This document shows positions 1 through 64,000 of a DNA stretch of 64,000 bases, piece by piece. The position numbers were made by a program, and so were the translations under genes. The stretch is from assembly GCA_016707525.1 (NCBI GenBank), contig JADJHP010000003.1, positions 76,677 through 140,676 of the forward strand, in the 5' to 3' direction. The stretch's first letter is position 1. Each line of letters starts with the position of its first letter. Source of the DNA: Ignavibacteriota bacterium (lineage in GTDB: Bacteria; Bacteroidota; Ignavibacteria; UBA10030; UBA6906). The notes beneath the pieces are model-generated. The model was given only the letters and a program-made list of their open reading frames with translations, did not search any database and was not told where the DNA came from.

Positions 1-164
1 AGTCCGGCTTTGCTGAGCCGCTGGAGAACCTTCGCGAGGAGGTCGTAAGGAATGCCGTAGCGGTCGGAGATCTCCTTCGCGGTCACAAGGTCACCCCCCG
101 ACCGCGCAGCGATATCGCGGATGGCGATGAGCCCATATTCTACTCGTTTTGAGAGTCTGACCAT
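1..164 (-). CDS. Rrf2 family transcriptional regulator, N-terminal part only; the gene continues beyond the window start
   Basis: Reverse-strand translation gives MVRLSKRVEYGLIAIRDIAARSGGDLVTAKEISDRYGIPYDLLAKVLQRLSKAGL, a typical Rrf2/IscR-like winged-helix N-terminus. The ATG is at 164-162. Confidence 0.6.
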   Translation of the reverse strand, partial: MVRLSKRVEYGLIAIRDIAARSGGDLVTAKEISDRYGIPYDLLAKVLQRLSKAG

Positions 165-337
165 GTTCGATATACGACCAATACAGTCCGAGTTACCTGC
201 CGAAAAAATGCGCCTTCAGGCGCTGTACCATAATAACAGCGGAACGGGCATATTCGTTCCGAAACCATCAAAAGATAATGGTTTTCATCGTATTTTTCAA
301 TACCCCATCGACGGGGCGGTGGCCCGGGGGGCCCCCA

Positions 338-357
338 GGGCGGTGCATGCACCGCCC
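338..357. repeat. Perfect 20-nt palindrome GGGCGGTGCATGCACCGCCC immediately 3' of the dienelactone hydrolase stop; it belongs to the REP-like family also seen at 1166-1380
   Basis: Read directly from the sequence; the motif is its own reverse complement. Confidence 0.8.
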
Positions 358-367
358 CCAATCCTGC

Positions 368-1144
368 CTATTTGAAGGTCTCGGTAAAGAGCGCCTTCAT
401 ACGATCGAACGAACGGGCATCGGCAGAAGCATTGTAAGCGGCTCCTTTGGAAGGATCGTCGCCGGCACCCTTTTGACTGAACGCGTGAACCGCCCCCCCG
501 TATGCTGTGAATTCCCAATCCACATGGGCGTCACGCATTTCCTTCTGAAACGCCTCCACCGCCGGGCCCGGAACGTACGGATCGTCGGCACCGTGCAAAA
601 CCAGAACCCTCCCCTTGATCTGTTTCGCATCGTCGGGGTTCGGGGTATCGAGGTTCCCGTGGAAGCTGATCACGCCACGCACCTGAGCGCCGCTGCGGGC
701 AAGTTCAAGGACAGTGCCGCCGCCAAAGCAGTACCCGATCGCCGCAACCCTCTGCGCATCCACTCTCTTGTTCGCTGTGAGCTGATCAAGTGCCGCCTGT
801 GCCCGGGCACGCAAGAGCGGACGATCGCCCCGGTAGATGCCTGCCTGCTTTGAAGCCTCCTGCACATTCACCGGCCGGACGCCCTGCCCATAGATGTCGG
901 CCACGAACGCGACATAGCCCATCTCCGCAACCTGCCGCGCACGCATCTGCACGTACTCGCCGACACCCATCCAGTCGTGCACCAAAACCACACCGGGGCG
1001 CGGCCCCTTCAGCGCAGGGTCATAGGCAATGAACCCCTCAAGGACGGTATCGCCGTGTTTGTAGGTCACCTTCTCCATTTTCACTTCACTGAAGGAAGGC
1101 ACGGCAATGAGGACTGCGAGCAGGGCGAGAATGAAGCTCTTCAT
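368..1144 (-). CDS. Dienelactone hydrolase family protein, secreted (signal peptide)
   Basis: ORF 368..1252 trimmed to the internal start MKSFILALLAVLIAVPSFSE (a signal peptide), confirmed by reverse complement at 1144. Downstream motifs YDPALKGPRPGVVLVHDWMG and IGYCFGG place it in the DLH alpha/beta hydrolase fold. Confidence 0.75.
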   Translation of the reverse strand: MKSFILALLAVLIAVPSFSEVKMEKVTYKHGDTVLEGFIAYDPALKGPRPGVVLVHDWMGVGEYVQMRARQVAEMGYVAFVADIYGQGVRPVNVQEASKQAGIYRGDRPLLRARAQAALDQLTANKRVDAQRVAAIGYCFGGGTVLELARSGAQVRGVISFHGNLDTPNPDDAKQIKGRVLVLHGADDPYVPGPAVEAFQKEMRDAHVDWEFTAYGGAVHAFSQKGAGDDPSKGAAYNASADARSFDRMKALFTETFK

Positions 1145-1165
1145 AGGAACTCCCGGTTGGTGTGT

Positions 1166-1380
1166 GGGGCACGATGCATGCACCGCCATTAGAACCGCGT
1201 GGGACGGACAGAGGTTCCCGCGAGACCTAAACGCGCGGGGGCGATCCCACAAGCAGGACCGCCCCTACAAGATCTGGCCACGGCATCATCGGATACCTGT
1301 GTACGGGCGGTGCATGCACCGCCCTACAAACCTCGATCGGCGTACCGGGATCCGCAGCCCCTGAGGGCGGTGCACCGCCC
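1166..1380. repeat. Cluster of REP-like palindromic repeats between the dienelactone hydrolase start and the hemL 3' end: copies of GGGCGGTGCA(TGCA)CCGCCC followed by CTACAA, embedded in ~50-nt partially duplicated units
   Basis: Copies at about 1166-1187 (partial), 1306-1325 (perfect 20-mer), 1364-1379 (variant lacking the central TGCA) and a further CCGCCCCTACAA at 1259-1270. Each copy is followed by similar flanks (cctcgatcggcgtaccgggatccg / ccacgatcggcgtgacccgggatccgg). Confidence 0.6.
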
Positions 1381-2748
1381 CTACACAACCCCTCCACGAT
1401 CGGCGTGACCCGGGATCCGGGAACCTGCCCCCCAGATCCCCACGACAGAACCTCTTTCGCCGCGTCCGACCGTTCCGACGTCCTCACCGCTGCGGTCGAT
1501 GTCCGCGTCCGAATGCGCGATGGACATGAACCCGGCCTCGAACTGCGACGGCGCAAGGTTGATCCCCCGCTCAAGCATCCCGCGGAAGAACGCGCCGAAC
1601 TTCGCACGGTCTGCGACCGCGGCCGTGGTGTAGTCCGTCACCGGCCCCTTCGTAAAGAATGTGGTGAACATCGCGCCGACACGGTTCTGTACGAGCGGAT
1701 ATCTCCCATCGTCAAGGACCTTCTGCATGCCGCTGGCGAGGCGTGCGGACTTCGCCTCGAGCCGCGTATAGAATGCCGCATCTTCCTGGATGATCGAGAG
1801 CGTCTCGAACCCTGCAGCCATCGCCAGCGGGTTGCCTGACAACGTGCCGGCCTGATACATGGGTCCGGCCGGAGCCACCATCGACATGATATCCTTTCGC
1901 CCGCCGTACGCACCCACCGGCAATCCTCCGCCGATGATCTTGCCGAGCGTCGTCAGGTCGGGTGTGATCGCATACAGCTCTTGAGCCCCGCCGCGGGCGA
2001 CACGGAAGCCCGTCATCACTTCATCGAAAATGAGCAGGATCCCTTCCTTCGTGCAGATCGTCCTGAGGCCCTCGAGGAACCCTGGCTGCGGGGGGACGCA
2101 TCCCATGTTCCCCACGACGGGCTCGACGATGATGGCCGCTACCGCGCCGCGGTTCGCATCCACCAGTGCCTGCACGGACGGCAGACTATTATATGCTGCC
2201 GTGAGGGTGCCATTGGCAACGCCCGCCGGCACACCGGGGCTGTCCGGCACCCCCAGCGTCATTGCGCCGGAGCCTGCCTTGATCAGGAACGCATCGCCGT
2301 GGCCATGATAACACCCTTCGAACTTGATGATCTTCTCCCGACCGGTGAACGCGCGGGCAAGCCGGATCGCGCTCATTGTCGCTTCCGTGCCGGAATTCAC
2401 CATGCGCACCATCTCGATCGACGGTACGATGCTGATGATGAGTTCCGCCATGCGGATCTCCAGCTCGGTGGGTGCGCCGTAGCTGGTCCCCTCCAGGGCG
2501 GCCTTCCGCACCGCATCGATCACGCGGGGGTGGGCATGGCCGAGGATCATGGGCCCCCAGGAGCCGACATAGTCGATGTACTCGTTCCCATCCACATCGG
2601 TGATGCGTGAACCGGCAGCCTTCGCAATGAAGAGCGGGTTGCGGCCCACCGATGCGAATGCGCGCACGGGGGAATTGACGCCACCGGGGATCACCATCTT
2701 CGCCCGGCCGAACAGCGCGTCGGAGGTCTTCGTGGTCATGGAGGTCAT
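1381..2748 (-). CDS. hemL: Glutamate-1-semialdehyde 2,1-aminomutase; the 3' end is uncertain (C-terminal extension of about 35 aa running into the REP-like repeats)
   Basis: N-terminus [31 protein letters not shown] and PLP-aminotransferase class III motifs throughout. The family normally ends shortly after the AHSDADID motif, but this ORF continues about 40 aa further. Confidence 0.85.
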
Positions 2749-3737
2749 CTCTTTTTCAGGATCGTCGCTGCTTCTTTTGCAAAGTACGTCAGGATCATGT
2801 CGGCACCCGCGCGCTTGATGCTCGTGAGTACCTCCATCATCACCCGTTCGCCATCCACCCAGCCCTTCGCGGCCGCGGCCTTGATGAGCGAATACTCACC
2901 GCTGACGTTGTATGCCGCAGTGGGCATATGGAATTCATCCTTCACGCGGCGGATGATGTCGAGATAGGACAGCGCGGGCTTCACCATGACGATATCCGCA
3001 CCCTCGCGGATATCCTGCGCCACCTCCCGCAGAGCTTCGTCGGCATTGGCGGGGTCCATCTGATGCGACCGCCGGTCGCCGAACTGTGGCGTGCTCTCTG
3101 CCGCTTCGCGGAACGGGCCGTAGAAGCCCGAGGCATACTTTGCCGCATACGACATGATCGGAAGGTTCGTATACCCGTTGGCATCCAGGACGCGGCGGAT
3201 GGCACCGACCCGGCCATCGAACATGTCCGACGGCGCGACCATATCGGCCCCTGCCTGCGCATGGGTGAGCGCTTCCTTCGTCAGGAGCTCCACCGAGGCG
3301 TCGTTCACGATCTCATCGCCCTTCACGATGCCGCAGTGGCCATGCGATGTGTACTCGCACATGCACACATCCGTGATGAGGTACAGTTCCGGGACCTCCT
3401 TCTTGACAGCGCGGAGGGCAGTCTGCACGATCCCGTGTTCGTCATACGCACCGCTCCCGACCTCGTCTTTCTTCGGCGGGATGCCGAAGAAGATGACGGC
3501 AGGGATACCCAGGGCGTGCACATCGACACATTCGCGCACGATCTCATCCACGGACATCTGATAGACGCCGGGCATGGACGAGATCTCCTTCTTCACTTTC
3601 GTCCCGGGCACCGCGAAGAGCGGATAGATGAAGTCGTTCACCGACAATTCCGTTTCGCGCACCATGGCGCGGAGCACGGGACTCATGCGGGTGCGACGCA
3701 ACCGGCTGACCGGGTAGTTGCCCTCATATATCGACAT
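2745..3737 (-). CDS. hemB: Porphobilinogen synthase (delta-aminolevulinate dehydratase)
   Basis: [43 protein letters not shown] matches the start of the ALAD family. GGAG lies 7 nt upstream of the ATG at 3737. The longer start at 3776 (MSWELQ...) is possible. Confidence 0.88.
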
Positions 3738-3790
3738 GATCGGTCTCCATAAACTCGTTTGAAGTTCCCATGACAATGCAATGCAGATAT

Positions 3791-3814
3791 CAGATATCTG
3801 AATTCAGATATCTG
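3791..3814. repeat. Perfect 24-nt AT-rich palindrome CAGATATCTGAATTCAGATATCTG between the hemY stop and the hemB start; a partial extra copy (GCAGATAT) sits just upstream
   Basis: Read directly from the sequence. GC content is far below the local average, and the palindrome lies 3 nt after the hemY stop codon (3817-3819). Confidence 0.8.
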
Positions 3815-3816
3815 AA

Positions 3817-5199
3817 TCAGCTTCTCACGATCCTCTCGGCAACATCCCGCCCGTTCCGCACACAATCCCCTACCGCAATGCCGCCACGGTAGTTCGCGCA
3901 CACCACGAGTCCGGGGTGCGAGGCTTCCAGCGCGTCCACCATCGTCATGATCTTCCCGTGACCCAGATTGTACTGGGGGATCGCACGGTCCCACCGGATG
4001 ACCCGGGCATACGCCGGCTCGCCCTGCACTGCCATGATCGAGGCCAGTTCCGAGCGCACCATCGCGAGGATCTCCGCATCCGTCTGCGCGAGGAGTTCGG
4101 GCTGGCGCGACCCTCCCACAAAGGTCGTCAGTGCACAATGCCCCTCCGGCGCCCGGCCGGGGAACAGAGCCGAGGACCAGATCGTCCCGAGGATATTCCG
4201 CTTCTCGACCGCGGGGATGAGGTACCCGAACCCATCCAGCGGGCGCCCGCACTGGCCGGTGCGGTATCCGAGATACACTTCCGCCACGGGGGGATAATAG
4301 ATCCCCCGGAGTGCACGCGCGAGGTCCGCTGCATGCGGCTGGAGCAATCCTGCTGCCGTGTACGACGGCACCGCGAGCACGACATCCGAGGCCTCCAGGC
4401 GCGAGGCCCTTCCACCCAAGGTATAGTCGATCGAAAAGCCCTGCCCCTTCCCCTGCGCAGACGGCTGCACGCCGATCGCGGTGACGGTGCAGTTGCATTG
4501 CACCGCCATGCCGAGACGATCCGCAATGGCTTCCGGGAACTGCTGCATGCCCCGCACGAACGAGAACATCCGTGCGCGGTCTTTCGCGACCTCTGCGCGC
4601 TTCTTGCGCTCGCGCGCACCGCCGATCATGCCACGGATCAACCCGCCATACTTCTCTTCCAGTGCGTAGAGCTTCGGGAAGGCGCTCCGGACGCTCAACT
4701 CTTCGGGGTTACCGGCATACACCCCGGCTACGAAGGGATTGATCGCATAGTCCAGGAATTCCCGGCCCAGGCGGCGTTCCACGAACTCGGCGATGGTCTC
4801 CTCACGGGCAGCGCGACCCACAAACGGTTCTTTCAGGAGCCGCAGTTTCCCGGGAACGGTCCACAGGCGCGACCTCAGAAAAGCCGGCGGGGACATGGGC
4901 AGAGCATGCAGCTGCCCGTTGCGGAGGATGTATCGGTTGTTGGATGCATCGTCCGCATACAGCCGGTCGCGCGTGAGTCCGAGGATCCCGAACATCTCGC
5001 CGAAGACCGGAGTGGTCTCCAGCGCGCTATTCGGCCCGGTCTCGACCATCCAGCCGCCGTCCTGCATCGTACGCATGGTCCCGCCCGCAACGCTCTCGCG
5101 TTCCAGGACGGTGACAGGCACACCGTTCTCTTTCAGCCAGAAGGCTGCGGTGAGTCCGGAGATCCCCCCGCCGATGACGACAACATGTTTCGTGCTCAT
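3817..5199 (-). CDS. hemY: Protoporphyrinogen / coproporphyrinogen III oxidase (HemY family, FAD-dependent)
   Basis: MSTKHVVVIGGGISGLTAAFWL is an FAD-binding Rossmann N-terminus typical of HemY/PPOX. The gene overlaps hemH by 4 nt (translational coupling). Confidence 0.85.
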   Translation of the reverse strand: MSTKHVVVIGGGISGLTAAFWLKENGVPVTVLERESVAGGTMRTMQDGGWMVETGPNSALETTPVFGEMFGILGLTRDRLYADDASNNRYILRNGQLHALPMSPPAFLRSRLWTVPGKLRLLKEPFVGRAAREETIAEFVERRLGREFLDYAINPFVAGVYAGNPEELSVRSAFPKLYALEEKYGGLIRGMIGGARERKKRAEVAKDRARMFSFVRGMQQFPEAIADRLGMAVQCNCTVTAIGVQPSAQGKGQGFSIDYTLGGRASRLEASDVVLAVPSYTAAGLLQPHAADLARALRGIYYPPVAEVYLGYRTGQCGRPLDGFGYLIPAVEKRNILGTIWSSALFPGRAPEGHCALTTFVGGSRQPELLAQTDAEILAMVRSELASIMAVQGEPAYARVIRWDRAIPQYNLGHGKIMTMVDALEASHPGLVVCANYRGGIAVGDCVRNGRDVAERIVRS

Positions 5200-6161
5200 G
5201 TGAGTTGCGCCTGTGCCAGTTCGGCCAGCGCACCGATGAATGATGGATTGGTATTGAGTGCCGGCATCATGTCATAGTATTGGATCCCGCGCGACCGCGC
5301 ATGACGCCGCACTTCGATGTTGATCTCCCACAGCGTTTCGCTGTGGTCGGACACGAACGCCACCGGTACAACGATCACGTGCGTGGCGCCTTCGTCCGCC
5401 AGCCGGTCCAACGTCTGCAGCAGCGAGGGCTCCAGCCATTTCTGCGGGCCCACCTTGCTCTGATAGCAGAGGTGATGGGGGATGCCGAACTTCCCTTCCC
5501 GGACCACCGCTTCATAGGTCCGCACCACCTGTCCCTGATACGGATCCCCCTCCCGTACAAGTTTCATCGGTGTGCCGTGTGCGCTGAACACGATGTGGAC
5601 ATTCTTCCGGTCCGCCTCCGGGACGCGCCGGAGAGCGATCCCGATATTGTTCACCAGCGCCCGGATCAGGAGCGGATGTTCGCAGTACTCCTCGACCACC
5701 GAGACCTCTGGCGCATATCCCACGCGGGCGCAGATCCGGTTCCACTCGTTGACGGCAGAGCCCGTCGTGCTCTTCGAAAAGTGGGGGTAGAGCGGCAGGA
5801 GCACCACGCGTTCGATCCCATCCTTCATGAGGCGTGCAATGGCTTCATCGGTCATAGGATGCCAGTACCGCATCGCGACATACACCGGCATCCCGGTACG
5901 GGCAGCAAGCGCATTGGCCTGACGCTGGGTCAGCCGGAGGATCGGCGATCGTCCGCCGATGTTCCGGTAGTACTCCTGCACTTTCGGGGCACGCTTGCCA
6001 GAGATCAATCGTGCGAGAGGCTTTCGGAACAGGAACGCGAGGGGCAGATCGATGATGTCCGGATCGCAAAAGAGGTTATACAGGAACGGCTCGACGGCCC
6101 CGAGGGCATCGGGTCCGCCGAGCTGAAGGAGAACGATGGCGGTGCGGGTGGACGGGGTCAT
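5196..6161 (-). CDS. hemH: Ferrochelatase
   Basis: Starts TAIVLLQLGGPDALGAVEPFLYNLF and matches the ferrochelatase family across its full length. Confidence 0.9.
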   Translation of the reverse strand: MTPSTRTAIVLLQLGGPDALGAVEPFLYNLFCDPDIIDLPLAFLFRKPLARLISGKRAPKVQEYYRNIGGRSPILRLTQRQANALAARTGMPVYVAMRYWHPMTDEAIARLMKDGIERVVLLPLYPHFSKSTTGSAVNEWNRICARVGYAPEVSVVEEYCEHPLLIRALVNNIGIALRRVPEADRKNVHIVFSAHGTPMKLVREGDPYQGQVVRTYEAVVREGKFGIPHHLCYQSKVGPQKWLEPSLLQTLDRLADEGATHVIVVPVAFVSDHSETLWEINIEVRRHARSRGIQYYDMMPALNTNPSFIGALAELAQAQLT

Positions 6162-6164
6162 GCT

Positions 6165-7220
6165 TCAACCCCGCCGGTGGAAGGCCGGGCTCAATTCCTG
6201 GACGGCGCGCACCATCGCGCGGGCGTGGTCCGGAGGAACATCCGGCAGGATGCCATGGCCCAGGTTGAAGATGTGTCCGGGCCCATCGCCGTACTTCTTG
6301 AGGATCGATCCGACCTCGTGGCGTATCCGTTCGGGCGCGGCGTACAGGTACGCCGGGTCCAGGTTCCCCTGCAGCGCGACACGGTCACCGACGAGCTCAC
6401 GCGCCTCACCGATATCGACCGTCCAATCGACGCCGACGACATCAGCCCCGATGGTCGAAAGTTCCTTCAGCGTCCCATGGATCCCCTTCGAGAAGACGAT
6501 CACCGGAACGCCGCCGCGGTGCATCCGGGCAACGATGTCTGCGATCCATTCGAGCGAGAACTTCCTGAAATGGTCAGGAGCGAGGATGCCGCCCCATGTA
6601 TCGAAGATCTGTACCGCGTCGACCCCTGCCGCGATCTGTGCTTCGAGGTAGTTGCGCACGGAGACCGAGAGCTTCTCCAGCAACGCCATGAGTGTCGCGG
6701 GCTCATCCAGCATCATCTTCTTGATCACGCTGAAGTTCTTCGTCCCGCCACCTTCGACCATATATGCAGCCAGTGTCCAGGGTGCCCCCGAGAACCCGAT
6801 CAGCGGCACGCGCCCCTGGAGTTGCCGCTTGACGAGCGACGCCGCATCGGTGACGTACCGGAGGTCCCTGTCGGGATCGACCACCGGCAACGCATCCACC
6901 TGGCCGGCCGAACGGATGGGCATCGGGAAGCGTGGGCCGCGGGCCTCTTCCATGACCAGGTGCATGCCCATCGCTTCCGGGATCACGAGGATATCGGAAA
7001 AGAGGATCGCGGCATCGACACCGATGAGGTCCACGGGCTGGATGGTCACTTCGGCCGCCAGTTCCGGTGTCCGCACCATCGTGAGGAAATCCGACTTCGC
7101 TCGCACGGCACGGTACTGGGGCAGGTAGCGCCCGGCCTGGCGCATCATCCAGACCGGCGTTCGTTCAACATGCTGGCGCCTGCATGCGCGGAGGAAAAGA
7201 TCGTTCTGTAGAGTAGCCAT
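6165..7220 (-). CDS. hemE: Uroporphyrinogen decarboxylase
   Basis: Carries the URO-D signature TPVWMMRQAGRYLPQYR in MATLQNDLFLRACRRQHVERTPVWMMRQAGRYLPQYRAV. Confidence 0.9.
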   Translation of the reverse strand: MATLQNDLFLRACRRQHVERTPVWMMRQAGRYLPQYRAVRAKSDFLTMVRTPELAAEVTIQPVDLIGVDAAILFSDILVIPEAMGMHLVMEEARGPRFPMPIRSAGQVDALPVVDPDRDLRYVTDAASLVKRQLQGRVPLIGFSGAPWTLAAYMVEGGGTKNFSVIKKMMLDEPATLMALLEKLSVSVRNYLEAQIAAGVDAVQIFDTWGGILAPDHFRKFSLEWIADIVARMHRGGVPVIVFSKGIHGTLKELSTIGADVVGVDWTVDIGEARELVGDRVALQGNLDPAYLYAAPERIRHEVGSILKKYGDGPGHIFNLGHGILPDVPPDHARAMVRAVQELSPAFHRRG

Positions 7221-7253
7221 ATGTTCCCGTTATTCACAAGGGCACAGCGTTTT

Positions 7254-8051
7254 TTACCTGCCGGCGGCGGTGGCAACGTATGCCACGAGCGCCTCGACCA
7301 GTCCCTCATCGCTCGGCGTCGCGGCGATACCGTGCACAGGCACACCGCAACGGGCCGCCGCCGCACCGGTGGTCGACCCTATCACCGCCACCACACAGCC
7401 GTGCAGGAAGTGTTCGAGCTCCCCGGCGGCAAAGATCCCGCAACATTCCTCCACGGCAGAAGGACTCGCGAAGAGGAGCGCCTTGGGGGTCGCCGGGCGG
7501 AGAACCTCGCGCAAGGCCGACGCAGTGGCCGCATCGGGACCCGCCGTACGATACACGACGACGGGTACGATCTCCGCTCCTGCCGCTGCGAGGGCATCGG
7601 CGATCTCTTCCCGTCCGCGGTCGCCCCGCGGAAGCAGGAAGCGTTTCCCGCGGATATCCATGGATCCGAGCAATGCTCCGAGTGCGGCACCGGTGGCGGC
7701 GGCGGGGACCGCACGGGCGGTGATCCCGTAGTCGTTCAGAGCATCGGCGGTCTTCGGGCCGACGGCAAACGCCCCGACATTCCGCCACGCGTTGGCGGGT
7801 ATGCCCAGCGCCTTCGCTCTCCGAAAAAATGCATGGACGGCATTCGTGCTGGCGAACACCATACCGTGATACCCGGTCCGATGCAGCAGTGCTTCATCAC
7901 ACGCCACGAAGCTCCCGGGCGGAAGGATACGGATCATCGGCAGAAGCACAGGGATCCCGCCGGCACTGCTGACCGCTTCCGCGGTCCGTGCGCCCTGGCC
8001 TTCCGGGCGCGTGATGATGACCCTCAGGCCATCAAGGGTTGTTCGCTTCAT
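7254..8051 (-). CDS. hemD: Uroporphyrinogen-III synthase
   Basis: ORF 7254..8267 trimmed to the internal start MKRTTLDGLRVIITRPEGQG (ATG confirmed at 8051). HemD-like fold. Overlaps the hemC 3' end by 20 nt. Confidence 0.75.
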   Translation of the reverse strand: MKRTTLDGLRVIITRPEGQGARTAEAVSSAGGIPVLLPMIRILPPGSFVACDEALLHRTGYHGMVFASTNAVHAFFRRAKALGIPANAWRNVGAFAVGPKTADALNDYGITARAVPAAATGAALGALLGSMDIRGKRFLLPRGDRGREEIADALAAAGAEIVPVVVYRTAGPDAATASALREVLRPATPKALLFASPSAVEECCGIFAAGELEHFLHGCVVAVIGSTTGAAAARCGVPVHGIAATPSDEGLVEALVAYVATAAGR

Positions 8052-8982
8052 GCCGGATCGCTTCCAGGATAGCGCGGGCACCGAGGGCCAGCAGATCATC
8101 CGCGAGCGAGCGCCCGAGGGCATCCGCTTCTGACGGTGCTGCGTGTTGAGACCCCCGCACCACCTGTTTCCCGTCGAGCGAGCCGACCATCGCGTCCATG
8201 ATGAGCTCGCCCTTTTCGATCCGGGCATAGGTGCCGATGGGGACCTGGCAGCCACCTTCGAGTGCACGGAGCAACGCCCGCTCCGCGGTCGTCGCCTGGC
8301 TGGTCACTTCATGATGCAGACATTTCACTACTTTCCGGATCTTCCGGTCTTTGGACCGGACCTCGATCCCGAGCGCCCCCTGCCCTACGGCAGGCAGCAT
8401 CACGTGCGGATCGAGCGTCTCCCCGATCCGGTCCGCCCACCCCAACCGCACCACACCAGCGCGGGCGAGGATCATGCCGCCCCAGGTGGAGCCGGTGAGT
8501 TTTTGATACCGTGTATTCAGATTGCCACGGAGATCGATGACCGAGAGGTCCGGGCGCCGATGCAGGAGCTGTGATGTGCGGCGCAGGCTGCCCGTCGCGA
8601 TCACGGCACCGGCCGGCTGGCCCGTCAGCGTCCGTTCTTTGGCATTCGGGCGCGGAAGGAACACGTCGCGCACATCCTCGCGCTCGGTGACCGCGGCGAG
8701 CACCAGCCCATCGGGCAGGTGTGTGGGCAGGTCCTTCAGGCTGTGCACCGCGAGATCGATGGCACCATCGAGGAGGGCACGTTCGATCTCCCGCGTGAAG
8801 AGGCCCTTGTCGCCGATGCGCGACAGGGGTGCGTCCAGGATCCGGTCGCCGGTCGTCTTGATGATGACGATCTCGACGCTGGTGGACGGGAATGTCTGCG
8901 TGAGGCGGTCGCGTACCCAGTGGGCTTGCCAGAGCGCCAGGGCGCTCCCGCGGCTGCCGATGCGGATGATGTCAGTCGCCAT
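8032..8982 (-). CDS. hemC: Hydroxymethylbilane synthase (porphobilinogen deaminase)
   Basis: Starts MATDIIRIGSRGSALALWQAHWV, the PBGD family N-terminus. Confidence 0.9.
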   Translation of the reverse strand: MATDIIRIGSRGSALALWQAHWVRDRLTQTFPSTSVEIVIIKTTGDRILDAPLSRIGDKGLFTREIERALLDGAIDLAVHSLKDLPTHLPDGLVLAAVTEREDVRDVFLPRPNAKERTLTGQPAGAVIATGSLRRTSQLLHRRPDLSVIDLRGNLNTRYQKLTGSTWGGMILARAGVVRLGWADRIGETLDPHVMLPAVGQGALGIEVRSKDRKIRKVVKCLHHEVTSQATTAERALLRALEGGCQVPIGTYARIEKGELIMDAMVGSLDGKQVVRGSQHAAPSEADALGRSLADDLLALGARAILEAIRHEANNP

Positions 8983-10255
8983 GTGATTCGTTCTTTGTCA
9001 GGCCGAACAATTCACGGAGCACTTTGATGCGCTGCAGCGTATCAGGCCCGTGGCTTCCGTTCTCCGCCCCTTGCTTCAGCGTCGTCAACGGTTGGTGCAG
9101 GATCTTGTTCACGATGCGTTTCGTGAGCATCTCCACCAGCTCGCGGTCCTCAGGCGTGAACCTGTTGATATTCTTGTGCACTTCCTCGGCACGGATCGCT
9201 TCGAGGGTGGTACGGAAATCCTGGATCGTGGGTGCGACCTGCAGCGACTTGTGCCACCGGAGGAACTCCGCCATCTCCTCGCGCACGATGCGCGTGACCG
9301 CGGGCATTTCCGCCGTCCGCTTCTGCAGGTTCCGGTCCACGATCGCGCTGAGCGCGTCGATGTCGTACAGGAACACGTTCTCGATGCGACGTGCGGCCGG
9401 GTCGACGTTGCGCGGCACGCCGATGTCAATGATGAAGAGCGGGTTGTTCCCGCGGCGGCGCATCACCTTCTGGACATCCTCCGGCCCGACGACGTAGGTC
9501 GGGCTGTTCACGGACGTGATGACGATGTCCGCGACGCGGAGCCCCTCCGCCATCTGCTCGTAGTCCACCACTTCGCCGCCGAGTTCGGCGACAAGCGCCT
9601 CGGCGCGGGCACGGGTCCTGTTAGCAACACGGACGGTCCCGATCCCCTTCCCTACCATGTGCTTCAGTGTCAGCTCGCCCGTCTCGCCGGCACCGATCAG
9701 CAGGACCGACTTCCGGGAGAGGTCGGCGAAGATCTTGCTGGCAAGTTCCACGGCCGCATAGCTCACCGACACCGCGCCCTCGCAGATCGACGTCTCGGTG
9801 CGGACCCGTTTCCCCACATGCAGGCTTGCCTGCATGAGCCGGTTCATCACGGGGCCCAGGGCGCCGGCATCGCGCGCGAGCTGGAACGCTTCCTTGACCT
9901 GATTCAGGATCTGGATATCGCCGATGACCATCGAATCGACGCCCGCCGCCACCTTGTAGAGGTGGTTCAGCACGGCACCGTCACGCCATGCGGTGAAATG
10001 CTCGGGGCGCACGGATCCATCGGCATGCTTGAGGTCGAGGAGCGTGGCGATCACATCGGTGTGATGGAGAGAGGCGTCGCGCGGGACACCATACAGCTCC
10101 GTGCGGTTGCAGGTGGAGACCAGCATGCACTCGTCAAAGAACCGTTCCTTCAACAGCGTCACAGCCTGCCGGGCTTCGTCGGTCGAGAGCCACATCCGTT
10201 CACGCACTTCCACCGCGGCGGTGTGGTGACTGATACCGATGGAAAAGAGATTCAT
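8972..10255 (-). CDS. hemA: Glutamyl-tRNA reductase
   Basis: MNLFSIGISHHTAAVEVRERM..., the active-site region VSTCNRTELYGV, and an NADP-binding Rossmann segment LLIGAGETG. Confidence 0.9.
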   Translation of the reverse strand: MNLFSIGISHHTAAVEVRERMWLSTDEARQAVTLLKERFFDECMLVSTCNRTELYGVPRDASLHHTDVIATLLDLKHADGSVRPEHFTAWRDGAVLNHLYKVAAGVDSMVIGDIQILNQVKEAFQLARDAGALGPVMNRLMQASLHVGKRVRTETSICEGAVSVSYAAVELASKIFADLSRKSVLLIGAGETGELTLKHMVGKGIGTVRVANRTRARAEALVAELGGEVVDYEQMAEGLRVADIVITSVNSPTYVVGPEDVQKVMRRRGNNPLFIIDIGVPRNVDPAARRIENVFLYDIDALSAIVDRNLQKRTAEMPAVTRIVREEMAEFLRWHKSLQVAPTIQDFRTTLEAIRAEEVHKNINRFTPEDRELVEMLTKRIVNKILHQPLTTLKQGAENGSHGPDTLQRIKVLRELFGLTKNESHGD

Positions 10256-10273
10256 CCTACCCGCACGGCCCGT

Positions 10274-11104
10274 CTAGTGAAACGTGTGAAAGCTGCTGAG
10301 AAAGAGATTGATCACCATCATGGAGATGAACACGAACAGGAATCCGACCAGCGACACGATCATCGTCTTGCGCCCCTGCCACCCTCCGCGGCGCTTTGCC
10401 GTCAGGGCCAGGGCATACAGGCACCAGATCGCGATCGTACCGATGAGTTTCGGATCGAAATACGAGATATCCTTGAAGACGATCGGCAGCCAGACCACCC
10501 CGACAAGGATGGCGATGGTCAGCATCACGAACCCGAAAGCCTCCGAACGGTGGCTCATCGTCTCCAGGGTCTCCAGGTTCGGGAGCCGGCTGTAGACGAT
10601 GCCGAAACGGCTGGACTTGATCTCGTGATACAGCATCAGATACAACAGGCCGTAGACCGCGGAGATGGAGAGTGCGGTGTACCCGAGGATCGCTGCGGAC
10701 ACATGGAAGCCGAGCAGCCGGCTGTGCAGGTAGTCCGGGATCACCAGGAGGTCCCGGATGAACAACGACGAGATCGTCTGGAAGATGAACGCCAGCGTCA
10801 GGACGAACAACCCTGTATTGTGCACCCGCGTACGGAATTCGAGGTACAGGTACGCACCGCCGATGGAGGCGGCGAGCAGCGTCATGATCTCGAACAAGGA
10901 CGTGATCGGCGGATGGTCGAAGAGCACCGTCCTCGCACCCAGGAACACCAGGTGGAGGACGATGATCACGATCAGCGCCGGATGCTTGATCCTCTCAAGC
11001 ACGGGTGCACTCCTGAAGAACGTGATGCCATACACGGCCACGAGTGCAGCGTACAGCACCGGCAGGAGCACCTGCAGGGCATCAACGATAAGGCGGACAT
11101 CCAT
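10274..11104 (-). CDS. hemX: Cytochrome c assembly (CcsA-like) membrane protein, HemX-like, positioned before hemA
   Basis: Polytopic membrane protein of 276 aa, resembling the hemX position in Bacillus-type hemAXCDBL operons. Confidence 0.65.
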   Translation of the reverse strand: MDVRLIVDALQVLLPVLYAALVAVYGITFFRSAPVLERIKHPALIVIIVLHLVFLGARTVLFDHPPITSLFEIMTLLAASIGGAYLYLEFRTRVHNTGLFVLTLAFIFQTISSLFIRDLLVIPDYLHSRLLGFHVSAAILGYTALSISAVYGLLYLMLYHEIKSSRFGIVYSRLPNLETLETMSHRSEAFGFVMLTIAILVGVVWLPIVFKDISYFDPKLIGTIAIWCLYALALTAKRRGGWQGRKTMIVSLVGFLFVFISMMVINLFLSSFHTFH

Positions 11105-11153
11105 AGTATTTAAATATACGTATTTGGCGATTGAAAATGAAACCGCGGACCGG

Positions 11154-13046
11154 TCACTCTTCCAGCGTCGTGAGGTCCTTCGGATCCTGCCCGAGTGCCC
11201 TCGCCTTCAACACGCGGCGCATGATCTTCCCGCTCCGCGTCTTCGGCAGCACATCCATGAACTGAATGCTGTCCGGCTTGGCGATGGGGCCCATCTCGTG
11301 CGCCACATGTGCACGCAACTCATCGATCAGCTTGTCCGTCTTCTCGATGCCGGACTTCACCGTGACGTACGTATGGATGGCATTCCCCTTCACCTCATGG
11401 GGGAGCCCGATCGCTGCGGCTTCGGCGACGGCCGGATGGCTCACGAGCGCGCTCTCGATCTCGGCGGTGCCCAGGCGGTACCCCGATACCTTGATCACAT
11501 CGTCCACACGGCCGATCACCCAGTAGTATCCGTCCTCGTCACGGCGCGCGGAGTCGCCCGTCATGTACACGCCGGGGAACTTGGTCCAGTATTGCGCTTT
11601 GTACCGTTCGGGGTCCTTGTAGATCGTCCGCATCATGGCCGGCCACGGGGTCTTGATGATCAGGAACCCCTCCTCATTCGCACCGACCGGGGTCCCCTCT
11701 TCATTCACGATATCCATCTTCACCCCGGGGAACGGGCGCGTGCCTGAACCAGGCTTCAGCGCCACAGACGGCATCGGCGTGATCATGAACATCCCGGTCT
11801 CCGTCTGCCACCAGGTATCCATGATCGGACATTTCCCCTTGCCGATCACCCGGTGGTACCATTTCCACGCTTCGGGGTTGATGGGTTCACCGACGGAGCC
11901 CAGCAGGCGGAGCGACGACAGGTCGTGCCGGTTCGGCCAGTTCTCTCCGAATCGCATGAGTCCGCGGATCGCCGTGGGCGCCGTATACAGGATGTTGATC
12001 CCGTACTTCTCCACCATCGACCACCACCTGTTCGGATACGGATAGGTGGGTGCTCCTTCATACATGAAGGACGTGGTGCCGTTCAGCAGCGGGCCATACA
12101 CGATGTAGCTGTGGCCCGTGATCCATCCCGGATCCGCGGCACACCAATACCTGTCCTCCTCATGGATATCGAAGACGTACTTGAGAGTGGTGTATGTCCC
12201 CACCATGTACCCGCCATGCGTGTGGAGGATCGCCTTGGGTTTGCCGGTGGTGCCTGACGTGTACAACATGAACAGCGGGTCTTCGGCGTCCATCACTTCG
12301 ATATGGCAACCGCCGCCGGCGATCGGGAGCGCCATCAACTCGTGATACCACATGTCGCGCCCGGATTCCATGTTCACCGGCTCACCGGTGCGCTTCACCA
12401 CGAGCACGCTTTCCACCGTTGCCGCACGCTGGAGTGCTTCATCGGCGATCGCCTTCAGTGGCACGACCTTGCCGCGCTGGTAGGACCCGTCCGACACGAT
12501 CAGCACCTTGGACTGGCTGTCCTCGAGGCGCTCGTGGAGCGCTTCCACCGTGAACCCGCCATACACCACCGAGTGGATCGCCCCGATACGCGCACATGCC
12601 AGCATACCGATCACGAGTTCCGGGATGCGGCCCATGTACAGCGTGACACGGTCGCCCTTCTGCACGCCCAGGCTCCGCAGCACGTTCGCAAAGCGGCAGG
12701 TGTCGCGACGGAGCGCGAAGTAGCTGAACGACTTGAAATCGCCGTTCTCTCCTTCCCACATGAGTGCCAGTTTGTTGCGCCGGGCTGTTTCGGTGTGGCG
12801 ATCGAGACAGTTGTAGACGATGTTCGTCTTGCCACCCGTGAACCATTTGTAGAACGGCGGATTGGTGTCGTCGAGCACCCTGTCCCAGTGTTCGAACCAG
12901 TGCAGTTCATTCGCCTCCTTCGCCCAGAAGCCTTCGAGATCGCGCTCGGCGTCGGCCGCGAGCTTGTTCCAGTCAGGGACATGCGCGTGGCGGACCACGT
13001 CAGCGGATGGATAGAACACTTCACCGGACATGTGTGTGTCTGGCAT
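11154..13046 (-). CDS. acs: Acetyl-CoA synthetase (acetate--CoA ligase)
   Basis: Acs N-terminal region YKWFTGGKTNIVYNCLDRH and the AMP-binding motif YTSGTTGKPKA are present. The alternative start MSGEVFYP lies 5 codons in. Confidence 0.9.
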   Translation of the reverse strand: MPDTHMSGEVFYPSADVVRHAHVPDWNKLAADAERDLEGFWAKEANELHWFEHWDRVLDDTNPPFYKWFTGGKTNIVYNCLDRHTETARRNKLALMWEGENGDFKSFSYFALRRDTCRFANVLRSLGVQKGDRVTLYMGRIPELVIGMLACARIGAIHSVVYGGFTVEALHERLEDSQSKVLIVSDGSYQRGKVVPLKAIADEALQRAATVESVLVVKRTGEPVNMESGRDMWYHELMALPIAGGGCHIEVMDAEDPLFMLYTSGTTGKPKAILHTHGGYMVGTYTTLKYVFDIHEEDRYWCAADPGWITGHSYIVYGPLLNGTTSFMYEGAPTYPYPNRWWSMVEKYGINILYTAPTAIRGLMRFGENWPNRHDLSSLRLLGSVGEPINPEAWKWYHRVIGKGKCPIMDTWWQTETGMFMITPMPSVALKPGSGTRPFPGVKMDIVNEEGTPVGANEEGFLIIKTPWPAMMRTIYKDPERYKAQYWTKFPGVYMTGDSARRDEDGYYWVIGRVDDVIKVSGYRLGTAEIESALVSHPAVAEAAAIGLPHEVKGNAIHTYVTVKSGIEKTDKLIDELRAHVAHEMGPIAKPDSIQFMDVLPKTRSGKIMRRVLKARALGQDPKDLTTLEE

Positions 13047-13079
13047 GACGCTCTCCTGGGTGGTTGGGTTGAGTGATCG

Positions 13080-14654
13080 TTACATGGAAAGGCTAAAACT
13101 GCCGGGTCCCCCGACCACGGTCAGCATCGGCTCGAACATCGCATTCGCTTCCTGGCACTCCACGACCACCTGCGCAAACCGCGTGAAGCGGCCGGCAGGG
13201 ACCTCGAAGGCGGCTTTCAGGATAGGCTTCCAGTCCTCGGATGACCCGCTGCCCAGGCCCACCATCGACTCGACCGTATGGGTGTCCGATGCACCGGCAA
13301 GCCGCTGCAGGATCGATTCCGCAAGTTTCTTTTCGCGATTGAGAAGGCGTTCCAGCGTCTTGATATCCGTCTTCCTGGTGGCCGCGGAGACGCGCGCCCG
13401 TTCGGAGTCGTGCCGCCCTCCCCGCGACGGCGATGTCTCTGCGGGAAGCATCCGCTGGACATGGGCATCGAGGACGAAGGCATGCACGCGCCACGTGCTG
13501 AGCGTGGAAAGCCCGACCAGGATCTCGAACAATGCATCGCGCCGGAGATCGACGCGGCGCAGAAGATCGTTCCGGCCGAACACCACGGTGCCCGGTTCAG
13601 CGGGAAGGACGAGTGACCGCAGCCGCAGCGTATTCACCAGGGATTCGTGAACGTTGCGGTGTCTGATGGATTCCTGCTTGCCCAGAAGCAACATGCCTGT
13701 CCTGCTCACACTTGCTTCCTGGTTCTTCAGCGTGCTGAGGAAGAACCTCATGCCGGCATGATCGAAGGCAAAGATCTCGCTGCCGCGCTCCACACCGTCG
13801 ACGCCGACGCCGAAGGCGTGCGGGGATGGCGTATCCTGCAGAGAGATCAACCCGGCCGCAAGAACGAAGGCGGTCTGCTCATCGAATGCAATGCGCACAC
13901 GCACTGACGGCGTATGCAGCGGCGATGGGGGATCGGGGACGTATGGCTCAGCCGGTGCGGGCGCAGGCGCAGGCTGATGCGGCGGAACGAACGGCGCCGG
14001 TGCTTCCACCGGAATTCGGGGCGCAGCAACCTGAGAAACCGCGGGCCGCTTCGGTTCGGGAACAGATGATGGTGGCACCGGTGGGGTGACCGGTACAGGC
14101 CGGGAGAGTTCAACCGGCGGATGCGGAACAGCTACAGGACGTGACGCCTCAACCGGTGGTTTCGGAACAGCGAGGGCGGAGGCCTCAACCGGCGGTTTCG
14201 GAAAGCGACGAGGACGTGACGCCTCAACCGGTGGTTTCGGAACGGCCACAGGCCGTACCTGTGGCGCCGCTGGATCGGAAGCCTCGATGCGCCGGGGTGT
14301 TGGAGCCACGACCGACGTGGGAGCGTCGGGGGTGACCTCCGGAACAGGCCGCGGAGCCGGCGGTGCAGAAGCAGGGACAGGAATTTCGGGAACCGGAAAA
14401 GGCTTCCGCAGCGGCTCCTCTTTCAGCGGGGGCGGAGGAGGTGTAGAAAACAGCGCGGGCTTCTGGTGGACCGGCGGAGGAGGCGGAGCGGCGCCTTCCG
14501 CGGCAAGTCGTTCCACTTCGCCGACCATCCTGCGGACGACCGCATCAGCTTCCTCTGCCGGCACCCCACCGAGGGATGTGCGGAGGGCAGAGCTCCTGGC
14601 AAGTGCTCCCAGGAGTTCACCGAGGAGTGCGGCACCCATGATGTCTTTCATCAC
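13080..14654 (-). CDS. Hypothetical proline-rich protein with tandem PKPPVEASRP-type repeats and a conserved C-terminal domain of unknown function
   Basis: A 524-aa ORF with a GTG/ATG start. The central section repeats PKPPVEASRPRRF / PKPPVEASALAV / PKPPVEASRPVAV / PHPPVELSRPVPV. The C-terminal 250 aa are non-repetitive. Confidence 0.5.
   Translation of the reverse strand: MMKDIMGAALLGELLGALARSSALRTSLGGVPAEEADAVVRRMVGEVERLAAEGAAPPPPPVHQKPALFSTPPPPPLKEEPLRKPFPVPEIPVPASAPPAPRPVPEVTPDAPTSVVAPTPRRIEASDPAAPQVRPVAVPKPPVEASRPRRFPKPPVEASALAVPKPPVEASRPVAVPHPPVELSRPVPVTPPVPPSSVPEPKRPAVSQVAAPRIPVEAPAPFVPPHQPAPAPAPAEPYVPDPPSPLHTPSVRVRIAFDEQTAFVLAAGLISLQDTPSPHAFGVGVDGVERGSEIFAFDHAGMRFFLSTLKNQEASVSRTGMLLLGKQESIRHRNVHESLVNTLRLRSLVLPAEPGTVVFGRNDLLRRVDLRRDALFEILVGLSTLSTWRVHAFVLDAHVQRMLPAETSPSRGGRHDSERARVSAATRKTDIKTLERLLNREKKLAESILQRLAGASDTHTVESMVGLGSGSSEDWKPILKAAFEVPAGRFTRFAQVVVECQEANAMFEPMLTVVGGPGSFSLSM
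14100..14290. repeat. Tandem ~36-39-nt coding repeats inside the proline-rich protein gene
   Basis: The unit cctcaaccgg(t/c)ggtttcggaa(c/a)ag recurs at least four times on the nucleotide level. Confidence 0.5.
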
Positions 14655-14807
14655 GCCCCTTCGTTCAGACCGGTGTATTTCATAGAACGCCTCTCAGACG
14701 AAGATACATATTGCGGGCGAAAACATCAAACTTGCGAGTGGTTTCAGGTTTTGGTACGTTAGTGAAACATTCCCTGACTCTTCTTCCTCCGAAAGAGCAT
14801 CTTACAA

Positions 14808-15431
14808 GTGACACAGCGATCTCCCCGGCTGTTGCCGGACGACGAGCTTATCGGGCTGGCCCGCGGGGGCGACGCGCGGGCATTCACGGAGCTCGTGAAG
14901 CGCTACGAGGACACGGTGTATCGGTTCTCGTACAAGATCTGCCGGGACAGCGAGGCGGCATCGGAGACCCTTCAGGACACGTTCATCAATGTGTACCGCA
15001 AATTGAACAGTTTTGACGGGAAATCCAAGTTCTCGACCTGGCTGTACACGATCGTGACCAATAATTGTCTGATGAAGCGCCGGAAGCGGAAGAGCGATCT
15101 GATGGAAGAGTCCCTCGAGGCCTACGATCATCCCCCCGGCCAGTCCGGCGGCACGCCACGGCAGAAACCGGTACACACACCGGAGACGCCGGCGGATGTC
15201 GTGATCGGGCGTGAACTCAAGACCTTGCTCGAAGATGCCATGGCAAAGCTTCCTGAAGAATATCGTGTGGTCTTCACCATGCGGGATGTCGAGGGGCGAT
15301 CCACGGAGGAAACCGCCGGGGTGCTCGGACTGTCGGTGGAAGCCACCAAGTCGCGCCTTCGCCGTGCACGGGCGTTCCTCCGCGACCAACTGCAGCCACA
15401 CCTGACGGCACATCCGGAGATCCTGACATGA
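14808..15431 (+). CDS. RNA polymerase ECF-type sigma factor (sigma-70 family, group 4)
   Basis: LIGLARGGDARAFTELVKRYEDTVYRF matches region 2, and a C-terminal region 4 HTH is present. Its stop overlaps the next start (ATGA). Confidence 0.85.
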   Translation: MTQRSPRLLPDDELIGLARGGDARAFTELVKRYEDTVYRFSYKICRDSEAASETLQDTFINVYRKLNSFDGKSKFSTWLYTIVTNNCLMKRRKRKSDLMEESLEAYDHPPGQSGGTPRQKPVHTPETPADVVIGRELKTLLEDAMAKLPEEYRVVFTMRDVEGRSTEETAGVLGLSVEATKSRLRRARAFLRDQLQPHLTAHPEILT

Positions 15432-15703
15432 AGTGCGGGGACGTGTATCTCCATATATGTGACCACCTCGACGAGGACATCAATTCCGAGCGTTGCCGCC
15501 AGATCAAGCAGCACCTTGCAGAATGCCCGAATTGCAGCGAATACCTGAGCTCGCTCAAGCAAACGATCACGTTGTACCGTGCCCTCCCCCCTCCGCGCAT
15601 TCCGGCAGGAGCGCATCGCGACCTGTTCAAGACGATCTCATCGCTTACGGCAGAAGCGGCACCGGGGGCATCAAAACGCGGACGGAAAGCGAAGCGGGCC
15701 TGA
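15428..15703 (+). CDS. Putative zinc-binding anti-sigma factor (ZAS-like: HxxxC...CxxC)
   Basis: MKCGDVYLHICDHLDEDINSERCRQIKQHLAECPNCSEYL, 91 aa, translationally coupled to the ECF sigma gene. Confidence 0.6.
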   Translation: MKCGDVYLHICDHLDEDINSERCRQIKQHLAECPNCSEYLSSLKQTITLYRALPPPRIPAGAHRDLFKTISSLTAEAAPGASKRGRKAKRA

Positions 15704-15778
15704 CCCTTCCGGCCCCCACCGTGCATCCTATGGACACAATTCGGGGGTCCCGTCCACACAGTACAGGAGTTTGATCGC

Positions 15779-15991
15779 ATGACAAAGAACGTAGGTCCGG
15801 CTGACCGGATCGTCCGCACCCTGCTCGCCATCGTCCTTGGCATTTTGATCTTCACCGGCGAAGTGACCGGCACGCTTGCTATCGTCCTCGGTGTCCTGGC
15901 TGTCGTTCTGCTCGCGACAAGCGCCGTGAGTTTCTGCCCGCTGTACACCATCGGGAAGATCTCCACCGCAAAGGACGGGGCGAAGAAGTAA
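15779..15991 (+). CDS. DUF2892 (YgaP-like) small membrane protein
   Basis: RIVRTLLAIVLGIL...SAVSFCPLYTIGKIST is the DUF2892 signature, with its conserved Cys in the FCPLY motif. Confidence 0.7.
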   Translation: MTKNVGPADRIVRTLLAIVLGILIFTGEVTGTLAIVLGVLAVVLLATSAVSFCPLYTIGKISTAKDGAKK

Positions 15992-16224
15992 TGGGTCCGT
16001 CGTCCGGGAGTCCGATCTCCGGTTCGATGCAGGTCGAGGAGTTGTTGGAACGATATCCGATGGCAACGGGACTTCTGCTACAGCACGGGGTCCCCTGTCT
16101 CGTGTGCGGTGAACCGGTGTGGGGCACGCTCGGCGAGGTTCTGGGAAGCCATGGCAAGAAGCCGGAGGAGGCCGCCGCGATCGTGCAGGAACTCAAGAAG
16201 GAGCTGGAGGTGAAACCCCTATGA
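15991..16224 (+). CDS. DUF1858 domain protein (disulfide oxidoreductase-like, CxxC)
   Basis: VEELLERYPMATGLLLQHGVPCLVCGEP. Its start overlaps the previous stop (TAATG). Confidence 0.65.
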   Translation: MGPSSGSPISGSMQVEELLERYPMATGLLLQHGVPCLVCGEPVWGTLGEVLGSHGKKPEEAAAIVQELKKELEVKPL

Positions 16225-16403
16225 TGCGTAGCATATGGTTCAAACGCGCGGCTGCGGTGCTGCTTGGCAGTGCCGGCGGCTTCGCGTACTATTATTTCAT
16301 CGGGTGTGCGAGCGGAACATGTCCGATAACGTCCAGCCCGTACATCAGCACGGGATACGGGGCGTTGATCGGCGTGATACTCACAACAGGACGGAAGTCA
16401 TGA
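16221..16403 (+). CDS. Small 60-aa membrane protein with a GCASGTCP cysteine motif
   Basis: MMRSIWFKRAAAVLLGSAGGFAYYYFIGCASGTCPITSSPYISTGYGALIGVILTTGRKS. GGAGG sits upstream, and its stop overlaps the next ATG (ATGA). Confidence 0.5.
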   Translation: MMRSIWFKRAAAVLLGSAGGFAYYYFIGCASGTCPITSSPYISTGYGALIGVILTTGRKS

Positions 16404-16789
16404 CGACCATCGGGGTGGTGCTCGGGATCTTCGCCTCGCTGCTGATCATACTGCAGCTCGTGATCGTGATCAATGCGAAGAAACGGAGAGGGCGCCGTAT
16501 CCTCGGCGTGGGTGGGCCACTCGGTGAGGCGGTCAATTCGGGCGACCGCGTTCTTGCCTATTTCTACTCTCCGACCTGCTCGGAGTGCAAGACCCAGACG
16601 CCGATCATCGACATCCTTCAGCGCGAATACCCCAATGTGTACAAGGTCGACGTTGCGGAGCATTTCGAAGCCGCGCGGGCATTCGGTGTGATGGCGACGC
16701 CGACGACCGTCCTCGTTGACCAGAGCAAGATCGTCGACGTCTTCGTCGGCACCCGCAGTGAAGCGGTCCTCCGGGAAGCACTGCTGTAA
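16400..16789 (+). CDS. Membrane-anchored thioredoxin-family protein (N-terminal TM helix, CxxC active site)
   Basis: N-terminal TM helix MTTIGVVLGIFASLLIILQLVIVI, then AYFYSPTCSECK (Trx-type CxxC) and a Trx fold (VMATPTTVLVD). Confidence 0.7.
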   Translation: MTTIGVVLGIFASLLIILQLVIVINAKKRRGRRILGVGGPLGEAVNSGDRVLAYFYSPTCSECKTQTPIIDILQREYPNVYKVDVAEHFEAARAFGVMATPTTVLVDQSKIVDVFVGTRSEAVLREALL

Positions 16790-16801
16790 CACTCTCCTGT
16801 C

Positions 16802-18320
16802 TCAGGTGGCGGAGCCGGACAACCGGCTCTTCCTCCATCCGAAGACGGCATACACCACGAGTCCGGCGGCAAGCCACGTACCGAAACGGATCCACGTGAT
16901 CTCCGGCAATCCCATCATCAGGTAGATGCAGCTCGCGATCCCGAGGATCGGGACCAGAGGCACCAGCGGCGTGCGGAAATGCACGTTTCCGGTGGGGGTC
17001 CTTGACGCGGAGCACGATCACACCGGCACACACGAGCATGAATGCGAACAGCGTCCCGATGTTCGTCAACTCAACGATCTCATTGATGTTCGCCACCGCG
17101 GAAACGACCGCAACCCCAACACCGGTCCAGAACGTCGTGATGTGCGGCGTCTTGTATTTCGGGTGCACGCGGGAGAAGTACGCCGGCAATAATCCATCGC
17201 GCGACATCGCAAAGAAAATGCGGGGCTGGCCGTACTGGAAGACCAGAAGGACCGCGGTCATGGAGACCACGGCGCCTACGGCAACGATCCCCGCGGAGAC
17301 ATCGGAGTGGACATACGCGAATGCCGCCGCCAGCGGGTCCGCGACGCCCAGGTGCTGCCACGGCACCATCCCGGTGAGCACGAGCGCCACCACGATATAG
17401 ATCACCGTACAGACCGCCAGTGATCCGATGATGCCGATCGGCAGATCGCGTTCCGGGTGTTTGCATTCCTCCGCGGCGGTCGAGATCGCATCGAACCCGA
17501 TGTAGGCGAAGAAGATGAGCGAGGCGCCGACCCACACGCCGGAGAACCCATTGGGCATGAACGGCGACCAGTTCTCGGGTTTCACGAATTGTGCGCCGGC
17601 ATAGACGAAGAACATCAGGATGACGAGCTTCACGATCACCATGACGTTGTTGACCCGTACGGACTCCTTGACGCCGATGATGAGCAGCCAGGTGATGACC
17701 GCCACGATGCCAACGGCAAGGGCATTGAAGATGATGGGGATGCCGAGGAAGGTGGGGTGTGCACGCCAGGCTTCGAGCGGCAGAAGGAGCGAAGCATCCA
17801 CCTGTCCACCCGCTTTCAGGGCCGCCTCGGCCGCCTGGGCAGCGGATCGATAGTCCACCGCCAGCCAGGCCGGGATGTGCCATCCGATCCCCTCGCAGAG
17901 CTGATGGAAGTAGGCGGCCCAGGCGATGGCGACCGCGACATTCCCTACCGCATATTCGATGATCAGGTCCCACCCGATGATCCACGCAACAAGCTCACCC
18001 AGCGTCGCATAGGAATACGTGTACGCGCTTCCCGAGATCGGCACGAGCGACGCGAATTCCGCGTAGCAGAGCCCGCAGAACGCGCACGCGACCGCCGTCA
18101 GTCCGAACGAGAGGACGATCGCCGGGCCGGCACCGGGGCGCATCGCATCACCCGCCACAGCGGTCCCGATGGTGGCGAAGATGCCTGATCCGATGATCGC
18201 GCCGATACCGAGCATGACGATGTCGAATGGCCCGAGCGCCCTCTTGAGCTGATGCTCGGGGTTCTCCGCCTCGCGCATGATCGCATCAAGGCTCTTCGTG
18301 CGGAACAATTGACGGAACAT
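16802..18320 (-). CDS. Amino acid permease (APC superfamily) with a +1 frameshift near 16985-16995; the ORF track reports it as 16605..18320 plus 16802..16984
   Basis: The N-terminal two-thirds are a clear APC permease. The expected C-terminus ...RKRAF-RTPLVPLVPILGIASCIYLM... is split between two frames at cgtgcatttccgcacg, which implies one extra T in a TTT run. Confidence 0.75.
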
Positions 18321-18403
18321 GTTCCCTCTGGATGGTGCAGGTGAGAACAGCGGAACCCCGCAGGCACCGGGGTGTACGGCGCGCTGCGTGGGCCACGAAC
18401 GGA

Positions 18404-19450
18404 TCAGTTGAAACGGTACTTGCGGTAGGTGCTCACGCCTTCCTGCAGGACGACCTTGAAGAAGCCTGCGACCGGCACGGCGAGCAGCATGCCGAGGATC
18501 CCAAACAGCTCTCCGCCGATCATGATCGCGATCAGAACGAGGACCGGATGCATCTCCACGCTGGAGGCGACGATCGTCGGTGCCACAACGAAATCGTCGA
18601 GCAATTTCAGGATGAAGTACGCGATGATCACAGGGGTCGCACTGTTCAGATCGCCGCTCCCCAGCACGGCAACGATCGCCGCGGGGATCACCCCGGCGAT
18701 GGGTCCGACATACGGGATCAGGTTGGCGAGACCGGCAAAGACACCCAGGAACACGAAGTAATTCACACCGAGGATCCAGAGCGCAAGGATGGACATGAGG
18801 CCGAATGCCACGGCATCCACGAACTGGCCACGGAGATAGTTCCCCAGCTGCATGTCCATCTTGTACAGCAGGTCCAGGGTGAACTCAAAGTACCGGTTCG
18901 GCACCATACTCACCAGTTTCTTCTTCATCTCCCTGCCGTCCTTGAGGAAGAAGAACATCAGGAACGGGATCGTCACCGCATTCACGATCAGACTGAGGGA
19001 ATCGCTCAACAGGAATGAGAAGACACGTTCGGCGATGGATTGTTTGATGGTAGCGATGCGGCCGAGGAGGTCAAGGTCCTCAAGCCCGAGGAACGCGAAC
19101 GAGGTCTTCAGCGAGCGTTCGATCCCCCGGATCGCCTCCGCGGCCTGTTCGGTGGTCGCGCCCGACTGCAACGCGCCCATCTGGTCCATGATGGCCGGGA
19201 CAAGGAGATACGCCGTTCCACCGATGACCAACGTCAAGGTGAGCACGACGAGAACGACGGCAAGCGTCCGGCTCATCCCCCGCGCCTCGAGTGCCGTGGC
19301 AGCGGGATCCAGGATGTACGCCAGGAGCAACGAGAGGATGACCACCTGCGCCGCACCTCCGAGAAAGAGCAGGAGGATCGCGATCGTCATCGCGGCCAGC
19401 AGCGGCACCAATTCGTGCGACGGACGCGTCGGAGGAATGGTCGGGGTCAT
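18404..19450 (-). CDS. AI-2E family transporter (PerM/YhhT-like)
   Basis: Polytopic membrane protein of 348 aa with AI-2E family features. Confidence 0.8.
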   Translation of the reverse strand: MTPTIPPTRPSHELVPLLAAMTIAILLLFLGGAAQVVILSLLLAYILDPAATALEARGMSRTLAVVLVVLTLTLVIGGTAYLLVPAIMDQMGALQSGATTEQAAEAIRGIERSLKTSFAFLGLEDLDLLGRIATIKQSIAERVFSFLLSDSLSLIVNAVTIPFLMFFFLKDGREMKKKLVSMVPNRYFEFTLDLLYKMDMQLGNYLRGQFVDAVAFGLMSILALWILGVNYFVFLGVFAGLANLIPYVGPIAGVIPAAIVAVLGSGDLNSATPVIIAYFILKLLDDFVVAPTIVASSVEMHPVLVLIAIMIGGELFGILGMLLAVPVAGFFKVVLQEGVSTYRKYRFN

Positions 19451-19974
19451 CGGGCCGCCGGGCCGTTCAGCGCGTTCACGCGTTCTGTCAACGCCAGCAC
19501 CTGGACGTTCGCCTTGCGCAATCTGTCACCCAGGATCTTCGCAAGCCGGATCACGATCTTCACCCCGAAGCGCGGGTCGCGTTCGATGAGTGCGAACAGG
19601 TCGGACTGAAAGAACCCGAGGATGAGGCAGTGGGTCCTGGCCACGACCGTTGCAGAACGTGAGGTCTCATCGAGCAGAGAGACCTCACCGAAGAAGTCGC
19701 CATCCCCGAGGGCCGAGAGCTGCACGTCGTCGCGGCCGGAGATGACCGCGGCTTCACCGGACTGGATGATATACATCCCGAGGCCCGGCTCATCCTGACG
19801 GATGATCACTTCACCCGGAAGATACTCACGCTTGTGCAGGACGCGTCCAAGGGCCGCGAGTTCACGTGGCGAGAACCCTTCGAAGACCGGGATCTTCTCG
19901 AGGATGGCCTGCAATGCTTCGTCGGGCTTCGCTTTACGATTGTAGCCGAAGACCCGCGCGCGGAAGTCGTTCAT
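19447..19974 (-). CDS. Stand-alone cyclic-nucleotide-binding domain protein (no output domain)
   Basis: cNMP-binding fold with the motif GEVIIRQDEPGLGMYIIQSGEA...FGEVSLLD. Only 175 aa, with no HTH. Confidence 0.75.
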   Translation of the reverse strand: MNDFRARVFGYNRKAKPDEALQAILEKIPVFEGFSPRELAALGRVLHKREYLPGEVIIRQDEPGLGMYIIQSGEAAVISGRDDVQLSALGDGDFFGEVSLLDETSRSATVVARTHCLILGFFQSDLFALIERDPRFGVKIVIRLAKILGDRLRKANVQVLALTERVNALNGPAAR

Positions 19975-20039
19975 GGTGTAAGGCCTCAGTGGGGGATCGA
20001 TCGGTGCAATATAGGGGATTCGGTGGTAAAAATCACCAC

Positions 20040-22793
20040 CTACCGCGAGAGGAGAAGCGTTCCGTACTTCTCAACGATACTCCGGACCTCCTCGAGGCGG
20101 ATCGGCTTGCTCAGGAAATCATCCATGCCGGATGCCATGCACGCCTCACGGTCGTTCGCCATGACATTGGCTGTCAGGGCGACGATCTGGGGTCTGTCAT
20201 CCCCGGTGTAGCGCTCCCGGATGATCCGGGTGGCGCGGAGGCCGTCCATGACGGGCATCTGGACGTCCATGAAGATCAGGTCATACTGTTGCCGTTCAAG
20301 AGCATCGATGGCTTCCTGGCCGTCGGCGGCCACATCCGCACGATACCCCATCTTGCGCAGGATCGCGAGGGCCAGGGCCTGATTCACGGGATTGTCCTCC
20401 GCGACCAGGATCCGCAGCGGCAGCCGCAGCGCCAGCGTTTTGTCCAGGACCGTGCTGCCCACCGCACGTATCTGCTGGGGGGGGCCGCCGGGTGCCAGAC
20501 GGATGGCCTTCAGGATCTGCGCAGGCTTCACCGGCTTGAGGGTTTGACCGGCGAAGAGTCCGACAACGTCCTCGCGCACCATGCCCGCTCCCGTAGCCAT
20601 GAGGACCATGGGCAACGAAGCTCCGGTCGCGAGGGTGCGGACATGGCGTGCAAACTCGATCCCGGACATCTGAGGCATGACCGCATCAACCAGGAGAACG
20701 TCCACATGCCCCCCGGCGGCCAGCGTAGCCAGAGCCCGGGCAGGATCCGTGAATGCACGGACGCGCATCCCTTCCGATTCGCACACCCGTTGCAGCAACG
20801 CTGTCACGGTCGTATTGTCATCCACGATCATGATATCGGTCGGACCAGCAGGCCTCTTCCCGTCAGCCTTCTCTTTCGGCGCCACCGCGGCGACCGGAAC
20901 GCACAGAGCGAAGAAGAATGTCGCACCCAGCCCCTCCGTGCTTTCTACCCAGATGCGCCCCTCCATCAGTTCCACCAGGCGCTTGGATATCGCCAGGCCG
21001 AGCCCCGTGCCACCATATTTACGATTCACGGAACGGTCGGCCTGCGAAAACGGCTGGAACAACCGGTGCCTCGCGGACTCGGCGATGCCAATGCCTGTAT
21101 CCTTCACGCTGACGAGGAGTTCAACCCGATCACCATCGGTCAACCGGCCCACGGCATTGACCGCAACCTCCCCCTGTTGCGTGAACTTGACGGCATTGCC
21201 GACGAGATTCGCGAGTACCTGACGGACACGGGAGGCATCGCCCATCAGGACCTCGGGAACCGTTGGGTCCACGGACCCGATCAATTCGATGTTCTTTTCT
21301 GCGGCTTTCCCTGCGAAGAGATCGAGCACCTCTTCGATGCAGGAGTGAAGAGAGAAGGGCTCCCGCTCAAGGTCGATCCGTCCCGATTCCACTTTCGAGA
21401 AATCCAGGATCTCATTCAGGATCCCCAGGAGCGATTCCCCGCTGTTCCGGATGGTCTCGGCATATTCGCGCTGCTCTTCGGTGAGCCCGGTCTCAAGGAG
21501 CAGACTGGTCATGCCGATGACGCCATTCATCGGCGTGCGGATCTCATGGCTCATGGCAGCGAGAAAACTCGCCTTCGCTCTCCCTGCTTCCTCCGCCTCG
21601 TCTTTCGCAAGGCGCAGCTGTTCCGCATAGAGCCGGAGTTCCTCTTCGGACTGCTTTCGCTCCGTGATGTCCTGCATCGTCGAGCGAATACCGATCACGT
21701 TCCCTGCACTGTCCAGCTGTACACGGTCCTCGACAAGGACCGGCACTTCCGAACCATTGCTCCTGCGGAACACCCGCTCATACGGCTCCTTGGGAGCGGC
21801 CTCACCGTTCATCTTGCGGGCGACCGCCTTGCGGGAGGTCTCCGGGTCGGCAAGAAAATCCCACACCGGACGGCCGAGCATCTCTTCTTCGGAATATCCG
21901 AGCATGGCCTGCTCGGTCCGGTTCACACGCGTGAAGATACCGTTCCTGTCGATCTCATGGTACCCCACCGGTGCATCGTCGTACAGGTCGCGGAACCTCT
22001 GTTCGCTTGCCCGCACGGCTTCCTCCGCCTCCCGGTCTTCGGTGATGTCCCGGAAGATACCGAAGGCCCCGGCAAGGACGCCGCGCCCGTCGAATTGAGG
22101 TGTTGCGGTAACGAGGAGTGTCCGGTGCTTGCTGTCCGGACGGCGGATCATGATGTTGTACGTGCTGCGGATGCCGGTCCCGCGGATGCGGGTCTGTTCC
22201 CGGATGGACGCGAACACCTCCGGCGTGGTGAACTCACCGATGCACCGCCCCTTCAACGTCCCCTCTTCTACACCGAAGATCGTCTCCGCTGCCGGATTCA
22301 CGAACGTGAACCGCTCGTCGAGATCGACGAAGACGATCCCCTCCCCGGTATTCTCGATCAGCGTGCGGTACAGCTCTTCGCTGGCCCGGAGTTTCTGTTC
22401 CGCGTGATGGCGGTACAGTGCCATCTCCACCGTCGTAGCAAGCTCGCGTTCATCGAACGGCTTCAGGACGTAGCCGAACGGACCGATCTGCTTCGCCCGA
22501 TGGAGGGTCTCCTTATCCGAATACGACGTCACAAAGATGACCGGCACATCGACCTCGGCCCGGATCTTCTCCGCGGCGGTGATGCCGTCGTACTCACCGT
22601 CCATCCCGATATCCATCAGCAACAGGTCGGGCCGATGCTCTATCGCTGCATGATAGGCATCCACCCCGCTGCCGACCACAGCAACGACTGAGCAGCCAAG
22701 CGCGAGCATGCGCTTCCGCAGATCGGCAGCGACGATGCGTTCGTCGTCGGCAATGATGACCCGGGCATTCTCGGGTGTCATGAGACCATTCAT
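20040..22793 (-). CDS. Hybrid sensor histidine kinase / response regulator (REC - PAS/PAC x2-3 - HisKA - HATPase_c - REC - REC)
   Basis: N-terminal receiver ARVIIADDERIVAADL...LLLMDIGM, H-box SFLAAMSHEIRTPMNG, a G-box GGTGLGLAI, and two C-terminal receivers. Confidence 0.85.
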   Translation of the reverse strand: MNGLMTPENARVIIADDERIVAADLRKRMLALGCSVVAVVGSGVDAYHAAIEHRPDLLLMDIGMDGEYDGITAAEKIRAEVDVPVIFVTSYSDKETLHRAKQIGPFGYVLKPFDERELATTVEMALYRHHAEQKLRASEELYRTLIENTGEGIVFVDLDERFTFVNPAAETIFGVEEGTLKGRCIGEFTTPEVFASIREQTRIRGTGIRSTYNIMIRRPDSKHRTLLVTATPQFDGRGVLAGAFGIFRDITEDREAEEAVRASEQRFRDLYDDAPVGYHEIDRNGIFTRVNRTEQAMLGYSEEEMLGRPVWDFLADPETSRKAVARKMNGEAAPKEPYERVFRRSNGSEVPVLVEDRVQLDSAGNVIGIRSTMQDITERKQSEEELRLYAEQLRLAKDEAEEAGRAKASFLAAMSHEIRTPMNGVIGMTSLLLETGLTEEQREYAETIRNSGESLLGILNEILDFSKVESGRIDLEREPFSLHSCIEEVLDLFAGKAAEKNIELIGSVDPTVPEVLMGDASRVRQVLANLVGNAVKFTQQGEVAVNAVGRLTDGDRVELLVSVKDTGIGIAESARHRLFQPFSQADRSVNRKYGGTGLGLAISKRLVELMEGRIWVESTEGLGATFFFALCVPVAAVAPKEKADGKRPAGPTDIMIVDDNTTVTALLQRVCESEGMRVRAFTDPARALATLAAGGHVDVLLVDAVMPQMSGIEFARHVRTLATGASLPMVLMATGAGMVREDVVGLFAGQTLKPVKPAQILKAIRLAPGGPPQQIRAVGSTVLDKTLALRLPLRILVAEDNPVNQALALAILRKMGYRADVAADGQEAIDALERQQYDLIFMDVQMPVMDGLRATRIIRERYTGDDRPQIVALTANVMANDREACMASGMDDFLSKPIRLEEVRSIVEKYGTLLLSR

Positions 22794-22932
22794 ACGACTC
22801 CATAGTGCAAGAGCTGTACCAACGAGGGAATGCCCGGAGGAACGTCAATCGGGGGGAGAAAGAGGCGAAATCAGGCCAATTTCGAGAACCAGTGGTCAAC
22901 CACGGCCAGCTGCTCTCTATTAAACAGGCATG

Positions 22933-23790
22933 CTATTGAAGTTTCTTCAGCAGGTCGAGGCGGAGAGATTCGTTCTTACCGTATCCGAGGATGCCATACA
23001 CGTCGGAACCCCGGACCACGATGTCCAGCGGACCGTGGTGGGGATCGATCAGGTGCGTCGTTGCAGGTCCGGCCGGAGAACCCTTGCCCCCCGCCGTCCT
23101 GACGAACGATGCACGAATACGCTCCGCGGCGTCGGGAGACGCGGTGCGGATGAGGAAGGCCTGTGCACCCTCCCCGCTTCCGTAGCGGGCCAGGTACACA
23201 CGGGAGAGAAATCCGTACCCGAGAAAATCGCTCGCAATATACTGCTCCGACCGGGGTATGCGTCCGCCCGAAGGCAGCGCAGCGAATTCCGGAGGGAGCC
23301 CGCGCGGCGACCCCAACACAACATCAAAGGACCGCGCGAGCAGCAGGAGATCATCGCGTCCGACAGCAGGAGGCGACGACAACTTGAGATACCAGCGGCC
23401 GAAAACAACGATCATCATCCCGGCATCCGCGCATCCTTCGTTGCCCACCTCGACGGCAGCGTTGTCAGGCGAACGTTCTTGCGAGTACATGCCATACGCA
23501 TCAGATACTCCGGCATGGCGATACAGCTCCGCACGCACCTCCTCACCTGACGGCGTGCGGTAGGTCGCACATTGCAGGCGCTCAAAACCATAGATCACAA
23601 AAAGATCCGCGGCACCGTCGATGTACTCCCAGAGATCGTCCGGGCCGTAGACAGCCGTGTCGGCCTGCACAGTCCACCCCCCGGGGACAGGGAAGACGAA
23701 CGCGTCACGGTCGTCCTCGCTCCTTGCAGGGATCGCACCCGAGAGAGCGATGAGGGCGGGGAGGACGAGCGCACGGACCGCCCGCGTCAT
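22933..23790 (-). CDS. Hypothetical secreted protein (signal peptide), no recognisable family
   Basis: MTRAVRALVLPALIALSGAIPARSEDD... Its start overlaps the upstream AKR gene by 4 nt. Confidence 0.5.
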   Translation of the reverse strand: MTRAVRALVLPALIALSGAIPARSEDDRDAFVFPVPGGWTVQADTAVYGPDDLWEYIDGAADLFVIYGFERLQCATYRTPSGEEVRAELYRHAGVSDAYGMYSQERSPDNAAVEVGNEGCADAGMMIVVFGRWYLKLSSPPAVGRDDLLLLARSFDVVLGSPRGLPPEFAALPSGGRIPRSEQYIASDFLGYGFLSRVYLARYGSGEGAQAFLIRTASPDAAERIRASFVRTAGGKGSPAGPATTHLIDPHHGPLDIVVRGSDVYGILGYGKNESLRLDLLKKLQ

Positions 23791-24974
23791 GACAGGAACT
23801 CTTCCGGGATCTGGCCGACACGCCTCACGTCAGCGATCCGGTCGCGGACCGGGAATCCCTTCACGCAGGAAGCGGAGCAGGTCTCACAATCGTGACACGG
23901 GTCGTTGCCACCGTCATGCTGCTTCACCACCGCATGGGCCATGGCAAGGTCGCGATAGCCATAGGCGTACATGAAGGCACGCATATATTCCGGGATCGAC
24001 AGGCTGCGCGGACAGCCGGCCACACAGTGCTCACACCCCTGGCAGTACAATCCACCTTCCAGCCGCCCTGCCACGAGCGAGTCCTGTTCCTCTTCGGTCA
24101 TCGTCAGATCCTGATTCACACTGGCGTTCTCGTCCAGTTGATCGAAGGAGGTGATACCGGGGATCGTGGTCGCGACATTCGGATCCTGCAGCACGAATTT
24201 CAGCGCGGCCTTGCAGTTGATGGGCTTCGTCTTCTCTTTGTCGAGGAACCCCCCGGCCATCGTCTTCATCCCGACGATGCCCACGCCCGCCTGCGCAGCA
24301 CGTGCGATCGCAGCCTTCACGGAGGGATAGTGGTCCTGTTTGAAATTCACGGCGGTCAGGACGACGTCGTACACGCCGCAGTCGACGGCGGCATCGATCA
24401 CATCGGGTTCGTTCTTGTGCGTGGAAACCCCGAGGAAACGCGTGTAGCCCTTATCCTTCGCCTGCTGCAAGGCATCCAGCATGGCCGGCGCACAGGTGTC
24501 GTCCTTCGACGAGGTCGAATGCAGATACAGAATGTCCACATGATCCAACTTGAGCCGTTGCAGGCTCACCTCGACGAGGCTGAGCCACTTCCGTACCGCA
24601 GCCGTGGAGTCGCCAGTTTCAGACGGGACCTTCGTCGAGATCACGTACGAGTCGCGGGGCACATTGGCAAGGAACTTGCCCAGCATCACTTCGTTCATTC
24701 CCCGCTGGTACCCATGGGCCGTGTCCAGGTGCAGGAACCCCTTGTCGAGCGCGGCACGGACGAGACCGGGATTGTCCGAACGCATGACACCCATGCTCAC
24801 GACGGGAAGCATCAGCCCCGTCCGCCCGAGCTTCCGTGTATGCTTCACGGCCACGATGGGCGCCGGTGCGGATGATCCCCCGTTCTCCTGCGCATGCAGC
24901 GACCCGGTCAGGACCGCGCCGGAAGCAGCAACGAGTGAGGTCTTGAGAAAGCCGCGGCGGTCGAACTGTTCCAT
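23787..24974 (-). CDS. Aldo/keto reductase with a C-terminal 4Fe-4S cluster-binding domain; Tat signal peptide
   Basis: Twin-arginine motif DRRGFLKTSLVAASGA, an AKR TIM-barrel core, and a C-terminal CQGCEHCVAGCP...CHDCETCSASC. Confidence 0.75.
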   Translation of the reverse strand: MEQFDRRGFLKTSLVAASGAVLTGSLHAQENGGSSAPAPIVAVKHTRKLGRTGLMLPVVSMGVMRSDNPGLVRAALDKGFLHLDTAHGYQRGMNEVMLGKFLANVPRDSYVISTKVPSETGDSTAAVRKWLSLVEVSLQRLKLDHVDILYLHSTSSKDDTCAPAMLDALQQAKDKGYTRFLGVSTHKNEPDVIDAAVDCGVYDVVLTAVNFKQDHYPSVKAAIARAAQAGVGIVGMKTMAGGFLDKEKTKPINCKAALKFVLQDPNVATTIPGITSFDQLDENASVNQDLTMTEEEQDSLVAGRLEGGLYCQGCEHCVAGCPRSLSIPEYMRAFMYAYGYRDLAMAHAVVKQHDGGNDPCHDCETCSASCVKGFPVRDRIADVRRVGQIPEEFLS

Positions 24975-25000
24975 GGAGCCTCTCGAAGTGATGGGCGTGC

Positions 25001-26704
25001 CTAGTGATGATCCCTGCGGAGCGCAGTCGGGATATAGAGATGGCGCTTGATCTTCTGTGTCGGTGTTTTCTGGAACGGTTCCGCCTGCTCGATGATCCGG
25101 TGGATGCGCGCATACAACGGCACCCTGTCGTTGATCTCCTTCTGCAGGTCGGCAAGGAGTGCGTTCGCCTTCTGACGGATATCGGATTCACTGAGCGATT
25201 GCAGTGCCTTCTGCAGGCGCTCGTAGTCGAGATGCACCAACGCCACGAGTCGCTTCTGGTGCTCATACACCACCGATTCGCGGACGTGCTCGAACTCGTT
25301 GATAACGGCTTCGATCTCTTCGGGATAGATGTTCTTCCCGCTCGGGCCCAGGATCATGTTCTTGGAACGGCCCTTGATGAAAATGAAACCATCCGCATCG
25401 ATCACGCCAAGGTCGCCCGTGCTCAACCACCCGTCGTCGCTCAGGACCTGCCGGGTCTTCTCTTCATCTCGGTAGTATCCCTTCATCACCGTGGGGCCCT
25501 TCACCATGATCTCGCCCTCCCCCGTCCGGGGATTGGGATCCTGGATACGGATCGTCGTCCCACGCAGTGCGGGGCCGGTCGAGCGCAACCGCGTCCGTTC
25601 GGGACCGGTGCCCGCGATCAGGGGTGCGGTTTCCGTAAGGCCGTAACCGATCGCATACGGGAACTTCGCTTCGCGCAGGAACGACTCCACGTCGGGTGCC
25701 AGCGGCGCGCCATCGATGCAGAACAACCGCAGCTCACCACCGAAGGTCCGCAGGAGTTTCTTGCCGGCGATCCGGTGGAGTGCCTTGCGCAGCACCGGCA
25801 CCCCTATCGCCTTTCTCAAGAGCGCACTCTTCATCAGCTCCGGCTGGATCTTCGCCTTGTAGATCTTTTCGATGATCAGCGGTACGGACAACATGACCGT
25901 GGGCCGAACCCGTGTGAGCGCCGGGAGAAGGACCGGGGCGGTGGGCGGTTTGTCCATATAGTACACACTGGACCCCCTCACGATCGGCAGGATCATGCCA
26001 AGGGTGCTCTCATACGTATGGGGCAAGGGGAGGATCGACAGCATGCGATCGGTCTCGTCCAGCGACACGATCGTCATTGTTGCTTCAACATCCGACAGCA
26101 GGTTGCCATGCGTGAGCATCACGCCCTTGGAGTGGCCCGTCGTCCCCGACGTATACACGATCGACGCCAGGTCATCGGCAACCGGGAGGCGTTCGGGCAC
26201 GGCGTACACCGTGGACGGTGCCGCGTGCACATCCAGGATCGGTGTTCCATCGTCAGGATCGGTCTCTCCGGCGATGACCTGCTGCCAATTCTCGAGGAGC
26301 ACGATCGCCCCCGTTTCCGACGGGGCAAGCTCGCCGATCTTCGTGAGAAGGCGGCGCGACACGAACACCGCTTTGATCTCGGCGTGACGCAGGATCCGGG
26401 CGATGTCCGACGAATGGAAATCCGGGAGAATAGGCACCGCAACCGCACCGGACGCGGTGATGCCAAAGTACGCCGCCACCCAGTTCGGCATATTCTCGGA
26501 CAGTAGTGCGACGCGGTCACCGAAGCCGATGCCCGCTCCCTTCAGGAATGCACCCACCTGCTGTGCACGCTGCCAGAGCACATCATAGGTCATAGAGTCG
26601 CCGTCGACCAAGGCGACCGACGGACGGGAGCCGAAGCGTTGCGCGGACTGCTCGAGCGCACGACGCAGTGAACGGGGGAATGATGACATGGGTCCTGCCT
26701 GCAA
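25001..26704 (-). CDS. Long-chain fatty acid--CoA ligase (AMP-dependent synthetase/ligase)
   Basis: AMP-binding motifs IVYTSGTTGHSKGV and YGLTET. Confidence 0.8.
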   Translation of the reverse strand: MQAGPMSSFPRSLRRALEQSAQRFGSRPSVALVDGDSMTYDVLWQRAQQVGAFLKGAGIGFGDRVALLSENMPNWVAAYFGITASGAVAVPILPDFHSSDIARILRHAEIKAVFVSRRLLTKIGELAPSETGAIVLLENWQQVIAGETDPDDGTPILDVHAAPSTVYAVPERLPVADDLASIVYTSGTTGHSKGVMLTHGNLLSDVEATMTIVSLDETDRMLSILPLPHTYESTLGMILPIVRGSSVYYMDKPPTAPVLLPALTRVRPTVMLSVPLIIEKIYKAKIQPELMKSALLRKAIGVPVLRKALHRIAGKKLLRTFGGELRLFCIDGAPLAPDVESFLREAKFPYAIGYGLTETAPLIAGTGPERTRLRSTGPALRGTTIRIQDPNPRTGEGEIMVKGPTVMKGYYRDEEKTRQVLSDDGWLSTGDLGVIDADGFIFIKGRSKNMILGPSGKNIYPEEIEAVINEFEHVRESVVYEHQKRLVALVHLDYERLQKALQSLSESDIRQKANALLADLQKEINDRVPLYARIHRIIEQAEPFQKTPTQKIKRHLYIPTALRRDHH

Positions 26705-26812
26705 CGTCTGAGAGGGGAGATTTGGAAGTACGCCGTAAAATACACAATCCCCCGGATACTCACAAGCACCGGGGGATCGGGTGGAACGAGAGAACTGCCT
26801 GAGGGGCGGAAT

Positions 26813-27601
26813 TCAGATCGTATCGAGCGCCCGGCGGAACGCCGCGGTCCACACACGGGTGCCACCCGGCGAAGGATCGCTCTCCAGCTGCCGGAGAAGT
26901 GCCGAACCCACGATCACGCCGTCGGTGTCGCGGGCAAAGGTCACCGCATCCTCAGGCCGCGAGATCCCGAATCCCACGAGCATCGGGTTGCGCGTGACAT
27001 GCGCACGCACCGCACGGACGTTGTCGAGCGCCGAACCGGCCACGGCCCCGCCGGTCACGCCGGTGGTGGACACGCAGTACACGAATCCCGACGACGCAGC
27101 ATCGATCGCACGCACGCGCGCCGGAGGCGTCGTGGGCGTCGCGAGCAAGATCCCGGCCAATCCCGCGGATGTCACCGCCGGCGCATACGAGCTCCACTCC
27201 TCCAGGGGCAGCTCGGGAAGGATCAGGCCGTCAACCCCGGCAGCAGCCGCATCGACGAAGAATCTGTCCACTCCATAGCGCATGATCGGATTGAGATATC
27301 CCATGAGCACCAGTGGGACACCGGACCGCTGCCTGATCCGTGCAACGAGTTGCAGGATCCACGGCAGGGTCACGCCGTTCGCGATCGCCGTGCCGGACGC
27401 CTTCTGGATGACCGGACCATCGGCGAGGGGGTCCGAGAACGGAACCCCGATCTCCACGATGTCCGCCCCGCCATCCTCAAGTGCGCACACGAGGTCTGCC
27501 GTTGCATCCAGTGTCGGATACCCGGCGGTGAGGAACATGGCAAGCGACCGCCTGCCCTTCGTTGCATTGCCGCTCAACCGTTCTTGGAGTTTCATCGTCA
27601 T
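26813..27601 (-). CDS. trpA: Tryptophan synthase alpha chain
   Basis: [47 protein letters not shown]. Confidence 0.9.
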
Positions 27602-28800
27602 AGGTTCGCGTATGTTGTCATATCCTTGTCACCCCGCCCCGACACGTTCACCAGGATGAGGGGTGAGCCGGTGGTGCGCGGCGCGAGCTTTTCCAGCCAT
27701 GCAAGAGCATGCGCAGACTCGAGCGCGGGGATGATCCCTTCGAGGCGGGAAAGCAGTTTCGCCGCGGCAAGGGCTTCCTGATCTGTCACGGCAACATACT
27801 CCACCCGCCCGGCATCCTTCAGCGCGCTGTGCTCGGGGCCGACGCCGGGATAGTCCAATCCCGCGGAGATCGAGTGGGCAAGTTGCACCTGTCCGTCATG
27901 GTCCTGCAGCAGATAGCTGAGGGAACCGTGCAGGACACCGGGAGCTCCCAGCGAGAGCGTCGCGGCATGCTGCCCGGACGTGAGGCCGTGCCCGGCAGCT
28001 TCGACGCCGATCATGCGTGCCCTCGTGCCCAGGAACGGCTCGAAGAGCCCGATGGCGTTGCTCCCTCCCCCGACGCACGCCAGCAGGATATCCGGATCGC
28101 GTCCTTCAGCGGCACGCACCTGCTGCATTGCCTCTTCACCGATCACGCTCTGGAAATCGCGAACGATGGCGGGGTACGGATGAGGGCCAACGACCGATCC
28201 GATGATATAGAATGTATCGCGGACGTTGGTCACCCAATCCCGGATCGCTTCGCTCGTCGCATCCTTGAGCGTGCGCGTCCCGGAATGGACCGGCACCACG
28301 CGCGCACCGAGCATTTCCATCCTGCGCACATTCAACTGCTGACGCTCGATGTCCTCGTCGCCCATGTACACATCGCAGGCAAGTCCCATCCGCGCGGCCA
28401 CCGTGGCCGTTGCCACCCCATGCTGCCCGGCACCCGTCTCGGCAATGATCCGCTTCTTCCCCGATCGTTTTGCCAGAAGGATCTGACCGATGGTGTTATT
28501 GATCTTGTGTGCCCCGGTATGGCAGAGATCCTCCCGCTTCAGGTAGATCTTCACCTTTCCGTAGTGTGCGGCAAGGCGGTCGGCGCGTGTGATCGGCGTG
28601 GGCCGCCCGGCAAAGGTCGTCAGGAGTTCGCGCAGCTCTGCCGTGAATGCCGGGTCCTTCCGCGCGTCCTGATACAACGCCTCGAGTTCGTCCAGCGCGG
28701 GAATGAGGGTCTCGGGCACATAGCGGCCACCGTACGCTCCGAAATAGCCCCGTGCATCGGGCATACCTCCGGGAGCAAGTGCAGCAGGAGCGTGTGTCAT
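27598..28800 (-). CDS. trpB: Tryptophan synthase beta chain
   Basis: [15 protein letters not shown] and PLP-binding HTGAHKINN. The start overlaps the DAHP synthase stop, and the stop overlaps the trpA start. Confidence 0.9.
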
Positions 28801-29828
28801 GTGGTGCTTCCTTCGTTCAGTGTTCTTCCAACCACCGGCGCGAGCCGGCGGATATCATCCATCAGCGCAGCAAAGCGGGATGGTTTCAAGGACTGTGCGC
28901 CATCCGAAAGTGCGGCAGCAGGATCCGGATGGACCTCGATCATCAGCCCATCCGCCCCCGCCGCGATCGCGGCCATGCTCATCGCCGGAACAGCTTCCCA
29001 GATCCCGACACCGTGACTCGGATCCACGATCACAGGCAGGTGGGTGAGCCGCTTGAGGACGGGGATCGCATTCAGATCCAGCGTGTTCCGTGTCGCCGTT
29101 TCGAACGTCCGGATCCCCCGCTCGCACAGGATGATCTGCAGGTTGCCGCGGCTCGCGATGTACTCTGCCGCCATCAGCAGTTCCTCGATCGTCGCGGCGA
29201 TGCCGCGTTTGAGCAGCACCGGTATGCGGAGTTCGCCGACGGCCTCCAGGAGACTGAAATTGCTCATGTTCCGTGCGCCGATCTGCAGCACGTCCGCCAC
29301 TTCCGCCACGGCGGGGAGGGTGCCCGTATCCTTCACTTCCGTCACGATCGCAAGCCCCGTCTTCTCGCGCGCCTCGCGGAGAAGGACCAATCCTTCTTCC
29401 TTCATGCCCTGAAAACTATACGGCGACGAACGTGGTTTGAATGCGCCGCCCCGCAAGAACTGTGCACCTGCCGACTTCACGTTTCGCGCAACGGTAACGA
29501 TCTGCTCCCGGCTCTCCACCGAGCAGGGCCCGGCCATCACCGCAAGTTCGGGCCCTCCAATGCTCGCTGTCCCGACCTTGATCACGCTGCTCTCCGGCCT
29601 CGCCTCACGACCGACGAGCTTGTACGGCTTGGAAACCGGTATCGCCCGTTCCACACCGGGCAGGATCGTGAACACATCCGCGGCGATCGCGCCGTGATTA
29701 CCGGTGATGCCGATGGCCGTCCGCTCCGCCCCGGGTATCTCGTGGGCCCGGAATCCGAGATCGCCGATCTTCAGCATCACTTCCCGGACCTGGTCCGGCG
29801 TCGCATCCTGTCGCATCAGGACGAGCAT
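28797..29828 (-). CDS. 3-deoxy-7-phosphoheptulonate (DAHP) synthase, class I-beta with an N-terminal regulatory domain, embedded in the trp operon
   Basis: N-terminal ACT/FL-like domain [21 protein letters not shown], followed by a KDO8P/DAHP synthase barrel ([30 protein letters not shown]). Confidence 0.85.
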
Positions 29829-29831
29829 CTG

Positions 29832-30476
29832 TCATCTCCCTTGTGCTTCACGTGAACGATCCCATGCCAACGCCTTGAGTGCCGCATGGACGAACGCCCT
29901 CACCTTCTCATGATCCTTGATACCCGGCGCCACTTCCACGCCGCTGCTCACGTCCACACCCATGGGACGTGCTTGTCTGATCGCTTCCGCAACATTCGCC
30001 GGCGAGAGTCCGCCGCCCAGGATCACGGGCCCATGCCCGGCAGCCGCCCGTGCGATGCTCCAATCGAACACCTGGCCGGTACCGCCATGCACACCGGCAA
30101 CGAAGGTGTCCAGCACGTGGGCATCCACGCGATATGTTCCCACGCTGGCCGGATCGAAATCGGGTCCCACACGGTGTGCCTTCAGGACGCGGACCGGCAG
30201 GCCTTCCGTCTCCGCCGGCGACTCCTCCCCATGCAATTGTACCGCCTTCACCCCGCTCCTCCGGATCGCATCGAGGATCGCGGCGCGTGGCGCATTGACG
30301 AACACGCCGACCGTCACGATATCATTCGGGATGGACCGGACGATGTCCGCAACGGCATCAGGGCTGATGCACCGCTTACTCGAAGGCACGAAAATGAAGC
30401 CCAGCATGTCGGCACCCGCATCGAGCGCGCACAGGGCATCGTCACGCCTGGTGATCCCGCAGATCTTCACCCTCAT
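29832..30476 (-). CDS. trpF: Phosphoribosylanthranilate isomerase
   Basis: MRVKICGITRRDDALCALDAGADMLGFIF. Confidence 0.85.
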   Translation of the reverse strand: MRVKICGITRRDDALCALDAGADMLGFIFVPSSKRCISPDAVADIVRSIPNDIVTVGVFVNAPRAAILDAIRRSGVKAVQLHGEESPAETEGLPVRVLKAHRVGPDFDPASVGTYRVDAHVLDTFVAGVHGGTGQVFDWSIARAAAGHGPVILGGGLSPANVAEAIRQARPMGVDVSSGVEVAPGIKDHEKVRAFVHAALKALAWDRSREAQGR

Positions 30477-31261
30477 GCGCGGACCCCGGCAAGCACGTCC
30501 CGGAGTGCCTCACCGGGATCGGGAGCCCGCATGAACCCTTCGCCGATCAGGAATGCATCGATGTTGTGGGACCGCAGCATGCGTATATCTGCAGCGGACT
30601 GGATACCTGACTCGCTCACGCAGACCACATCGGAACCGATCAGGCCGCGCAGTCGCACCGACGTCTGCATATCCGTCGCAAATGTCGCAAGGTCACGATT
30701 GTTGATCCCGACCACGGGGAATCTTCCGCCCTCCAGCGCACCCACTTCCTCTTCATTGTGCACTTCCACGAGGACGCCGAGGCCGAGTTCATCGGCAAGG
30801 GCTTTGAGCTCATTCAGCAGGATGCGGTCCAGGGCGGCGACGATGAGCAGGACCGCATCGGCCTGGTACGCTCGCGCTTCATGAAGTTGATAGGGGTCAA
30901 GGATGAAATCCTTGCGGAGGACAGGCACCGCATGTCCTGCACGAGCAAGCGCCATGTAGTCCAGATGGCCCTGGAAGAACGGAACATCCGTGAGCACGGA
31001 GAGCGCCGCGGCGCCCGCCGCTACATACGACCGTGCGATCGCCGGTACGTCCATATCAGCGCGGATGACGCCCCGGGAGGGCGATGCTGCCTTGATCTCC
31101 GCGATGACCGCGGGGGAACGTTGGCGCAGGGCAAGTTCGAATGGCCGGCGGGGCACGTGATAGCCGGGCATATCCATCAGTGCGGCAAGCGGGGCCCTCT
31201 GCTTACGGGCGTCCAGGTCCTCCTGTGTGCGCCGGAGGATCGCGTCGAGATAGGTGCTCAT
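30473..31261 (-). CDS. trpC: Indole-3-glycerol phosphate synthase
   Basis: AVIAEIKAASPSRGVI...GINNRDL. Confidence 0.9.
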   Translation of the reverse strand: MSTYLDAILRRTQEDLDARKQRAPLAALMDMPGYHVPRRPFELALRQRSPAVIAEIKAASPSRGVIRADMDVPAIARSYVAAGAAALSVLTDVPFFQGHLDYMALARAGHAVPVLRKDFILDPYQLHEARAYQADAVLLIVAALDRILLNELKALADELGLGVLVEVHNEEEVGALEGGRFPVVGINNRDLATFATDMQTSVRLRGLIGSDVVCVSESGIQSAADIRMLRSHNIDAFLIGEGFMRAPDPGEALRDVLAGVRA

Positions 31262-32271
31262 GCTCTGTTCGTGAACTCCACCAGTGCCTTGAGGGTTGCC
31301 AGCGCGCGGCCCGAGTCGATCGCTTCCGCCGCGAGGCGTGTCCCGGCCGTCAGGTCGGCGGCCTTGCCTGCCACAAAGATCCCCATCCCTGCGTTGGCGA
31401 GAACGATATCACGACCCGGAACCGGTTCGGCCTGGAGGATGCTGAGCGCAATACGGGCATTTGTTTCAGGATCCCCACCCTTCACGGCGTCGTGCGGCGC
31501 TGTCGCAAGCCCGAAATCGGAAGCTTCGACGATATACCTGCGCACAGGCCGATCCCCTCCCACCTCGTGGACCGACGTCGGCCGTGCGAGGCTCACTTCA
31601 TCCATCCCGTCATCGCTGTGGATCACGCACGCTTTGTCCGTGTCCAGCACGTGCAGCGCACCGGCGAGCCGCCGGGCCACATCATGATGATAGGTCCCGA
31701 GCACCTGGCGCCGCACGCTGGCAGGGTTGGTGATCGGACCGAGCATATTGAAGATGGTCCTGACGCCAAGCTCCTGACGCGCTTTCGCCGCGAACTTCAT
31801 CGCGGGATGGAACAACGGAGCGAACAGGAACCCGATCCCGACGGTATTCACGCACGCCTCCACGCGGTCCGGTGCCAGTTGTGTCTTCACGCCGAGCGCA
31901 GCGAGCACATCGGCGCTGCCGCTGCGGCTCGACACGGAGCGGTTGCCGTGCTTCGCAACGGTCACGCCCGCGCCGGCAGCCACGAGCGCGGCCACCGTGG
32001 AGATATTGAACGTATCGCGTCCATCCCCACCGGTACCGCACATATCGATGGCGTCGCCATCGTCGGTGGTGATCCGGACCGCATGGGCACGCATCGTTCG
32101 CGCGAACCCGACGACCTCGGATTCGCTCTCCCCTTTTGCGCGGAGTGCGATGAGCAATCCGGCGATCTGCGCATCCGTAGCGGTGCCGCTCATGATCCTC
32201 TCCAGGGCATCCGCTGCCTCGTCGATCGACAGGTCCTGCTTCTCCAGACACTTCTCGATATAGTGCTTCAT
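31258..32271 (-). CDS. trpD: Anthranilate phosphoribosyltransferase
   Basis: AQIAGLLIALRAKGES...CGTGGDG. Confidence 0.9.
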   Translation of the reverse strand: MKHYIEKCLEKQDLSIDEAADALERIMSGTATDAQIAGLLIALRAKGESESEVVGFARTMRAHAVRITTDDGDAIDMCGTGGDGRDTFNISTVAALVAAGAGVTVAKHGNRSVSSRSGSADVLAALGVKTQLAPDRVEACVNTVGIGFLFAPLFHPAMKFAAKARQELGVRTIFNMLGPITNPASVRRQVLGTYHHDVARRLAGALHVLDTDKACVIHSDDGMDEVSLARPTSVHEVGGDRPVRRYIVEASDFGLATAPHDAVKGGDPETNARIALSILQAEPVPGRDIVLANAGMGIFVAGKAADLTAGTRLAAEAIDSGRALATLKALVEFTNRA

Positions 32272-32837
32272 GACAGCCTCTCCACCCAGTTCCTGAGAAT
32301 TTGCATGCCCTCTGTGGTCAGGATCGATTCGGGGTGGAATTGCACGCCTTCCACCGGCAACGTCCTGTGACGCACGCCCATGATCACGCCATCCTCGGTC
32401 TCCGCGGTGATCTCCAGAGCATCAGGCAGCGAGGAACGCTCGACGACCAACGAATGGTAGCGCGTCGCATCGAAGGGATCCGACACGCCCCGGTACAGCG
32501 ACGTTCCGTGATGCCGCACGCGCGATGTCCGTCCGTGCATCAGCGACGGCGCGTGGATGACGGATCCGCCGAAGGCGGCGCCGATCGCCTGATGGCCGAG
32601 GCAGACGCCGAAGAGCGGGAACGAGGTACTACAGTGGCGGATGACGTCAAGGGTGACGCCGGCATCCTCCGGTCGGCCGGGGCCGGGGGACAACAGGATC
32701 CCGTCCGGCGCCAATGTTGTGATCTCGTCGACGGTCACGGCATCGTTGCGGCGCACCAAGAGATCGGTGCGGAAGGTGCCGAGTGCCTGCACGAGATTGA
32801 ACGTGAAGGAATCATAGTTGTCGATCACGAGGATCAT
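32268..32837 (-). CDS. trpG: Anthranilate synthase component II (glutamine amidotransferase)
   Basis: MILVIDNYDSFTFNLVQ...GVCLGHQAI, class I GATase. Confidence 0.85.
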   Translation of the reverse strand: MILVIDNYDSFTFNLVQALGTFRTDLLVRRNDAVTVDEITTLAPDGILLSPGPGRPEDAGVTLDVIRHCSTSFPLFGVCLGHQAIGAAFGGSVIHAPSLMHGRTSRVRHHGTSLYRGVSDPFDATRYHSLVVERSSLPDALEITAETEDGVIMGVRHRTLPVEGVQFHPESILTTEGMQILRNWVERLS

Positions 32838-34324
32838 TGTGCACCTTCCTCCTGCCCGTCGGGCGCGGCGAGCCCGCGTGAGGCGAGACGTATCGCCTCC
32901 ATGAGCACCCGCGCCTTGTTGACCGTTTCGTCGTATTCATTCGACGGCACGGAGTCGGCAACGATCCCCGCGCCCGCCTGCAGCTTCAACGTTTGTCCAT
33001 GCGCGAACACCGTGCGTATCGCGATACAGGTATCCATCGTGCCGTCCATGCCGAAATACCCCACGGCGCCTGCGTACGCTCCACGCGGAAAGGGTTCGAG
33101 GTCAGCGATGATCTCCATCGCACGCACCTTCGGGGCACCCGAGACCGTCCCTGCAGGGAAGCACGATTCAAAGATGCCCACCGCGTCGATGTCCGGACGG
33201 ATCCGGCCGCGCACTTCCGAAACGATGTGCATCACATGCGAATAGCGGTCCACGCGCTTGAAGACCGGCACTTCCACGGAACCGTACTCGGAGACCCGGC
33301 CAACGTCGTTGCGCCCGAGGTCCACAAGCATCACATGCTCGGCAAGTTCCTTGGGATCGGCGAGAAGGTCCAGTTCAAGACGTTTGTCGTCGGCTTCATC
33401 CACACCGCGGCGCCGGGTACCGGCGATCGGCAGAAGCTCCACTGTGCCGCCGTGTGCCTGGATGAGCATTTCCGGCGAAGAGCCGGCGAGTTTGGTAGCG
33501 CCGAAATCCAGGAAGAAAAGGTACGGGGATGGATTGATGATGCGCAGGGAACGATAGACGGCAAAGAGATCGCCGGTGAACGTACTGCGTGTCCTTCGTG
33601 AGAGCACCACCTGAAAGATATCGCCTTCGGTGATGTGTTCTTTCGCACGAAGCACGGCCTGCTCGAACCCCGCGCGGTCCGGTTCACCCGCTCCATCCAT
33701 CGCACAACTGAACGGCGTGGCCGGTGCGGTCACTCTCCGCAGGCGGAGTTCCAGCGCAGACAGGGCGGCCTTCCCCGATTCGTACTGGTCTTCCAGTGGC
33801 GCCGCCGGGTCGATGAAGACATTGTGCATGAGCGTCATGACCTGCCGGTGATGGTCGAACTGCACGACCGAGCCGAACAGGCCGAGGATCGCATCGGGCT
33901 CCTCACCCGCTGCGGGCGTGATAGGTATCCGTTCGATGTGCCTGACGCAGTTGTACCCGATGTATCCCACAAGTCCGCCAAGCAGCCCGTGGGGCTCCTG
34001 CACCGGTGCGATCCTGTGCGGTGCGAGGATACTGCGGATGACGGAGAACAGCGGGCCCTGCACCTCCTCCGTTCCCCTGGCATCGCGCACGGTCACCGAT
34101 CCGTTGCGGGCTTCGAGGATCACCCGCGGACGCGTGCCGATGAACGAAAAGCGTCCGATCTTTTCGTTCGGTTCGACGCTCTCCAGGATGAAGGACGGCA
34201 CCCCCTCTTCACGGAGCGTGAGGTAGGTCAGGACCGGGGTCAAGGTATCCGCCACCAGGGTCCGCACGAGCGGGATCACGGTGTACGAAGCTGCCAGTTG
34301 CCTGAATGTTGCGAACGGTATCAT
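32834..34324 (-). CDS. trpE: Anthranilate synthase component I
   Basis: ORF trimmed to MIPFATFRQLAASYTVIPLV, with the ATG at 34324 preceded by GGGAGG. Chorismate-binding domain present. Confidence 0.9.
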   Translation of the reverse strand: MIPFATFRQLAASYTVIPLVRTLVADTLTPVLTYLTLREEGVPSFILESVEPNEKIGRFSFIGTRPRVILEARNGSVTVRDARGTEEVQGPLFSVIRSILAPHRIAPVQEPHGLLGGLVGYIGYNCVRHIERIPITPAAGEEPDAILGLFGSVVQFDHHRQVMTLMHNVFIDPAAPLEDQYESGKAALSALELRLRRVTAPATPFSCAMDGAGEPDRAGFEQAVLRAKEHITEGDIFQVVLSRRTRSTFTGDLFAVYRSLRIINPSPYLFFLDFGATKLAGSSPEMLIQAHGGTVELLPIAGTRRRGVDEADDKRLELDLLADPKELAEHVMLVDLGRNDVGRVSEYGSVEVPVFKRVDRYSHVMHIVSEVRGRIRPDIDAVGIFESCFPAGTVSGAPKVRAMEIIADLEPFPRGAYAGAVGYFGMDGTMDTCIAIRTVFAHGQTLKLQAGAGIVADSVPSNEYDETVNKARVLMEAIRLASRGLAAPDGQEEGAQ

Positions 34325-34335
34325 GGACCTCCCAT

Positions 34336-34373
34336 AAAAACGAAAAAACCCTTCCTGGCTGTCAGGAAGGGTT
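34336..34373 (-). terminator. Intrinsic terminator / trp attenuator hairpin upstream of trpE
   Basis: On the minus strand: AACCCTTCCTG-acagc-CAGGAAGGGTT followed by TTTTTCGTTTTT. Confidence 0.75.
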
Positions 34374-34400
34374 GTGCATGGCACAACGATGGAAAAGACA

Positions 34401-34484
34401 CTAACCTCCTGCAGGTTGCGGGCTCATCATCGTGCGCCACCACCAGGACGACAGGTTTGTGCGATATGCGTTGACGGATTTCAT
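34401..34484 (-). CDS. trpL: trp leader peptide (27 codons, three consecutive Trp codons)
   Basis: Minus-strand translation gives MKSVNAYRTNLSSWWWRTMMSPQPAGG*, ending 27 nt before the terminator hairpin. Confidence 0.7.
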   Translation of the reverse strand: MKSVNAYRTNLSSWWWRTMMSPQPAGG

Positions 34485-34492
34485 GATGGTGC

Positions 34493-34521
34493 AATATACG
34501 TGCAGAGGGGTGTCGTGTCAA
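34493..34521 (-). promoter_or_regulatory. Sigma70-like promoter of the trp operon (TTGACA-17 nt-TATATT)
   Basis: On the minus strand: cTTGACAcgacacccctctgcacgTATATTgcaccatcATG. The -10 element ends 8 nt before the leader ATG, so the leader transcript may be leaderless. Confidence 0.6.
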
Positions 34522-34542
34522 GCGAAAAGTGGCAACGCGGTG

Positions 34543-38943
<4,401 letters not shown>

Positions 38944-39119
38944 GGTTCCCAGTTGAGCTGTGGCCGATATCAGCCCAATGGCTGATGATGGTCGACGGCT
39001 TTCCCCCCGCGTTCAGGAATTGCGCCTTCTGCGACAGGGCGAGCAGGGGGAACCGCCTTTTCATGAACTATCTGCCTCCAGGAACGCAATCATCATGCCA
39101 TTGTCACTCTATTGTATGC

Positions 39120-42100
39120 CTATTGGCTGAATTTCCACTCAAGAACGCCCGAGGAAAGGCCCTTCTGGAGCTGAACTTCCATGCGCAAACCTCTGGTCGT
39201 GACCGGTGTGAAGCGGACGACATTGAGCGCGTCCTTCTCCGTTGCATATGCCGACTGCGCCTGAACAGGAACCCACGCATCACCCGCCCGATAGAGGATC
39301 CGCCATGACTGCGGTACCCGGGAGAAACCATCGACTCCATCGTCGAACCAATACACGGAGCAGGAGGAAACCGACTGCTCTGATGGGAGATCGTACTGGA
39401 TCCACTCCGCGGTCCCCTTGTGATCCCACCAGCTCATGCGCGTGATGCTCTCATCGTTCGAAGCCTTCGGCTCGAAGCCATCGGCGACCGCTTCAGGATC
39501 TTCATATCGATTGATATACGAGTAACTGATCGTGAACGGGATCGGACGCGGGCGTTGCGGCGGCACCCATTCCACCCCCCGCGCATCCGTCGTCACCGTG
39601 GGGAACGATGTGATACGGAGCCGCGCCGTACCCATGGGCACGAGCGTGAGCGGTTCTTCAGGTGCGGCCGTACGTGCTGGACTCTTCTGCAGTGGCCCGA
39701 CCAGGTTACGGTAGTCGGCCTGCCACCCATCGATCCTCCGTCCCGTGGCCTTGATCACGAACGGCAATGCCGCAGGGGTCCAGGGGAGCGCATGCGGATC
39801 CGGCGTGCGGGGTTCGACGGTGAACGACCGGGCTGCATCCACGGAGTCGAGCACCAGGCCGTAGTTCCAGGCCGTCGTGGGGAACACTTCCCACTCCGGC
39901 CACGCGGTGTTGGTGCCGTACTTTTCCCACCGTTCGCCGATGCTCAGGGAGAAGGTCAACGGGCCGCGATTCACGGACACGGAGTTCTGATTCTTCTCCC
40001 ACCGTTGTACCTGCAGCGGCATCGCGAAGGTGATCACGACCTCGTCACCCGGCGACCACTGCCTGTCGATGCAAGCGAACATCCCGCCGGATGAAGGCAA
40101 TGCGGTCGCGGCGCCATTGATGCTGACCGATGCCTCCGCGCACCAGCCGGGGATGCGGACGTAGAGCGGAAAGCGTACTTTCTTCGCCGGTGTCACGCGC
40201 AATCGAACCACACCGTCGTAGGGATAGTCCGTCCGCTCCTCGATGCCCACGGCGATGCCATCTCCTACCACCGCGCGCACCTGCGAGGGAGCGTAGAGAG
40301 AGGCGCACAGGCCGCCATCACGCGTCGCAAGCCACATCTCCTCTGCGAAGTACGGCCAGCCATGGGCGACGTTGTGCTGGCAACAGCGGTAGGTCTGGAA
40401 AGGACTGTACGAGAACATCGTGCCGCCGTTCTGGATCCCCGGCGTCTTCAGCTCCTTGTCCAGTTGCACCTGATTGGCACAGGTAAGATAGTGCAACCCC
40501 TTCTGGTCCGGTGTGAGGGCCACGGGCAGGCTGTTGAACGCGAGCTCTTCGCAGCGGTCGGACCAGACCGTACCGCCGCCCGTACGCGTGAGCATTTCGA
40601 AGCTGTGCATGAACTCCACGATCCCGCATGTCTCAAATCCCTGACGGGGGTCGATGAAGCCGGGCCGCGCATTCTCATCGGCCGCGAAACCGCCGCCGGG
40701 AAATTGGCCGTACATCCCGCGGACCTGGCGGTAGTTCCGCTCCACGGCATGCAAGAGGGAGAAGTCGCGCGCCACCGGATAGTACATCGCCGGGCCACGG
40801 AACCCCTGGGCGATGTTCACATTGTGCCAGTTCACGACCGTGGAGTCCCACCGCGACATGTTACGATGCATCTTCCCCGCAAGGTCGAGCAGCCACACTC
40901 TCCCCGTTCGGTTGTACAGCCACACCACGCTCTCGATGTTGTCTCCCATCCTCGTCTTGGGCCAGTAGCCCTCACCGAAGGCCGTCTCCGGAAGCGTGTT
41001 CTCCCATGCGAAGTACTTCTCCATGAACGGGATCACGCGCGGGTCTGCGGTATATTCATAGTAGGATTGCAGGACGTTGAGCATGACCATGTGCGGCCAG
41101 AGATCGGGCTTCCCCTCGAGCGAGGTGAGCAGATCGCGCGGGCCGAACCAGCCGTCCTCGCGTTGCGACGAGAGCATCGCCTCGATCCAGAAACGTGCCT
41201 TGCGCTGTATGGAGGTATCCCCGAGGACGTAGCCGAGATCCCCATACCCTTTCAACCAGTACGGGAGTTCCTCCCACCCGCGCGAGCCCTTTCCCTCTGC
41301 GTTCGCCCACGCGCTCGTTGAAGGATCGAGCCAGGGAGAGATCTCGGCCAGGTGCCCGACCATGCCATCGCGTTCGATCTCCAGCATCCGCTGGAGCCAC
41401 CCTTCGGGCCTGATGCTTCCGATCGGCAACCGCGTCATCGGCGTGCCCACAAGGGGTGGCCGGTTCCACTGGCTCCCCGTCGAGGTGTGCGGCGGATCGA
41501 TCACGGCATGCAGGGAGATGCCGTTCGCAGGCGCGGGAGGAGTGATCGCACCACGGTTCGCTTCAGCGACCAGGTGCGCCGGTGCCTTGACGACCATCCT
41601 GTCGTAGGTCATCAGGCCGTTACATTCCACCTCGACGTCCGTGATCTGCGTGTACACCGCGGCACAGAGCCCATCGGTATCTTTGAGCCGGCGTACCGAA
41701 CCGAGGAACTGTGCATACGTGGACGTCAGTTCCTCTGCATCCTTCATCCCCTTGTATCCCCAGTGCTCCTTTTTCCACGTGTGTCCGGGCAGGGCGAGGC
41801 CAAGTCCTCCGAACTCGCCGAGGACGATCGCGCGTGCCGATTCCGCGATCGGCGCCGCCGGTTTCGGGTAGGAATGAATGTCCATGACATCGCCGGCATT
41901 CTTGTCGGTCCAACCGCTGGCATTGTTCACCAGCCGCGCCGGATCGAGCTGCTTCACATGGGCCGTCAGACGTTCGGTGTCGTACTGCCCCCACCCTTCA
42001 TTGAAGACCACCCACATGATGATGGACGGATGGTTCCGGTGCGTCGCCACGAGCCGGTCGAGTTCGGCCTCGAACTGGGTCCGCGAAGCAGGGGTGGTGT

Positions 42101-43352
42101 TGTTCGCGCTTGGCATGTCCTGCCACACCAGAAGGCCGAGACGATCCGCCCAATAATACCACCGCGCCGGCTCCACTTTCACATGCTTGCGCGTCATGTT
42201 GAAGCCGAGTTCTTTCGTGATCTCGATGTCGTACCGGAGTGCGGCATCTGTCGGTGCGGTGTAGATGCCGTCAGGCCAGAAGCCCTGATCGAGGGGACCG
42301 ACCTGGAACACAGGCTTCCCGTTGAGCATGAGGCGTTGGATCCCGCGCGCGTCGCGTGCCACGGCGATCGTGCGGAGGCCTGCATAGCTTCCGACGGCAT
42401 CGATCGTCTTCCCATTGCGGACGAGTGTCACCTTCAGATCATAGAGGAACGGCGTCTCCGGCGACCAGAGTCTCGGGGAGCGTACACCCACACTGATGGG
42501 TGCCCCGGGTGTGCCGCGCCCCTTCCCCACTTCTTTCCTGCCGTTGAATACCGTCACGATGCACTCCGTACCCGCAGGCTCACCGCTGGCATCCACCGTC
42601 ACCATGAATGACGCGGCATCCTTCCCTGTCTCGATGCGGAGGTCCCTGACCGCGGTGGCGGGTACAGGTTCACACCATACCGTCTGCCAGATCCCGGTGC
42701 AGGGGGTATACCAGATGCCGCCAGGTTTCCGCACCTGCTTTCCGCGGGGCTGATCGCCTGCATCCGACGGATCGTGCACACCAACCACGATCTCCTGTGC
42801 GCCCGACGACTTCAGCGCATCCGTGATGTCGAAGGAGAACGGGTCGTAGCCGCCCCGGTGTGTTCCGACCCGGGCACCGTTCACGAAGACCACCGATTCC
42901 CAATCCACCGCGCCGAAATGCAGAAGGATCCGTTTGCCGGCCCAGGCCTTCGGAACGGAGAACATCCGCCGGTACCATATCCGGTCCGTGCGCTTCATGA
43001 CACCGGAGAGTGCTGATTCTACAGGGAAGGGCACAAGGATCTGTGAAGACAGGTCCTTCCCGAAAGGCGGCGTGTCCAGAGTTGACGGCAGCTCATATCC
43101 CCAGAGTCCGTTGAGGTTGAGCCACTCCTTGCGCGTCATGATGGGCCGCGGGTAATCCGGGAGCGGCTTCGCGGGATCCACTTTCGCCGACCAGGGGGTG
43201 AGAAGCGGCGCATCGGCAGGCAGGCGCCATGCGTCCCCGGCCCGGCAGAACGCAGCAGAGAGCATCAGGGCAAGCACGGGGACAAGGATACGGGAGACTG
43301 TGTGCATAGGTGTTCTCACAGAGTGAAGGAGAGACGAGGACAGTGATCTCAT
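39120..43352 (-). CDS. Multidomain glycoside hydrolase: GH2-like N-terminal region fused to a GH127-like (beta-L-arabinofuranosidase, DUF1680) domain and a C-terminal discoidin-like domain
   Basis: GH2 sugar-binding and TIM motifs (NHPSIIMWVVFNEGWGQYD). The GH127 zinc-ligand pattern is present (E-T-C in GFETCGIVEF, and a CC pair in YRCCQHNV). Signal peptide at the N-terminus. Confidence 0.8.
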   Translation of the reverse strand: MRSLSSSLLHSVRTPMHTVSRILVPVLALMLSAAFCRAGDAWRLPADAPLLTPWSAKVDPAKPLPDYPRPIMTRKEWLNLNGLWGYELPSTLDTPPFGKDLSSQILVPFPVESALSGVMKRTDRIWYRRMFSVPKAWAGKRILLHFGAVDWESVVFVNGARVGTHRGGYDPFSFDITDALKSSGAQEIVVGVHDPSDAGDQPRGKQVRKPGGIWYTPCTGIWQTVWCEPVPATAVRDLRIETGKDAASFMVTVDASGEPAGTECIVTVFNGRKEVGKGRGTPGAPISVGVRSPRLWSPETPFLYDLKVTLVRNGKTIDAVGSYAGLRTIAVARDARGIQRLMLNGKPVFQVGPLDQGFWPDGIYTAPTDAALRYDIEITKELGFNMTRKHVKVEPARWYYWADRLGLLVWQDMPSANNTTPASRTQFEAELDRLVATHRNHPSIIMWVVFNEGWGQYDTERLTAHVKQLDPARLVNNASGWTDKNAGDVMDIHSYPKPAAPIAESARAIVLGEFGGLGLALPGHTWKKEHWGYKGMKDAEELTSTYAQFLGSVRRLKDTDGLCAAVYTQITDVEVECNGLMTYDRMVVKAPAHLVAEANRGAITPPAPANGISLHAVIDPPHTSTGSQWNRPPLVGTPMTRLPIGSIRPEGWLQRMLEIERDGMVGHLAEISPWLDPSTSAWANAEGKGSRGWEELPYWLKGYGDLGYVLGDTSIQRKARFWIEAMLSSQREDGWFGPRDLLTSLEGKPDLWPHMVMLNVLQSYYEYTADPRVIPFMEKYFAWENTLPETAFGEGYWPKTRMGDNIESVVWLYNRTGRVWLLDLAGKMHRNMSRWDSTVVNWHNVNIAQGFRGPAMYYPVARDFSLLHAVERNYRQVRGMYGQFPGGGFAADENARPGFIDPRQGFETCGIVEFMHSFEMLTRTGGGTVWSDRCEELAFNSLPVALTPDQKGLHYLTCANQVQLDKELKTPGIQNGGTMFSYSPFQTYRCCQHNVAHGWPYFAEEMWLATRDGGLCASLYAPSQVRAVVGDGIAVGIEERTDYPYDGVVRLRVTPAKKVRFPLYVRIPGWCAEASVSINGAATALPSSGGMFACIDRQWSPGDEVVITFAMPLQVQRWEKNQNSVSVNRGPLTFSLSIGERWEKYGTNTAWPEWEVFPTTAWNYGLVLDSVDAARSFTVEPRTPDPHALPWTPAALPFVIKATGRRIDGWQADYRNLVGPLQKSPARTAAPEEPLTLVPMGTARLRITSFPTVTTDARGVEWVPPQRPRPIPFTISYSYINRYEDPEAVADGFEPKASNDESITRMSWWDHKGTAEWIQYDLPSEQSVSSCSVYWFDDGVDGFSRVPQSWRILYRAGDAWVPVQAQSAYATEKDALNVVRFTPVTTRGLRMEVQLQKGLSSGVLEWKFSQ

Positions 43353-43371
43353 AGGGGCACGTTCTGCAACG

Positions 43372-44781
43372 TCAATGTGTCAGTTCCTGTTCGATGAGTT
43401 CCAGGGACTTTCCCTTGGTTTCAGGGACGCGGAACCAGACGAAGACAAAACCTGCGATACAGATGGCGGCATAGAGCCAGAACGTCCCTGATACGCCGAG
43501 GGCGGCGTTCAGGAAGGGGAAGGTGTACGTCAGGAGGAAGCAGGCGATCCAGAGCGCAGAGACCGCAACGGCAACGGCCGCCCCCCGGATCCTGTTCGGG
43601 AACAACTCCGAGATCAGGACCCATGTGATCGGTGCAAGCGACATGGCATAGCTTGCGATGGCCAGGAGGACGAACGTGATCACCACCGGGCCCGTCCAGT
43701 GCAGCAGGTAGGCGAGACCGATGAGGATATGAAAGAGACCGATCCCGGCACACCCGATGAGCAACAGCGCGCGCCGTCCGAACCGGTCCACCGTGCCGAA
43801 GGCGATGAACGTGGCCACCATGTTCACGATGCCGGTGATGACGATATTAAAGAGGATCGAACTCACCCCGTACCCGGCGGTGCGGAAGATCTCTTCCGCA
43901 TAGTTGAAGATCACATTGATGCCGCTCCACTGTTGCAGCACGGCGAGGGTGACACCGACGAAGAGGATGCTGCGCACACCGGGGGCAAGGAGGTCGCGGA
44001 AGTGCACCTGCCGTACCTCTTCCGTGGCGATGGTCTCCTGGATCGTGGCACATTCCGCTGCTGCGTACGCTTCACCACCGATGCGCCGCAGGACCTCCCG
44101 GGCGCGGTCCACGGCACCGTTCTTGATCAGCCAGCGTGGACTTTCGGGAATGGCGAGTGATCCGAGAAAGAAGGCAACCGCGGGGATCGCGACCACCGTG
44201 AACATCCAGCGCCACCCTTCCTGTCCGTTCCACGACATGCGGATGAACTCCGCTGTTGCGGCATCCGGTACGGGTTCCGCGATGCGCCAGTTGACCACCT
44301 GCGCGGCGAGGACGCCGATGACGATCGTGAACTGGTTCAGCGAGACCAGCCGCCCCCGCAGGTGGGCCGGGGCGATCTCGGCGATGTACATGGGTGAGAG
44401 TGCGCTGGCCATCCCGATCGCAACGCCCCCGGCGATGCGCCAGGTGACGAACGCGGTGAAACTGCCCGCCCAGCCCGTCAGGATGGAGGAAGCGGCAAAG
44501 AGCACGGCCGACAACAGGAGCAGTCGTTTCCGTCCGAAGCGATCGCTCACGCCTCCTGTGAAGAGCGCGCCGAGCAGACACCCGAGGAGAGCGCAGCTAT
44601 TGGCCCATCCGCGAACGGCCTCATCCTCGAGCCCGAAGTACGGCTCAAAGAATGGCTTTGCTCCCCCGATCACCACCCAGTCGTACCCGAACAGCAGTCC
44701 GCCCATCGCGGCGACGGCGGAGATGAGCCATACAAAACGCAGATCGAATGATGCAGAGAGGTCCTTCGAAGCTGATGTCAT
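43372..44781 (-). CDS. MFS sugar porter family transporter (sugar:H+ symporter)
   Basis: GGLLFGYDWVVIGGA, GRKR, and a PESPRWL motif. Confidence 0.85.
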   Translation of the reverse strand: MTSASKDLSASFDLRFVWLISAVAAMGGLLFGYDWVVIGGAKPFFEPYFGLEDEAVRGWANSCALLGCLLGALFTGGVSDRFGRKRLLLLSAVLFAASSILTGWAGSFTAFVTWRIAGGVAIGMASALSPMYIAEIAPAHLRGRLVSLNQFTIVIGVLAAQVVNWRIAEPVPDAATAEFIRMSWNGQEGWRWMFTVVAIPAVAFFLGSLAIPESPRWLIKNGAVDRAREVLRRIGGEAYAAAECATIQETIATEEVRQVHFRDLLAPGVRSILFVGVTLAVLQQWSGINVIFNYAEEIFRTAGYGVSSILFNIVITGIVNMVATFIAFGTVDRFGRRALLLIGCAGIGLFHILIGLAYLLHWTGPVVITFVLLAIASYAMSLAPITWVLISELFPNRIRGAAVAVAVSALWIACFLLTYTFPFLNAALGVSGTFWLYAAICIAGFVFVWFRVPETKGKSLELIEQELTH

Positions 44782-44820
44782 AGCGATGTTCCGTTTGCAG
44801 TGTGACGTGGATCGGTCGTT

Positions 44821-46857
44821 TCAATGGAGGGGGCGCACCCTGACGAACATGACGCCCCTGGCTGGCACGCGGTACGTCAACGACCCCGCGGCGGTACCGA
44901 TATCCTTCTGCCGCCACAGATCGCGGAGAGTGTGCGTTCCCTGAAGTCCGAGCACGCTCCAGGATGCCGTCAGATCCCGGTCGATCTCATCGCGGTTGAA
45001 GAACCCGACGGCCTTCGAGCCGTCCTCCATTTCTTTCACCATCACGAACGTTTCCTCGTCGAGCGGGATCATCGCAGCGCTCTGTCCCAACGGGTCCTGG
45101 TTCACCTCGTTCACTTCAGGATTGCAGAGGATGTTGAGCGTGAAGGGATCGAGCCGGTTCATATCGCCGCTGAAAAAGAGCGGCGATGCCATCAGAGACC
45201 AGAGCGACATGTACACATACTGCATGCGTGGCGGGACGGGTGTTGGTGTCGGTTCCCCTCCCGTAAATGCGCTCCCCACATACCCGATCTGAATATAGTC
45301 CGGATCGTTCCACGAGCCGGGGCCCGACCATGCACGATGCTCTGCGTTCTGGAGGGCGACCTCGAAGATCCGGTCAAGTTCGAATCCAAGATCACCCGCG
45401 GTCCGCCAGCATTGTCCACCCACGGCAGCACCCCACTCCCATACGTTGCCCATGCCGTACTGGCACAGATTCAACACGATGTCGCGGTCCTGCGAGGCCA
45501 GCACCTTGCCCATGATCTCGTAGGGCTTCCGGAGCGCGGCACGATCGGGATTATTTCCGGTGACCTCCGTGTAACTGCACCAGTCGTACTTCAGGAAGTC
45601 GAATCCCCATGCCGCGAACTGCTTCGCATCCTGTTCCTCATGGCCAAGTGTTCCTGAGAAACCCGCACAGGTGAGGCGGCCGGGCGACGTATAGATGCCG
45701 GCCTTCAATCCCAGTGCATGGATATGATCCGTGAGGCCGCGCATCGAAGGAAAGTGTTTGTTCGGCAGGATGTTCCCCTGCGCATCACGCAGCGGGCCGA
45801 CGCGGAGCGGATCGCTGTGCTGCGGCGCATTCATCCAGCAATCGTCGATGGACACATATTGATAGCCTGCGTCCGCCATGCCGCTGCGGACCATCACATC
45901 GGCCGCATCACGCATCAGTGCATCGGTCACGCGGTTGTAGTGCGCGTACCAGTGGTTCCAGCCCATGGGCGGCGTCAGCGCAAGCGTTGCGCCACTCACG
46001 ATCCGGAACTGTGTGGAAGCGGATCCCCGCGCGTTCGTCGCCGTGATCGTCACGCGGTGCGTCCCGGCCGCAGGAGCGGTGCCGCGGATGATCCCGGAAG
46101 AGGCGTCAAGCGTGAGTCCGGTCGGCAGGCTCACGGCTGTGAACTTCATCGGACGTTCGCCGGTGCATGGGATACGGTGGAGGAACGGGTGGCCGGGCCT
46201 GCATCCGATAACACGCGCACCATTGATGCGCGGGATCGGGCCCGGGGTCGGGGTCAGGAGGAACGGCTGTTCGGGGGCCGGCGTGAACGCCCGGGGCGGC
46301 ACACCCGAATACAGGATCCGTGCATCACACAGGTCCACGTGATCGTGGTCAATGCCATCCCCTGCATCCGTCGCCATGAGGATGAGCGTATCGATGCCGC
46401 GAAGATCGGTATCGATGGCCACCCCGCCCCTGCCTGTGCGAAGCGCACCGGACTCAAACAGGATCTTTCCGTCGCCGAGGAGCCGCACGCGTACGGACCC
46501 CGCGCCGTTACTGCTATCGTTCACCCCGGCGATCGCACGGAAGCGCACCGCGGATCCGTGCAGGTCGATCCGAAGAATGGCACGTGCATGAGTGCCGACG
46601 CCCTTCCGGTACGTGACGCCTCCGAGGCGCAGCGGCGATCCATCGACGGAAGAATCGGCCCTGGGCCTCCCCCACCCCTGCCGGAGATGGGTAAGATCGA
46701 GAGCGCCCAGCCACACGGAATCCTGAGGGGCTGGAGGAATGGCTGAGGCTTCCGTGAACGAGCACGCGAGAATTACGAGGACGAGAAGGATACGGCGGGT
46801 CACGGTTGAGTCTCCGGCTGGAAAGTGATCAGGGATGTCGTGCGGTGGCTTCATCAC
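44821..46857 (-). CDS. Alpha-galactosidase (GH27) with an N-terminal NPCBM-like carbohydrate-binding domain; secreted
   Basis: LTPPMGWNHWYAHYNRV...YQYVSIDDCWM (GH27 catalytic region), preceded by a signal peptide and a ~170-aa NPCBM-like module. Confidence 0.8.
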   Translation of the reverse strand: MMKPPHDIPDHFPAGDSTVTRRILLVLVILACSFTEASAIPPAPQDSVWLGALDLTHLRQGWGRPRADSSVDGSPLRLGGVTYRKGVGTHARAILRIDLHGSAVRFRAIAGVNDSSNGAGSVRVRLLGDGKILFESGALRTGRGGVAIDTDLRGIDTLILMATDAGDGIDHDHVDLCDARILYSGVPPRAFTPAPEQPFLLTPTPGPIPRINGARVIGCRPGHPFLHRIPCTGERPMKFTAVSLPTGLTLDASSGIIRGTAPAAGTHRVTITATNARGSASTQFRIVSGATLALTPPMGWNHWYAHYNRVTDALMRDAADVMVRSGMADAGYQYVSIDDCWMNAPQHSDPLRVGPLRDAQGNILPNKHFPSMRGLTDHIHALGLKAGIYTSPGRLTCAGFSGTLGHEEQDAKQFAAWGFDFLKYDWCSYTEVTGNNPDRAALRKPYEIMGKVLASQDRDIVLNLCQYGMGNVWEWGAAVGGQCWRTAGDLGFELDRIFEVALQNAEHRAWSGPGSWNDPDYIQIGYVGSAFTGGEPTPTPVPPRMQYVYMSLWSLMASPLFFSGDMNRLDPFTLNILCNPEVNEVNQDPLGQSAAMIPLDEETFVMVKEMEDGSKAVGFFNRDEIDRDLTASWSVLGLQGTHTLRDLWRQKDIGTAAGSLTYRVPARGVMFVRVRPLH

Positions 46858-46920
46858 AGCAATGTTACACCCGGTGCCCGGGGCGATCGGAACAGATGGA
46901 TGTGGCGGACAGTGGCGAGA

Positions 46921-47310
46921 TCAGGGGCCGGGCACCACGGCTTTGCGGAGCCACGCGATGGCCTCATCCCTGTCGTTGAACACGCGTGCATTGAACCCCC
47001 GGTTGCGGCACGCGGTCTCATAGAACTCTGCATGTTGACCGAGAGGCGTTCCCGGGGGAACGAGGACAGCTTCCCGGAAGCTCCGGTCGATCCCTTCCGC
47101 TTCGATACGCGATACGATGTCCATCAGATCAATGATGGAGTGGCCTCCGGTGAGCGAGGCCAGGTTCGCGAGGAAGAGCAGGCTCTGGCGCTGAGATCCT
47201 TCGGCAAGCGCAGCGTAGAATGCGGCTTCCAGGTCGGTGGGAGCGACGACACCTTCATAGATCACTTCGATGATAGCGGGAGAACCGGAGACCTCGAGTT
47301 TCCAGGGCAT
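46921..47310 (-). CDS. Hypothetical 129-aa protein (possibly STAS / anti-sigma-antagonist-like fold)
   Basis: ORF only. It ends ...ARVFNDRDEAIAWL, which is reminiscent of SpoIIAA-type C-termini. Confidence 0.4.
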   Translation of the reverse strand: MPWKLEVSGSPAIIEVIYEGVVAPTDLEAAFYAALAEGSQRQSLLFLANLASLTGGHSIIDLMDIVSRIEAEGIDRSFREAVLVPPGTPLGQHAEFYETACRNRGFNARVFNDRDEAIAWLRKAVVPGP

Positions 47311-47523
47311 ACCGTAACTTTCTGTGTGGCTTCCCGGGAGGAGTGGCTATGCAGGTGAATGTACGCCGTGTTCTTGAGAGATGCAACGAGAGCCCGTGGA
47401 CAGATGTCTCAGACGGATGCCGCAAACGGATGACCCCGGGCGTCGGGCAGCAGCGCTCCGGGCTCTTGCCTTTGGCCGCCGGCTTTAGTATTCTGAGTGG
47501 TCGTTTCCTTTCACATGGACCAC

Positions 47524-48237
47524 ATGAACAGCGATCTGTATACCCTCATCGGCACTGCCGCATCACTCGGTTTCATCCACACCCTTGTCGGGCCGGATCA
47601 CTATGTGCCGTTCGTCGCTATGGCCCGCGCGGGCAAATGGAGCCGGCTCAAGACGTTGTACGTGACGGTACTCTCCGGCCTCGGCCATGTAGGGAGTTCC
47701 ATCCTCCTCGGAGCGGTCGGGATCGCATTGGGCAGTGCACTGTCGCATCTTGAGTGGGTCGAATCGATACGCGGTGAGGTTGCGGCATGGATGCTGACCG
47801 GCTTCGGACTGGCATACATGGTCTGGGGGATCTGGCACGGGATCCGCTCCCGCCCGCATTCCCATGCACACGCCCATGCAGATGGCGCGGTGCACGAGCA
47901 CACGCACACGCATCACTCAGCGCACGCGCATCCCCATGAACACGGCAAGCCCGCGAACCTGACGCCCTGGATCATCTTCAGCATCTTTGTCTTCGGCCCG
48001 TGCGAGCCGCTGATCCCGTTGCTCATGTATCCCGCGGCCATCCACTCGTCGCTCGGCGTGGCCCTCGTTGCGACGGTCTTCGCCCTTACAACGATCGCAA
48101 CGATGCTCGGCATGGTCTTCCTCGGATTGGCCGGCGTCGAACTGATCCCCTTCCCCCGCCTCGAACGCTACATCCACGCCATGGCAGGCGGGATCATTGC
48201 CATGTCGGGGCTGAGCGTGCTCTTTCTTGGCCTCTAA
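47524..48237 (+). CDS. His-rich 6-TM metal transporter (NicO/RcnA-like Ni/Co transporter family)
   Basis: A central loop HSHAHAHADGAVHEHTHTHHSAHAHPHEHG flanked by TM helices. A start at 47497 is possible. Confidence 0.55.
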   Translation: MNSDLYTLIGTAASLGFIHTLVGPDHYVPFVAMARAGKWSRLKTLYVTVLSGLGHVGSSILLGAVGIALGSALSHLEWVESIRGEVAAWMLTGFGLAYMVWGIWHGIRSRPHSHAHAHADGAVHEHTHTHHSAHAHPHEHGKPANLTPWIIFSIFVFGPCEPLIPLLMYPAAIHSSLGVALVATVFALTTIATMLGMVFLGLAGVELIPFPRLERYIHAMAGGIIAMSGLSVLFLGL

Positions 48238-48271
48238 GAATTAAGAACTAAGAATTCTTAGTTCTTAATTC
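48238..48271. terminator. Bidirectional terminator: perfect 17+17-nt AT-rich palindrome GAATTAAGAACTAAGAA|TTCTTAGTTCTTAATTC between convergent genes
   Basis: It starts 1 nt after the TAA of the + strand gene and ends 1 nt before the stop of the - strand gene, and is followed by TTATTT on the + strand. Confidence 0.65.
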
Positions 48272-51200
48272 TTATTTCGTCAGGCCAAGATACACGTACT
48301 CCACCGTCATCGCTTTCTGCGCATGGATGCCGATCCGGTTGAGCCCCTGGAGCAACGACGGCTCAACGGAGAACTCGACCGACTTCTTCACATCGGGAAG
48401 TTGGCGGACCACCTTCTCGGGAAAGATCTGTGGAGCGGCGGGCATGTGGCCGTCCTGCAAGCGTATGCCATTGAAGAAGACCACCACATCCTCCAGCTCC
48501 ATATCCTCCTTGCACTCGATCCGCAGCACCAGTGTCCGCGGAGGCATGGACTCTTTGACTCTCAGCTCTACAGTCTCGAGTTGAGCCTTGCGCAACGCGA
48601 GTGGAAGCTGCGATGTCAAGCTTACGCCGGGCACCGGGAACCACGCCGGCGCAAGCGAGTACAGTTTGTCCTTCCCTTCCAACAGTGACGGATCGATCAG
48701 CTCATGCAGGACCTCCAGATCAGGTTCGATCCCTCCATCCCATGCCACGAAGTAGTTGAACAGGTAGATCCCGTCAGCGCCGTTGGCGTAGTGCAACGCA
48801 GCTGTTGCCCGCTTTTCCCCCGCGTCATCTGACGGTTCCCCATGGTGAACTCCTGCGCCGCATACACGGGCACAGGGCCGCAGACCGCCTTGAACTCGCG
48901 CGCATTGATGTCATTCTCGGTCGACAGGAACGGTGCGATCGCAAGAACGTCGATCATGCCCTTCGTGCACCAGGTTGCCGGATCCACACCAAGATATGCG
49001 CACCCTTTGAGTGATGAAGGCACCCGGGCGGTAAGGAGTATCCGATGCCCGCGCGCAACCGAGATGCTGTCCACCACTCCCCTCACGCGGCCGACAAAGT
49101 CCGTCAGGATGCCTGCGAAGTGGGTCATCGAATCCGGCTTCAGCGGAAAATAGTACGGGAAACGCATGAAGTCGAGTTCAAAGCCGTCCATGTCGTACCG
49201 CTCAAGCGCTTCCCTCACGAGGGAGTAGAAGTATGCACGCACCTCGGGCACCGCGTAGTTTAGGGCCTCTTTTCCCCAGCCGGCATATCCCCCCACCCGC
49301 CACTCCGGGTGGGCCTTCCAGAAATCGCCGAGCAGAGGGCTCTCGGGCTTGTCCACATCATGCAGTTCATTCATGCGGAAGCTCAGGAAGGCCTCCATGC
49401 CGCGCAGCCGGGCACGATCAAGGACGATCCGCACCTGGTCGAGGGAGTCGGTGCCGAAGCGTGCGAGGTTCCTGCTCATCCTGGCCCCCAGCAACGGCCA
49501 TCCCTCTTTCGCATGCACCGGGGCATCCGGCCAATGGAACATGGACTCAACGCTGCTCGGGTACCCCGGGTTCTGTCCGGGATTGATATTATAGATGAAC
49601 GTCGTCACCCCGGCCTCCGCAATGGGATCGACACGGCCGTGGATGTCGCGCACGGTGAGTGAATCGAAATCCATCGGGATGCTTGAACCGTCATTATTAT
49701 AGATGAGGCGCCGGGCGAACCGGGGCGGCAGGGTCGCATCCCCTACCGGAGCCGAAGAAAGGGCCGCAGACAGATCGAAGGGGCGGAAGCCAAGCGCGAA
49801 TGCCGGCGAACCCTCTTTGAGCCGGAAATCGCCTCCGGCGGCATCGGCGAACCCGGGGTCAGCGACCAGGGAATGCACGTCGCGTCCGGTACGCTGCCAG
49901 CCGCTGAAATCGAGGGAATCGTACCGGAACGACCCCTGCACCGGCCAGTACAGATTCCGGTCCATGATGAGATTGCTGTCGCGCATCGAACCGAAGAGCA
50001 CGGGCCCACCGCTCCAGAGAATGATATTGCGTTCGAATGCGAAACTCATGTGGGGTTCGAAGCGGGTCCGGGCGACCTGATACTCCGCGCCGAACGCCAG
50101 GATATTGTTCCGGAAGATGTTCTCCTTCCCGTAGTGCTGATGGAACCCCCCGTGCTTCGTGCGGTACACCAGGTTCTCCTCGGCGCGGATATTCGTCGTC
50201 CCCTCATCGAAGTAGATGCCCCATCCGCCGTACACCCGTCCCGCGATATCATGGAAGACGTTGCGCCGAATCTCGGTCCCGCGTTGATAGCCAAGCGTGT
50301 AGATGCCGCCGAGATCGCTCAGCATCGGCCCTTCGCCATTGCTCAGGACACCGATGTGATGCACATGATTCAGCTCGACGATATTCCCGTACGCAAGCGC
50401 CGGCCCATACCCCCACGTCCACCCGATCGAGATGCCGGTATACTCGAAATCGTGAATATGGTTGTGGATGAGGCGGTTGAACGGGCTCTGGCCGATCCAC
50501 ACGCCGATGGCACTGTGGAAGATCTTCCCCCCGCTATGGATATGATTATCGAGGAGCCGGTTCCGCTGCGTCAACAATGCACGATCGTTCTCCAGGGTCT
50601 TGAGGCCAAGGAAGACGCCCCCGGCGCCAAGATCGGCGATCTCGGACCGCTGAATGAGATTGTCCTGGCATGCGGCCCCGAGGGAGATGCCGTAGGTTCC
50701 GGTGTGTGTGATCGCGCACTCCTCGAACGTGACGTGCCGCATCCCGGTGCACGCTACGGCCGCGGGCACTCCTGTCGCGGCCTGATTGAATCCGCCAACA
50801 TCCGGATTGCGCGAATCGGTCGTGTATCCTTTCGGGAAGAACCACTCGGCATGGCTGAAACCGATCCCGCGGAAGACGACGTGTTCCACCCAGCGGCCTC
50901 GTGCGGGTTCGCCTTCGATCCGCATCACCTGCTCCAGGACGGGCACGACCGCATCGATGCTCCGGATGTCCTCACCCGGCATCGGCAGATAGTAGATCTT
51001 CCCCTGTTTCTCGTCGAGCCACCACTCCCCCGGTACGTTCAATGCGCCACGCGCGGACTGGATATAGTACACATCACCGGGATCGATGCGGAACACCGAC
51101 CTGCGCGCGAAACGGAACGTGCGCGACGCCGGTTCATAGGTTGTCACGGGCAGGTACGACTCGACCCATTTTGTGGAGAGGACGACCTGCGCCCCTCTGA

Positions 51201-51828
51201 GGTCGAACTTCGGCGGTACGGTCCCCGGTTTCGCGACGAAGGAACGCTGACCCTCCATCCAGTCCATGGACGGCGTGATCTCAGGGATGGTATCGACGGA
51301 GAGATAGCCGGAATCGGGAAAGCGTGCCGGAGATCTGCGCTCACCGTTCACCCACAGTTCGCGCACATCGGGATTGGACCTGCGTACCTGTGCGGGCAAC
51401 GCGGCAACCCAGACGTTCTTCCCATCGAGGGTGGTCCGGGTCCACTGTGTGAGGACGGCGCCGCCGCTGAGCACAGGCGATGCGCCCGGGAGGGCCGCGA
51501 TGACTGTGGGCGATGTTGCGGAACCGCTGATCCCGGATCCCAGATGGAGAGGTGCGTTCAGGAAGTACCGTCCGCCATGGAGCAGGACCAGCACGGTATC
51601 CGTGAGGCCTGGCCGGGCCGACCGGAGATCCTGCACTGCCCGGGCAGCCCGGGCAAGCGATGCGAACGGGTGGGCGGCATCACCCACAGCGCGGTCGTTG
51701 CCAGAAGGCGCAACATGGAAAACGGCGGCCGGGGGGAGGGCCCAGGCAGCACTGATGGACAACAGCAGACTGAGGGCGGCGATACGGAATGAGCGGGAGA
51801 ACATCGGAGGCCTCTGCTTGTGGGACAT
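48272..51828 (-). CDS. Secreted right-handed beta-helix (pectate-lyase-fold) protein fused to a C-terminal TIM-barrel-like hydrolase domain; apparent frameshift near 48800-48830
   Basis: The ORF track reports it as 48697..51828 plus 48272..48796. The 1043-aa frame degenerates into low-plausibility sequence at ...QEFTMGNRQMTRGKSGQQ, while the other frame carries ...EKRATAALHYANGADGIYLFNYFVAWDGG. A CCCCC homopolymer sits at the junction. Confidence 0.6.
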
Positions 51829-51966
51829 GCCAATGTAGCAAGTGCATCAGGACGATGCAAGCAAGAACAGCACCAATTTAAAGGAGTTAACAACCTCTCG
51901 TTAAACCGCTGTCCTTCTCCTCCGGTCTAATGAGGACGAATCTCCGATACCACCCCGGGCCACCCG

Positions 51967-54799
51967 ATGCGCATTCTCACGTTCTGCATTCTCACCGCCT
52001 TATTCGCCTTCCCGGCGAGGTCCCGATCGCATGAGATCCATGGATGCGTTCTTGCCATGGATTCACGCATCCCTGTCTCCGGCGCGATCATCACCCTTTC
52101 ACACGACACAGACACCGCCGTTGTTCATCGCACCTGGACCGATACCAGCGGCGTCTTCAGGTTCGCAGAGATCGATCCCGGCACGTATCTCCTGCAGGTC
52201 AACCATCTCGCCTACCATCACGCACGGCGGACCATCACGATCACGGCTTCCTCAGGACAGATCGAAGATGTCCTGTTGCGGCCACGCACGATCCCTATCG
52301 GTGAAGTCCTGGTCCACGCAACCCCTCCCGCCGTCCAGAAGGCCGACACAACGGAATATGTTGCCGACGCGTTCAAGCTCCATCGCGATGCGCAGGCGGA
52401 AGACCTCTTGATGAAGCTTCCCGGTGTCTCGGTGACGGAGGGCATCGTGCGTGCCGGGGGTGAAGAGGTGAAGCAGGTCCTGGTGGATGGCCGCCCGTTC
52501 TTCGGCACCGATCCGTTGATCGCTCTGCGCAACATCCCCGCCGACGCCATCGAGAAGGTGCAGGTCTTCGAGAAGATGAGCGAGCAGTCGGAGTTCACCG
52601 GGTTCGATGACGGCCAGTCGATGCGGACCATCAACATCATCACACGTGAAAGCCGGCGCCGGTCGCAATTCGGACGCGCATCCGCAGGCTATGGTGAGAG
52701 CGGCAGGTATGTCGCCACCGGCTCCGGCAATATTTTCAACGGCACCCAGCGGATCTCCCTGCTGGGGCAGAGCAACAACGCGAACCAGCAGAACTTCTCG
52801 GCACAGGACATCCTGGGCAGCCTGGGAGGCCCACCGGGTGGAGGTGGGCCGCGGGGAGGATTCGGTGAGGGGCGGCCACGCGGTGGACCGGGAGGCGGGC
52901 CGGGCGGCGGAGCCGGGGGTGCGCCTCCGCAGGGGGGGATGGGACGCCCGGGAGGGACCGTCGAACTCGCCAACAGCATGATCGGGATCCAGAGCGGCAT
53001 CTCGACGGTCCACTCGATCGGAACGAACTATACCGATATGTGGCAAAGCGGTGTGAACATCACAGGAAGCTACTTCTTCAACCGGTCGGACAACGAGAAC
53101 GACCGATCAACGCATCGCGACTACACCATCGCCGGCGATACGCGGACCGCATACGAAGAGCGGTCGACGGGCTCCACCGGTAATGGCAACCACCGGTTCA
53201 GCATGCGGCTCGACGTTCCGATCGACTCCATGAACTCGTTGCTGTTCGTTCCCAACGTCAGCTATCAATCCACCGACGGCATCAGCGTCATGGATGGTGC
53301 CTCGCTCTTCGCGGGCGGATCGTCCAGCGTGGCATCGACCGACAGTTGGTCCAGCAGCACGGGGTACACCCTTTCGCAGAACGTGTTGTACCGTCACAAA
53401 TTCGACCTGCCGGGGCGCACCATCTCGGTGGACGCCACGCTTTCCGGGAACGCCCGCGACCGGGACGCGACGCTGGGGTCTTCGGTATCGACCGACGGCA
53501 ACCTGGCCGATCTCACGCGGCAACAACGATCGACGGAGATCTCGGGGCTGGGATACTCGGCGCGTGTGGCATACACAGAACCCATGACGGTGAACAGCCA
53601 GGCGCAGGTCGAAGTGCAATCCTCGCTCACGCGGTCCGCATCGGACACGCGGACGTACAACGAGGATAGCATTGGCGTGCGCACCCTCGATCAGGCATTG
53701 TCGAACAGCTACGACAACCTGTACTGGTCGCAGCGCGGAGGAGTGAGTTATCAGATCAGGACAACGTCAACACGGTTCACTGTCGGAGCGGCGCTGGAGA
53801 GGGCCACGCTGGAGGGTGAGCGGAGGTATCCGTCCGACGCGGAGTCCAGGTATACATTCTGGTCCGTGCTGCCAAGCGTGACACTGGATCACTCCCCTGC
53901 GCTCGGACATCACTTCCGGGTGAACTATCGCGGTTCGACACAGGCACCGTCGATCACCCAGTTGCAGGATGTCGTGGACAACAGCAACCCGCTCTTCCTG
54001 AGCGGCGGCAATCCGTCCCTCCGGCAAACGTACACCCATTCGCTCACCGCGCGGTTGCTCGAGACCGAAGCGGACCGCGCGACAAGCAGGATGTTCATGG
54101 TGATGGTGTCGGCGGCCAATGACTACGTCGCGAACCACATCCGGACGCTTCATGCGCGACACGATCCTTGCCGGTGGTGTTGGAGCGACCGCCGGGAGTC
54201 AGATCACGACACCGGTGAACATGTCGGGTTACTGGAGCGTTCGCGGGAATGCGGACTTCGGATTCCCTCTCGAAGACATCTCCAGCAACCTCAATTTGAG
54301 CACCAATGCCTCCGTGAGCCATTCCCCCGGCATGTTGAATGACTTGGTGTATGCCACGACGGGTTGGTCCTTCGGAGGGGGCCTCGCGGTGGGAACGAAC
54401 GTGGGCCGTGAAGTGGATGGGCATCTGACGTACAACGCAACGTACACGACGAGCAGGAACACGCTCACGCAGAATTCGCAGGCGTCATACCTCACCCAGA
54501 CAGCGAGTCTGCGATCCACGCTCACATTCTGGGACATCGTGGTGGTACGCAATCAAGCGTCCTATATGCTGCGGACGGGATTGGCCGGCGGACAGGACCA
54601 GGACAGTTTTCTGTGGACGGCGACGGTGGGGATGAAATTCCTGGCCGAGAGCCGGGGGGAGGTGCGGTTGACGATGTACGACATCCTGGATCAGAACAAG
54701 AGCATCGGGAGGACGGTAACGGAATCCTACATTGAGGACACCACGAACCGTGTTCTCCCGCGGTATCTCATGCTCACGGTCGAGTACATGTGGCGGTAG
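51967..54799 (+). CDS. TonB-dependent outer-membrane receptor (CarboxypepD_reg-like N-terminus, plug, 22-strand barrel) with a Gly/Pro-rich insertion; apparent frameshift near 54119-54150
   Basis: N-terminal CarbD-like domain and plug (VDGRPFFGTDPLIALRNIPADAIEKVQV). The ORF track reports it as 51967..54342 plus 54119..54799. The barrel C-terminus is in the second frame. Confidence 0.75.
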
Positions 54800-54892
54800 G
54801 AAGAAGCATCCCGCCACGAGCAGCATAGCGGGATGCGCACCACAACCGTGAGGCTGCCTGCAATTTGTCTGGCAGCATCTATTCATGTGGCA

Positions 54893-56272
54893 TTACAGGA
54901 GCGTCCCCGCCAGGATGAAGGAAGCGACGCTGAAGTAGATCACCAGTCCTGTCACGTCAACAAGCGTTGCCACGAACGGTGCCGATGAAGCCGCGGGATC
55001 TGCACCGAGTGCCCTGAGGAGGAACGGCAGCATCGATCCGGACAAGGTACCCCACATCACCACCCCCACCAGACTTCCCGAGACGGTCAGCCCCACCAGC
55101 AGCCAGTGTTCGCCGTAGATCGGCGAGAATGCCGACCAGACTGCAATGCGAAGGAATCCGATTGATCCGAGGATGAGGCCAAGGATGAGTCCGGAGAGAA
55201 GCTCGCGTCTCATGACACGCCACCAGTCCGCCAGCCTGATCTCTTCGAGTGCCATCGCACGGATGATCAGGGTCGCGGCCTGCGACCCGGAATTGCCCCC
55301 GCTGGAGATGATCAGGGGGACGAACAACGCGAGGACGACGGCGCGGGCGATCTCGTTCTCGAAGTAGCCCATGGCCGTTGCCGTGAGCATCTCCCCTAGG
55401 AAGAGAACCACCAGCCATCCGGCACGCTTCCACACGAGCGTGAGGAGTGGTGTTGCGGCATACGGGGTCTCGACCGCTTCCAGACCGCCGAATTTGTGAA
55501 TGTCTTCGGTGTGCTCTTCCTGCGCAACGGCCAGGGCATCGTCGACGGTCACGATGCCGATCAGGACGCCTTCTTTATCGACCACCGGAAGTGCGGTCCG
55601 CCCGTAGCGCTGGAACATCTGAATGGACGCTTCCCTGTCTTCCGTGACGTTCAGGGAGACGACGATCCCGTCGGCGATCGATCCGATGGACACCTCGGGG
55701 GGAGCGAGGAGGAGTTCGCGGAGCCGTACGTCATCCAGAAGGACTCCCTTGGTGTTGACGATATAGATGACATCGAACGTCTCGCTGTCGCGTCCGTGTT
55801 TCCGGAGGTTCTCCATGACCGCCGCAATGGTCGTTTCAGGCCGGACGGCAAGGTACTCGGGCGTCATGAGGCGCCCGATGCTGTTCTCGGGATATCCCAG
55901 CAGGGCCTGAGCAACGCGCCGTTCGTCGGGAGAGAGAGATCCGATCAGGTCACGTGCGATCGTACCGGGAAGGTCCTCGAGCAGTGCGGTACGGTCGTCG
56001 GGGTGCATCTCGTCCAGCAGCGAGACCACCTCGGCCTTGCCGAGTTCGGCGAGCAGTTCCCGCTGGGCGGTGCCGTCCAGGTATTCGAACGTCTCCAGGG
56101 CGATCTGTTTCGGGAGGAGGCGGAACAGGACGGCGCGGTCGGTCGGTTTGATATCCTCGATCACCTCGGCGATATCGGGGACGAGCATCTCTTTGAAGAC
56201 GGCCTGCAGGCCGCTGAAGTCGCGCGAAGCGATGAATGCTTCGAGTTCCGGTTGGATGATCTTGCCGATCAT
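54893..56272 (-). CDS. mgtE: Magnesium transporter MgtE
   Basis: ORF trimmed to MIGKIIQPELEAFIASRDF, with the ATG at 56272. MgtE N-domain, tandem CBS domains, and a C-terminal TM domain. Confidence 0.85.
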   Translation of the reverse strand: MIGKIIQPELEAFIASRDFSGLQAVFKEMLVPDIAEVIEDIKPTDRAVLFRLLPKQIALETFEYLDGTAQRELLAELGKAEVVSLLDEMHPDDRTALLEDLPGTIARDLIGSLSPDERRVAQALLGYPENSIGRLMTPEYLAVRPETTIAAVMENLRKHGRDSETFDVIYIVNTKGVLLDDVRLRELLLAPPEVSIGSIADGIVVSLNVTEDREASIQMFQRYGRTALPVVDKEGVLIGIVTVDDALAVAQEEHTEDIHKFGGLEAVETPYAATPLLTLVWKRAGWLVVLFLGEMLTATAMGYFENEIARAVVLALFVPLIISSGGNSGSQAATLIIRAMALEEIRLADWWRVMRRELLSGLILGLILGSIGFLRIAVWSAFSPIYGEHWLLVGLTVSGSLVGVVMWGTLSGSMLPFLLRALGADPAASSAPFVATLVDVTGLVIYFSVASFILAGTLL

Positions 56273-56460
56273 GGGGTGTTCTCTACGATGGTTCGTTCGC
56301 TGAGCGAAGACAGGTAAAAAGCGATTATCAGCACCGTGACGGCGATTCCGGGCATGGACGATCAATGGACAAGGGTGGAGACGGTACGGACCTTCTGAGG
56401 ACTGGAGGTGGTTGGCCCAAGATACCATCATAAGGTCGGAGAGTGGCGAGGAAAAAGCAA

Positions 56461-56489
56461 TTGACATTTTCCCCGAGAAGCATTATCTT
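56461..56489 (+). promoter_or_regulatory. Candidate sigma70 promoter for tRNA-Asn (TTGACA-17 nt-TATCTT)
   Basis: TTGACAttttccccgagaagcatTATCTT, about 70 nt upstream of the tRNA. Confidence 0.45.
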
Positions 56490-56557
56490 GAAAATATCCT
56501 CCGGGTTGGACAATGAGCGGTACATCGCGGTGGTTCAGCGAAGAGGATGAGGTAGAT

Positions 56558-56629
56558 TCCGCGATAGCTCAATGGTAGAGCATGCGGCTGTTAACCGCAG
56601 GGTTGCAGGTTCGAGTCCTGCTCGCGGAG
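56558..56629 (+). tRNA. tRNA-Asn (anticodon GTT)
   Basis: 72 nt. Acceptor stem TCCGCGA/TCGCGGA, D-arm AGCTCAATGGTAGAGC, anticodon loop CTGTTAA, T-arm GGTTCGAGTCC. CCA is not encoded. Confidence 0.85.
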
Positions 56630-56635
56630 CACAAG

Positions 56636-56672
56636 AAAGCCCCGGAAGAAATTCCGGGGCTTTCTGCGTTTT
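56636..56672 (+). terminator. Intrinsic terminator after tRNA-Asn
   Basis: AAAGCCCCGG-aagaaatt-CCGGGGCTTT followed by CTGCGTTTT. Confidence 0.7.
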
Positions 56673-56722
56673 GGAACACGCCCTACGCTATGCAATCGTG
56701 GCATCCCTGATGGCGATCACCA

Positions 56723-59413
56723 CTACCGGAGAACCAAAAGCCTCCCGGGTCTCCGTGAAGTTGCCCCCTGCAGTCTATAGAAATAGACCCCGCTTGAAAA
56801 TCCTCCCGCATCGAATTGCACGCTATGATCCCCCGCATCCTGTTCTCCATCCTGCAGAACGGCGACCTGCTGGCCGAGAACGTTGAACACCGTGAGCTTC
56901 ACGCGCATGCGTGCAGGCAAGGCGAACCGGATGGTAGTTGTCGGATTGAAAGGATTGGGAAAGTTCTGCGCAAGCATGAATCCTCCAACAGGATCGGCAC
57001 GCCTCTCCCGGACGGCAGTAACCGACGACCCGGGACTTTTCAGCAGCGTTCCCGCATTGCCGGCGATGAGCTGGGTCTGCCCGTTCACAACCGCGATGGT
57101 ATGCAGATCCTGCGTCGTCCCGCTCACCATGTACCCCCACGTCGCTCCTCCATCGGTCGTCCTGAGGATCGTGCCCCGGGCTCCCGCCACCCAACCGGAA
57201 TCGCGGCCGGAGAATGCAACGGCATTCAGGGATGATCGCGTTGGGACCCCCTGTTGCAGGATCCAGACTTCGCCACCATTCGTTGTCCGGTAGATACGGC
57301 CGAAGTCCCCCACGAGGTATCCTGTCAGCGAGTCTGCGAATGTCATGCTCTGCATGGTGAGCGTATCGGTAAAGGTCCAGACCGTCCAGGTGGCACCGCT
57401 GTCCTGTGTCGCCGCCAGAGTGCCATGGTCCCCCATCGCCCATCCTCGCGATGGATCAGCGAAGTATACACCCCGGAGAGTCCTGGTGGTCGACAACGGT
57501 ACGAGCGTCCAATGTATGCCGCCATTCGTGGTCGTGTAGAGCACACCTCCCGTTCCCACAACCCATCCACGGGTGGCCGAGAGCATCTGGATCGCGCACA
57601 GGCGGCCACCCTCAGGCACGCTGACAAGCGACGGCTCCCAGGAAACACCGCCGTCTGATGTGCGGTTTATCGCCGCAGAGTCGATGACCCAGCAACGGAG
57701 TGGATCCACCGCACTCACTCCATATGACGGTTTGTTTGATTGAGAAGATACGGCCGCCCAGGTGAGTCCGGCATCCGTTGATCGAAGGAGCCCCGACTCT
57801 CCCGCCAGCCACCCTGACGCAGGGCTCGTGAAAGTGACCGCATTGATCGCCCCGGGCGTTGGTGAAGCAACACGCTCCCACGCAGGAGGGGCGGGCTTCA
57901 TGTTCACCGTGAATGTGATGCTGTCTCCCGGGAAACCGATCTCCGAGAGATCCAGATTCCCCATCAGCCCTGATGCGAGGATGCACGCCGGATTCGTCAT
58001 CCCGCTGATCGCCGTGCGTGCTGGCCTGCAGAATGCAGCGGAATCCAGCGTGCCGTTCAGTTGGAAACCAAGGTAGGGATTGCCGCCCGGTCGATAGGGA
58101 TACACTTCATCGGGAGGGCCATCCGCATTTCCGCGAAGGAGACTATCGATCCGGTATACCAGCAACCCTTCGCCCGGAAGAATGCTCTCAAAGATGGAAG
58201 TCCGCTTCCGATACTCAAGGATGAAGCACTCGCCTTCCACAGGAGAATCGATCCTGTAGCAGTTGTTCGAGGGTGAAGTCAAGGGCCGAAGAGAATAGCG
58301 CCCCGATGTTGTGATCCGCGGGATCGTGTCGATCCATCCCAGGTATTTGTACCGGAGCCATGCCCCGGTGTGTTGAGGGATCTCCCGGGTATCCGCCATG
58401 AGATCCCAACGACCGACTGGAACAACGTTATCCGATGTGGTGTACCGATACGTGTCAGGCGCACCAAGCGAATGTAACATTTCATGGACGAACACGGCAA
58501 CGGTGGCACGCGACTGCATCTGGACATTGAACAAGTTCACCTTCTTCGTCCCGATCATCGGGCCCATATCCCGCATCGACGACATATGAGGCCAGAGGAA
58601 GGTACCCCGTGCAACAGGATCACCCTGTATGATGAAGCACACGTTGTCGACATACCCGTCCCCATCGCCGTCGAGCACAAGGCCGTTGGGGATCTGGCCA
58701 GCGATAGCGCTGATCGCCCGGTCAGTGAGTTCCCGTTCGCGGATGTACCGTTGCGAGGGTGGATAGCCGATGGTGTCGCTTGCGCTGTACGGATAGTAGT
58801 ACGCGCGGGGCCGGACATCCAGATACGAGAGGACCGTGGATCCCGGCTGTGTCGGGAAGAACGATGTCATCACCTCAAGCCGGCCGAACGATATCTCCCG
58901 GATGTAGTTGTACACCGAGCTCACTCCAGGAGTGGCCTCATTGAATTTGGCGACATACTGCGCGAAGCTATCCCCGAATGCGTCATCATCACTGAAGCGT
59001 ACGAAGATGACCAGGTTGGACATCACGCCGGTCCTCGGCGTGGCCGCGTGCACTGGCGGTGCATACTCCGGCGTCAGGGCACGGATCGCCTCTTCCGCCT
59101 GGAGGGAAATGTTCGCGTGCGGAAGCAGCCCTGCGCCGGCGGGATCATCTCGGCCGGGGAGTTCGGCTGTCGGGACAAGCAACTCTCCCCTCCGCTCGGC
59201 GTACACGTAGAACCCACTCGTCCGGTCCTGGATGATGGTGAACCCGTTGCGGTCGTGGAGCCAGTTATGATACTCGTCGCCTGTCGCAAAGCATTGCAGC
59301 GTACTGCCGTCCGGTTGCCGGACGGTGACCGGAACATCGTGCAGGTACGCCGTGTGTGAGATGAACGGAAGGAGAAAGAGGCACGTGATAAGAATGGCAA
59401 TGCGCATGTGCAC
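56723..59413 (-). CDS. Secreted M6-like (immune inhibitor A-like) zinc metallopeptidase with BNR/sortilin-type repeats and a T9SS C-terminal sorting domain
   Basis: Signal peptide, then the zinc motif HEMLHSLGAPDTY. At least six SxDxGxTW-type repeats. C-terminal NFPNPFNPTTTIRF...VYFYRL, a type IX secretion CTD. Confidence 0.7.
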   Translation of the reverse strand: MHMRIAILITCLFLLPFISHTAYLHDVPVTVRQPDGSTLQCFATGDEYHNWLHDRNGFTIIQDRTSGFYVYAERRGELLVPTAELPGRDDPAGAGLLPHANISLQAEEAIRALTPEYAPPVHAATPRTGVMSNLVIFVRFSDDDAFGDSFAQYVAKFNEATPGVSSVYNYIREISFGRLEVMTSFFPTQPGSTVLSYLDVRPRAYYYPYSASDTIGYPPSQRYIRERELTDRAISAIAGQIPNGLVLDGDGDGYVDNVCFIIQGDPVARGTFLWPHMSSMRDMGPMIGTKKVNLFNVQMQSRATVAVFVHEMLHSLGAPDTYRYTTSDNVVPVGRWDLMADTREIPQHTGAWLRYKYLGWIDTIPRITTSGRYSLRPLTSPSNNCYRIDSPVEGECFILEYRKRTSIFESILPGEGLLVYRIDSLLRGNADGPPDEVYPYRPGGNPYLGFQLNGTLDSAAFCRPARTAISGMTNPACILASGLMGNLDLSEIGFPGDSITFTVNMKPAPPAWERVASPTPGAINAVTFTSPASGWLAGESGLLRSTDAGLTWAAVSSQSNKPSYGVSAVDPLRCWVIDSAAINRTSDGGVSWEPSLVSVPEGGRLCAIQMLSATRGWVVGTGGVLYTTTNGGIHWTLVPLSTTRTLRGVYFADPSRGWAMGDHGTLAATQDSGATWTVWTFTDTLTMQSMTFADSLTGYLVGDFGRIYRTTNGGEVWILQQGVPTRSSLNAVAFSGRDSGWVAGARGTILRTTDGGATWGYMVSGTTQDLHTIAVVNGQTQLIAGNAGTLLKSPGSSVTAVRERRADPVGGFMLAQNFPNPFNPTTTIRFALPARMRVKLTVFNVLGQQVAVLQDGEQDAGDHSVQFDAGGFSSGVYFYRLQGATSRRPGRLLVLR

Positions 59414-59856
59414 CCCCAGCGTGAAGCGGTCTGAAATCTGGAATCACGGGAGGAAAGGGATCAGGACGGGATTGATACGAATCCCCCACTCCGATCAATC
59501 AACATCATTAGGTGGGGGCATCTGCTCCTCTCTCCCTTTCCGGTGAGGTGTCGAATTGTCCGACATGGCATTGCTGATCGGTCAAGGGCCATATCGTTCC
59601 CCGGTGATGCCATTCAATAATACGGCTCGGCAGCGAGGTTGTCAAATCCGATGTGAACCACGAATGATCACCGCGAACGAACTTTCCGTCACTTCATGTC
59701 CCGTCTGGGAGTCGATGTTGCTCATCATACGATCCATTCATTCAGCAGAAGATATGTACCATCCGTGATAGGAGACCCCGCCTTGCCTGCCATCAAGCAG
59801 CTTGGGCGATGATCCAAGAAGAAGAGGTAGATGTGGACCCGGCTACCCAGCCTTTT

Positions 59857-60162
59857 TCACATACCCTTCAGCACTCTGCTTACCCAGACCCTGATCACTC
59901 CCAAATGCTGGGCCAGATCCGTTTGCGTCGTGAATGGTCCGTCGTCAAGCATTCGGCGGTACAGTCGTTGTAGCGCCACATAGTCGATTCGTGATCTGGT
60001 GATCCTCTCCGTAACGAATGGGAGTATCAGACCGCACTCACGCAAGTGCATGATTCCGCCCGCCGATATCTCCCGCGACGAATGGAGAGTCGCTTCAGTG
60101 ATCGAAAAGACCTTCTCACCATGTGCGGAATTGCGGATTTCAAGGGGAATCCGGACCAACAA
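59857..60162 (-). pseudogene. Probable gene remnant: a 101-aa ORF resembling only the C-terminal region 3/4 (HTH) of a sigma-70 family factor
   Basis: ...YVALQRLYRRMLDDGPFTTQTDLAQHLGVIRVWVSRVLKGM resembles the sigma-70 region-4 HTH. There is no region 2 and no credible RBS, and it lies in a 1-kb mostly non-coding stretch. Confidence 0.35.
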
Positions 60163-60193
60163 AAGTTTGAGTTATGGTGTCTTTCGCGGAGCA

Positions 60194-60229
60194 AGGGGTC
60201 CCCTCAGACGGGACCCCTTTTTCTTTTTT
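60194..60229 (+). terminator. Strong orphan intrinsic terminator on the + strand
   Basis: AGGGGTCCC-ctcagac-GGGACCCCT followed by TTTTCTTTTTTG. No convincing + strand gene ends here. Confidence 0.65.
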
Positions 60230-60443
60230 GTCCAGTGTTGCAGGCTGAGTCCCGATGCCCTTCATCGGGACGAAATCCCTCCGTTCGTTAGCGGGATGCG
60301 AGTTGAGCCCCTCAATTTTGCACATAGTCTCCCCCGTTGCATTAGCAGGATCCTGCTCGCTGGCCCCCCCGATTGTACTGGAGTAAGTCCACATATTTAG
60401 TTAAATTTGTGGAGTCATCATCCACATATTTGGGGCCCGCATT

Positions 60444-61658
60444 GTGATCGAAAGAGCACTTCATATTGAACGGCTTCTGAAACCCAGGAAGGTCCTGATC
60501 ATGTACGGGGCCCGTAGGGTTGGCAAGACGACCCTCCTGAAAGACTTCCTGTCTCATTCGAAGCTCAAATACCGTATTGATTCCGGCGACAATATCAGGC
60601 TCCAGCATGTGTTCGAGTCGCAGGACTTTGAGGCATTGTCCGATTACGTCGAAGGGTATGAACTGATTGCGATTGATGAAGCGCAGCAAATCAGGAACAT
60701 CGGCATGGGCCTGAAGATCCTTGTGGACCAACACCCGTCTCTCAAGATCATCGTTACAGGTTCCTCTTCTTTCGACCTGTCACAATCGGTCGGTGAACCA
60801 TTGACGGGCCGCAAGAAAACGGTGGTCCTCTATCCGATGTCGTTGTTGGAACTCGGCGCCCTCTACAATAAGCAAGAACTCTCAGAGCAACTGGAAAACT
60901 TCTTGAGATTCGGGCTGTATCCTGAGATCATCACGACGAAAAGCAAGAAGGGAAAGATGGAAATCCTGCGGGAACTTGTCGATTCCTACCTCTTGAAGGA
61001 CATTCTCAGCCTCGAAAAGATCAAGGGTTCGCGCCAGCTTCTGGATCTCCTCAAGCTTCTTGCATTCCAGATCGGCAATGAGGTGTCTTTCACTGAGTTG
61101 GCCACACAGGTCCGGCTGGATGTGAAGACCGTAGCACGCTACCTCGATATCCTGGAAAAAGGATTCGTGATCCAGCGCATCGGTGCATTGAGCCGGAATC
61201 CGCGCAAGGAGGTGACCAGCAAAGCGAAGTACTATTTCTTCGATGTCGGCATCCGGAACGCCATCATTTCGCAGTTCAATGAGATCGGAGATCGGAACGA
61301 TACAGGAAATCTCTTCGAGAACTTCATCGTCATGGAGCGCCAGAAAACGAATGCCTACAAGCAGAGGATCTCTCAGACATATTTCTGGCGAACCTACGAC
61401 GGACAGGAAGTCGATGTTATTGAGGAACAGAATGGCAGGATCCACGGCTATGAGGTGAAGTCGTCTCCGGGAAAGAAATCCAGAACACCCTCATCGTGGA
61501 AAACAACATATCCGGATGCCCTTCTGACGCTGATCAACAGAGAGAACTATCTCCCGTTCATTCTGGATGAAAAGCGTAGAGAGAAGCAATTGCGCGAGGA
61601 CATACCGCAGATCCGGGGAAATGAACGCGTAGAAGTTCCGGTCTATTGCCCCCCGTGA
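60444..61658 (+). CDS. AAA-superfamily ATPase with a DUF4143-type C-terminal domain
   Basis: P-loop GARRVGKTT and a Walker B motif ELIAIDEAQ. 404 aa. Confidence 0.8.
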   Translation: MIERALHIERLLKPRKVLIMYGARRVGKTTLLKDFLSHSKLKYRIDSGDNIRLQHVFESQDFEALSDYVEGYELIAIDEAQQIRNIGMGLKILVDQHPSLKIIVTGSSSFDLSQSVGEPLTGRKKTVVLYPMSLLELGALYNKQELSEQLENFLRFGLYPEIITTKSKKGKMEILRELVDSYLLKDILSLEKIKGSRQLLDLLKLLAFQIGNEVSFTELATQVRLDVKTVARYLDILEKGFVIQRIGALSRNPRKEVTSKAKYYFFDVGIRNAIISQFNEIGDRNDTGNLFENFIVMERQKTNAYKQRISQTYFWRTYDGQEVDVIEEQNGRIHGYEVKSSPGKKSRTPSSWKTTYPDALLTLINRENYLPFILDEKRREKQLREDIPQIRGNERVEVPVYCPP

Positions 61659-61665
61659 TACCAGG

Positions 61666-64000
61666 CTACTTCACAACCAACCGATACGTCTCGATCGCCT
61701 GATGTCCGACGGGTACCGATATACGGTTCCCGCTCTGGTTCATGGGACCGACTTTCACCTCAATGATGTCCGTCGAGAACGATGCCTTCGCTTCGAATGG
61801 AAGCCCAATGCGGGCCGTCGCGCTCTCCCTGTCCGCCTCGTAGAGCCGGAGGATCACATCATCGTTGTCTTCCGCCTTCTTCATCGTGCTCAGCACGATA
61901 TTGTCCGCCTCCACCGAGAGAAAACTCTTCGATCCGGGAAGCGTCCCGCCCGCATGACCGGGATCGAGCACGACCGCTGTCAGCGGAGAATTCGCCTCGA
62001 CGCCGAACCGGCGCCCGTTTCTCCATCCGGGTTGATGCGATGTGAGAGAGAATCGGAAATCATGATCGCCGGTCTGCGGATACCAGTTGCCTTCCCAGTG
62101 GCAGCTCTTCCGGGAGGCCAGGAGGATCGGCTGCAGCAACGTCGCGGTATCCGTGCTGTCGGTCGGATTCCGATAATCCCATACGGCGACGCTTGAGCTC
62201 AACGTGATCCCGAGGTCATTGTCCGAGGCGTTGATCCAGTTCTGGATCGTGCGCGGACGGACGCCCGGAGCCGGACTGGTATACCGCTCTCCCGGCGCAC
62301 CGCGCATTTCGTCCTTCCCTATCTCGACCGTTTCGAACGGTGCTTCGTACGCAACCGTGCCCCGGTTGACGTTCACCGGGAACGCCAGACGGAACTCGCG
62401 GTAGTGCGTTCCATCCCATCCAAGCAGCGATGTTGAGAAGTCGATCTGCCTGAGGGCATGATACAGAGTGATCCGCTGTACCACGGTCGTGTGCTCGATC
62501 GGCTGGCGGAGTTCAAGTACATCTCTGACCGGTCCCTGCTCAAGGACATACCAGCGCGAGGGATGATTGCTCATCCTGTCGAATCCCTCCATCGTCGGAT
62601 ATTGGGGGTCAGCCCATTCTCCCGCATCCTCGCCGATCGACTGCATCGTGAAAAGTTCGCCTCCAAGAAACGCCGAGCGTGCCAGCAAATTCTTTCCGAG
62701 CTTCTTGTCGGTTATCTGCTTCACGCCGCCAGGCGCGAGGGCGATGCGGTAGTGCTCGTTCTCAATGATGCTGGGGGCCGGCGCATTCGCCGGCGAACCG
62801 GAAACCGCATTGCCACCGACAACCCGGTACGTCGCATACCCGATGGAGGGGACCCCGGCGGCGATGAAGGTGATCTCGGCGCTCCGTATGCTTCCATCGT
62901 CAAAGCGCTCGAGTCTGCTCACCTGAGCCGGGATCACTTCTCCCCCTGTCCCCTGATCCCCACTCCCTTCTTGAACATCCCCTTGGCCGGTTCCACCGTG
63001 CACGTCACTGCCCCTGTCCGCTTCCAGCTGAGCCGATTGAAGACCACAACGGGGATACCTCCCTTCGTGTCCCTCCTCACCATCTTTGCGATATTCTTCG
63101 TGGCTTCGCCATAGATCTCTTTGGACATATCGCGGGCCGTCCGGTACTTCGCCAGGAAGGTACTATCCGTGACGTCGCCGTTCTTGCCGCCCCATCCGTG
63201 ATCAGGATAGAGCTGCGCTTCCCACGCCGCCGTCAGGCGCGCGGCGGGGTAGCCGGAGAACGAACGGGCGAGAAGTGCACCGATCGTGGAGAAGGTCTCC
63301 GCCGCGGTGAGGTACGTGTCCGCCTCCCGCTTGGCGTCGATCGCCCAATGATGGGTCGGCCCGTGAATATACAGCCAGATGTTCGGCCGTTCCCCGCGGA
63401 TCTCCGGGAAGGAGCGGCCTTCCTTTGCGACCTGATCCAGCCACCCGGCTGCCGTCGAGTACTGCAGGGCAGGCAGACGGAGGGGTTGACTCTCGCCGGA
63501 TTCCGACGTGATGGAACTCAGGCTGTTCCAGGTGTGCATGAAGTCGCCATAGTTGATCGGGGCGCTCATGTCACTCATCGAGATCACAGGGATGGCTCTG
63601 GTGCCATTGGGAATGCCGACGGCCCAATCGCGGGAGAACGATGCGAGAAACCCTGCAGCCTCGTGGAACGGCTTCCCGAGCGAGCGTTCGATGAAGAGTG
63701 CATAGTGCGCAGGACTGAAAACAGTGATCGACGAGCTGTCGTAACTCTTCCAGGTGTACAGTCCTTTTTCCTGACGGCTCACGATGAGCGCCGGGACGCC
63801 GGCCTTCGCCATCACCTGGGGCATCTGTCCGGCCCGCCCCGGGACGTCCGGGTTCCATGCAACTCGCGAATCGCATCCGGGGAAATTCGTCAGGAGCCAT
63901 TTCTTACCCGCGTAGAACTGGCGGACCAGCATTTCGCCCGAGCAGAGATCTTCGTACGGCATATTGTAGCTGGCGCCGATACCGAGCCGTCCGTCGGCGA
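61666..64000 (-). CDS. GH38-like alpha-mannosidase, partial (it continues beyond the window end), with an apparent frameshift near 62934-63003
   Basis: The ORF track reports it as 62934..63962 plus 61666..63003. The upstream part carries VAWNPDVPGRAGQMPQVMAKAG (a GH38 N-domain-like W-x-PD motif), and the downstream part is a beta-sandwich C-domain. Confidence 0.55.

Follow-up and report, generated by a model that had tools for sequence, protein, structure and literature searches.

A predicted ECF sigma factor/CHCC zinc anti-sigma locus of an Ignavibacteriota bacterium and its putative thiol-stress regulon

What could bring an ECF sigma factor, a zinc anti-sigma factor and four small proteins with cysteine motifs together in one tightly packed gene string? 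The question is raised by a stretch of 64,000 nucleotides from an Ignavibacteriota bacterium (GCA_016707525.1, JADJHP010000003.1:76677-140676; called the window here), in which six ORFs occupy positions 14808-16789 of the plus strand, all present where the initial annotation had placed them (Table 1). Gene callers predict the identical six genes (207, 91, 70, 77, 60 and 129 aa) in three other assemblies of the same species, and the start codon of the sigma factor is called at the same site. The packing with abutting or overlapping gene ends is as described before, but there are four stop/start overlaps rather than three (ATGA at 15428, TAATG at 15989-15993, ATGA at 16221 and ATGA at 16400), and the string is interrupted once, by a gap of 75 nt (15704-15778). 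Five of the six proteins score above the curated Pfam threshold, the exception being the DUF1858-like protein. A terminator scan found no intrinsic terminator-like sites between the six genes; the only match of this kind (16540-16559) falls within the thioredoxin gene and is no more than expected by chance. The scan for sigma-70 promoters and terminators returned nothing meaningful within the cluster, Rfam had no match in 14400-17000, the repeat search yielded short chance repeats only and HMMs of the cassette families described below identified no further regulon-type genes in the window beyond these six.

Table 1. Genes and predicted promoters of the locus; positions are counted from the first letter of the window
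Feature	Position	Strand	Remarks
P1, predicted ECF-type promoter of the sigma/anti-sigma unit	14775..14804	+	TGACTC-N16-GCATCTTA
ECF sigma	14808-15431	+	GTG start, 207 aa
Anti-sigma	15428-15703	+	91 aa; start overlaps sigma stop (ATGA)
P2, predicted ECF-type promoter in the 75-nt gap	15701..15730	+	TGACCC-N16-GCATCCTA
YgaP-like_TM/DUF2892	15779-15991	+	70 aa, two TM helices; ATG at 15779 preceded by AGGAG
Divergent DUF1858-type CxxC protein	15991-16224	+	77 aa, soluble
DUF6132	16221-16403	+	60 aa, two-helix membrane hairpin
Thioredoxin-fold protein	16400-16789	+	129 aa, one N-terminal TM anchor, CSEC active site

By its domains, the first protein is an ECF (group IV) sigma factor: Pfam identifies Sigma70_r2 (64.6 bits) and Sigma70_r4_2 (60.6 bits) without r3 or r1, and the protein reaches 106.4 bits with the sigma70-ECF model TIGR02937 (cut-off 42.9). 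None of the NCBIfam equivalog cut-offs was reached (best PRK11922, 159 bits vs 204). The nearest solved relative is SigW (94 bits), while region 4 of SigR reaches only 30 bits. The cognate anti-sigma factor lies directly downstream and has zf-HC2 as its only Pfam match (25.3 bits vs 22.2). The HxxxC...CxxC pattern that had been noticed in it is present as HxxxCxxC (H29, C33, C36); these three residues are invariant in 16 anti-sigma orthologues, and so are C3, C11 and C23. C3 is 26 residues N-terminal to H29, the same spacing as between C11 and H37 of RsrA, the protein has no hydrophobic segment and its C-terminus carries a conserved basic tail. CHCC-type ZAS proteins have been defined as soluble single-domain proteins with a Cys 23-26 residues N-terminal to HxxxCxxC, and disulfide stress is sensed by this class and not by the HHCC class (PMC4960319). 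The anti-sigma factor is thus, by the published sequence definition, a member of the RsrA-like CHCC class of ZAS proteins, which senses disulfides; redox sensing requires the CHCC motif but may need more than this motif.

The cysteine motifs that the initial annotation had listed for the four downstream proteins (FCPLY, CLVCGEP, GCASGTCP and CSEC) were all found, and hydropathy and charge analysis together with an AlphaFold hairpin model bear out that three of these proteins are membrane-anchored. Family searches recovered DUF2892 and thioredoxin above threshold, as had been expected, but DUF1858 only with the help of homologues. The YgaP-like protein is the clearest case (PF11127, 68.7 bits vs 25.3): F-C-P-x-Y is conserved in an alignment with 30 homologues, and the cysteine is placed at the cytoplasmic end of TM2. 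The two-helix hairpin of E. coli YgaP, a membrane rhodanese, belongs to PF11127 as well. In YgaP, C159 is at the C-terminal end of TMH2 and the rhodanese domain is cytosolic (PMC4730233).

The soluble protein with the CxxC motif CLVCGEPVWGTL is by itself below threshold with both PF08984 (19.2 vs 32.2 bits) and TIGR03980 (23.5 vs 44.95), but 16 of its 17 homologues match PF08984 at E<=0.01 (best 6.8e-9), and the profile of the homologues matches the DUF1858 structure 2K53 in the PDB over the full length (E=3.5e-5). It probably represents a divergent DUF1858 subfamily with the motif CxxCGEPxWGTL. Its gene is accessory and missing in the closest relatives (loci L001, L004 and L084-L086). PDB sequence searches with the single DUF1858-like and YgaP-like proteins returned noise only.

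The 60-aa protein with the GCASGTCP motif had been thought to be essentially uncharacterised; a Pfam family does exist (DUF6132; PF19628, 36.4 bits vs 23.2), comprising 1,420 clusters at 50% identity. PF19628 is carried by 172 word-index matches. G28, C29, G32 and C34 are invariant among 31 sequences and belong to a G-C-x-S-G-x-C-P loop between two helices, which AlphaFold models at residues 3-26 and 40-56 with moderate confidence (pLDDT 74). Lys and Arg average 2.7 and 2.9 in the two tails and are absent from the loop, and the predicted topology is a hairpin whose ends are both cytoplasmic and whose Cys loop points to the outer side. The commonest partner of DUF6132 elsewhere is a membrane-anchored rhodanese (20 loci), and there is one natural fusion of the two. 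In eight genome loci, DUF6132 is directly followed, with overlapping codons, by the gene of the thioredoxin, the last member of the string (PF00085, 49.3 bits vs 23.5, C-S-E-C at the expected position). Classification of this protein as a classical TrxA (WCGPC) was rejected: the motif is SPTCSECK, TIGR01068 gives 51.4 vs 96.8 bits and there is an N-terminal TM anchor. Averaged over nine orthologues, 0.2 Lys and Arg precede the TM helix and 5.0 are found in the 15 residues after it; the thioredoxin domain is therefore predicted to be cytoplasmic (N-out/C-in).

Is the gene string conserved? The genome loci were chosen via DUF6132 and the metagenome loci via the anti-sigma factor, with an alignment of the five closest anti-sigma sequences as query; most loci are on MAG or metagenome contigs, and all neighbourhood counts refer to this sample. 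An orthologous sigma/anti-sigma pair is present in 22 of the 81 DUF6132-selected genome loci, all from the FCB group, and both the gene order and the promoter motif described below recur there. In the reverse test, the YgaP-like gene is the next gene after the anti-sigma gene in 39 of 57 anti-sigma-selected metagenome loci, and the TM-thioredoxin is found in three. Tested in both directions, the order thus recurs in Bacteroidota, Ignavibacteriota and relatives. What had been proposed as a self-contained module divides into a conserved core of sigma factor, anti-sigma factor and YgaP-like protein, the latter probably being the most conserved sigma target, and a variable cassette to which DUF1858, DUF6132 and thioredoxin belong as accessories. 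Elsewhere, the cassette also includes membrane rhodanese, DUF302, OsmC, a CxxC zinc ribbon, a pyridine-nucleotide disulfide oxidoreductase and TauE, and its predicted content is almost entirely thiol or sulfur chemistry; no rhodanese, OsmC or classical Trx gene, by which this theme is recognised in other genomes, is present in the window itself. A Chloroherpetonaceae genome has the YgaP-like protein and DUF6132 in a sulfide-detoxification context, with a persulfide-dioxygenase-like Lactamase_B-rhodanese fusion, YeeE-type sulfur transporters, a peroxiredoxin and a rhodanese as neighbours. A literature search for DUF6132, DUF2892 with sigma, DUF2892 with DUF302 and DUF302 with rhodanese found no publication on this system. 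The organisms that carry the genes come from oxic/sulfidic interfaces, for example wastewater, sediments and fens.

An ECF-type promoter upstream of 14808 had been suggested, and a bipartite motif was indeed found there; the same motif, TGA[AC][CT]C(nTTT)-N15-16-GCATCnTA, also precedes the YgaP-like gene. Rather than just a single operon, the gene string would form two transcription units with a common promoter type. A script scan of the window observed three strict matches (0.9 expected), two of them exactly upstream of the two units and on the correct strand. The third (30532-30559, plus strand) is antisense inside a minus-strand operon and was dismissed as chance. The GCATC of P1 ends 6 nt before the sigma GTG. 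The -35 element of P2 overlaps the TGA stop codon of the anti-sigma gene, and P2 ends 48 nt upstream of the next ATG. Of the 22 sigma-linked genome loci, 19 have the motif before the YgaP-like gene and at least 10 before the sigma gene; it is also present in 36 of the 57 anti-sigma-selected metagenome loci. Among 116 sites, positions that the search pattern had left free are conserved too (A 92%, T 72-85%). Away from any nearby sigma gene, it precedes zinc-ribbon, rhodanese, Trx, DUF302 and DUF6132 operons as well as operons of an 84-aa Cys protein; these candidate promoters point to a dispersed regulon beyond the sigma-linked loci. P1 and P2 are likely to function as promoters, and the YgaP-like gene is a probable target because it has an ECF-type motif of its own upstream. 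The short distance between the P1 motif and the start codon suggests that the sigma gene is autoregulated and that its mRNA has no leader or almost none; of 24 aligned sigma genes, 16 have a GCATC that ends 6-7 nt upstream of the start codon. It is unusual, however, for a leaderless mRNA to be translated from GTG or TTG, a point against the stress-regulon reading set out below.

Taken together, we consider it reasonably likely that the locus forms a regulon for thiol-oxidative or reactive-sulfur stress, which resembles SigR-RsrA in its working and was built independently in the FCB group; the earlier suggestion of a thiol/disulfide-stress or sulfur-trafficking module under ECF control is supported by the motifs, the neighbourhood and the class of the anti-sigma factor. 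We infer regulon signal, co-transcription and promoter function alike from sequence data. At rest, the soluble anti-sigma factor would hold zinc via C3, H29, C33 and C36 and sequester the sigma factor. By analogy to RsrA, oxidants, persulfides/polysulfides or thiol-reactive electrophiles would oxidise C3 with C33 or C36, zinc would be lost and the sigma factor released. RNA polymerase with this sigma factor would then start at the two promoters, as indicated by position and conservation of their motif: with P1, the sigma factor would be positively autoregulated, its mRNA leaderless and the anti-sigma factor made anew, and P2 would drive the translationally coupled YgaP-like TM protein, DUF1858 CxxC protein, DUF6132 and membrane-tethered thioredoxin. 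Topology and partners of these effectors suggest that they handle thiols and persulfides as a station on the cytoplasmic side of the inner membrane. The thioredoxin domain on its tether and the YgaP-like Cys that follows TM2 would both face the cytoplasm, and DUF6132 would be a hairpin partner, which elsewhere occurs in a pair with a similarly tethered rhodanese and in one case as a fusion with it. Once reduced thiols are restored, the anti-sigma factor would be re-reduced and the system switched off. The Cys pair of DUF6132 is predicted outside and the thioredoxin domain inside, so that direct thiol exchange between the two is not obviously possible.

This very topology invites a different reading, in which the locus encodes a transmembrane relay of reducing power, a minimal analogue of DsbD/CcdA that passes electrons from thioredoxin via the DUF6132 Cys pair to periplasmic targets in response to envelope oxidative stress. 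The codon overlap of the DUF6132 and TM-thioredoxin genes would fit, as would the extreme conservation of the Cys loop and the genomic context, with CcdA/DsbD_TM genes adjoining DUF6132 in three loci and periplasmic TlpA-like redoxins around it in others. We nevertheless regard a relay as very unlikely: no channel is evident in a hairpin of 60 aa, the known relays work with a pair of re-entrant half-helices that contribute one Cys each, the AlphaFold model is of only moderate confidence, adjacency to CcdA fits cooperation as well as substitution, and rhodanese as the most frequent DUF6132 partner indicates transfer of sulfur rather than electrons. The small cysteine membrane proteins could also bind or move thiophilic toxicants (Hg, As, Cd, Te or Se species, or thiocyanate), with the Cys/His cluster of the anti-sigma factor sensing the toxicant instead of oxidation. 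The small 2-TM proteins MerF and MerE, which transport Hg(II), have Cys pairs and count for such a role. DUF6132 directly follows an ArsR-family regulator in Paludibacter-type genomes, one sequence has a CVC motif, SAM methyltransferases recur in the cassette (one of them TehB-like) and export of thiocyanate, once cyanide has been detoxified, is a proposed role of the YgaP TM domain (PMC4730233). Still, the labelled recurrent neighbour families include neither a metal efflux pump nor MerA, ArsC or ArsB, Trx, rhodanese, OsmC and peroxiredoxin dominate among the partners, and the ArsR link is ambiguous because ArsR-family proteins include the persulfide sensors BigR/SqrR/YgaV; detoxification of metals, metalloids or cyanide is therefore unlikely.

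It is distinctly unlikely, too, that the anti-sigma factor responds to something other than redox, for instance by regulated proteolysis via its basic C-terminal tail or through the YgaP-like protein as co-sensor, the Cys-rich targets being only loosely tied to the signal. Several ZAS proteins, such as RsiW and ChrR, have the zinc motif and yet sense other stresses (PMC4960319), the sigma factor is closest to SigW and the anti-sigma factor aligns weakly to the ZAS domain of RsiW, the tail is conserved, and the YgaP-like protein is the invariant third gene, a slot sometimes occupied by regulatory partners. But these ZAS proteins are of the HHCC type and have an extra sensor or TM domain, while the protein here is CHCC, soluble and single-domain; the predicted ECF-type promoter of its own marks the YgaP-like gene as a target, and the targets are overwhelmingly thiol-redox proteins. 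As to chance adjacency of small ORFs without any functional unit, spurious ORFs are frequent in high-GC DNA and the DUF1858 match is sub-threshold, but the curated Pfam matches of the other five proteins, the identical calls in three assemblies and the conservation of order, overlaps and promoter motif across phyla already contradict it and leave it with hardly any credibility.

How does the putative thiol-stress regulon compare with known systems? SigR-RsrA of Streptomyces coelicolor and other actinomycetes (ECF12, with RshA-SigH in mycobacteria) is a thiol-oxidative (disulfide) stress system that likewise pairs an ECF sigma factor with a soluble single-domain CHCC zinc anti-sigma factor of about 90-105 aa; C3/H29/C33/C36 align with C11/H37/C41/C44 of RsrA, the sigma promoter is autoregulatory (predicted here) and thioredoxin-type proteins dominate the targets. 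Orthology to SigR/ECF12 was rejected, and the analogy is functional, because the anti-sigma factor misses the RsrA cut-off (TIGR03988 antisig_RsrA, 31.3 vs 62.5 bits) and the sigma factor is nearer to SigW/RpoE than to SigR. Further differences are the promoter motif (TGACCC-N16-GCATC here, GGAAT-N18-GTT for SigR), the hosts, which are FCB-group bacteria without mycothiol, the two extra invariant cysteines C11 and C23 and the basic tail, the YgaP-like membrane protein as core target and the predicted leaderless sigma mRNA. SigW-RsiW of B. subtilis is similar in its sigma factor and in the type of its -35 element, but the -10 element of SigW (CGTA) is different, and RsiW is a membrane-spanning HHCC ZAS protein that is proteolysed on envelope stress. 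Bacteroides EcfO-Reo is an ECF system of the Bacteroidota as well, and EcfO is linked to oxidative stress. It was rejected as a relative: in the excerpt of PMC10927553 used here, the Dma-family anti-sigma factors with which Reo is discussed are dual membrane-spanning, and the anti-sigma factor of this locus is a small soluble zinc protein with different targets.

E. coli ygaVP shares the tie to rhodanese and to a thiol/sulfide-responsive regulator; ygaP sits with the sulfide-responsive regulator YgaV (PMC9774250), which is of the SqrR/BigR type, a parallel in favour of the stress-regulon reading. However, the YgaP-like TM domain stands alone here, without a fused rhodanese, control is by an ECF/ZAS pair rather than an ArsR-family repressor, and DUF6132 is alongside as a second, unrelated Cys hairpin that takes the rhodanese partner elsewhere. 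With DsbD/CcdA, the locus has in common a Cys-bearing small membrane element beside a cytoplasm-facing thioredoxin, sometimes next to CcdA genes, but there is no sequence relationship: DsbD/CcdA is a 6-8 TM protein whose two re-entrant helices contain a single Cys each, DUF6132 is a hairpin with a CxxxxC loop.

Most members of the regulon belong to families without established function (the standalone YgaP-like TM protein, DUF6132, DUF302, DUF1858 and an unnamed 84-aa protein with three Cys). Their position beside rhodaneses and thioredoxins tethered to the cytoplasmic face leads to the hypothesis that these DUF families handle persulfide or thiol damage at the membrane. A farther-reaching version, which we consider fairly unlikely, makes the sigma/anti-sigma/YgaP-like core an FCB-wide master regulator of reactive-sulfur/disulfide stress, and DUF6132 with an N-out tethered thioredoxin or rhodanese a new minimal membrane machine. 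If true, this machine would be a two-helix functional analogue of YgaP or DsbD: it would relay sulfane sulfur or reducing equivalents between the outer face of the inner membrane and a catalytic domain on the cytoplasmic side. To our knowledge, disulfide-sensing ZAS/ECF circuits are understood in detail in Actinobacteria only. The locus points to a widespread counterpart circuit in Bacteroidota, Ignavibacteriota, Chlorobi-type bacteria and relatives, and offers testable handles on it: a predicted promoter motif, a probably leaderless, autoregulated sigma gene and a defined regulon.

The initial annotation had described an ECF sigma factor, a zinc anti-sigma (ZAS) factor and four small cysteine proteins, and all six ORFs are upheld: Pfam and NCBIfam assign each of them, the DUF1858-like protein below threshold, and identical gene calls come from three further assemblies of this species, each derived from a wastewater metagenome. 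An 'Ignavibacteriae bacterium' MAG encodes a protein (NCBI locus tag IPI01_06595) with 100% identity to the anti-sigma factor. The genes run head to tail between a divergent upstream and a convergent downstream gene. Gene junctions overlap as described, only there are four of these (ATGA, TAATG, ATGA and ATGA) rather than three, and the single gap, of 75 nt (15704-15778), separates the anti-sigma gene from the remaining four genes. HMM searches reproduced the DUF2892 (YgaP-like) and thioredoxin assignments; DUF1858 scores below threshold on its own, but 16 of 17 homologues match PF08984, and a profile built from the homologues aligns along the whole of 2K53, a DUF1858 protein of solved structure (E=3.5e-5). 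The 60-aa mini-protein, described as essentially uncharacterised, belongs to an existing Pfam family, DUF6132.

Features of the locus and its surroundings (positions in the window unless a comparison locus is named)
Feature	Position	Strand	Remark
GvpL/GvpF-like gene	13080-14654	−	GvpL/GvpF-like domain, 37 bits
Tandem repeat	14094-14252		about four 39-nt copies (PKPPVEASRP-type)
P1, predicted promoter motif	14775-14801	+	ends 6 nt before GTG 14808
ECF sigma factor	14808-15431	+	Sigma70_r2 and r4_2 (Pfam); TIGR02937 above cut-off (NCBIfam)
Anti-sigma factor	15428-15703	+	zf-HC2 (Pfam)
Basic tail of anti-sigma	15644-15703	+	…SKRGRKAKRA
P2, predicted promoter motif	15701-15727	+	−35 overlaps anti-sigma stop codon; YgaP-like ATG 51 nt later
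YgaP-like TM protein	15779-15991	+	YgaP-like_TM, 68.7 bits
DUF1858-like protein	15991-16224	+	DUF1858, 19.2 bits, below threshold
DUF6132	16221-16403	+	DUF6132, 36.4 bits
Thioredoxin	16400-16789	+	Thioredoxin, 49.3 bits
Amino-acid permease	16605-18320; 16802-16984	−	frameshifted near 16985
Third strict motif match	30532-30559	+	TGAACC-N17-GCATC; antisense in overlapping − strand genes, 27598-34384
tRNA gene	56558-56629	+	single gene
Low-G+C stretch	58000-62000		0.52-0.57 vs about 0.62 elsewhere
84-aa Cys protein, locus L013	4410-4652		
84-aa Cys protein, locus L022	1736-1990		
84-aa Cys protein, locus L012	2762-2995		

Some features around the locus deserve mention. The true C-terminus of the convergent permease (…FRTPLVPLVPILGI…SGSAT, stop at 16802) is in another frame, and the out-of-frame ORF extends to 16605, creating a false overlap with the thioredoxin gene; two other assemblies of the species have an intact permease gene (505 aa). 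The frameshift probably reflects an indel from assembly or sequencing; otherwise it marks a strain-specific pseudogene. The divergent gene has a long proline-rich region with a tandem repeat ahead of its GvpL/GvpF-like domain, and other assemblies call only its 274-aa C-terminal part. The low-G+C stretch that follows the tRNA gene could be an insertion.

The anti-sigma factor has 91 residues and no hydrophobic segment. Six residues (C3, C11, C23, H29, C33 and C36) are invariant across 16 orthologues, and C3, H29, C33 and C36 align with C11, H37, C41 and C44, the zinc ligands of Streptomyces coelicolor RsrA. The N-terminal C3 is 26 residues away from the His, and exactly such a Cys-to-His spacing defines the CHCC-type ZAS proteins (Rajasekar et al., PMC4960319). 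Orthology to RsrA was nevertheless rejected: the anti-sigma scores 31 bits with TIGR03988 (RsrA), with a cut-off of 62.5, and the nearest relatives of the sigma factor are SigW/RpoE-type factors and not SigR. The pair thus resembles SigR-RsrA in its probable mode of working and in its four aligned zinc ligands, but stands outside that family. Unlike RsrA, the anti-sigma and its orthologues have a conserved, strongly basic C-terminal tail (RRTRKSKKG and RRRRTIKKR in relatives), which may bind the membrane or a partner, or may mark the protein for degradation. Many loci selected by the anti-sigma have a second ZAS-like gene with no sigma gene of its own, in the order sigma, ZAS, YgaP-like, ZAS (L109, L119, L123, L132, L136, L137, L139, L140, L144, L145 and L073); the one such copy that was read, from L073, lacks the equivalents of C11 and C23.

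When the DUF6132 alignment was scanned against one genome per GTDB species, at least 554 genomes were found to carry the protein, nearly all from the FCB group (Bacteroidota, Ignavibacteriota, Chlorobi-type, Calditrichota, KSB1 and Fibrobacteres). Of 81 loci analysed, 22 have an orthologous sigma/anti-sigma pair (phmmer E about 1e-36 to 1e-115, most <1e-60) within the DUF6132 cluster or next to it. Such loci typically begin with sigma, anti-sigma and YgaP-like, continue with one or more of 84-aa Cys protein, TrxA, OsmC, DUF1858, Zn-ribbon and TM-rhodanese, and go on to DUF6132, to DUF302, TM-Trx or OsmC, and finally to TrxA. No DUF1858 gene is present in the closest relatives (L001, L004, L084-L086), whose loci consist of the sigma and anti-sigma genes along with YgaP-like, DUF6132 and TM-Trx. 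In the reverse test, 68 metagenome loci were picked by the anti-sigma alone: in the 57 with enough downstream sequence, the next gene is YgaP-like in 39 and TM-thioredoxin in three. Among the 33 loci whose downstream sequence reaches 1.5 kb or more, 11 carry DUF6132. The neighbourhood proposed from the window is therefore conserved in related genomes, with sigma, anti-sigma and YgaP-like as its core; the other three window genes are part of a variable cassette. A protein family that is about 84 aa long and has three conserved cysteines (…HC…C..F..EC.S…), but no Pfam match, recurs in this regulon at 16 genome loci and is absent from the window. It often comes directly after YgaP-like or before DUF1858, and several of these loci have the ECF motif upstream of it.

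At 22 related loci, comparing the stretch before the sigma gene with the one after the anti-sigma gene yielded one bipartite motif, TGA[AC][CT]C-N15-17-GCATC. Its strict form has three matches in the 64-kb window (0.9 expected): P1, where an ECF-type promoter had been anticipated upstream of the sigma gene, P2 in the 75-nt gap, and a third that was discarded as most likely a chance match, being antisense within a − strand operon. In 19 of 22 sigma-linked genomes this motif stands ahead of the YgaP-like gene, and in at least 10 it stands ahead of the sigma gene; it is present in 36 of the 57 anti-sigma-selected loci. At loci with no sigma gene within 6 kb, it is found in front of zinc-ribbon, 84-aa Cys-protein, rhodanese/Trx, DUF302 and DUF6132 genes. 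Positions left free by the search pattern are strongly conserved in a matrix of 116 sites (TTT after the −35, 72-85%; A three bases after GCATC, 92%). Of 24 aligned sigma genes, 16 have the end of GCATC 6-7 nt ahead of their start codon. An ECF −10 element usually lies at this distance from the start of transcription, so a leaderless sigma/anti-sigma mRNA is predicted; the YgaP-like ATG has an AGGAG. A terminator scan found no intrinsic terminator between the six genes, its single terminator-like match being inside the thioredoxin gene. The proposed ECF control fits these motifs. From its sequence, the locus is best described as two units sharing a promoter type, possibly with read-through, rather than as one simple operon.

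The YgaP-like protein has two TM helices with a conserved F-C-P-x-Y directly after the second; its Cys is the equivalent of C159 of Escherichia coli YgaP, a residue found where TMH2 ends on the cytoplasmic side, and the fused rhodanese domain of E. coli YgaP is cytosolic (PMC4730233). The DUF6132 family forms about 1,420 clusters at 50% identity, and nearly all members stand alone, with lengths of 57-100 aa. The protein is remarkably constrained: thirteen positions (G16, G20, A22, Y23, Y24, G28, C29, G32, C34, S38, P40, Y46 and G47) never vary among 31 sequences, which go down to 57% identity. Its AlphaFold model is a hairpin (helices 3-26 and 40-56, pLDDT 74), and basic tails at both ends together with an uncharged Cys loop predict an N-in/C-in topology. 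The thioredoxin has a CSEC active site instead of WCGPC and consists of a 2-5-residue N-terminus, one TM helix and a strongly basic stretch; with on average 0.2 K+R before and 5.0 after the helix (nine orthologues), its domain should be cytoplasmic. Elsewhere, the commonest gene directly upstream of DUF6132 encodes an N-out-tethered rhodanese (20 loci; TrxA, 8 loci), and the commonest downstream are DUF302 (15), DUF1858 (8) and TM-Trx (8). One natural fusion in the representative library, P0248 (174 aa), joins DUF6132 (8-54) to a rhodanese domain (81-169); it mirrors E. coli YgaP, itself rhodanese plus DUF2892 TM domain, and is a Rosetta-stone link of DUF6132 with rhodanese. A Chloroherpetonaceae cluster with YgaP-like and DUF6132 further includes a Lactamase_B-rhodanese fusion, two YeeE-type sulfur transporters, peroxiredoxin, Trx, rhodanese and OsmC. 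In Paludibacter-type and some other genomes (L048, L061, L063, L067, L071, L075), an ArsR-family regulator, with a CVC motif in the one sequence read (L067), directly precedes DUF6132 and the ECF pair is not near, so the same effector seems to answer to another sensor there.

In the mechanism held most likely, which follows the analogy with RsrA, the reduced, zinc-bound anti-sigma would sequester sigma, which would be freed when C3 is oxidised with C33 or C36. To judge from motif positions, released sigma would drive P1 (autoregulation) and P2 (effectors); the effectors, given their partners, may deal with thiols that have been oxidised or persulfidated, at the cytoplasmic face of the membrane, and the anti-sigma would be reset once thiol balance is restored. 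The signal could be peroxide/disulfide stress or sulfane sulfur; the rhodanese, DUF302, TauE and YeeE associations somewhat favour reactive sulfur species. A weak point of this mechanism is that the DUF6132 Cys pair is predicted to face outward, across the membrane from the cytoplasmic thioredoxin domain.

Chance adjacency of the six genes can practically be dismissed, being excluded by the conservation data. Detoxification of metals, metalloids or cyanide would account for the ArsR-DUF6132 pairs, the methyltransferases among the neighbours and the thiocyanate-export idea for YgaP, but is unlikely, as the labelled recurrent neighbour families include no metal pump or reductase. It is likewise unlikely that the pair responds to a signal other than redox: its nearest solved relatives are indeed SigW and RsiW, but the anti-sigmas of these relatives are HHCC-type and membrane-bound. 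A miniature DsbD-like transmembrane relay, for which the predicted topology and CcdA neighbours speak, is also unlikely with rhodanese as the dominant link.

Full-text literature searches found no paper on DUF6132 or on a link of ECF/ZAS to DUF2892. Bacteroides EcfO/Reo was considered as a relative and set aside, as the Dma anti-sigmas, discussed together with Reo (PMC10927553), span membranes. The system is probably a switch of the RsrA type found outside Actinobacteria, with a predicted promoter specificity of its own and a probable leaderless sigma gene, and its predicted regulon consists mostly of uncharacterised Cys proteins. Such regulatory logic is expected; what is new lies in the membrane effectors and in how widely the system is distributed.

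Follow-up and report, generated by a model that had tools for sequence, protein, structure and literature searches.

A class Iβ DAHP synthase gene within the trp operon of Ignavibacteriota, downstream of a Trp-codon leader and an intrinsic terminator

Organization of the trp operon

The DNA analysed here (the window) is a 64-kb stretch from an Ignavibacteriota bacterium. Its minus strand carries nine head-to-tail ORFs running from 34484 to 26813, eight of which could be named using Pfam and NCBIfam models. The order is leader–trpE-G-D-C-F–DAHPS–trpB-A, and the genes are as follows:

32834..34324, minus strand: trpE (anthranilate synthase I), 496 aa; Pfam Chorismate_bind and Anth_synt_I_N; start as in public gene calls
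32268..32837, minus strand: trpG; Pfam GATase, E=4e-57
31258..32271, minus strand: trpD; Pfam Glycos_transf_3 and its N-terminal domain
30473..31261, minus strand: trpC; Pfam IGPS, E=5e-81
29832..30476, minus strand: trpF; Pfam PRAI; NCBIfam NF002298, 225 against a cut-off of 215
28797..29828, minus strand: predicted class Iβ DAHP synthase (DAHPS), 343 aa, ATG start; FL domain encoded by nt 29828-29628
27598..28800, minus strand: trpB; TIGR00263, 602 bits against a cut-off of 392
26813..27601, minus strand: trpA; Pfam Trp_syntA, E=2e-74

The DAHPS gene is contiguous and co-oriented with the trp genes. A preliminary description of this DNA had placed a DAHP synthase at 28797-29828, between trpF and trpB of the trp operon. 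The ORF occupies exactly these positions (minus strand, 343 aa, ATG start), and the Pfam and NCBIfam assignments of the neighbouring genes confirm its placement. That description also had the gene overlapping its neighbours on both sides, which holds for one side only: the DAHPS stop and trpB start share an ATGA overlap (28800-28797), but CAG separates the TGA stop of trpF (29834-29832) from the ATG of DAHPS at 29828, a gap of 3 nt. All of the remaining junctions in the operon are 4-nt ATGA or GTGA overlaps. We identified no promoter or terminator signals inside the operon (minus-strand scan, 24800-34700). The GC content of the DAHPS gene (63.3%) and its GC3 (76%) are the same as those of the neighbouring genes.

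We take ATG 34324 as the start of trpE, which yields the 496-aa protein of the public gene calls on identical contigs, rather than the GTG at 34384 found in the mechanical ORF list. The choice matters because the interval between the two (34325-34384) contains the terminator described below.

Identity of the DAHP synthase

The product of 28797-29828 matches the Pfam family DAHP_synth_1 (PF00793; E=8e-81) and scores well over the cut-offs of two models for DAHP synthase, NCBIfam NF006421 (3-deoxy-7-phosphoheptulonate synthase; 489.7 against 335) and TIGR01361 (387.1 against 267.75). In a phmmer comparison, residues 1-337 align gap-free to the Thermotoga maritima DAHPS (1RZM/3PG9; E=1e-103). The AlphaFold model of the protein (pLDDT 80.6) has 1VR6/1RZM as its best PDB matches, at 50% identity over 337 columns, whereas KDO8P synthase structures are only 22-30% identical to it. 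Residues C102, H272, E298 and D309, along with K131-P-R133, are invariant across 16 homologues and align without gaps to 1RZM; based on the T. maritima structure, we take the first four to be metal ligands and the last to be the PEP-binding motif. Thus, we assign the ORF to the class Iβ DAHP synthases, with the predicted activity of condensing PEP and E4P to DAHP.

The ORF has weak secondary matches to the KDO8P_synth, NeuB and BagF_FevY models. These matches are what could be said for the ORF encoding some other PEP-aldolase unrelated to aromatic supply, whether a KDO8P synthase, a NeuB-like enzyme or an amino-DAHP synthase of the BagF/FevY type. However, the protein reaches only 122.8 bits against a cut-off of 314 with the KDO8P synthase model, and 353 against 700 with the BagF/FevY model, and it carries a KPRS motif in place of the KDO8P synthase motif. 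Together with the much higher identity to solved DAHP synthases than to KDO8P synthases, this leaves the PEP-aldolase alternative a negligible probability. A KDO8PS, NeuB or BagF identity is ruled out by the curated NCBIfam cut-offs, and the earlier naming of the ORF as a DAHP synthase, for which a KDO8P synthase had been the competing identification, stands.

The N-terminal FL domain

Residues 1-67 form an FL domain (Pfam DAHP_snth_FXD, PF18152; 55.6 bits against a cut-off of 27, E=4.6e-15), and the TIM-barrel catalytic domain starts at approximately residue 70. The AlphaFold model gives the N-terminal domain a βαββαβ order (strand 2-5, helix 11-23, strands 27-31 and 38-42, helix 51-54, strand 59-63). 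The proposal that the enzyme has an N-terminal ACT/FL-like domain is thus borne out by both the family match and the model. The domain probably makes the enzyme responsive to an aromatic end product through allosteric feedback, and feedback inhibition is plausible on this basis.

The motif of the domain in the trp-operon clade is H29-E-I31-P-G…AIGITGN, where T. maritima has H-I-S-K-G…VIGIIGD. His29 is retained, and position 31 is Ile here and throughout the clade but Ser in T. maritima. His29 and Ser31 are presumably the Tyr-contacting residues of the T. maritima FL domain, and Ser31 of that enzyme reportedly contacts the Tyr hydroxyl (work of Cross and Parker). Because Ile replaces Ser31, the effector may differ from that of T. 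maritima. We considered whether the motif could be a signature specific to the operon, and rejected this: HEIPG…AIGITGN also occurs in Myxococcota and Acidobacteriota enzymes encoded outside trp operons, in the more general form H-x-[IM]-P-G. Since these homologues share the motif type, it is not the mark of a Trp-specific sensor.

Promoter, leader and terminator

Upstream of trpE we identified the following elements:

34493..34521, minus strand: strong σ70-like promoter, TTGACA and TATATT separated by 17 nt (11 of 12 positions); the sole promoter-like site on this strand in 24800-34700
34401..34484, minus strand: trp leader ORF of 27 codons, MKSVNAYRTNLSSWWWRTMMSPQPAGG followed by a stop codon, with UGG UGG UGG at 34445-34437
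34404..34412, minus strand: tentative candidate antiterminator strand, GCAGGAGGU, abutting the leader stop codon on its 5' side
34337..34373, minus strand: intrinsic terminator (putative attenuator), 11-bp stem AACCCUUCCUG/CAGGAAGGGUU with loop ACAGC; hairpin at 34373-34347, then a U-run

The hairpin lies upstream of trpE and is the sole terminator-like site on the minus strand in a 10-kb scan. The leader ATG is 8 nt downstream of the -10 box, and in most relatives a TATATT box is likewise found a few nt ahead of the leader ATG. This spacing suggests that the leader mRNA is leaderless.

The trpE-upstream regions of 16 related loci were compared with that of the window (17 in all). A short leader ORF containing WW is present in 15 of the 17 (2.4% of shuffles), and WWW in 12 (0.06% of shuffles). 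Outside the Trp run the leader peptides are not conserved among the related loci, which fits a leader in which the Trp codons alone are important. Every locus also shows a terminator-like hairpin of the CCCUUCC…GGAAGGG type with a T-run behind it (the automated finder scored 14 of the 17), some of its pairs are conserved via compensatory changes on both sides, and its distance from the Trp run is similar between loci. The preliminary description had placed the operon behind a Trp-codon leader; we find a WWW leader and then an intrinsic terminator, in a pattern that recurs in the relatives. Thus, attenuation of the operon is strongly indicated by its comparative anatomy.

Less can be said for the pairing that would compete with the terminator. 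The best duplex between GCAGGAGGU and the 5' arm of the terminator has an energy of -9.7 kcal/mol (z = -1.8 relative to shuffles). In 12 of the 14 scored loci an equivalent of GCAGGAGGU has one end no more than approximately 12 nt from the leader stop, but the strand is not statistically distinct from shuffles, and the alternative pairings in these 14 loci are weak, with energies of -5 to -10 kcal/mol that do not surpass those of shuffles. In constrained folding with ribosome footprints the MFE fold retains the terminator in every case, and RNAalifold applied to 15 leaders recovered only the terminator. No Rfam riboswitch, T-box or known leader was matched upstream of trpE, either at the gathering threshold or at E≤10. 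The Rfam search covered a tryptophan-operon leader family, the model for which is built on enterobacterial sequences.

Distribution and descent

We scanned one genome per GTDB species for syntenic loci and mapped the Trp proteins of the window onto each of the 80 loci returned. The order trpG-D-C-F-DAHPS-B-A, as far as contigs reach, occurs in approximately 30 species-representative MAGs, and the MAGs with a DAHPS gene in trp context carry the labels Ignavibacteriota, Ignavibacteria, Bacteroidota or 'Chlorobi'. Among the syntenic genomes, JAUQWO01 has the DAHPS most similar to that of the window (94% identity) and Ignavibacterium sp. CP070637 the least similar (56%). Homologues in Myxococcota, Acidobacteriota, Nitrospirota, Chloroflexota and Firmicutes (56-65% identity) never adjoin trp genes among the scanned loci. 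In some relatives the spacer between trpF and DAHPS is longer, and we found no recognisable regulatory elements in these spacers (that of locus L022 is N-masked).

In a neighbour-joining tree all 32 DAHPS sequences from a trp context form one clade, with a bootstrap of 52%, or 64% with the short-contig sister L035 included. Distances between pairs of DAHPS sequences follow the TrpB and the TrpD distances (r=0.92-0.93, Mantel p≈0.001) about as closely as the latter two follow each other (0.93). The single clade and this co-divergence point to one old insertion of the DAHPS gene and subsequent vertical inheritance with the operon, which is the simplest reading of the sequence data. Recent horizontal gain of the gene was considered and is ruled out, as its GC and GC3 are those of its neighbours and its distances track those of both TrpB and TrpD.

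Not all of the loci are intact. The locus has eroded to trpG-DAHPS in L027 and L028 and to trpG-trpF-DAHPS in L031, in each case followed by gltX/glnS. The other trp genes are absent from these three loci, but DAHPS is kept. L027 and L028 have a plain promoter ahead of trpG and no Trp leader. The retention of DAHPS in the eroded loci suggests that the enzyme has a wider role than Trp synthesis and serves more than the Trp branch. As to gene copies, the ORFs scanned in the 64-kb window include no further gene of the DAHPS or KDO8PS-like kind, and no second DAHPS copy is present in any of the related 17-kb Ignavibacteriota loci.

A T9SS sorting domain is encoded elsewhere in the window, which fits the FCB group. 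The 90% cluster to which the DAHPS of the window belongs also has a member named Ignavibacteriota bacterium.

Proposed regulation and role

We consider it probable that DAHPS has long belonged to the trp operon, is read from its single promoter and is under ribosome-mediated attenuation, with FL-domain allostery as a likely further layer. Because it would be transcribed from the one promoter ahead of the leader, the gene would be subject to the same attenuation as the trp genes. When charged tRNA-Trp is scarce, the ribosome would stall at the UGG UGG UGG run of the leader, transcription would pass the terminator ahead of trpE and the whole operon, DAHPS included, would be expressed. When Trp is plentiful, most transcripts would end at the terminator. 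A ribosome that finishes the leader would cover GCAGGAGGU, next to the leader stop codon, and the switch may operate in this way. The predicted effect is that more carbon enters the common aromatic pathway as the Trp branch becomes more active, on the assumption that the enzyme is an extra supply for Trp.

One objection is that the leader ORF and the hairpin are fortuitous, and that the operon is controlled by a protein repressor or is not controlled at all. The lack of an Rfam family match for the leader is consistent with this, as is the fact that an antiterminator could not be demonstrated by folding or by duplex energies. Fortuitous features would nonetheless hardly place Trp runs at about the same distance from the terminator in 15 of 17 diverged loci, or leave a peptide conserved as if only its Trp codons count. 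We therefore regard the objection as very unlikely to be correct. A weightier question is whether attenuation acts on a Trp-dedicated isozyme, as the preliminary description proposed, or on the only or main DAHP synthase of the organism. In the latter case the gene would sit in the trp operon for historical reasons, and read-through of the attenuator or a weak internal promoter would feed the synthesis of Phe, Tyr, quinones and folate. The single copy in the window ORFs and in the 17-kb loci of relatives speaks for this, as does the survival of DAHPS, with a promoter of its own, in L027, L028 and L031, from which the other trp genes have gone. Furthermore, T. maritima, the closest characterised relative, employs this enzyme type as its general DAHPS, which is inhibited by Tyr and Phe. 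On the other hand, attenuation of a sole entry enzyme by Trp would starve the Phe and Tyr branches whenever Trp is plentiful, and in the operonic cases published so far the genome also encodes paralogues (three in Simkania, PMC3937554; three isozymes in Geobacter, PMC2700814). We hold a sole or main enzyme to be possible but less likely; were it so, Trp would in effect stand in for the whole aromatic pathway at the level of transcription.

The preferred reading, an attenuated operon with a resident DAHPS, leaves room for a stronger variant. The FL domain might have been retuned to Trp or to a Trp-branch metabolite (e.g., anthranilate) instead of Tyr and Phe, or else the enzyme might be the sole DAHPS, with Trp alone gating transcription of aromatic entry; taken together, we judge these variants unlikely. 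We know of no Trp-type specificity described for FL/ACT-domain DAHP synthases. A retuned domain would place a Thermotoga-type DAHPS under both attenuation and allostery by Trp. The enzyme would be a convenient natural test of effector-specificity change in FL/ACT-domain DAHP synthases.

Comparison with known systems

By both structure and sequence, the enzyme is closest to the class Iβ DAHPS of T. maritima (TM0343; 1RZM, 1VR6, 3PG9), which has the same two-domain FL/ACT-like architecture. The two proteins are colinear without gaps over 337 residues at 50% identity, with the metal-ligand and PEP-binding residues and His29 kept, and they differ at position 31 (Ser in T. maritima, Ile in the Ignavibacteriota clade). 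To our knowledge, T. maritima carries this gene outside any trp operon. A functional analogue is the textbook case of E. coli AroH, a Trp-sensitive class Iα DAHPS that belongs to the TrpR regulon and is unlinked to the trp operon. The logic proposed here is the same, with the enzyme that opens the common pathway regulated in step with Trp synthesis, but AroH is of class Iα, has another allosteric apparatus and an unlinked gene, and is under TrpR repression rather than attenuation.

The leader region resembles attenuation of the E. coli trpL type in that tandem Trp codons within a short leader ORF are followed by an intrinsic terminator before trpE. It differs from the classical arrangement in that no Rfam leader is matched, the leader ATG is 8 nt from the -10 box and an antiterminator is not evident. 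Ribosome-mediated trp attenuation is also described in Corynebacterium and Streptomyces (PMC4833913).

The closest system-level precedent is Simkania negevensis, in which the trp operon (trpR/Aa/Ab/B/D/C/Eb/Ea/aroA) ends with a class Iβ aroA, there are three DAHPS paralogues and control is by the TrpR repressor encoded in the operon (PMC3937554). Both trp operons include a translationally packed class Iβ DAHPS gene, and Simkania also offers a precedent for the functional reading proposed above. In Simkania aroA is the last gene and control is by TrpR, whereas here DAHPS lies between trpF and trpB, and is preceded by a Trp-codon leader and terminator. The demonstrated FL domain and the lineage-wide conservation also set the present operon apart. 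The preliminary description had called the embedding of the gene uncommon; this is correct across bacteria, but within this lineage it is the norm, and an operonic class Iβ DAHPS is already published for Simkania (PMC3937554).

Since DAHPS isozymes encoded in operons are well known, as is trp attenuation, the current understanding is not overturned, and since the layout is lineage-wide and a similar arrangement has been published, the finding is tidy rather than surprising. Its value is that of a clean case, spread across approximately 30 species-level genomes of Ignavibacteriota and relatives, in which the entry enzyme of the shikimate pathway appears to be wired into the end-product control of one branch. 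It also documents a conserved Trp-codon leader and terminator, a putative attenuator, in a little-studied FCB lineage.

Other linkages of DAHPS genes to aromatic amino acid genes are known. On Sargasso Sea contigs, aroG/aroH DAHPS genes lie 3-20 bp after trpA (PMC2395257). In contrast to the trp-operon DAHPS described here, Bacteroides has a fusion of a class Iβ DAHPS with CM in a pheA-hisH-aroA-tyrA cluster (PMC1173090).

Probable transcript start and composition of the trp operon

The ATG of the trp leader peptide lies only 8 nt downstream of the -10 box (TATATT) of the operon promoter and has no Shine-Dalgarno sequence (34484-34498, minus strand). In the same region of most relatives (DAHP synthase homologue loci L005-L057, from a scan of one genome per GTDB species), a TATATT box is found 5-15 nt 5' of the leader ATG. 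Given the short spacing in the window and the lack of a Shine-Dalgarno sequence, the mRNA from which the leader peptide is translated is probably leaderless or nearly so.

The Trp-pathway enzymes of the operon (26813-34324) are notably poor in Trp. This residue is absent from TrpE, TrpD and TrpC, occurs once each in TrpG and the DAHP synthase, twice each in TrpF and TrpB, and three times in TrpA. Such low content would permit translation of the operon under Trp starvation.

Genes flanking the trp operon

The gap between trpA and the next gene on the same strand is ~110-125 nt, and no terminator-like site was found in it. The three genes that follow may be co-transcribed with the trp operon; their layout was compared in the near-identical contigs L001-L004 only. 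On each side of the trp region lies a gene for a very large hybrid sensor histidine kinase, and the stop codon of the larger is only ~20 nt upstream of the -35 box of the trp promoter.

34543-38943, minus strand, hybrid sensor histidine kinase of 1466 aa (CHASE, PAS, HisKA and two receiver domains)
22933-26704, minus strand, three genes after trpA: acyl-CoA ligase (AMP-binding), aldo-keto reductase with a fused 4Fe-4S dicluster domain, and DUF6599 protein
20040-22793, minus strand, hybrid sensor histidine kinase of 917 aa (receiver, PAS and HisKA domains)

Eroded operons and paralogous DAHP synthases

Eroded versions of the operon occur in three relatives, each followed by two Glu/Gln-tRNA synthetase genes. 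Only trpG-DAHP synthase is left in L027 (7360-9032) and L028 (4997-6652), and both have a TTGACA-17-TATATT promoter and lack the Trp leader. In L031 (6623-9032) only trpG-trpF-DAHP synthase is left, and the upstream region contains a masked stretch and sequence that resembles a tRNA.

Genes for DAHP synthases with the N-terminal ferredoxin-like (FL) domain also occur in pairs, in tandem in an Anaerolineales MAG (L044, 2886-5029; 59-60% identity to the query enzyme) and ~3 kb apart in an Anaeromyxobacter MAG (L056, 3869-9014; 60-65% identity). Both pairs are examples of paralogous isozymes of the FL-domain subclass outside trp operons.

Other features of the window

A haem-biosynthesis cluster (1381-10255, minus strand) is broken by two plus-strand ORFs without a Pfam match (5280-8072) and adjoins a gene for a cytochrome c assembly protein (10274-11104).

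8972-10255, minus strand, glutamyl-tRNA reductase
8032-8982, minus strand, porphobilinogen deaminase
3817-5199, minus strand, amine-oxidase-type flavoprotein that may be HemY/HemG-like
2745-3776, minus strand, ALA dehydratase
1381-2748, minus strand, class-III aminotransferase, probably HemL

GC content drops from ~62% to 52-57% at 58000-62000, and this segment may be of foreign origin or in decay. A gene for tRNA-Asn(GTT) (56558-56630) is nearby, and this part of the window has the following genes.

60444-61658, DUF4143/AAA_14 ATPase
61666-63003 and 62934-63962, GH38-like gene, apparently split into two ORFs

Follow-up and report, generated by a model that had tools for sequence, protein, structure and literature searches.

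The gap of 220 bp directly upstream of trpE on the minus strand of the window (the whole stretch of DNA that was analysed, 64 kb in length) very probably carries a ribosome-mediated leader-peptide transcription attenuator that, judged from its sequence and predicted folds, would sense charged tRNA-Trp and control an eight-gene trp operon. The elements of this leader follow one another on the minus strand, immediately ahead of trpE, and comprise a promoter, a short open reading frame (ORF) with three consecutive Trp codons, a hairpin followed by a U-run, a GGGAGG motif and the trpE ATG, each of which we recovered at the position given for it in the first-pass annotation of this DNA (Table 1).

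The trp leader and its operon

Table 1. Coordinates of the leader elements, the proposed RNA segments and the genes of the trp operon. Positions are those of the window; transcript index 0 corresponds to window position 34492.
Feature	Position	Strand	Description
-35 hexamer TTGACA	34521-34516	minus	TTGAC[A/T] kept across all leader-bearing relatives
-10 hexamer TATATT	34498-34493	minus	17-nt spacer from -35; invariant in 19 relatives
-10-to-ATG spacer GCACCATC	34492-34485	minus	8 nt; no Shine-Dalgarno (SD) sequence; transcription probably starts here or at the A of the ATG
Leader peptide ORF (trpL-like), MKSVNAYRTNLSSWWWRTMMSPQPAGG	34401-34484	minus	27 sense codons; ATG at 34484; stop TAG 34403-34401
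Three consecutive Trp codons UGG UGG UGG, putatively regulatory	34437-34445	minus	codons 14-16, in frame in the leader
Segment 1	34427-34448	minus	from MFE folds; would be masked by a ribosome stalled at the Trp codons
Antiterminator 5' strand CUGCAGGAGG	34405-34414	minus	indices 78-87; last leader codons; would be covered by a ribosome at the stop codon
Segment 2b, UCCAUCGUUGUGCCAU	34378-34393	minus	3' strand of the predicted P1b helix
Intrinsic terminator hairpin AACCCUUCCUG-ACAGC-CAGGAAGGGUU	34373-34347	minus	11 bp, 6 G-C, 5-nt loop, -17.9 kcal/mol; followed by TTTTCGTTTTT
U-tract UUUUCGUUUUU	34336-34346	minus	directly 3' of the terminator hairpin
trpE Shine-Dalgarno GGGAGG	34333-34328	minus	3 nt before the trpE ATG (34324)
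trp operon, eight genes	26813-34324	minus	NCBIfam and Pfam matches; overlapping stop and start codons
trpE	34324-32834	minus	
trpG	32837-32268	minus	
trpD	32271-31258	minus	
trpC	31261-30473	minus	
trpF	30476-29832	minus	
DAHP synthase gene	29828-28797	minus	ferredoxin-like domain and DAHP_synth_1
trpB	28800-27598	minus	
trpA	27601-26813	minus	

The promoter matches 11 of the 12 consensus positions and is the sole site detected within 5 kb by a promoter scan, and the pattern TTGAC-N18-TATAWT has a single exact occurrence across the window, which is the leader promoter itself. The GC content of the window is 0.57-0.64 (about 0.62) and the nearest genomes are metagenome-assembled genomes (MAGs) labelled Bacteroidota or Ignavibacteria, in agreement with the initial description of the genome as high-GC and FCB-like. 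On the upstream side, the leader is flanked by a gene for a 1466-aa hybrid histidine kinase, which ends at 34543.

That the -10 element ends only 8 nt before the leader ATG had already been pointed out, and holds. Transcription usually begins 6-9 nt past the -10 element and, given this rule and the 8-nt spacing, the likely start is one of two A residues, at 34487 or in the ATG at 34484, which would leave a 5' untranslated region (UTR) of 0-3 nt. An SD cannot fit before the leader ATG, while trpE, by contrast, has its GGGAGG. In the relatives described below, the leader ATG is found 6, 7, 8, 9, 10, 11, 12 or 15 nt downstream of the -10 element, also without an SD, which suggests anything from a leaderless transcript to one with a very short 5' UTR that lacks an SD. 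Because of these spacings (8 nt here, 6-15 nt in the relatives) and the lack of an SD, a start downstream of the leader ATG is unlikely, and the leader is probably translated from a leaderless or near-leaderless transcript.

The sequence TGGTGGTGG, which encodes the Trp run, occurs once in the whole window, in the leader and in frame; as 0.73 occurrences are expected by chance per window, one match is about the chance level. What goes beyond chance is where it lies, in the gap directly upstream of trpE, and that relatives have kept it. The terminator, an 11-bp G+C-rich stem followed by a U-tract, is placed 22 nt upstream of the trpE ATG, and the motif GGAGG-N3-ATG at the start of trpE is also present in the relatives L001, L002, L003, L162 and L165.

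Two further small ORFs were considered at this locus and rejected. One, a candidate translational coupling device, starts at a GUG that overlaps the leader stop (UAGUG), has GGAGG ahead of it with the 3-nt spacing also seen at trpE, reads through the terminator and ends at a UGA that overlaps the trpE AUG; it is open in the leader of the window, L001 and L165, and broken in L161 and L162. The other, the tiny AUG-GGA-GGU-CCA-UGA across the start of trpE, is in a frame that is not kept in L002 or L162.

Conservation and constraint in relatives

Relatives of TrpE were drawn from species-representative genomes, JGI metagenomes and a protein catalogue, and 19 leader sequences were collected from them. 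In line with the comparison of orthologous upstream regions proposed in the first-pass annotation, the leader proved to be conserved: by eye, the module is present in 20 of the 21 clade loci with a TrpE at least 54% identical, all from Ignavibacteria/Bacteroidota MAGs and metagenomes, and is truly absent from one (L086). The 19 leaders share a promoter of the form TTGAC[A/T], a spacer of 16-18 nt and TATATT, followed by an ORF that spans 24-34 codons, most often 27-28, and contains a Trp run at codons ~14-17, in the form of WWW, WWWW, WCWW, WRWW, WRLW or WCRW, and 7-14 codons past this run. A G+C-rich hairpin of 9-17 bp with a U-run then follows 26-36 nt past the leader stop.

A uniform detector, which calls an ATG-initiated ORF of 8-45 codons with WW or WxW and a terminator within 70 nt, was positive under strict rules in 16 of the 21 clade loci, in 5 of 136 other loci and in none of 157 reverse-complement controls. 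Four clade loci were missed by the detector rules alone, two for a three-U tract (L004, L005) and two for their WRLW or WCRW run (L006, L085). The gene upstream differs among lineages, where we found a histidine kinase, tRNA-Ser or unrelated ORFs, and the module, which stays the same, therefore belongs to trpE. The terminator hairpin is kept in 14 distinct sequences of relatives, with compensatory changes at 4 of 10 pairs; within the close relatives, the terminator shows one A-U to G-C compensation, in L166. Taken at the sequence level, the leader module is thus conserved though its sequence has diverged.

Within the close relatives, the leader varies less at synonymous sites than the gene that follows it. 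In five relatives with a TrpE identity of 77-93%, the third positions of codons for invariant amino acids are themselves invariant in 7 of 9 cases in the leader, as against 65 of 346 in the trpE genes of these genomes (Fisher p = 2.8e-4). The invariant stretches of the leader, UCC-UGG-UGG-UGG-CGC-ACG and CCG-CGA-CCU-GCA-GGA-GG, are the segments proposed to pair (see below). Since synonymous sites are so unusually invariant here relative to trpE, the comparison indicates that selection acts on the leader RNA.

Predicted folds and the proposed mechanism

The folds predicted for this leader include mutually exclusive partners for the Trp-codon region and for the terminator. As expected in the first-pass annotation, the Trp codons overlap segment 1, and they do so in the MFE folds of two alternative helices, which we name P1a and P1b. 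In P1a, UCCUGGUGGUGGCGC of segment 1 pairs with the region of the antiterminator 5' strand (34448-34435 with 34420-34407), in a helix that takes up the Trp codons themselves (UCCUG/GGU/GCG with CGC/ACC/CAGGA); it is the early fold favoured by L001, L161 and L162, and its pairs show no variation among the six close relatives. In P1b, GUGGCGCACGAUGA, which starts inside the Trp run, pairs with 34393-34378 (34440-34427; indices 52-65 with 99-114). Without a ribosome, the MFE structure is P1b closed around a small hairpin at indices 72-93, with the terminator formed separately, and P1b is already the MFE fold of the nascent RNA before the terminator 5' arm is transcribed. When free, segment 2b is predicted to form a hairpin of its own (GUUGUGC-CAU-GCACAAC, 34387-34371), stacked under the antiterminator. 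Some pairing would be expected from base composition by itself, given a G-rich stretch upstream of the terminator and a C/U-rich terminator 5' arm.

A fold that ties up the terminator 5' arm in another pairing, also anticipated from the outset, is the predicted MFE of the nascent RNA once the Trp-codon segment is masked. In this model of a stalled ribosome, where pairing is allowed from index 62-68 onwards and the terminator lacks its 3' arm, as yet unmade, CUGCAGGAGG pairs with the 5' arm and loop of the terminator, CCUUCCUG-A-CAG, in a fold of -18.8 kcal/mol with a predicted pair probability of about 0.75. The duplex alone accounts for -9.7 kcal/mol, a value reached by 1% of shuffles. A competing local hairpin, AACCU-GCAGG-AGGUU, takes the antiterminator 5' strand and is nearly isoenergetic if the terminator loop is left out. 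With the ribosome placed at the stop codon instead, predicted sequestration of the 5' arm falls to 0.27.

With the 3' arm transcribed, the antiterminator is less stable than the terminator state by 7.6 kcal/mol and, therefore, the choice between them must fall during transcription, which is also when it is understood to be made in the trp attenuator of Escherichia coli. The full-length leader at equilibrium always keeps the terminator, whether the ribosome is at the Trp codons or at the stop codon; equilibrium folding thus cannot show the switch, and models of the nascent transcript were used. The pairs of P1a and P1b are kept in six relatives, mostly through columns that do not vary, and for both the antiterminator and the P1 helices there is essentially no covariation in the six close relatives, whose columns are nearly invariant. 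In these models, the antiterminator is backed by energetics and shuffle statistics, without clear covariation, and we lean slightly towards the helix as specified (34414-34405 with 34370-34359, in the terminator 5' arm and loop).

The same signal was sought across the clade. In the stalled state, the mean predicted sequestration of the 5' arm over 19 leaders is 0.71, compared to 0.39 in dinucleotide shuffles of the upstream segment, with a Fisher-combined p of 1.9e-5 over 9 lineages. It is strong in the lineage of our leader (median p = 0.007), in L006/L084, L007 and L079, borderline in L004/L005, and weak in four of the nine lineages when taken alone (L002/L167, L003/L081/L085, L082/L083 and L088; p 0.16-0.37). 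With the ribosome at the stop codon, the sequestered fraction drops to 0.00-0.38 (15 leaders). These values come from a model of arm plus loop, which replaced a simpler duplex and partition-function test on the 5' arm without the loop that was significant only for L079 and for the leader of the window together with L001; whole-transcript MFEs that allowed long-range pairing to RNA behind the ribosome gave noisy results and were set aside. A clean case is the distant relative L079, with a 1:2/2:3/3:4 set of pairings, where 1:2 is GCUACUAU:AUAGUGGC, 2:3 is CGGAUAGUGG:CCACUAUCCG and 3:4 is the terminator, and whose antiterminator, at -19.6 kcal/mol, is matched by 0 of 200 shuffles. The helices are built from different sequences in different lineages.

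Taken together, we propose the following course of events. Transcription would start 6-9 nt past TATATT, which puts the leader ORF at or near the 5' end, to be translated without an SD. When Trp-tRNA is scarce, the ribosome would stall at the three UGG codons and cover segment 1, leaving CUGCAGGAGG free to pair with the terminator 5' arm and loop, aided by the small hairpin at 34387-34371; the terminator would then be blocked until RNA polymerase clears the U-tract, and trpE to trpA would be transcribed. When Trp is plentiful, the ribosome would reach the UAG and occupy the antiterminator 5' strand, the 11-bp terminator would form and transcription would end at about 34336-34346. In the absence of translation, segment 1 would pair downstream, through P1a or P1b, and the terminator would form as well. 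We infer both the kinetic choice between the folds and a response to Trp in vivo.

Several other readings of the locus have to be weighed against attenuation by the leader peptide. The hairpin and U-run could represent a terminator that acts constitutively or leaks, such as that of the upstream histidine-kinase gene, next to an ORF with a WWW run that arose by chance. The kinase gene ends only 170 nt upstream, and one TGGTGGTGG in 64 kb is close to what chance would give; however, the promoter is placed between the kinase stop and the terminator, and the terminator therefore acts on the trp transcript. The ORF, the Trp run and the terminator accompany trpE also beside other neighbours (tRNA-Ser, unrelated ORFs), the reverse-complement controls were all negative and the synonymous sites of the leader are constrained, so that we regard this reading as highly improbable. 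Equally little credit goes to control of termination by a trans-acting factor, be it a T-box with uncharged tRNA-Trp, a TRAP-like RNA-binding protein or a Trp riboswitch. Such control is established for the trp operons of Bacillota and some Chloroflexota, and it would account for constraint on the leader RNA at the nucleotide level, but no T-box or other Rfam family was found at E <= 10, nor at gathering score in the 19 relatives. Moreover, besides the promoter and the terminator, the sole feature common to all lineages is a Trp run, in frame and at a fixed codon position, in a translatable ORF, which is needed by a ribosome sensor and not by an RNA-binding factor.

It is also conceivable, if improbable, that the conserved peptide (WWWRT...RPxGG) or the terminated RNA of ~150 nt acts in trans, or that RPxGG followed by the stop is a Trp-responsive arrest sequence akin to TnaC. 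Close relatives keep the C-terminal half of the peptide, and the codons that specify it, with little change; the motif R-R/P-P-x-G-G/V is found again in several lineages, and a trans function of a trp leader has precedent in peTrpL and rnTrpL of Sinorhizobium (PMC7298713, PMC6614838). On the other hand, the C-terminus of the peptide differs in L004, L007, L079, L084 and L088, the invariant synonymous sites point to a constraint on RNA rather than on peptide, and the G-rich last codons are explained by pairing with the C/U-rich terminator arm; neither a trans-acting peptide or RNA nor a TnaC-like arrest is needed for the explanation. A related matter is an anti-SD-like sequence in the terminator 5' arm (CCCUUCCUG / CCCCUCCUG), both partners of which are SD-like, the CAGGAGG just before the leader stop and the 3' arm CAGGAAGGG; this pattern has been kept between lineages with no more than 55-65% identity in TrpE. 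These SD-like pairings, the SD-less and probably leaderless upstream ORF (uORF) and the conserved peptide keep open, as an improbable option, that the anti-SD of the ribosome or re-initiation after the leader stop takes a direct part in the termination decision, or that the ~150-nt RNA or the peptide acts in trans in the way of rnTrpL/peTrpL. Attenuation by a ribosome translating the Trp codons is the reading we prefer.

Comparison with known attenuators

Mechanistically, the leader looks like a trpL-type attenuator and, by sequence, it is a member of no curated RNA family. At E <= 10, a cmscan search of positions 33800-35000 against Rfam gave no match to Trp_leader (RF00513), Bacteroid-trp (RF01692) or T-box (RF00230), with rnk_leader and RcsR1 as chance, terminator-like matches, and at gathering score only tRNA was found in the whole window and the 19 relatives. 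Annotation pipelines consequently miss at present both the RNA element and the 27-codon ORF of this leader family, which goes undetected by Rfam 15 and for which the ~20 collected sequences could seed a new covariance model (CM). With this locus, the range of Trp attenuation by leader peptides would come to include a GC-rich Ignavibacteria/Bacteroidota lineage that is represented by MAGs only; the locus also adds what is likely a regulatory uORF of the leaderless or near-leaderless type from outside Actinobacteria and Deinococcus. The mechanism has long been known and the idea is known in the superphylum, as Trp-codon leaders were proposed for Bacteroidetes by Weinberg et al. (2010; PMC2864571); what is new here is an uncurated leader family, and the understanding of attenuation is unchanged.

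The closest mechanistic parallel is trpL of E. coli and other enterobacteria (RF00513), which has in common with our leader a sigma70-type promoter, consecutive Trp codons that overlap segment 1, mutually exclusive pairings of the 1:2, 2:3 and 3:4 type, and a terminator that immediately precedes trpE and exceeds the antiterminator in stability. The attenuation layout of the first-pass annotation stands, but its wording of "exactly" the E. coli type was too strong. Similarity at the level of sequence or CM is absent, and the leader peptide has 27 codons with WWW rather than 14 with WW. The ORF lacks an SD, begins 8 nt past the -10 element on a probably leaderless transcript and extends through the antiterminator 5' strand. 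The predicted antiterminator is a long-range helix that closes a multiloop and includes the terminator loop, in contrast to the simple 2:3 hairpin of E. coli, two alternative pairings are predicted for segment 1, and a DAHP synthase gene is found inside the operon.

Within the superphylum, the Bacteroid-trp motif (RF01692) is the nearest precedent: Trp-codon peptide leaders upstream of trpE or trpB were proposed in AT-rich Bacteroidetes from what was termed "a loosely conserved hairpin" (Weinberg et al., 2010; PMC2864571, additional file 1). Our leader likewise carries Trp codons upstream of trpE and is read as a peptide-leader attenuator from the Bacteroidetes superphylum, but it is GC-rich, its promoter is a canonical TTGACA/TATATT that abuts the ATG, its ACCCUUCC...GGAAGGGU terminator is conserved, and RF01692 matches neither our leader at E <= 10 nor any of the 19 relatives at gathering score.

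For the arrangement at the 5' end, parallels come from other phyla. In Deinococcus deserti, the 5' ends of transcripts encode 14 predicted leader peptides of attenuators, among them the one of trpEGD, upstream of amino-acid biosynthesis genes, with a start codon at or 1 nt from the mapped transcription start and no SD (de Groot et al., 2014; PMC4007540), and leader peptides upstream of trpE, leuA, ilvB and aroF were found by RNA-seq in Corynebacterium glutamicum (PMC3890552). In these two bacteria, which belong to unrelated phyla, the starts were mapped experimentally, whereas a leaderless start is suggested here by the 6-15 nt spacing. The alphaproteobacterial trpL of Sinorhizobium meliloti (peTrpL/rnTrpL) is, as proposed for our leader, a ribosome-dependent trp attenuator upstream of trpE(G), and its peptide also has three consecutive Trp residues. 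Both this peptide and its RNA have documented trans functions (PMC7298713, PMC6614838), a role that we consider improbable for the leader described here.

Conservation of the terminator arms

In alignment A2 we compared the terminator of the window with its counterparts in 14 relatives and found that the sequence of its arms, ACCCUUCC...GGAAGGGU, is kept across lineages that share only 55-65% TrpE identity, a conservation that, judged from the alignment, is well in excess of what the hairpin would require. The 5' arm carries an anti-SD-like sequence, and SD-like ones occur in the 3' arm as well as in the antiterminator strand, which reads CAGGAGG or CCGGAGG. A GUG overlaps the leader stop (UAGUG) and is preceded by GGAGG at a spacing of 3 nt, as at trpE; the 26-codon frame that it opens runs through the terminator and ends in a UGA overlapping the trpE AUG (AUGA). 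This frame is open in the window and in the related trpE loci L001 and L165, but since it is interrupted in L161 and L162, it is probably fortuitous and was not retained as a genuine element.

Features of the window and of related trpE loci (L-numbers)
Feature	Position	Strand	Remarks
Terminator arms	34363-34373, 34347-34357	-	
GUG-initiated frame	34321-34401	-	
Large ORF	34543-38943	-	1466 aa; upstream of trp operon, in tandem with next
Large ORF	39120-43352	-	1410 aa; upstream of trp operon
DAHP synthase gene	28797-29828	-	ferredoxin-like N-terminal domain, DAHP_synth_1
TTGACA-N17-TATCTT promoter-like site	56461-56489	+	~70 nt upstream of tRNA-Asn gene
tRNA-Asn (GTT)	56558-56630	+	only tRNA gene within the window
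tRNA-Ser (anticodon CGA or GGA)	L004:1867-1955, L006:1120-1207, L084:684-773, L088:167-254		upstream of trp leader promoter
Palindromic repeats	L086:180-260		upstream of trpE

Other upstream elements in relatives

Within the clade of 21 loci whose TrpE is at least 54% identical to that of the window, L086 (56%) is the only member without a Trp leader, in place of which we find the repeated palindromes TGTACACTAT / TAGTATGCAATGTATACTA; these look like a repressor operator and thus suggest, from sequence, that protein-mediated control may have replaced the attenuator. Trp leader peptides followed by a terminator are also found in L147 and, about 380 nt upstream of trpE, in L091, L092 and L094 (TrpE 48% identical); they are apparently of independent origin (e.g., MSHNDGRVSKLDQDVRFGLFWWWHNAGSL and MSRITAQNYCTHRTNSWWWQFTTSPSESGRVFLSSS). 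Nearer to trpE, L089-L092 have a further conserved element, TGGCGCTGCGC...TGGTGGCG, with WW codons in it.

Gene neighborhood and promoter type

The product of the 1466-aa ORF is a hybrid sensor kinase that combines CHASE, PAS, HisKA and HATPase domains with two receiver domains; an ortholog of this kinase also precedes trpE in L001, L002 and the contig of P0006, a TrpE 85% identical to that of the window. The tRNA-Ser gene, which in L088 lies directly upstream of the leader promoter, probably reflects mere synteny; serine is among the substrates of tryptophan synthase. DAHP synthase, which catalyzes the first step of common aromatic biosynthesis, is encoded between trpF and trpB, inside the operon, and entry into the shikimate pathway would therefore also be controlled by the Trp attenuator. 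Promoters in this genome appear to be of the canonical sigma70 -35/-10 type, whereas those of Bacteroidia are of the TTTG/TAnnTTTG type.
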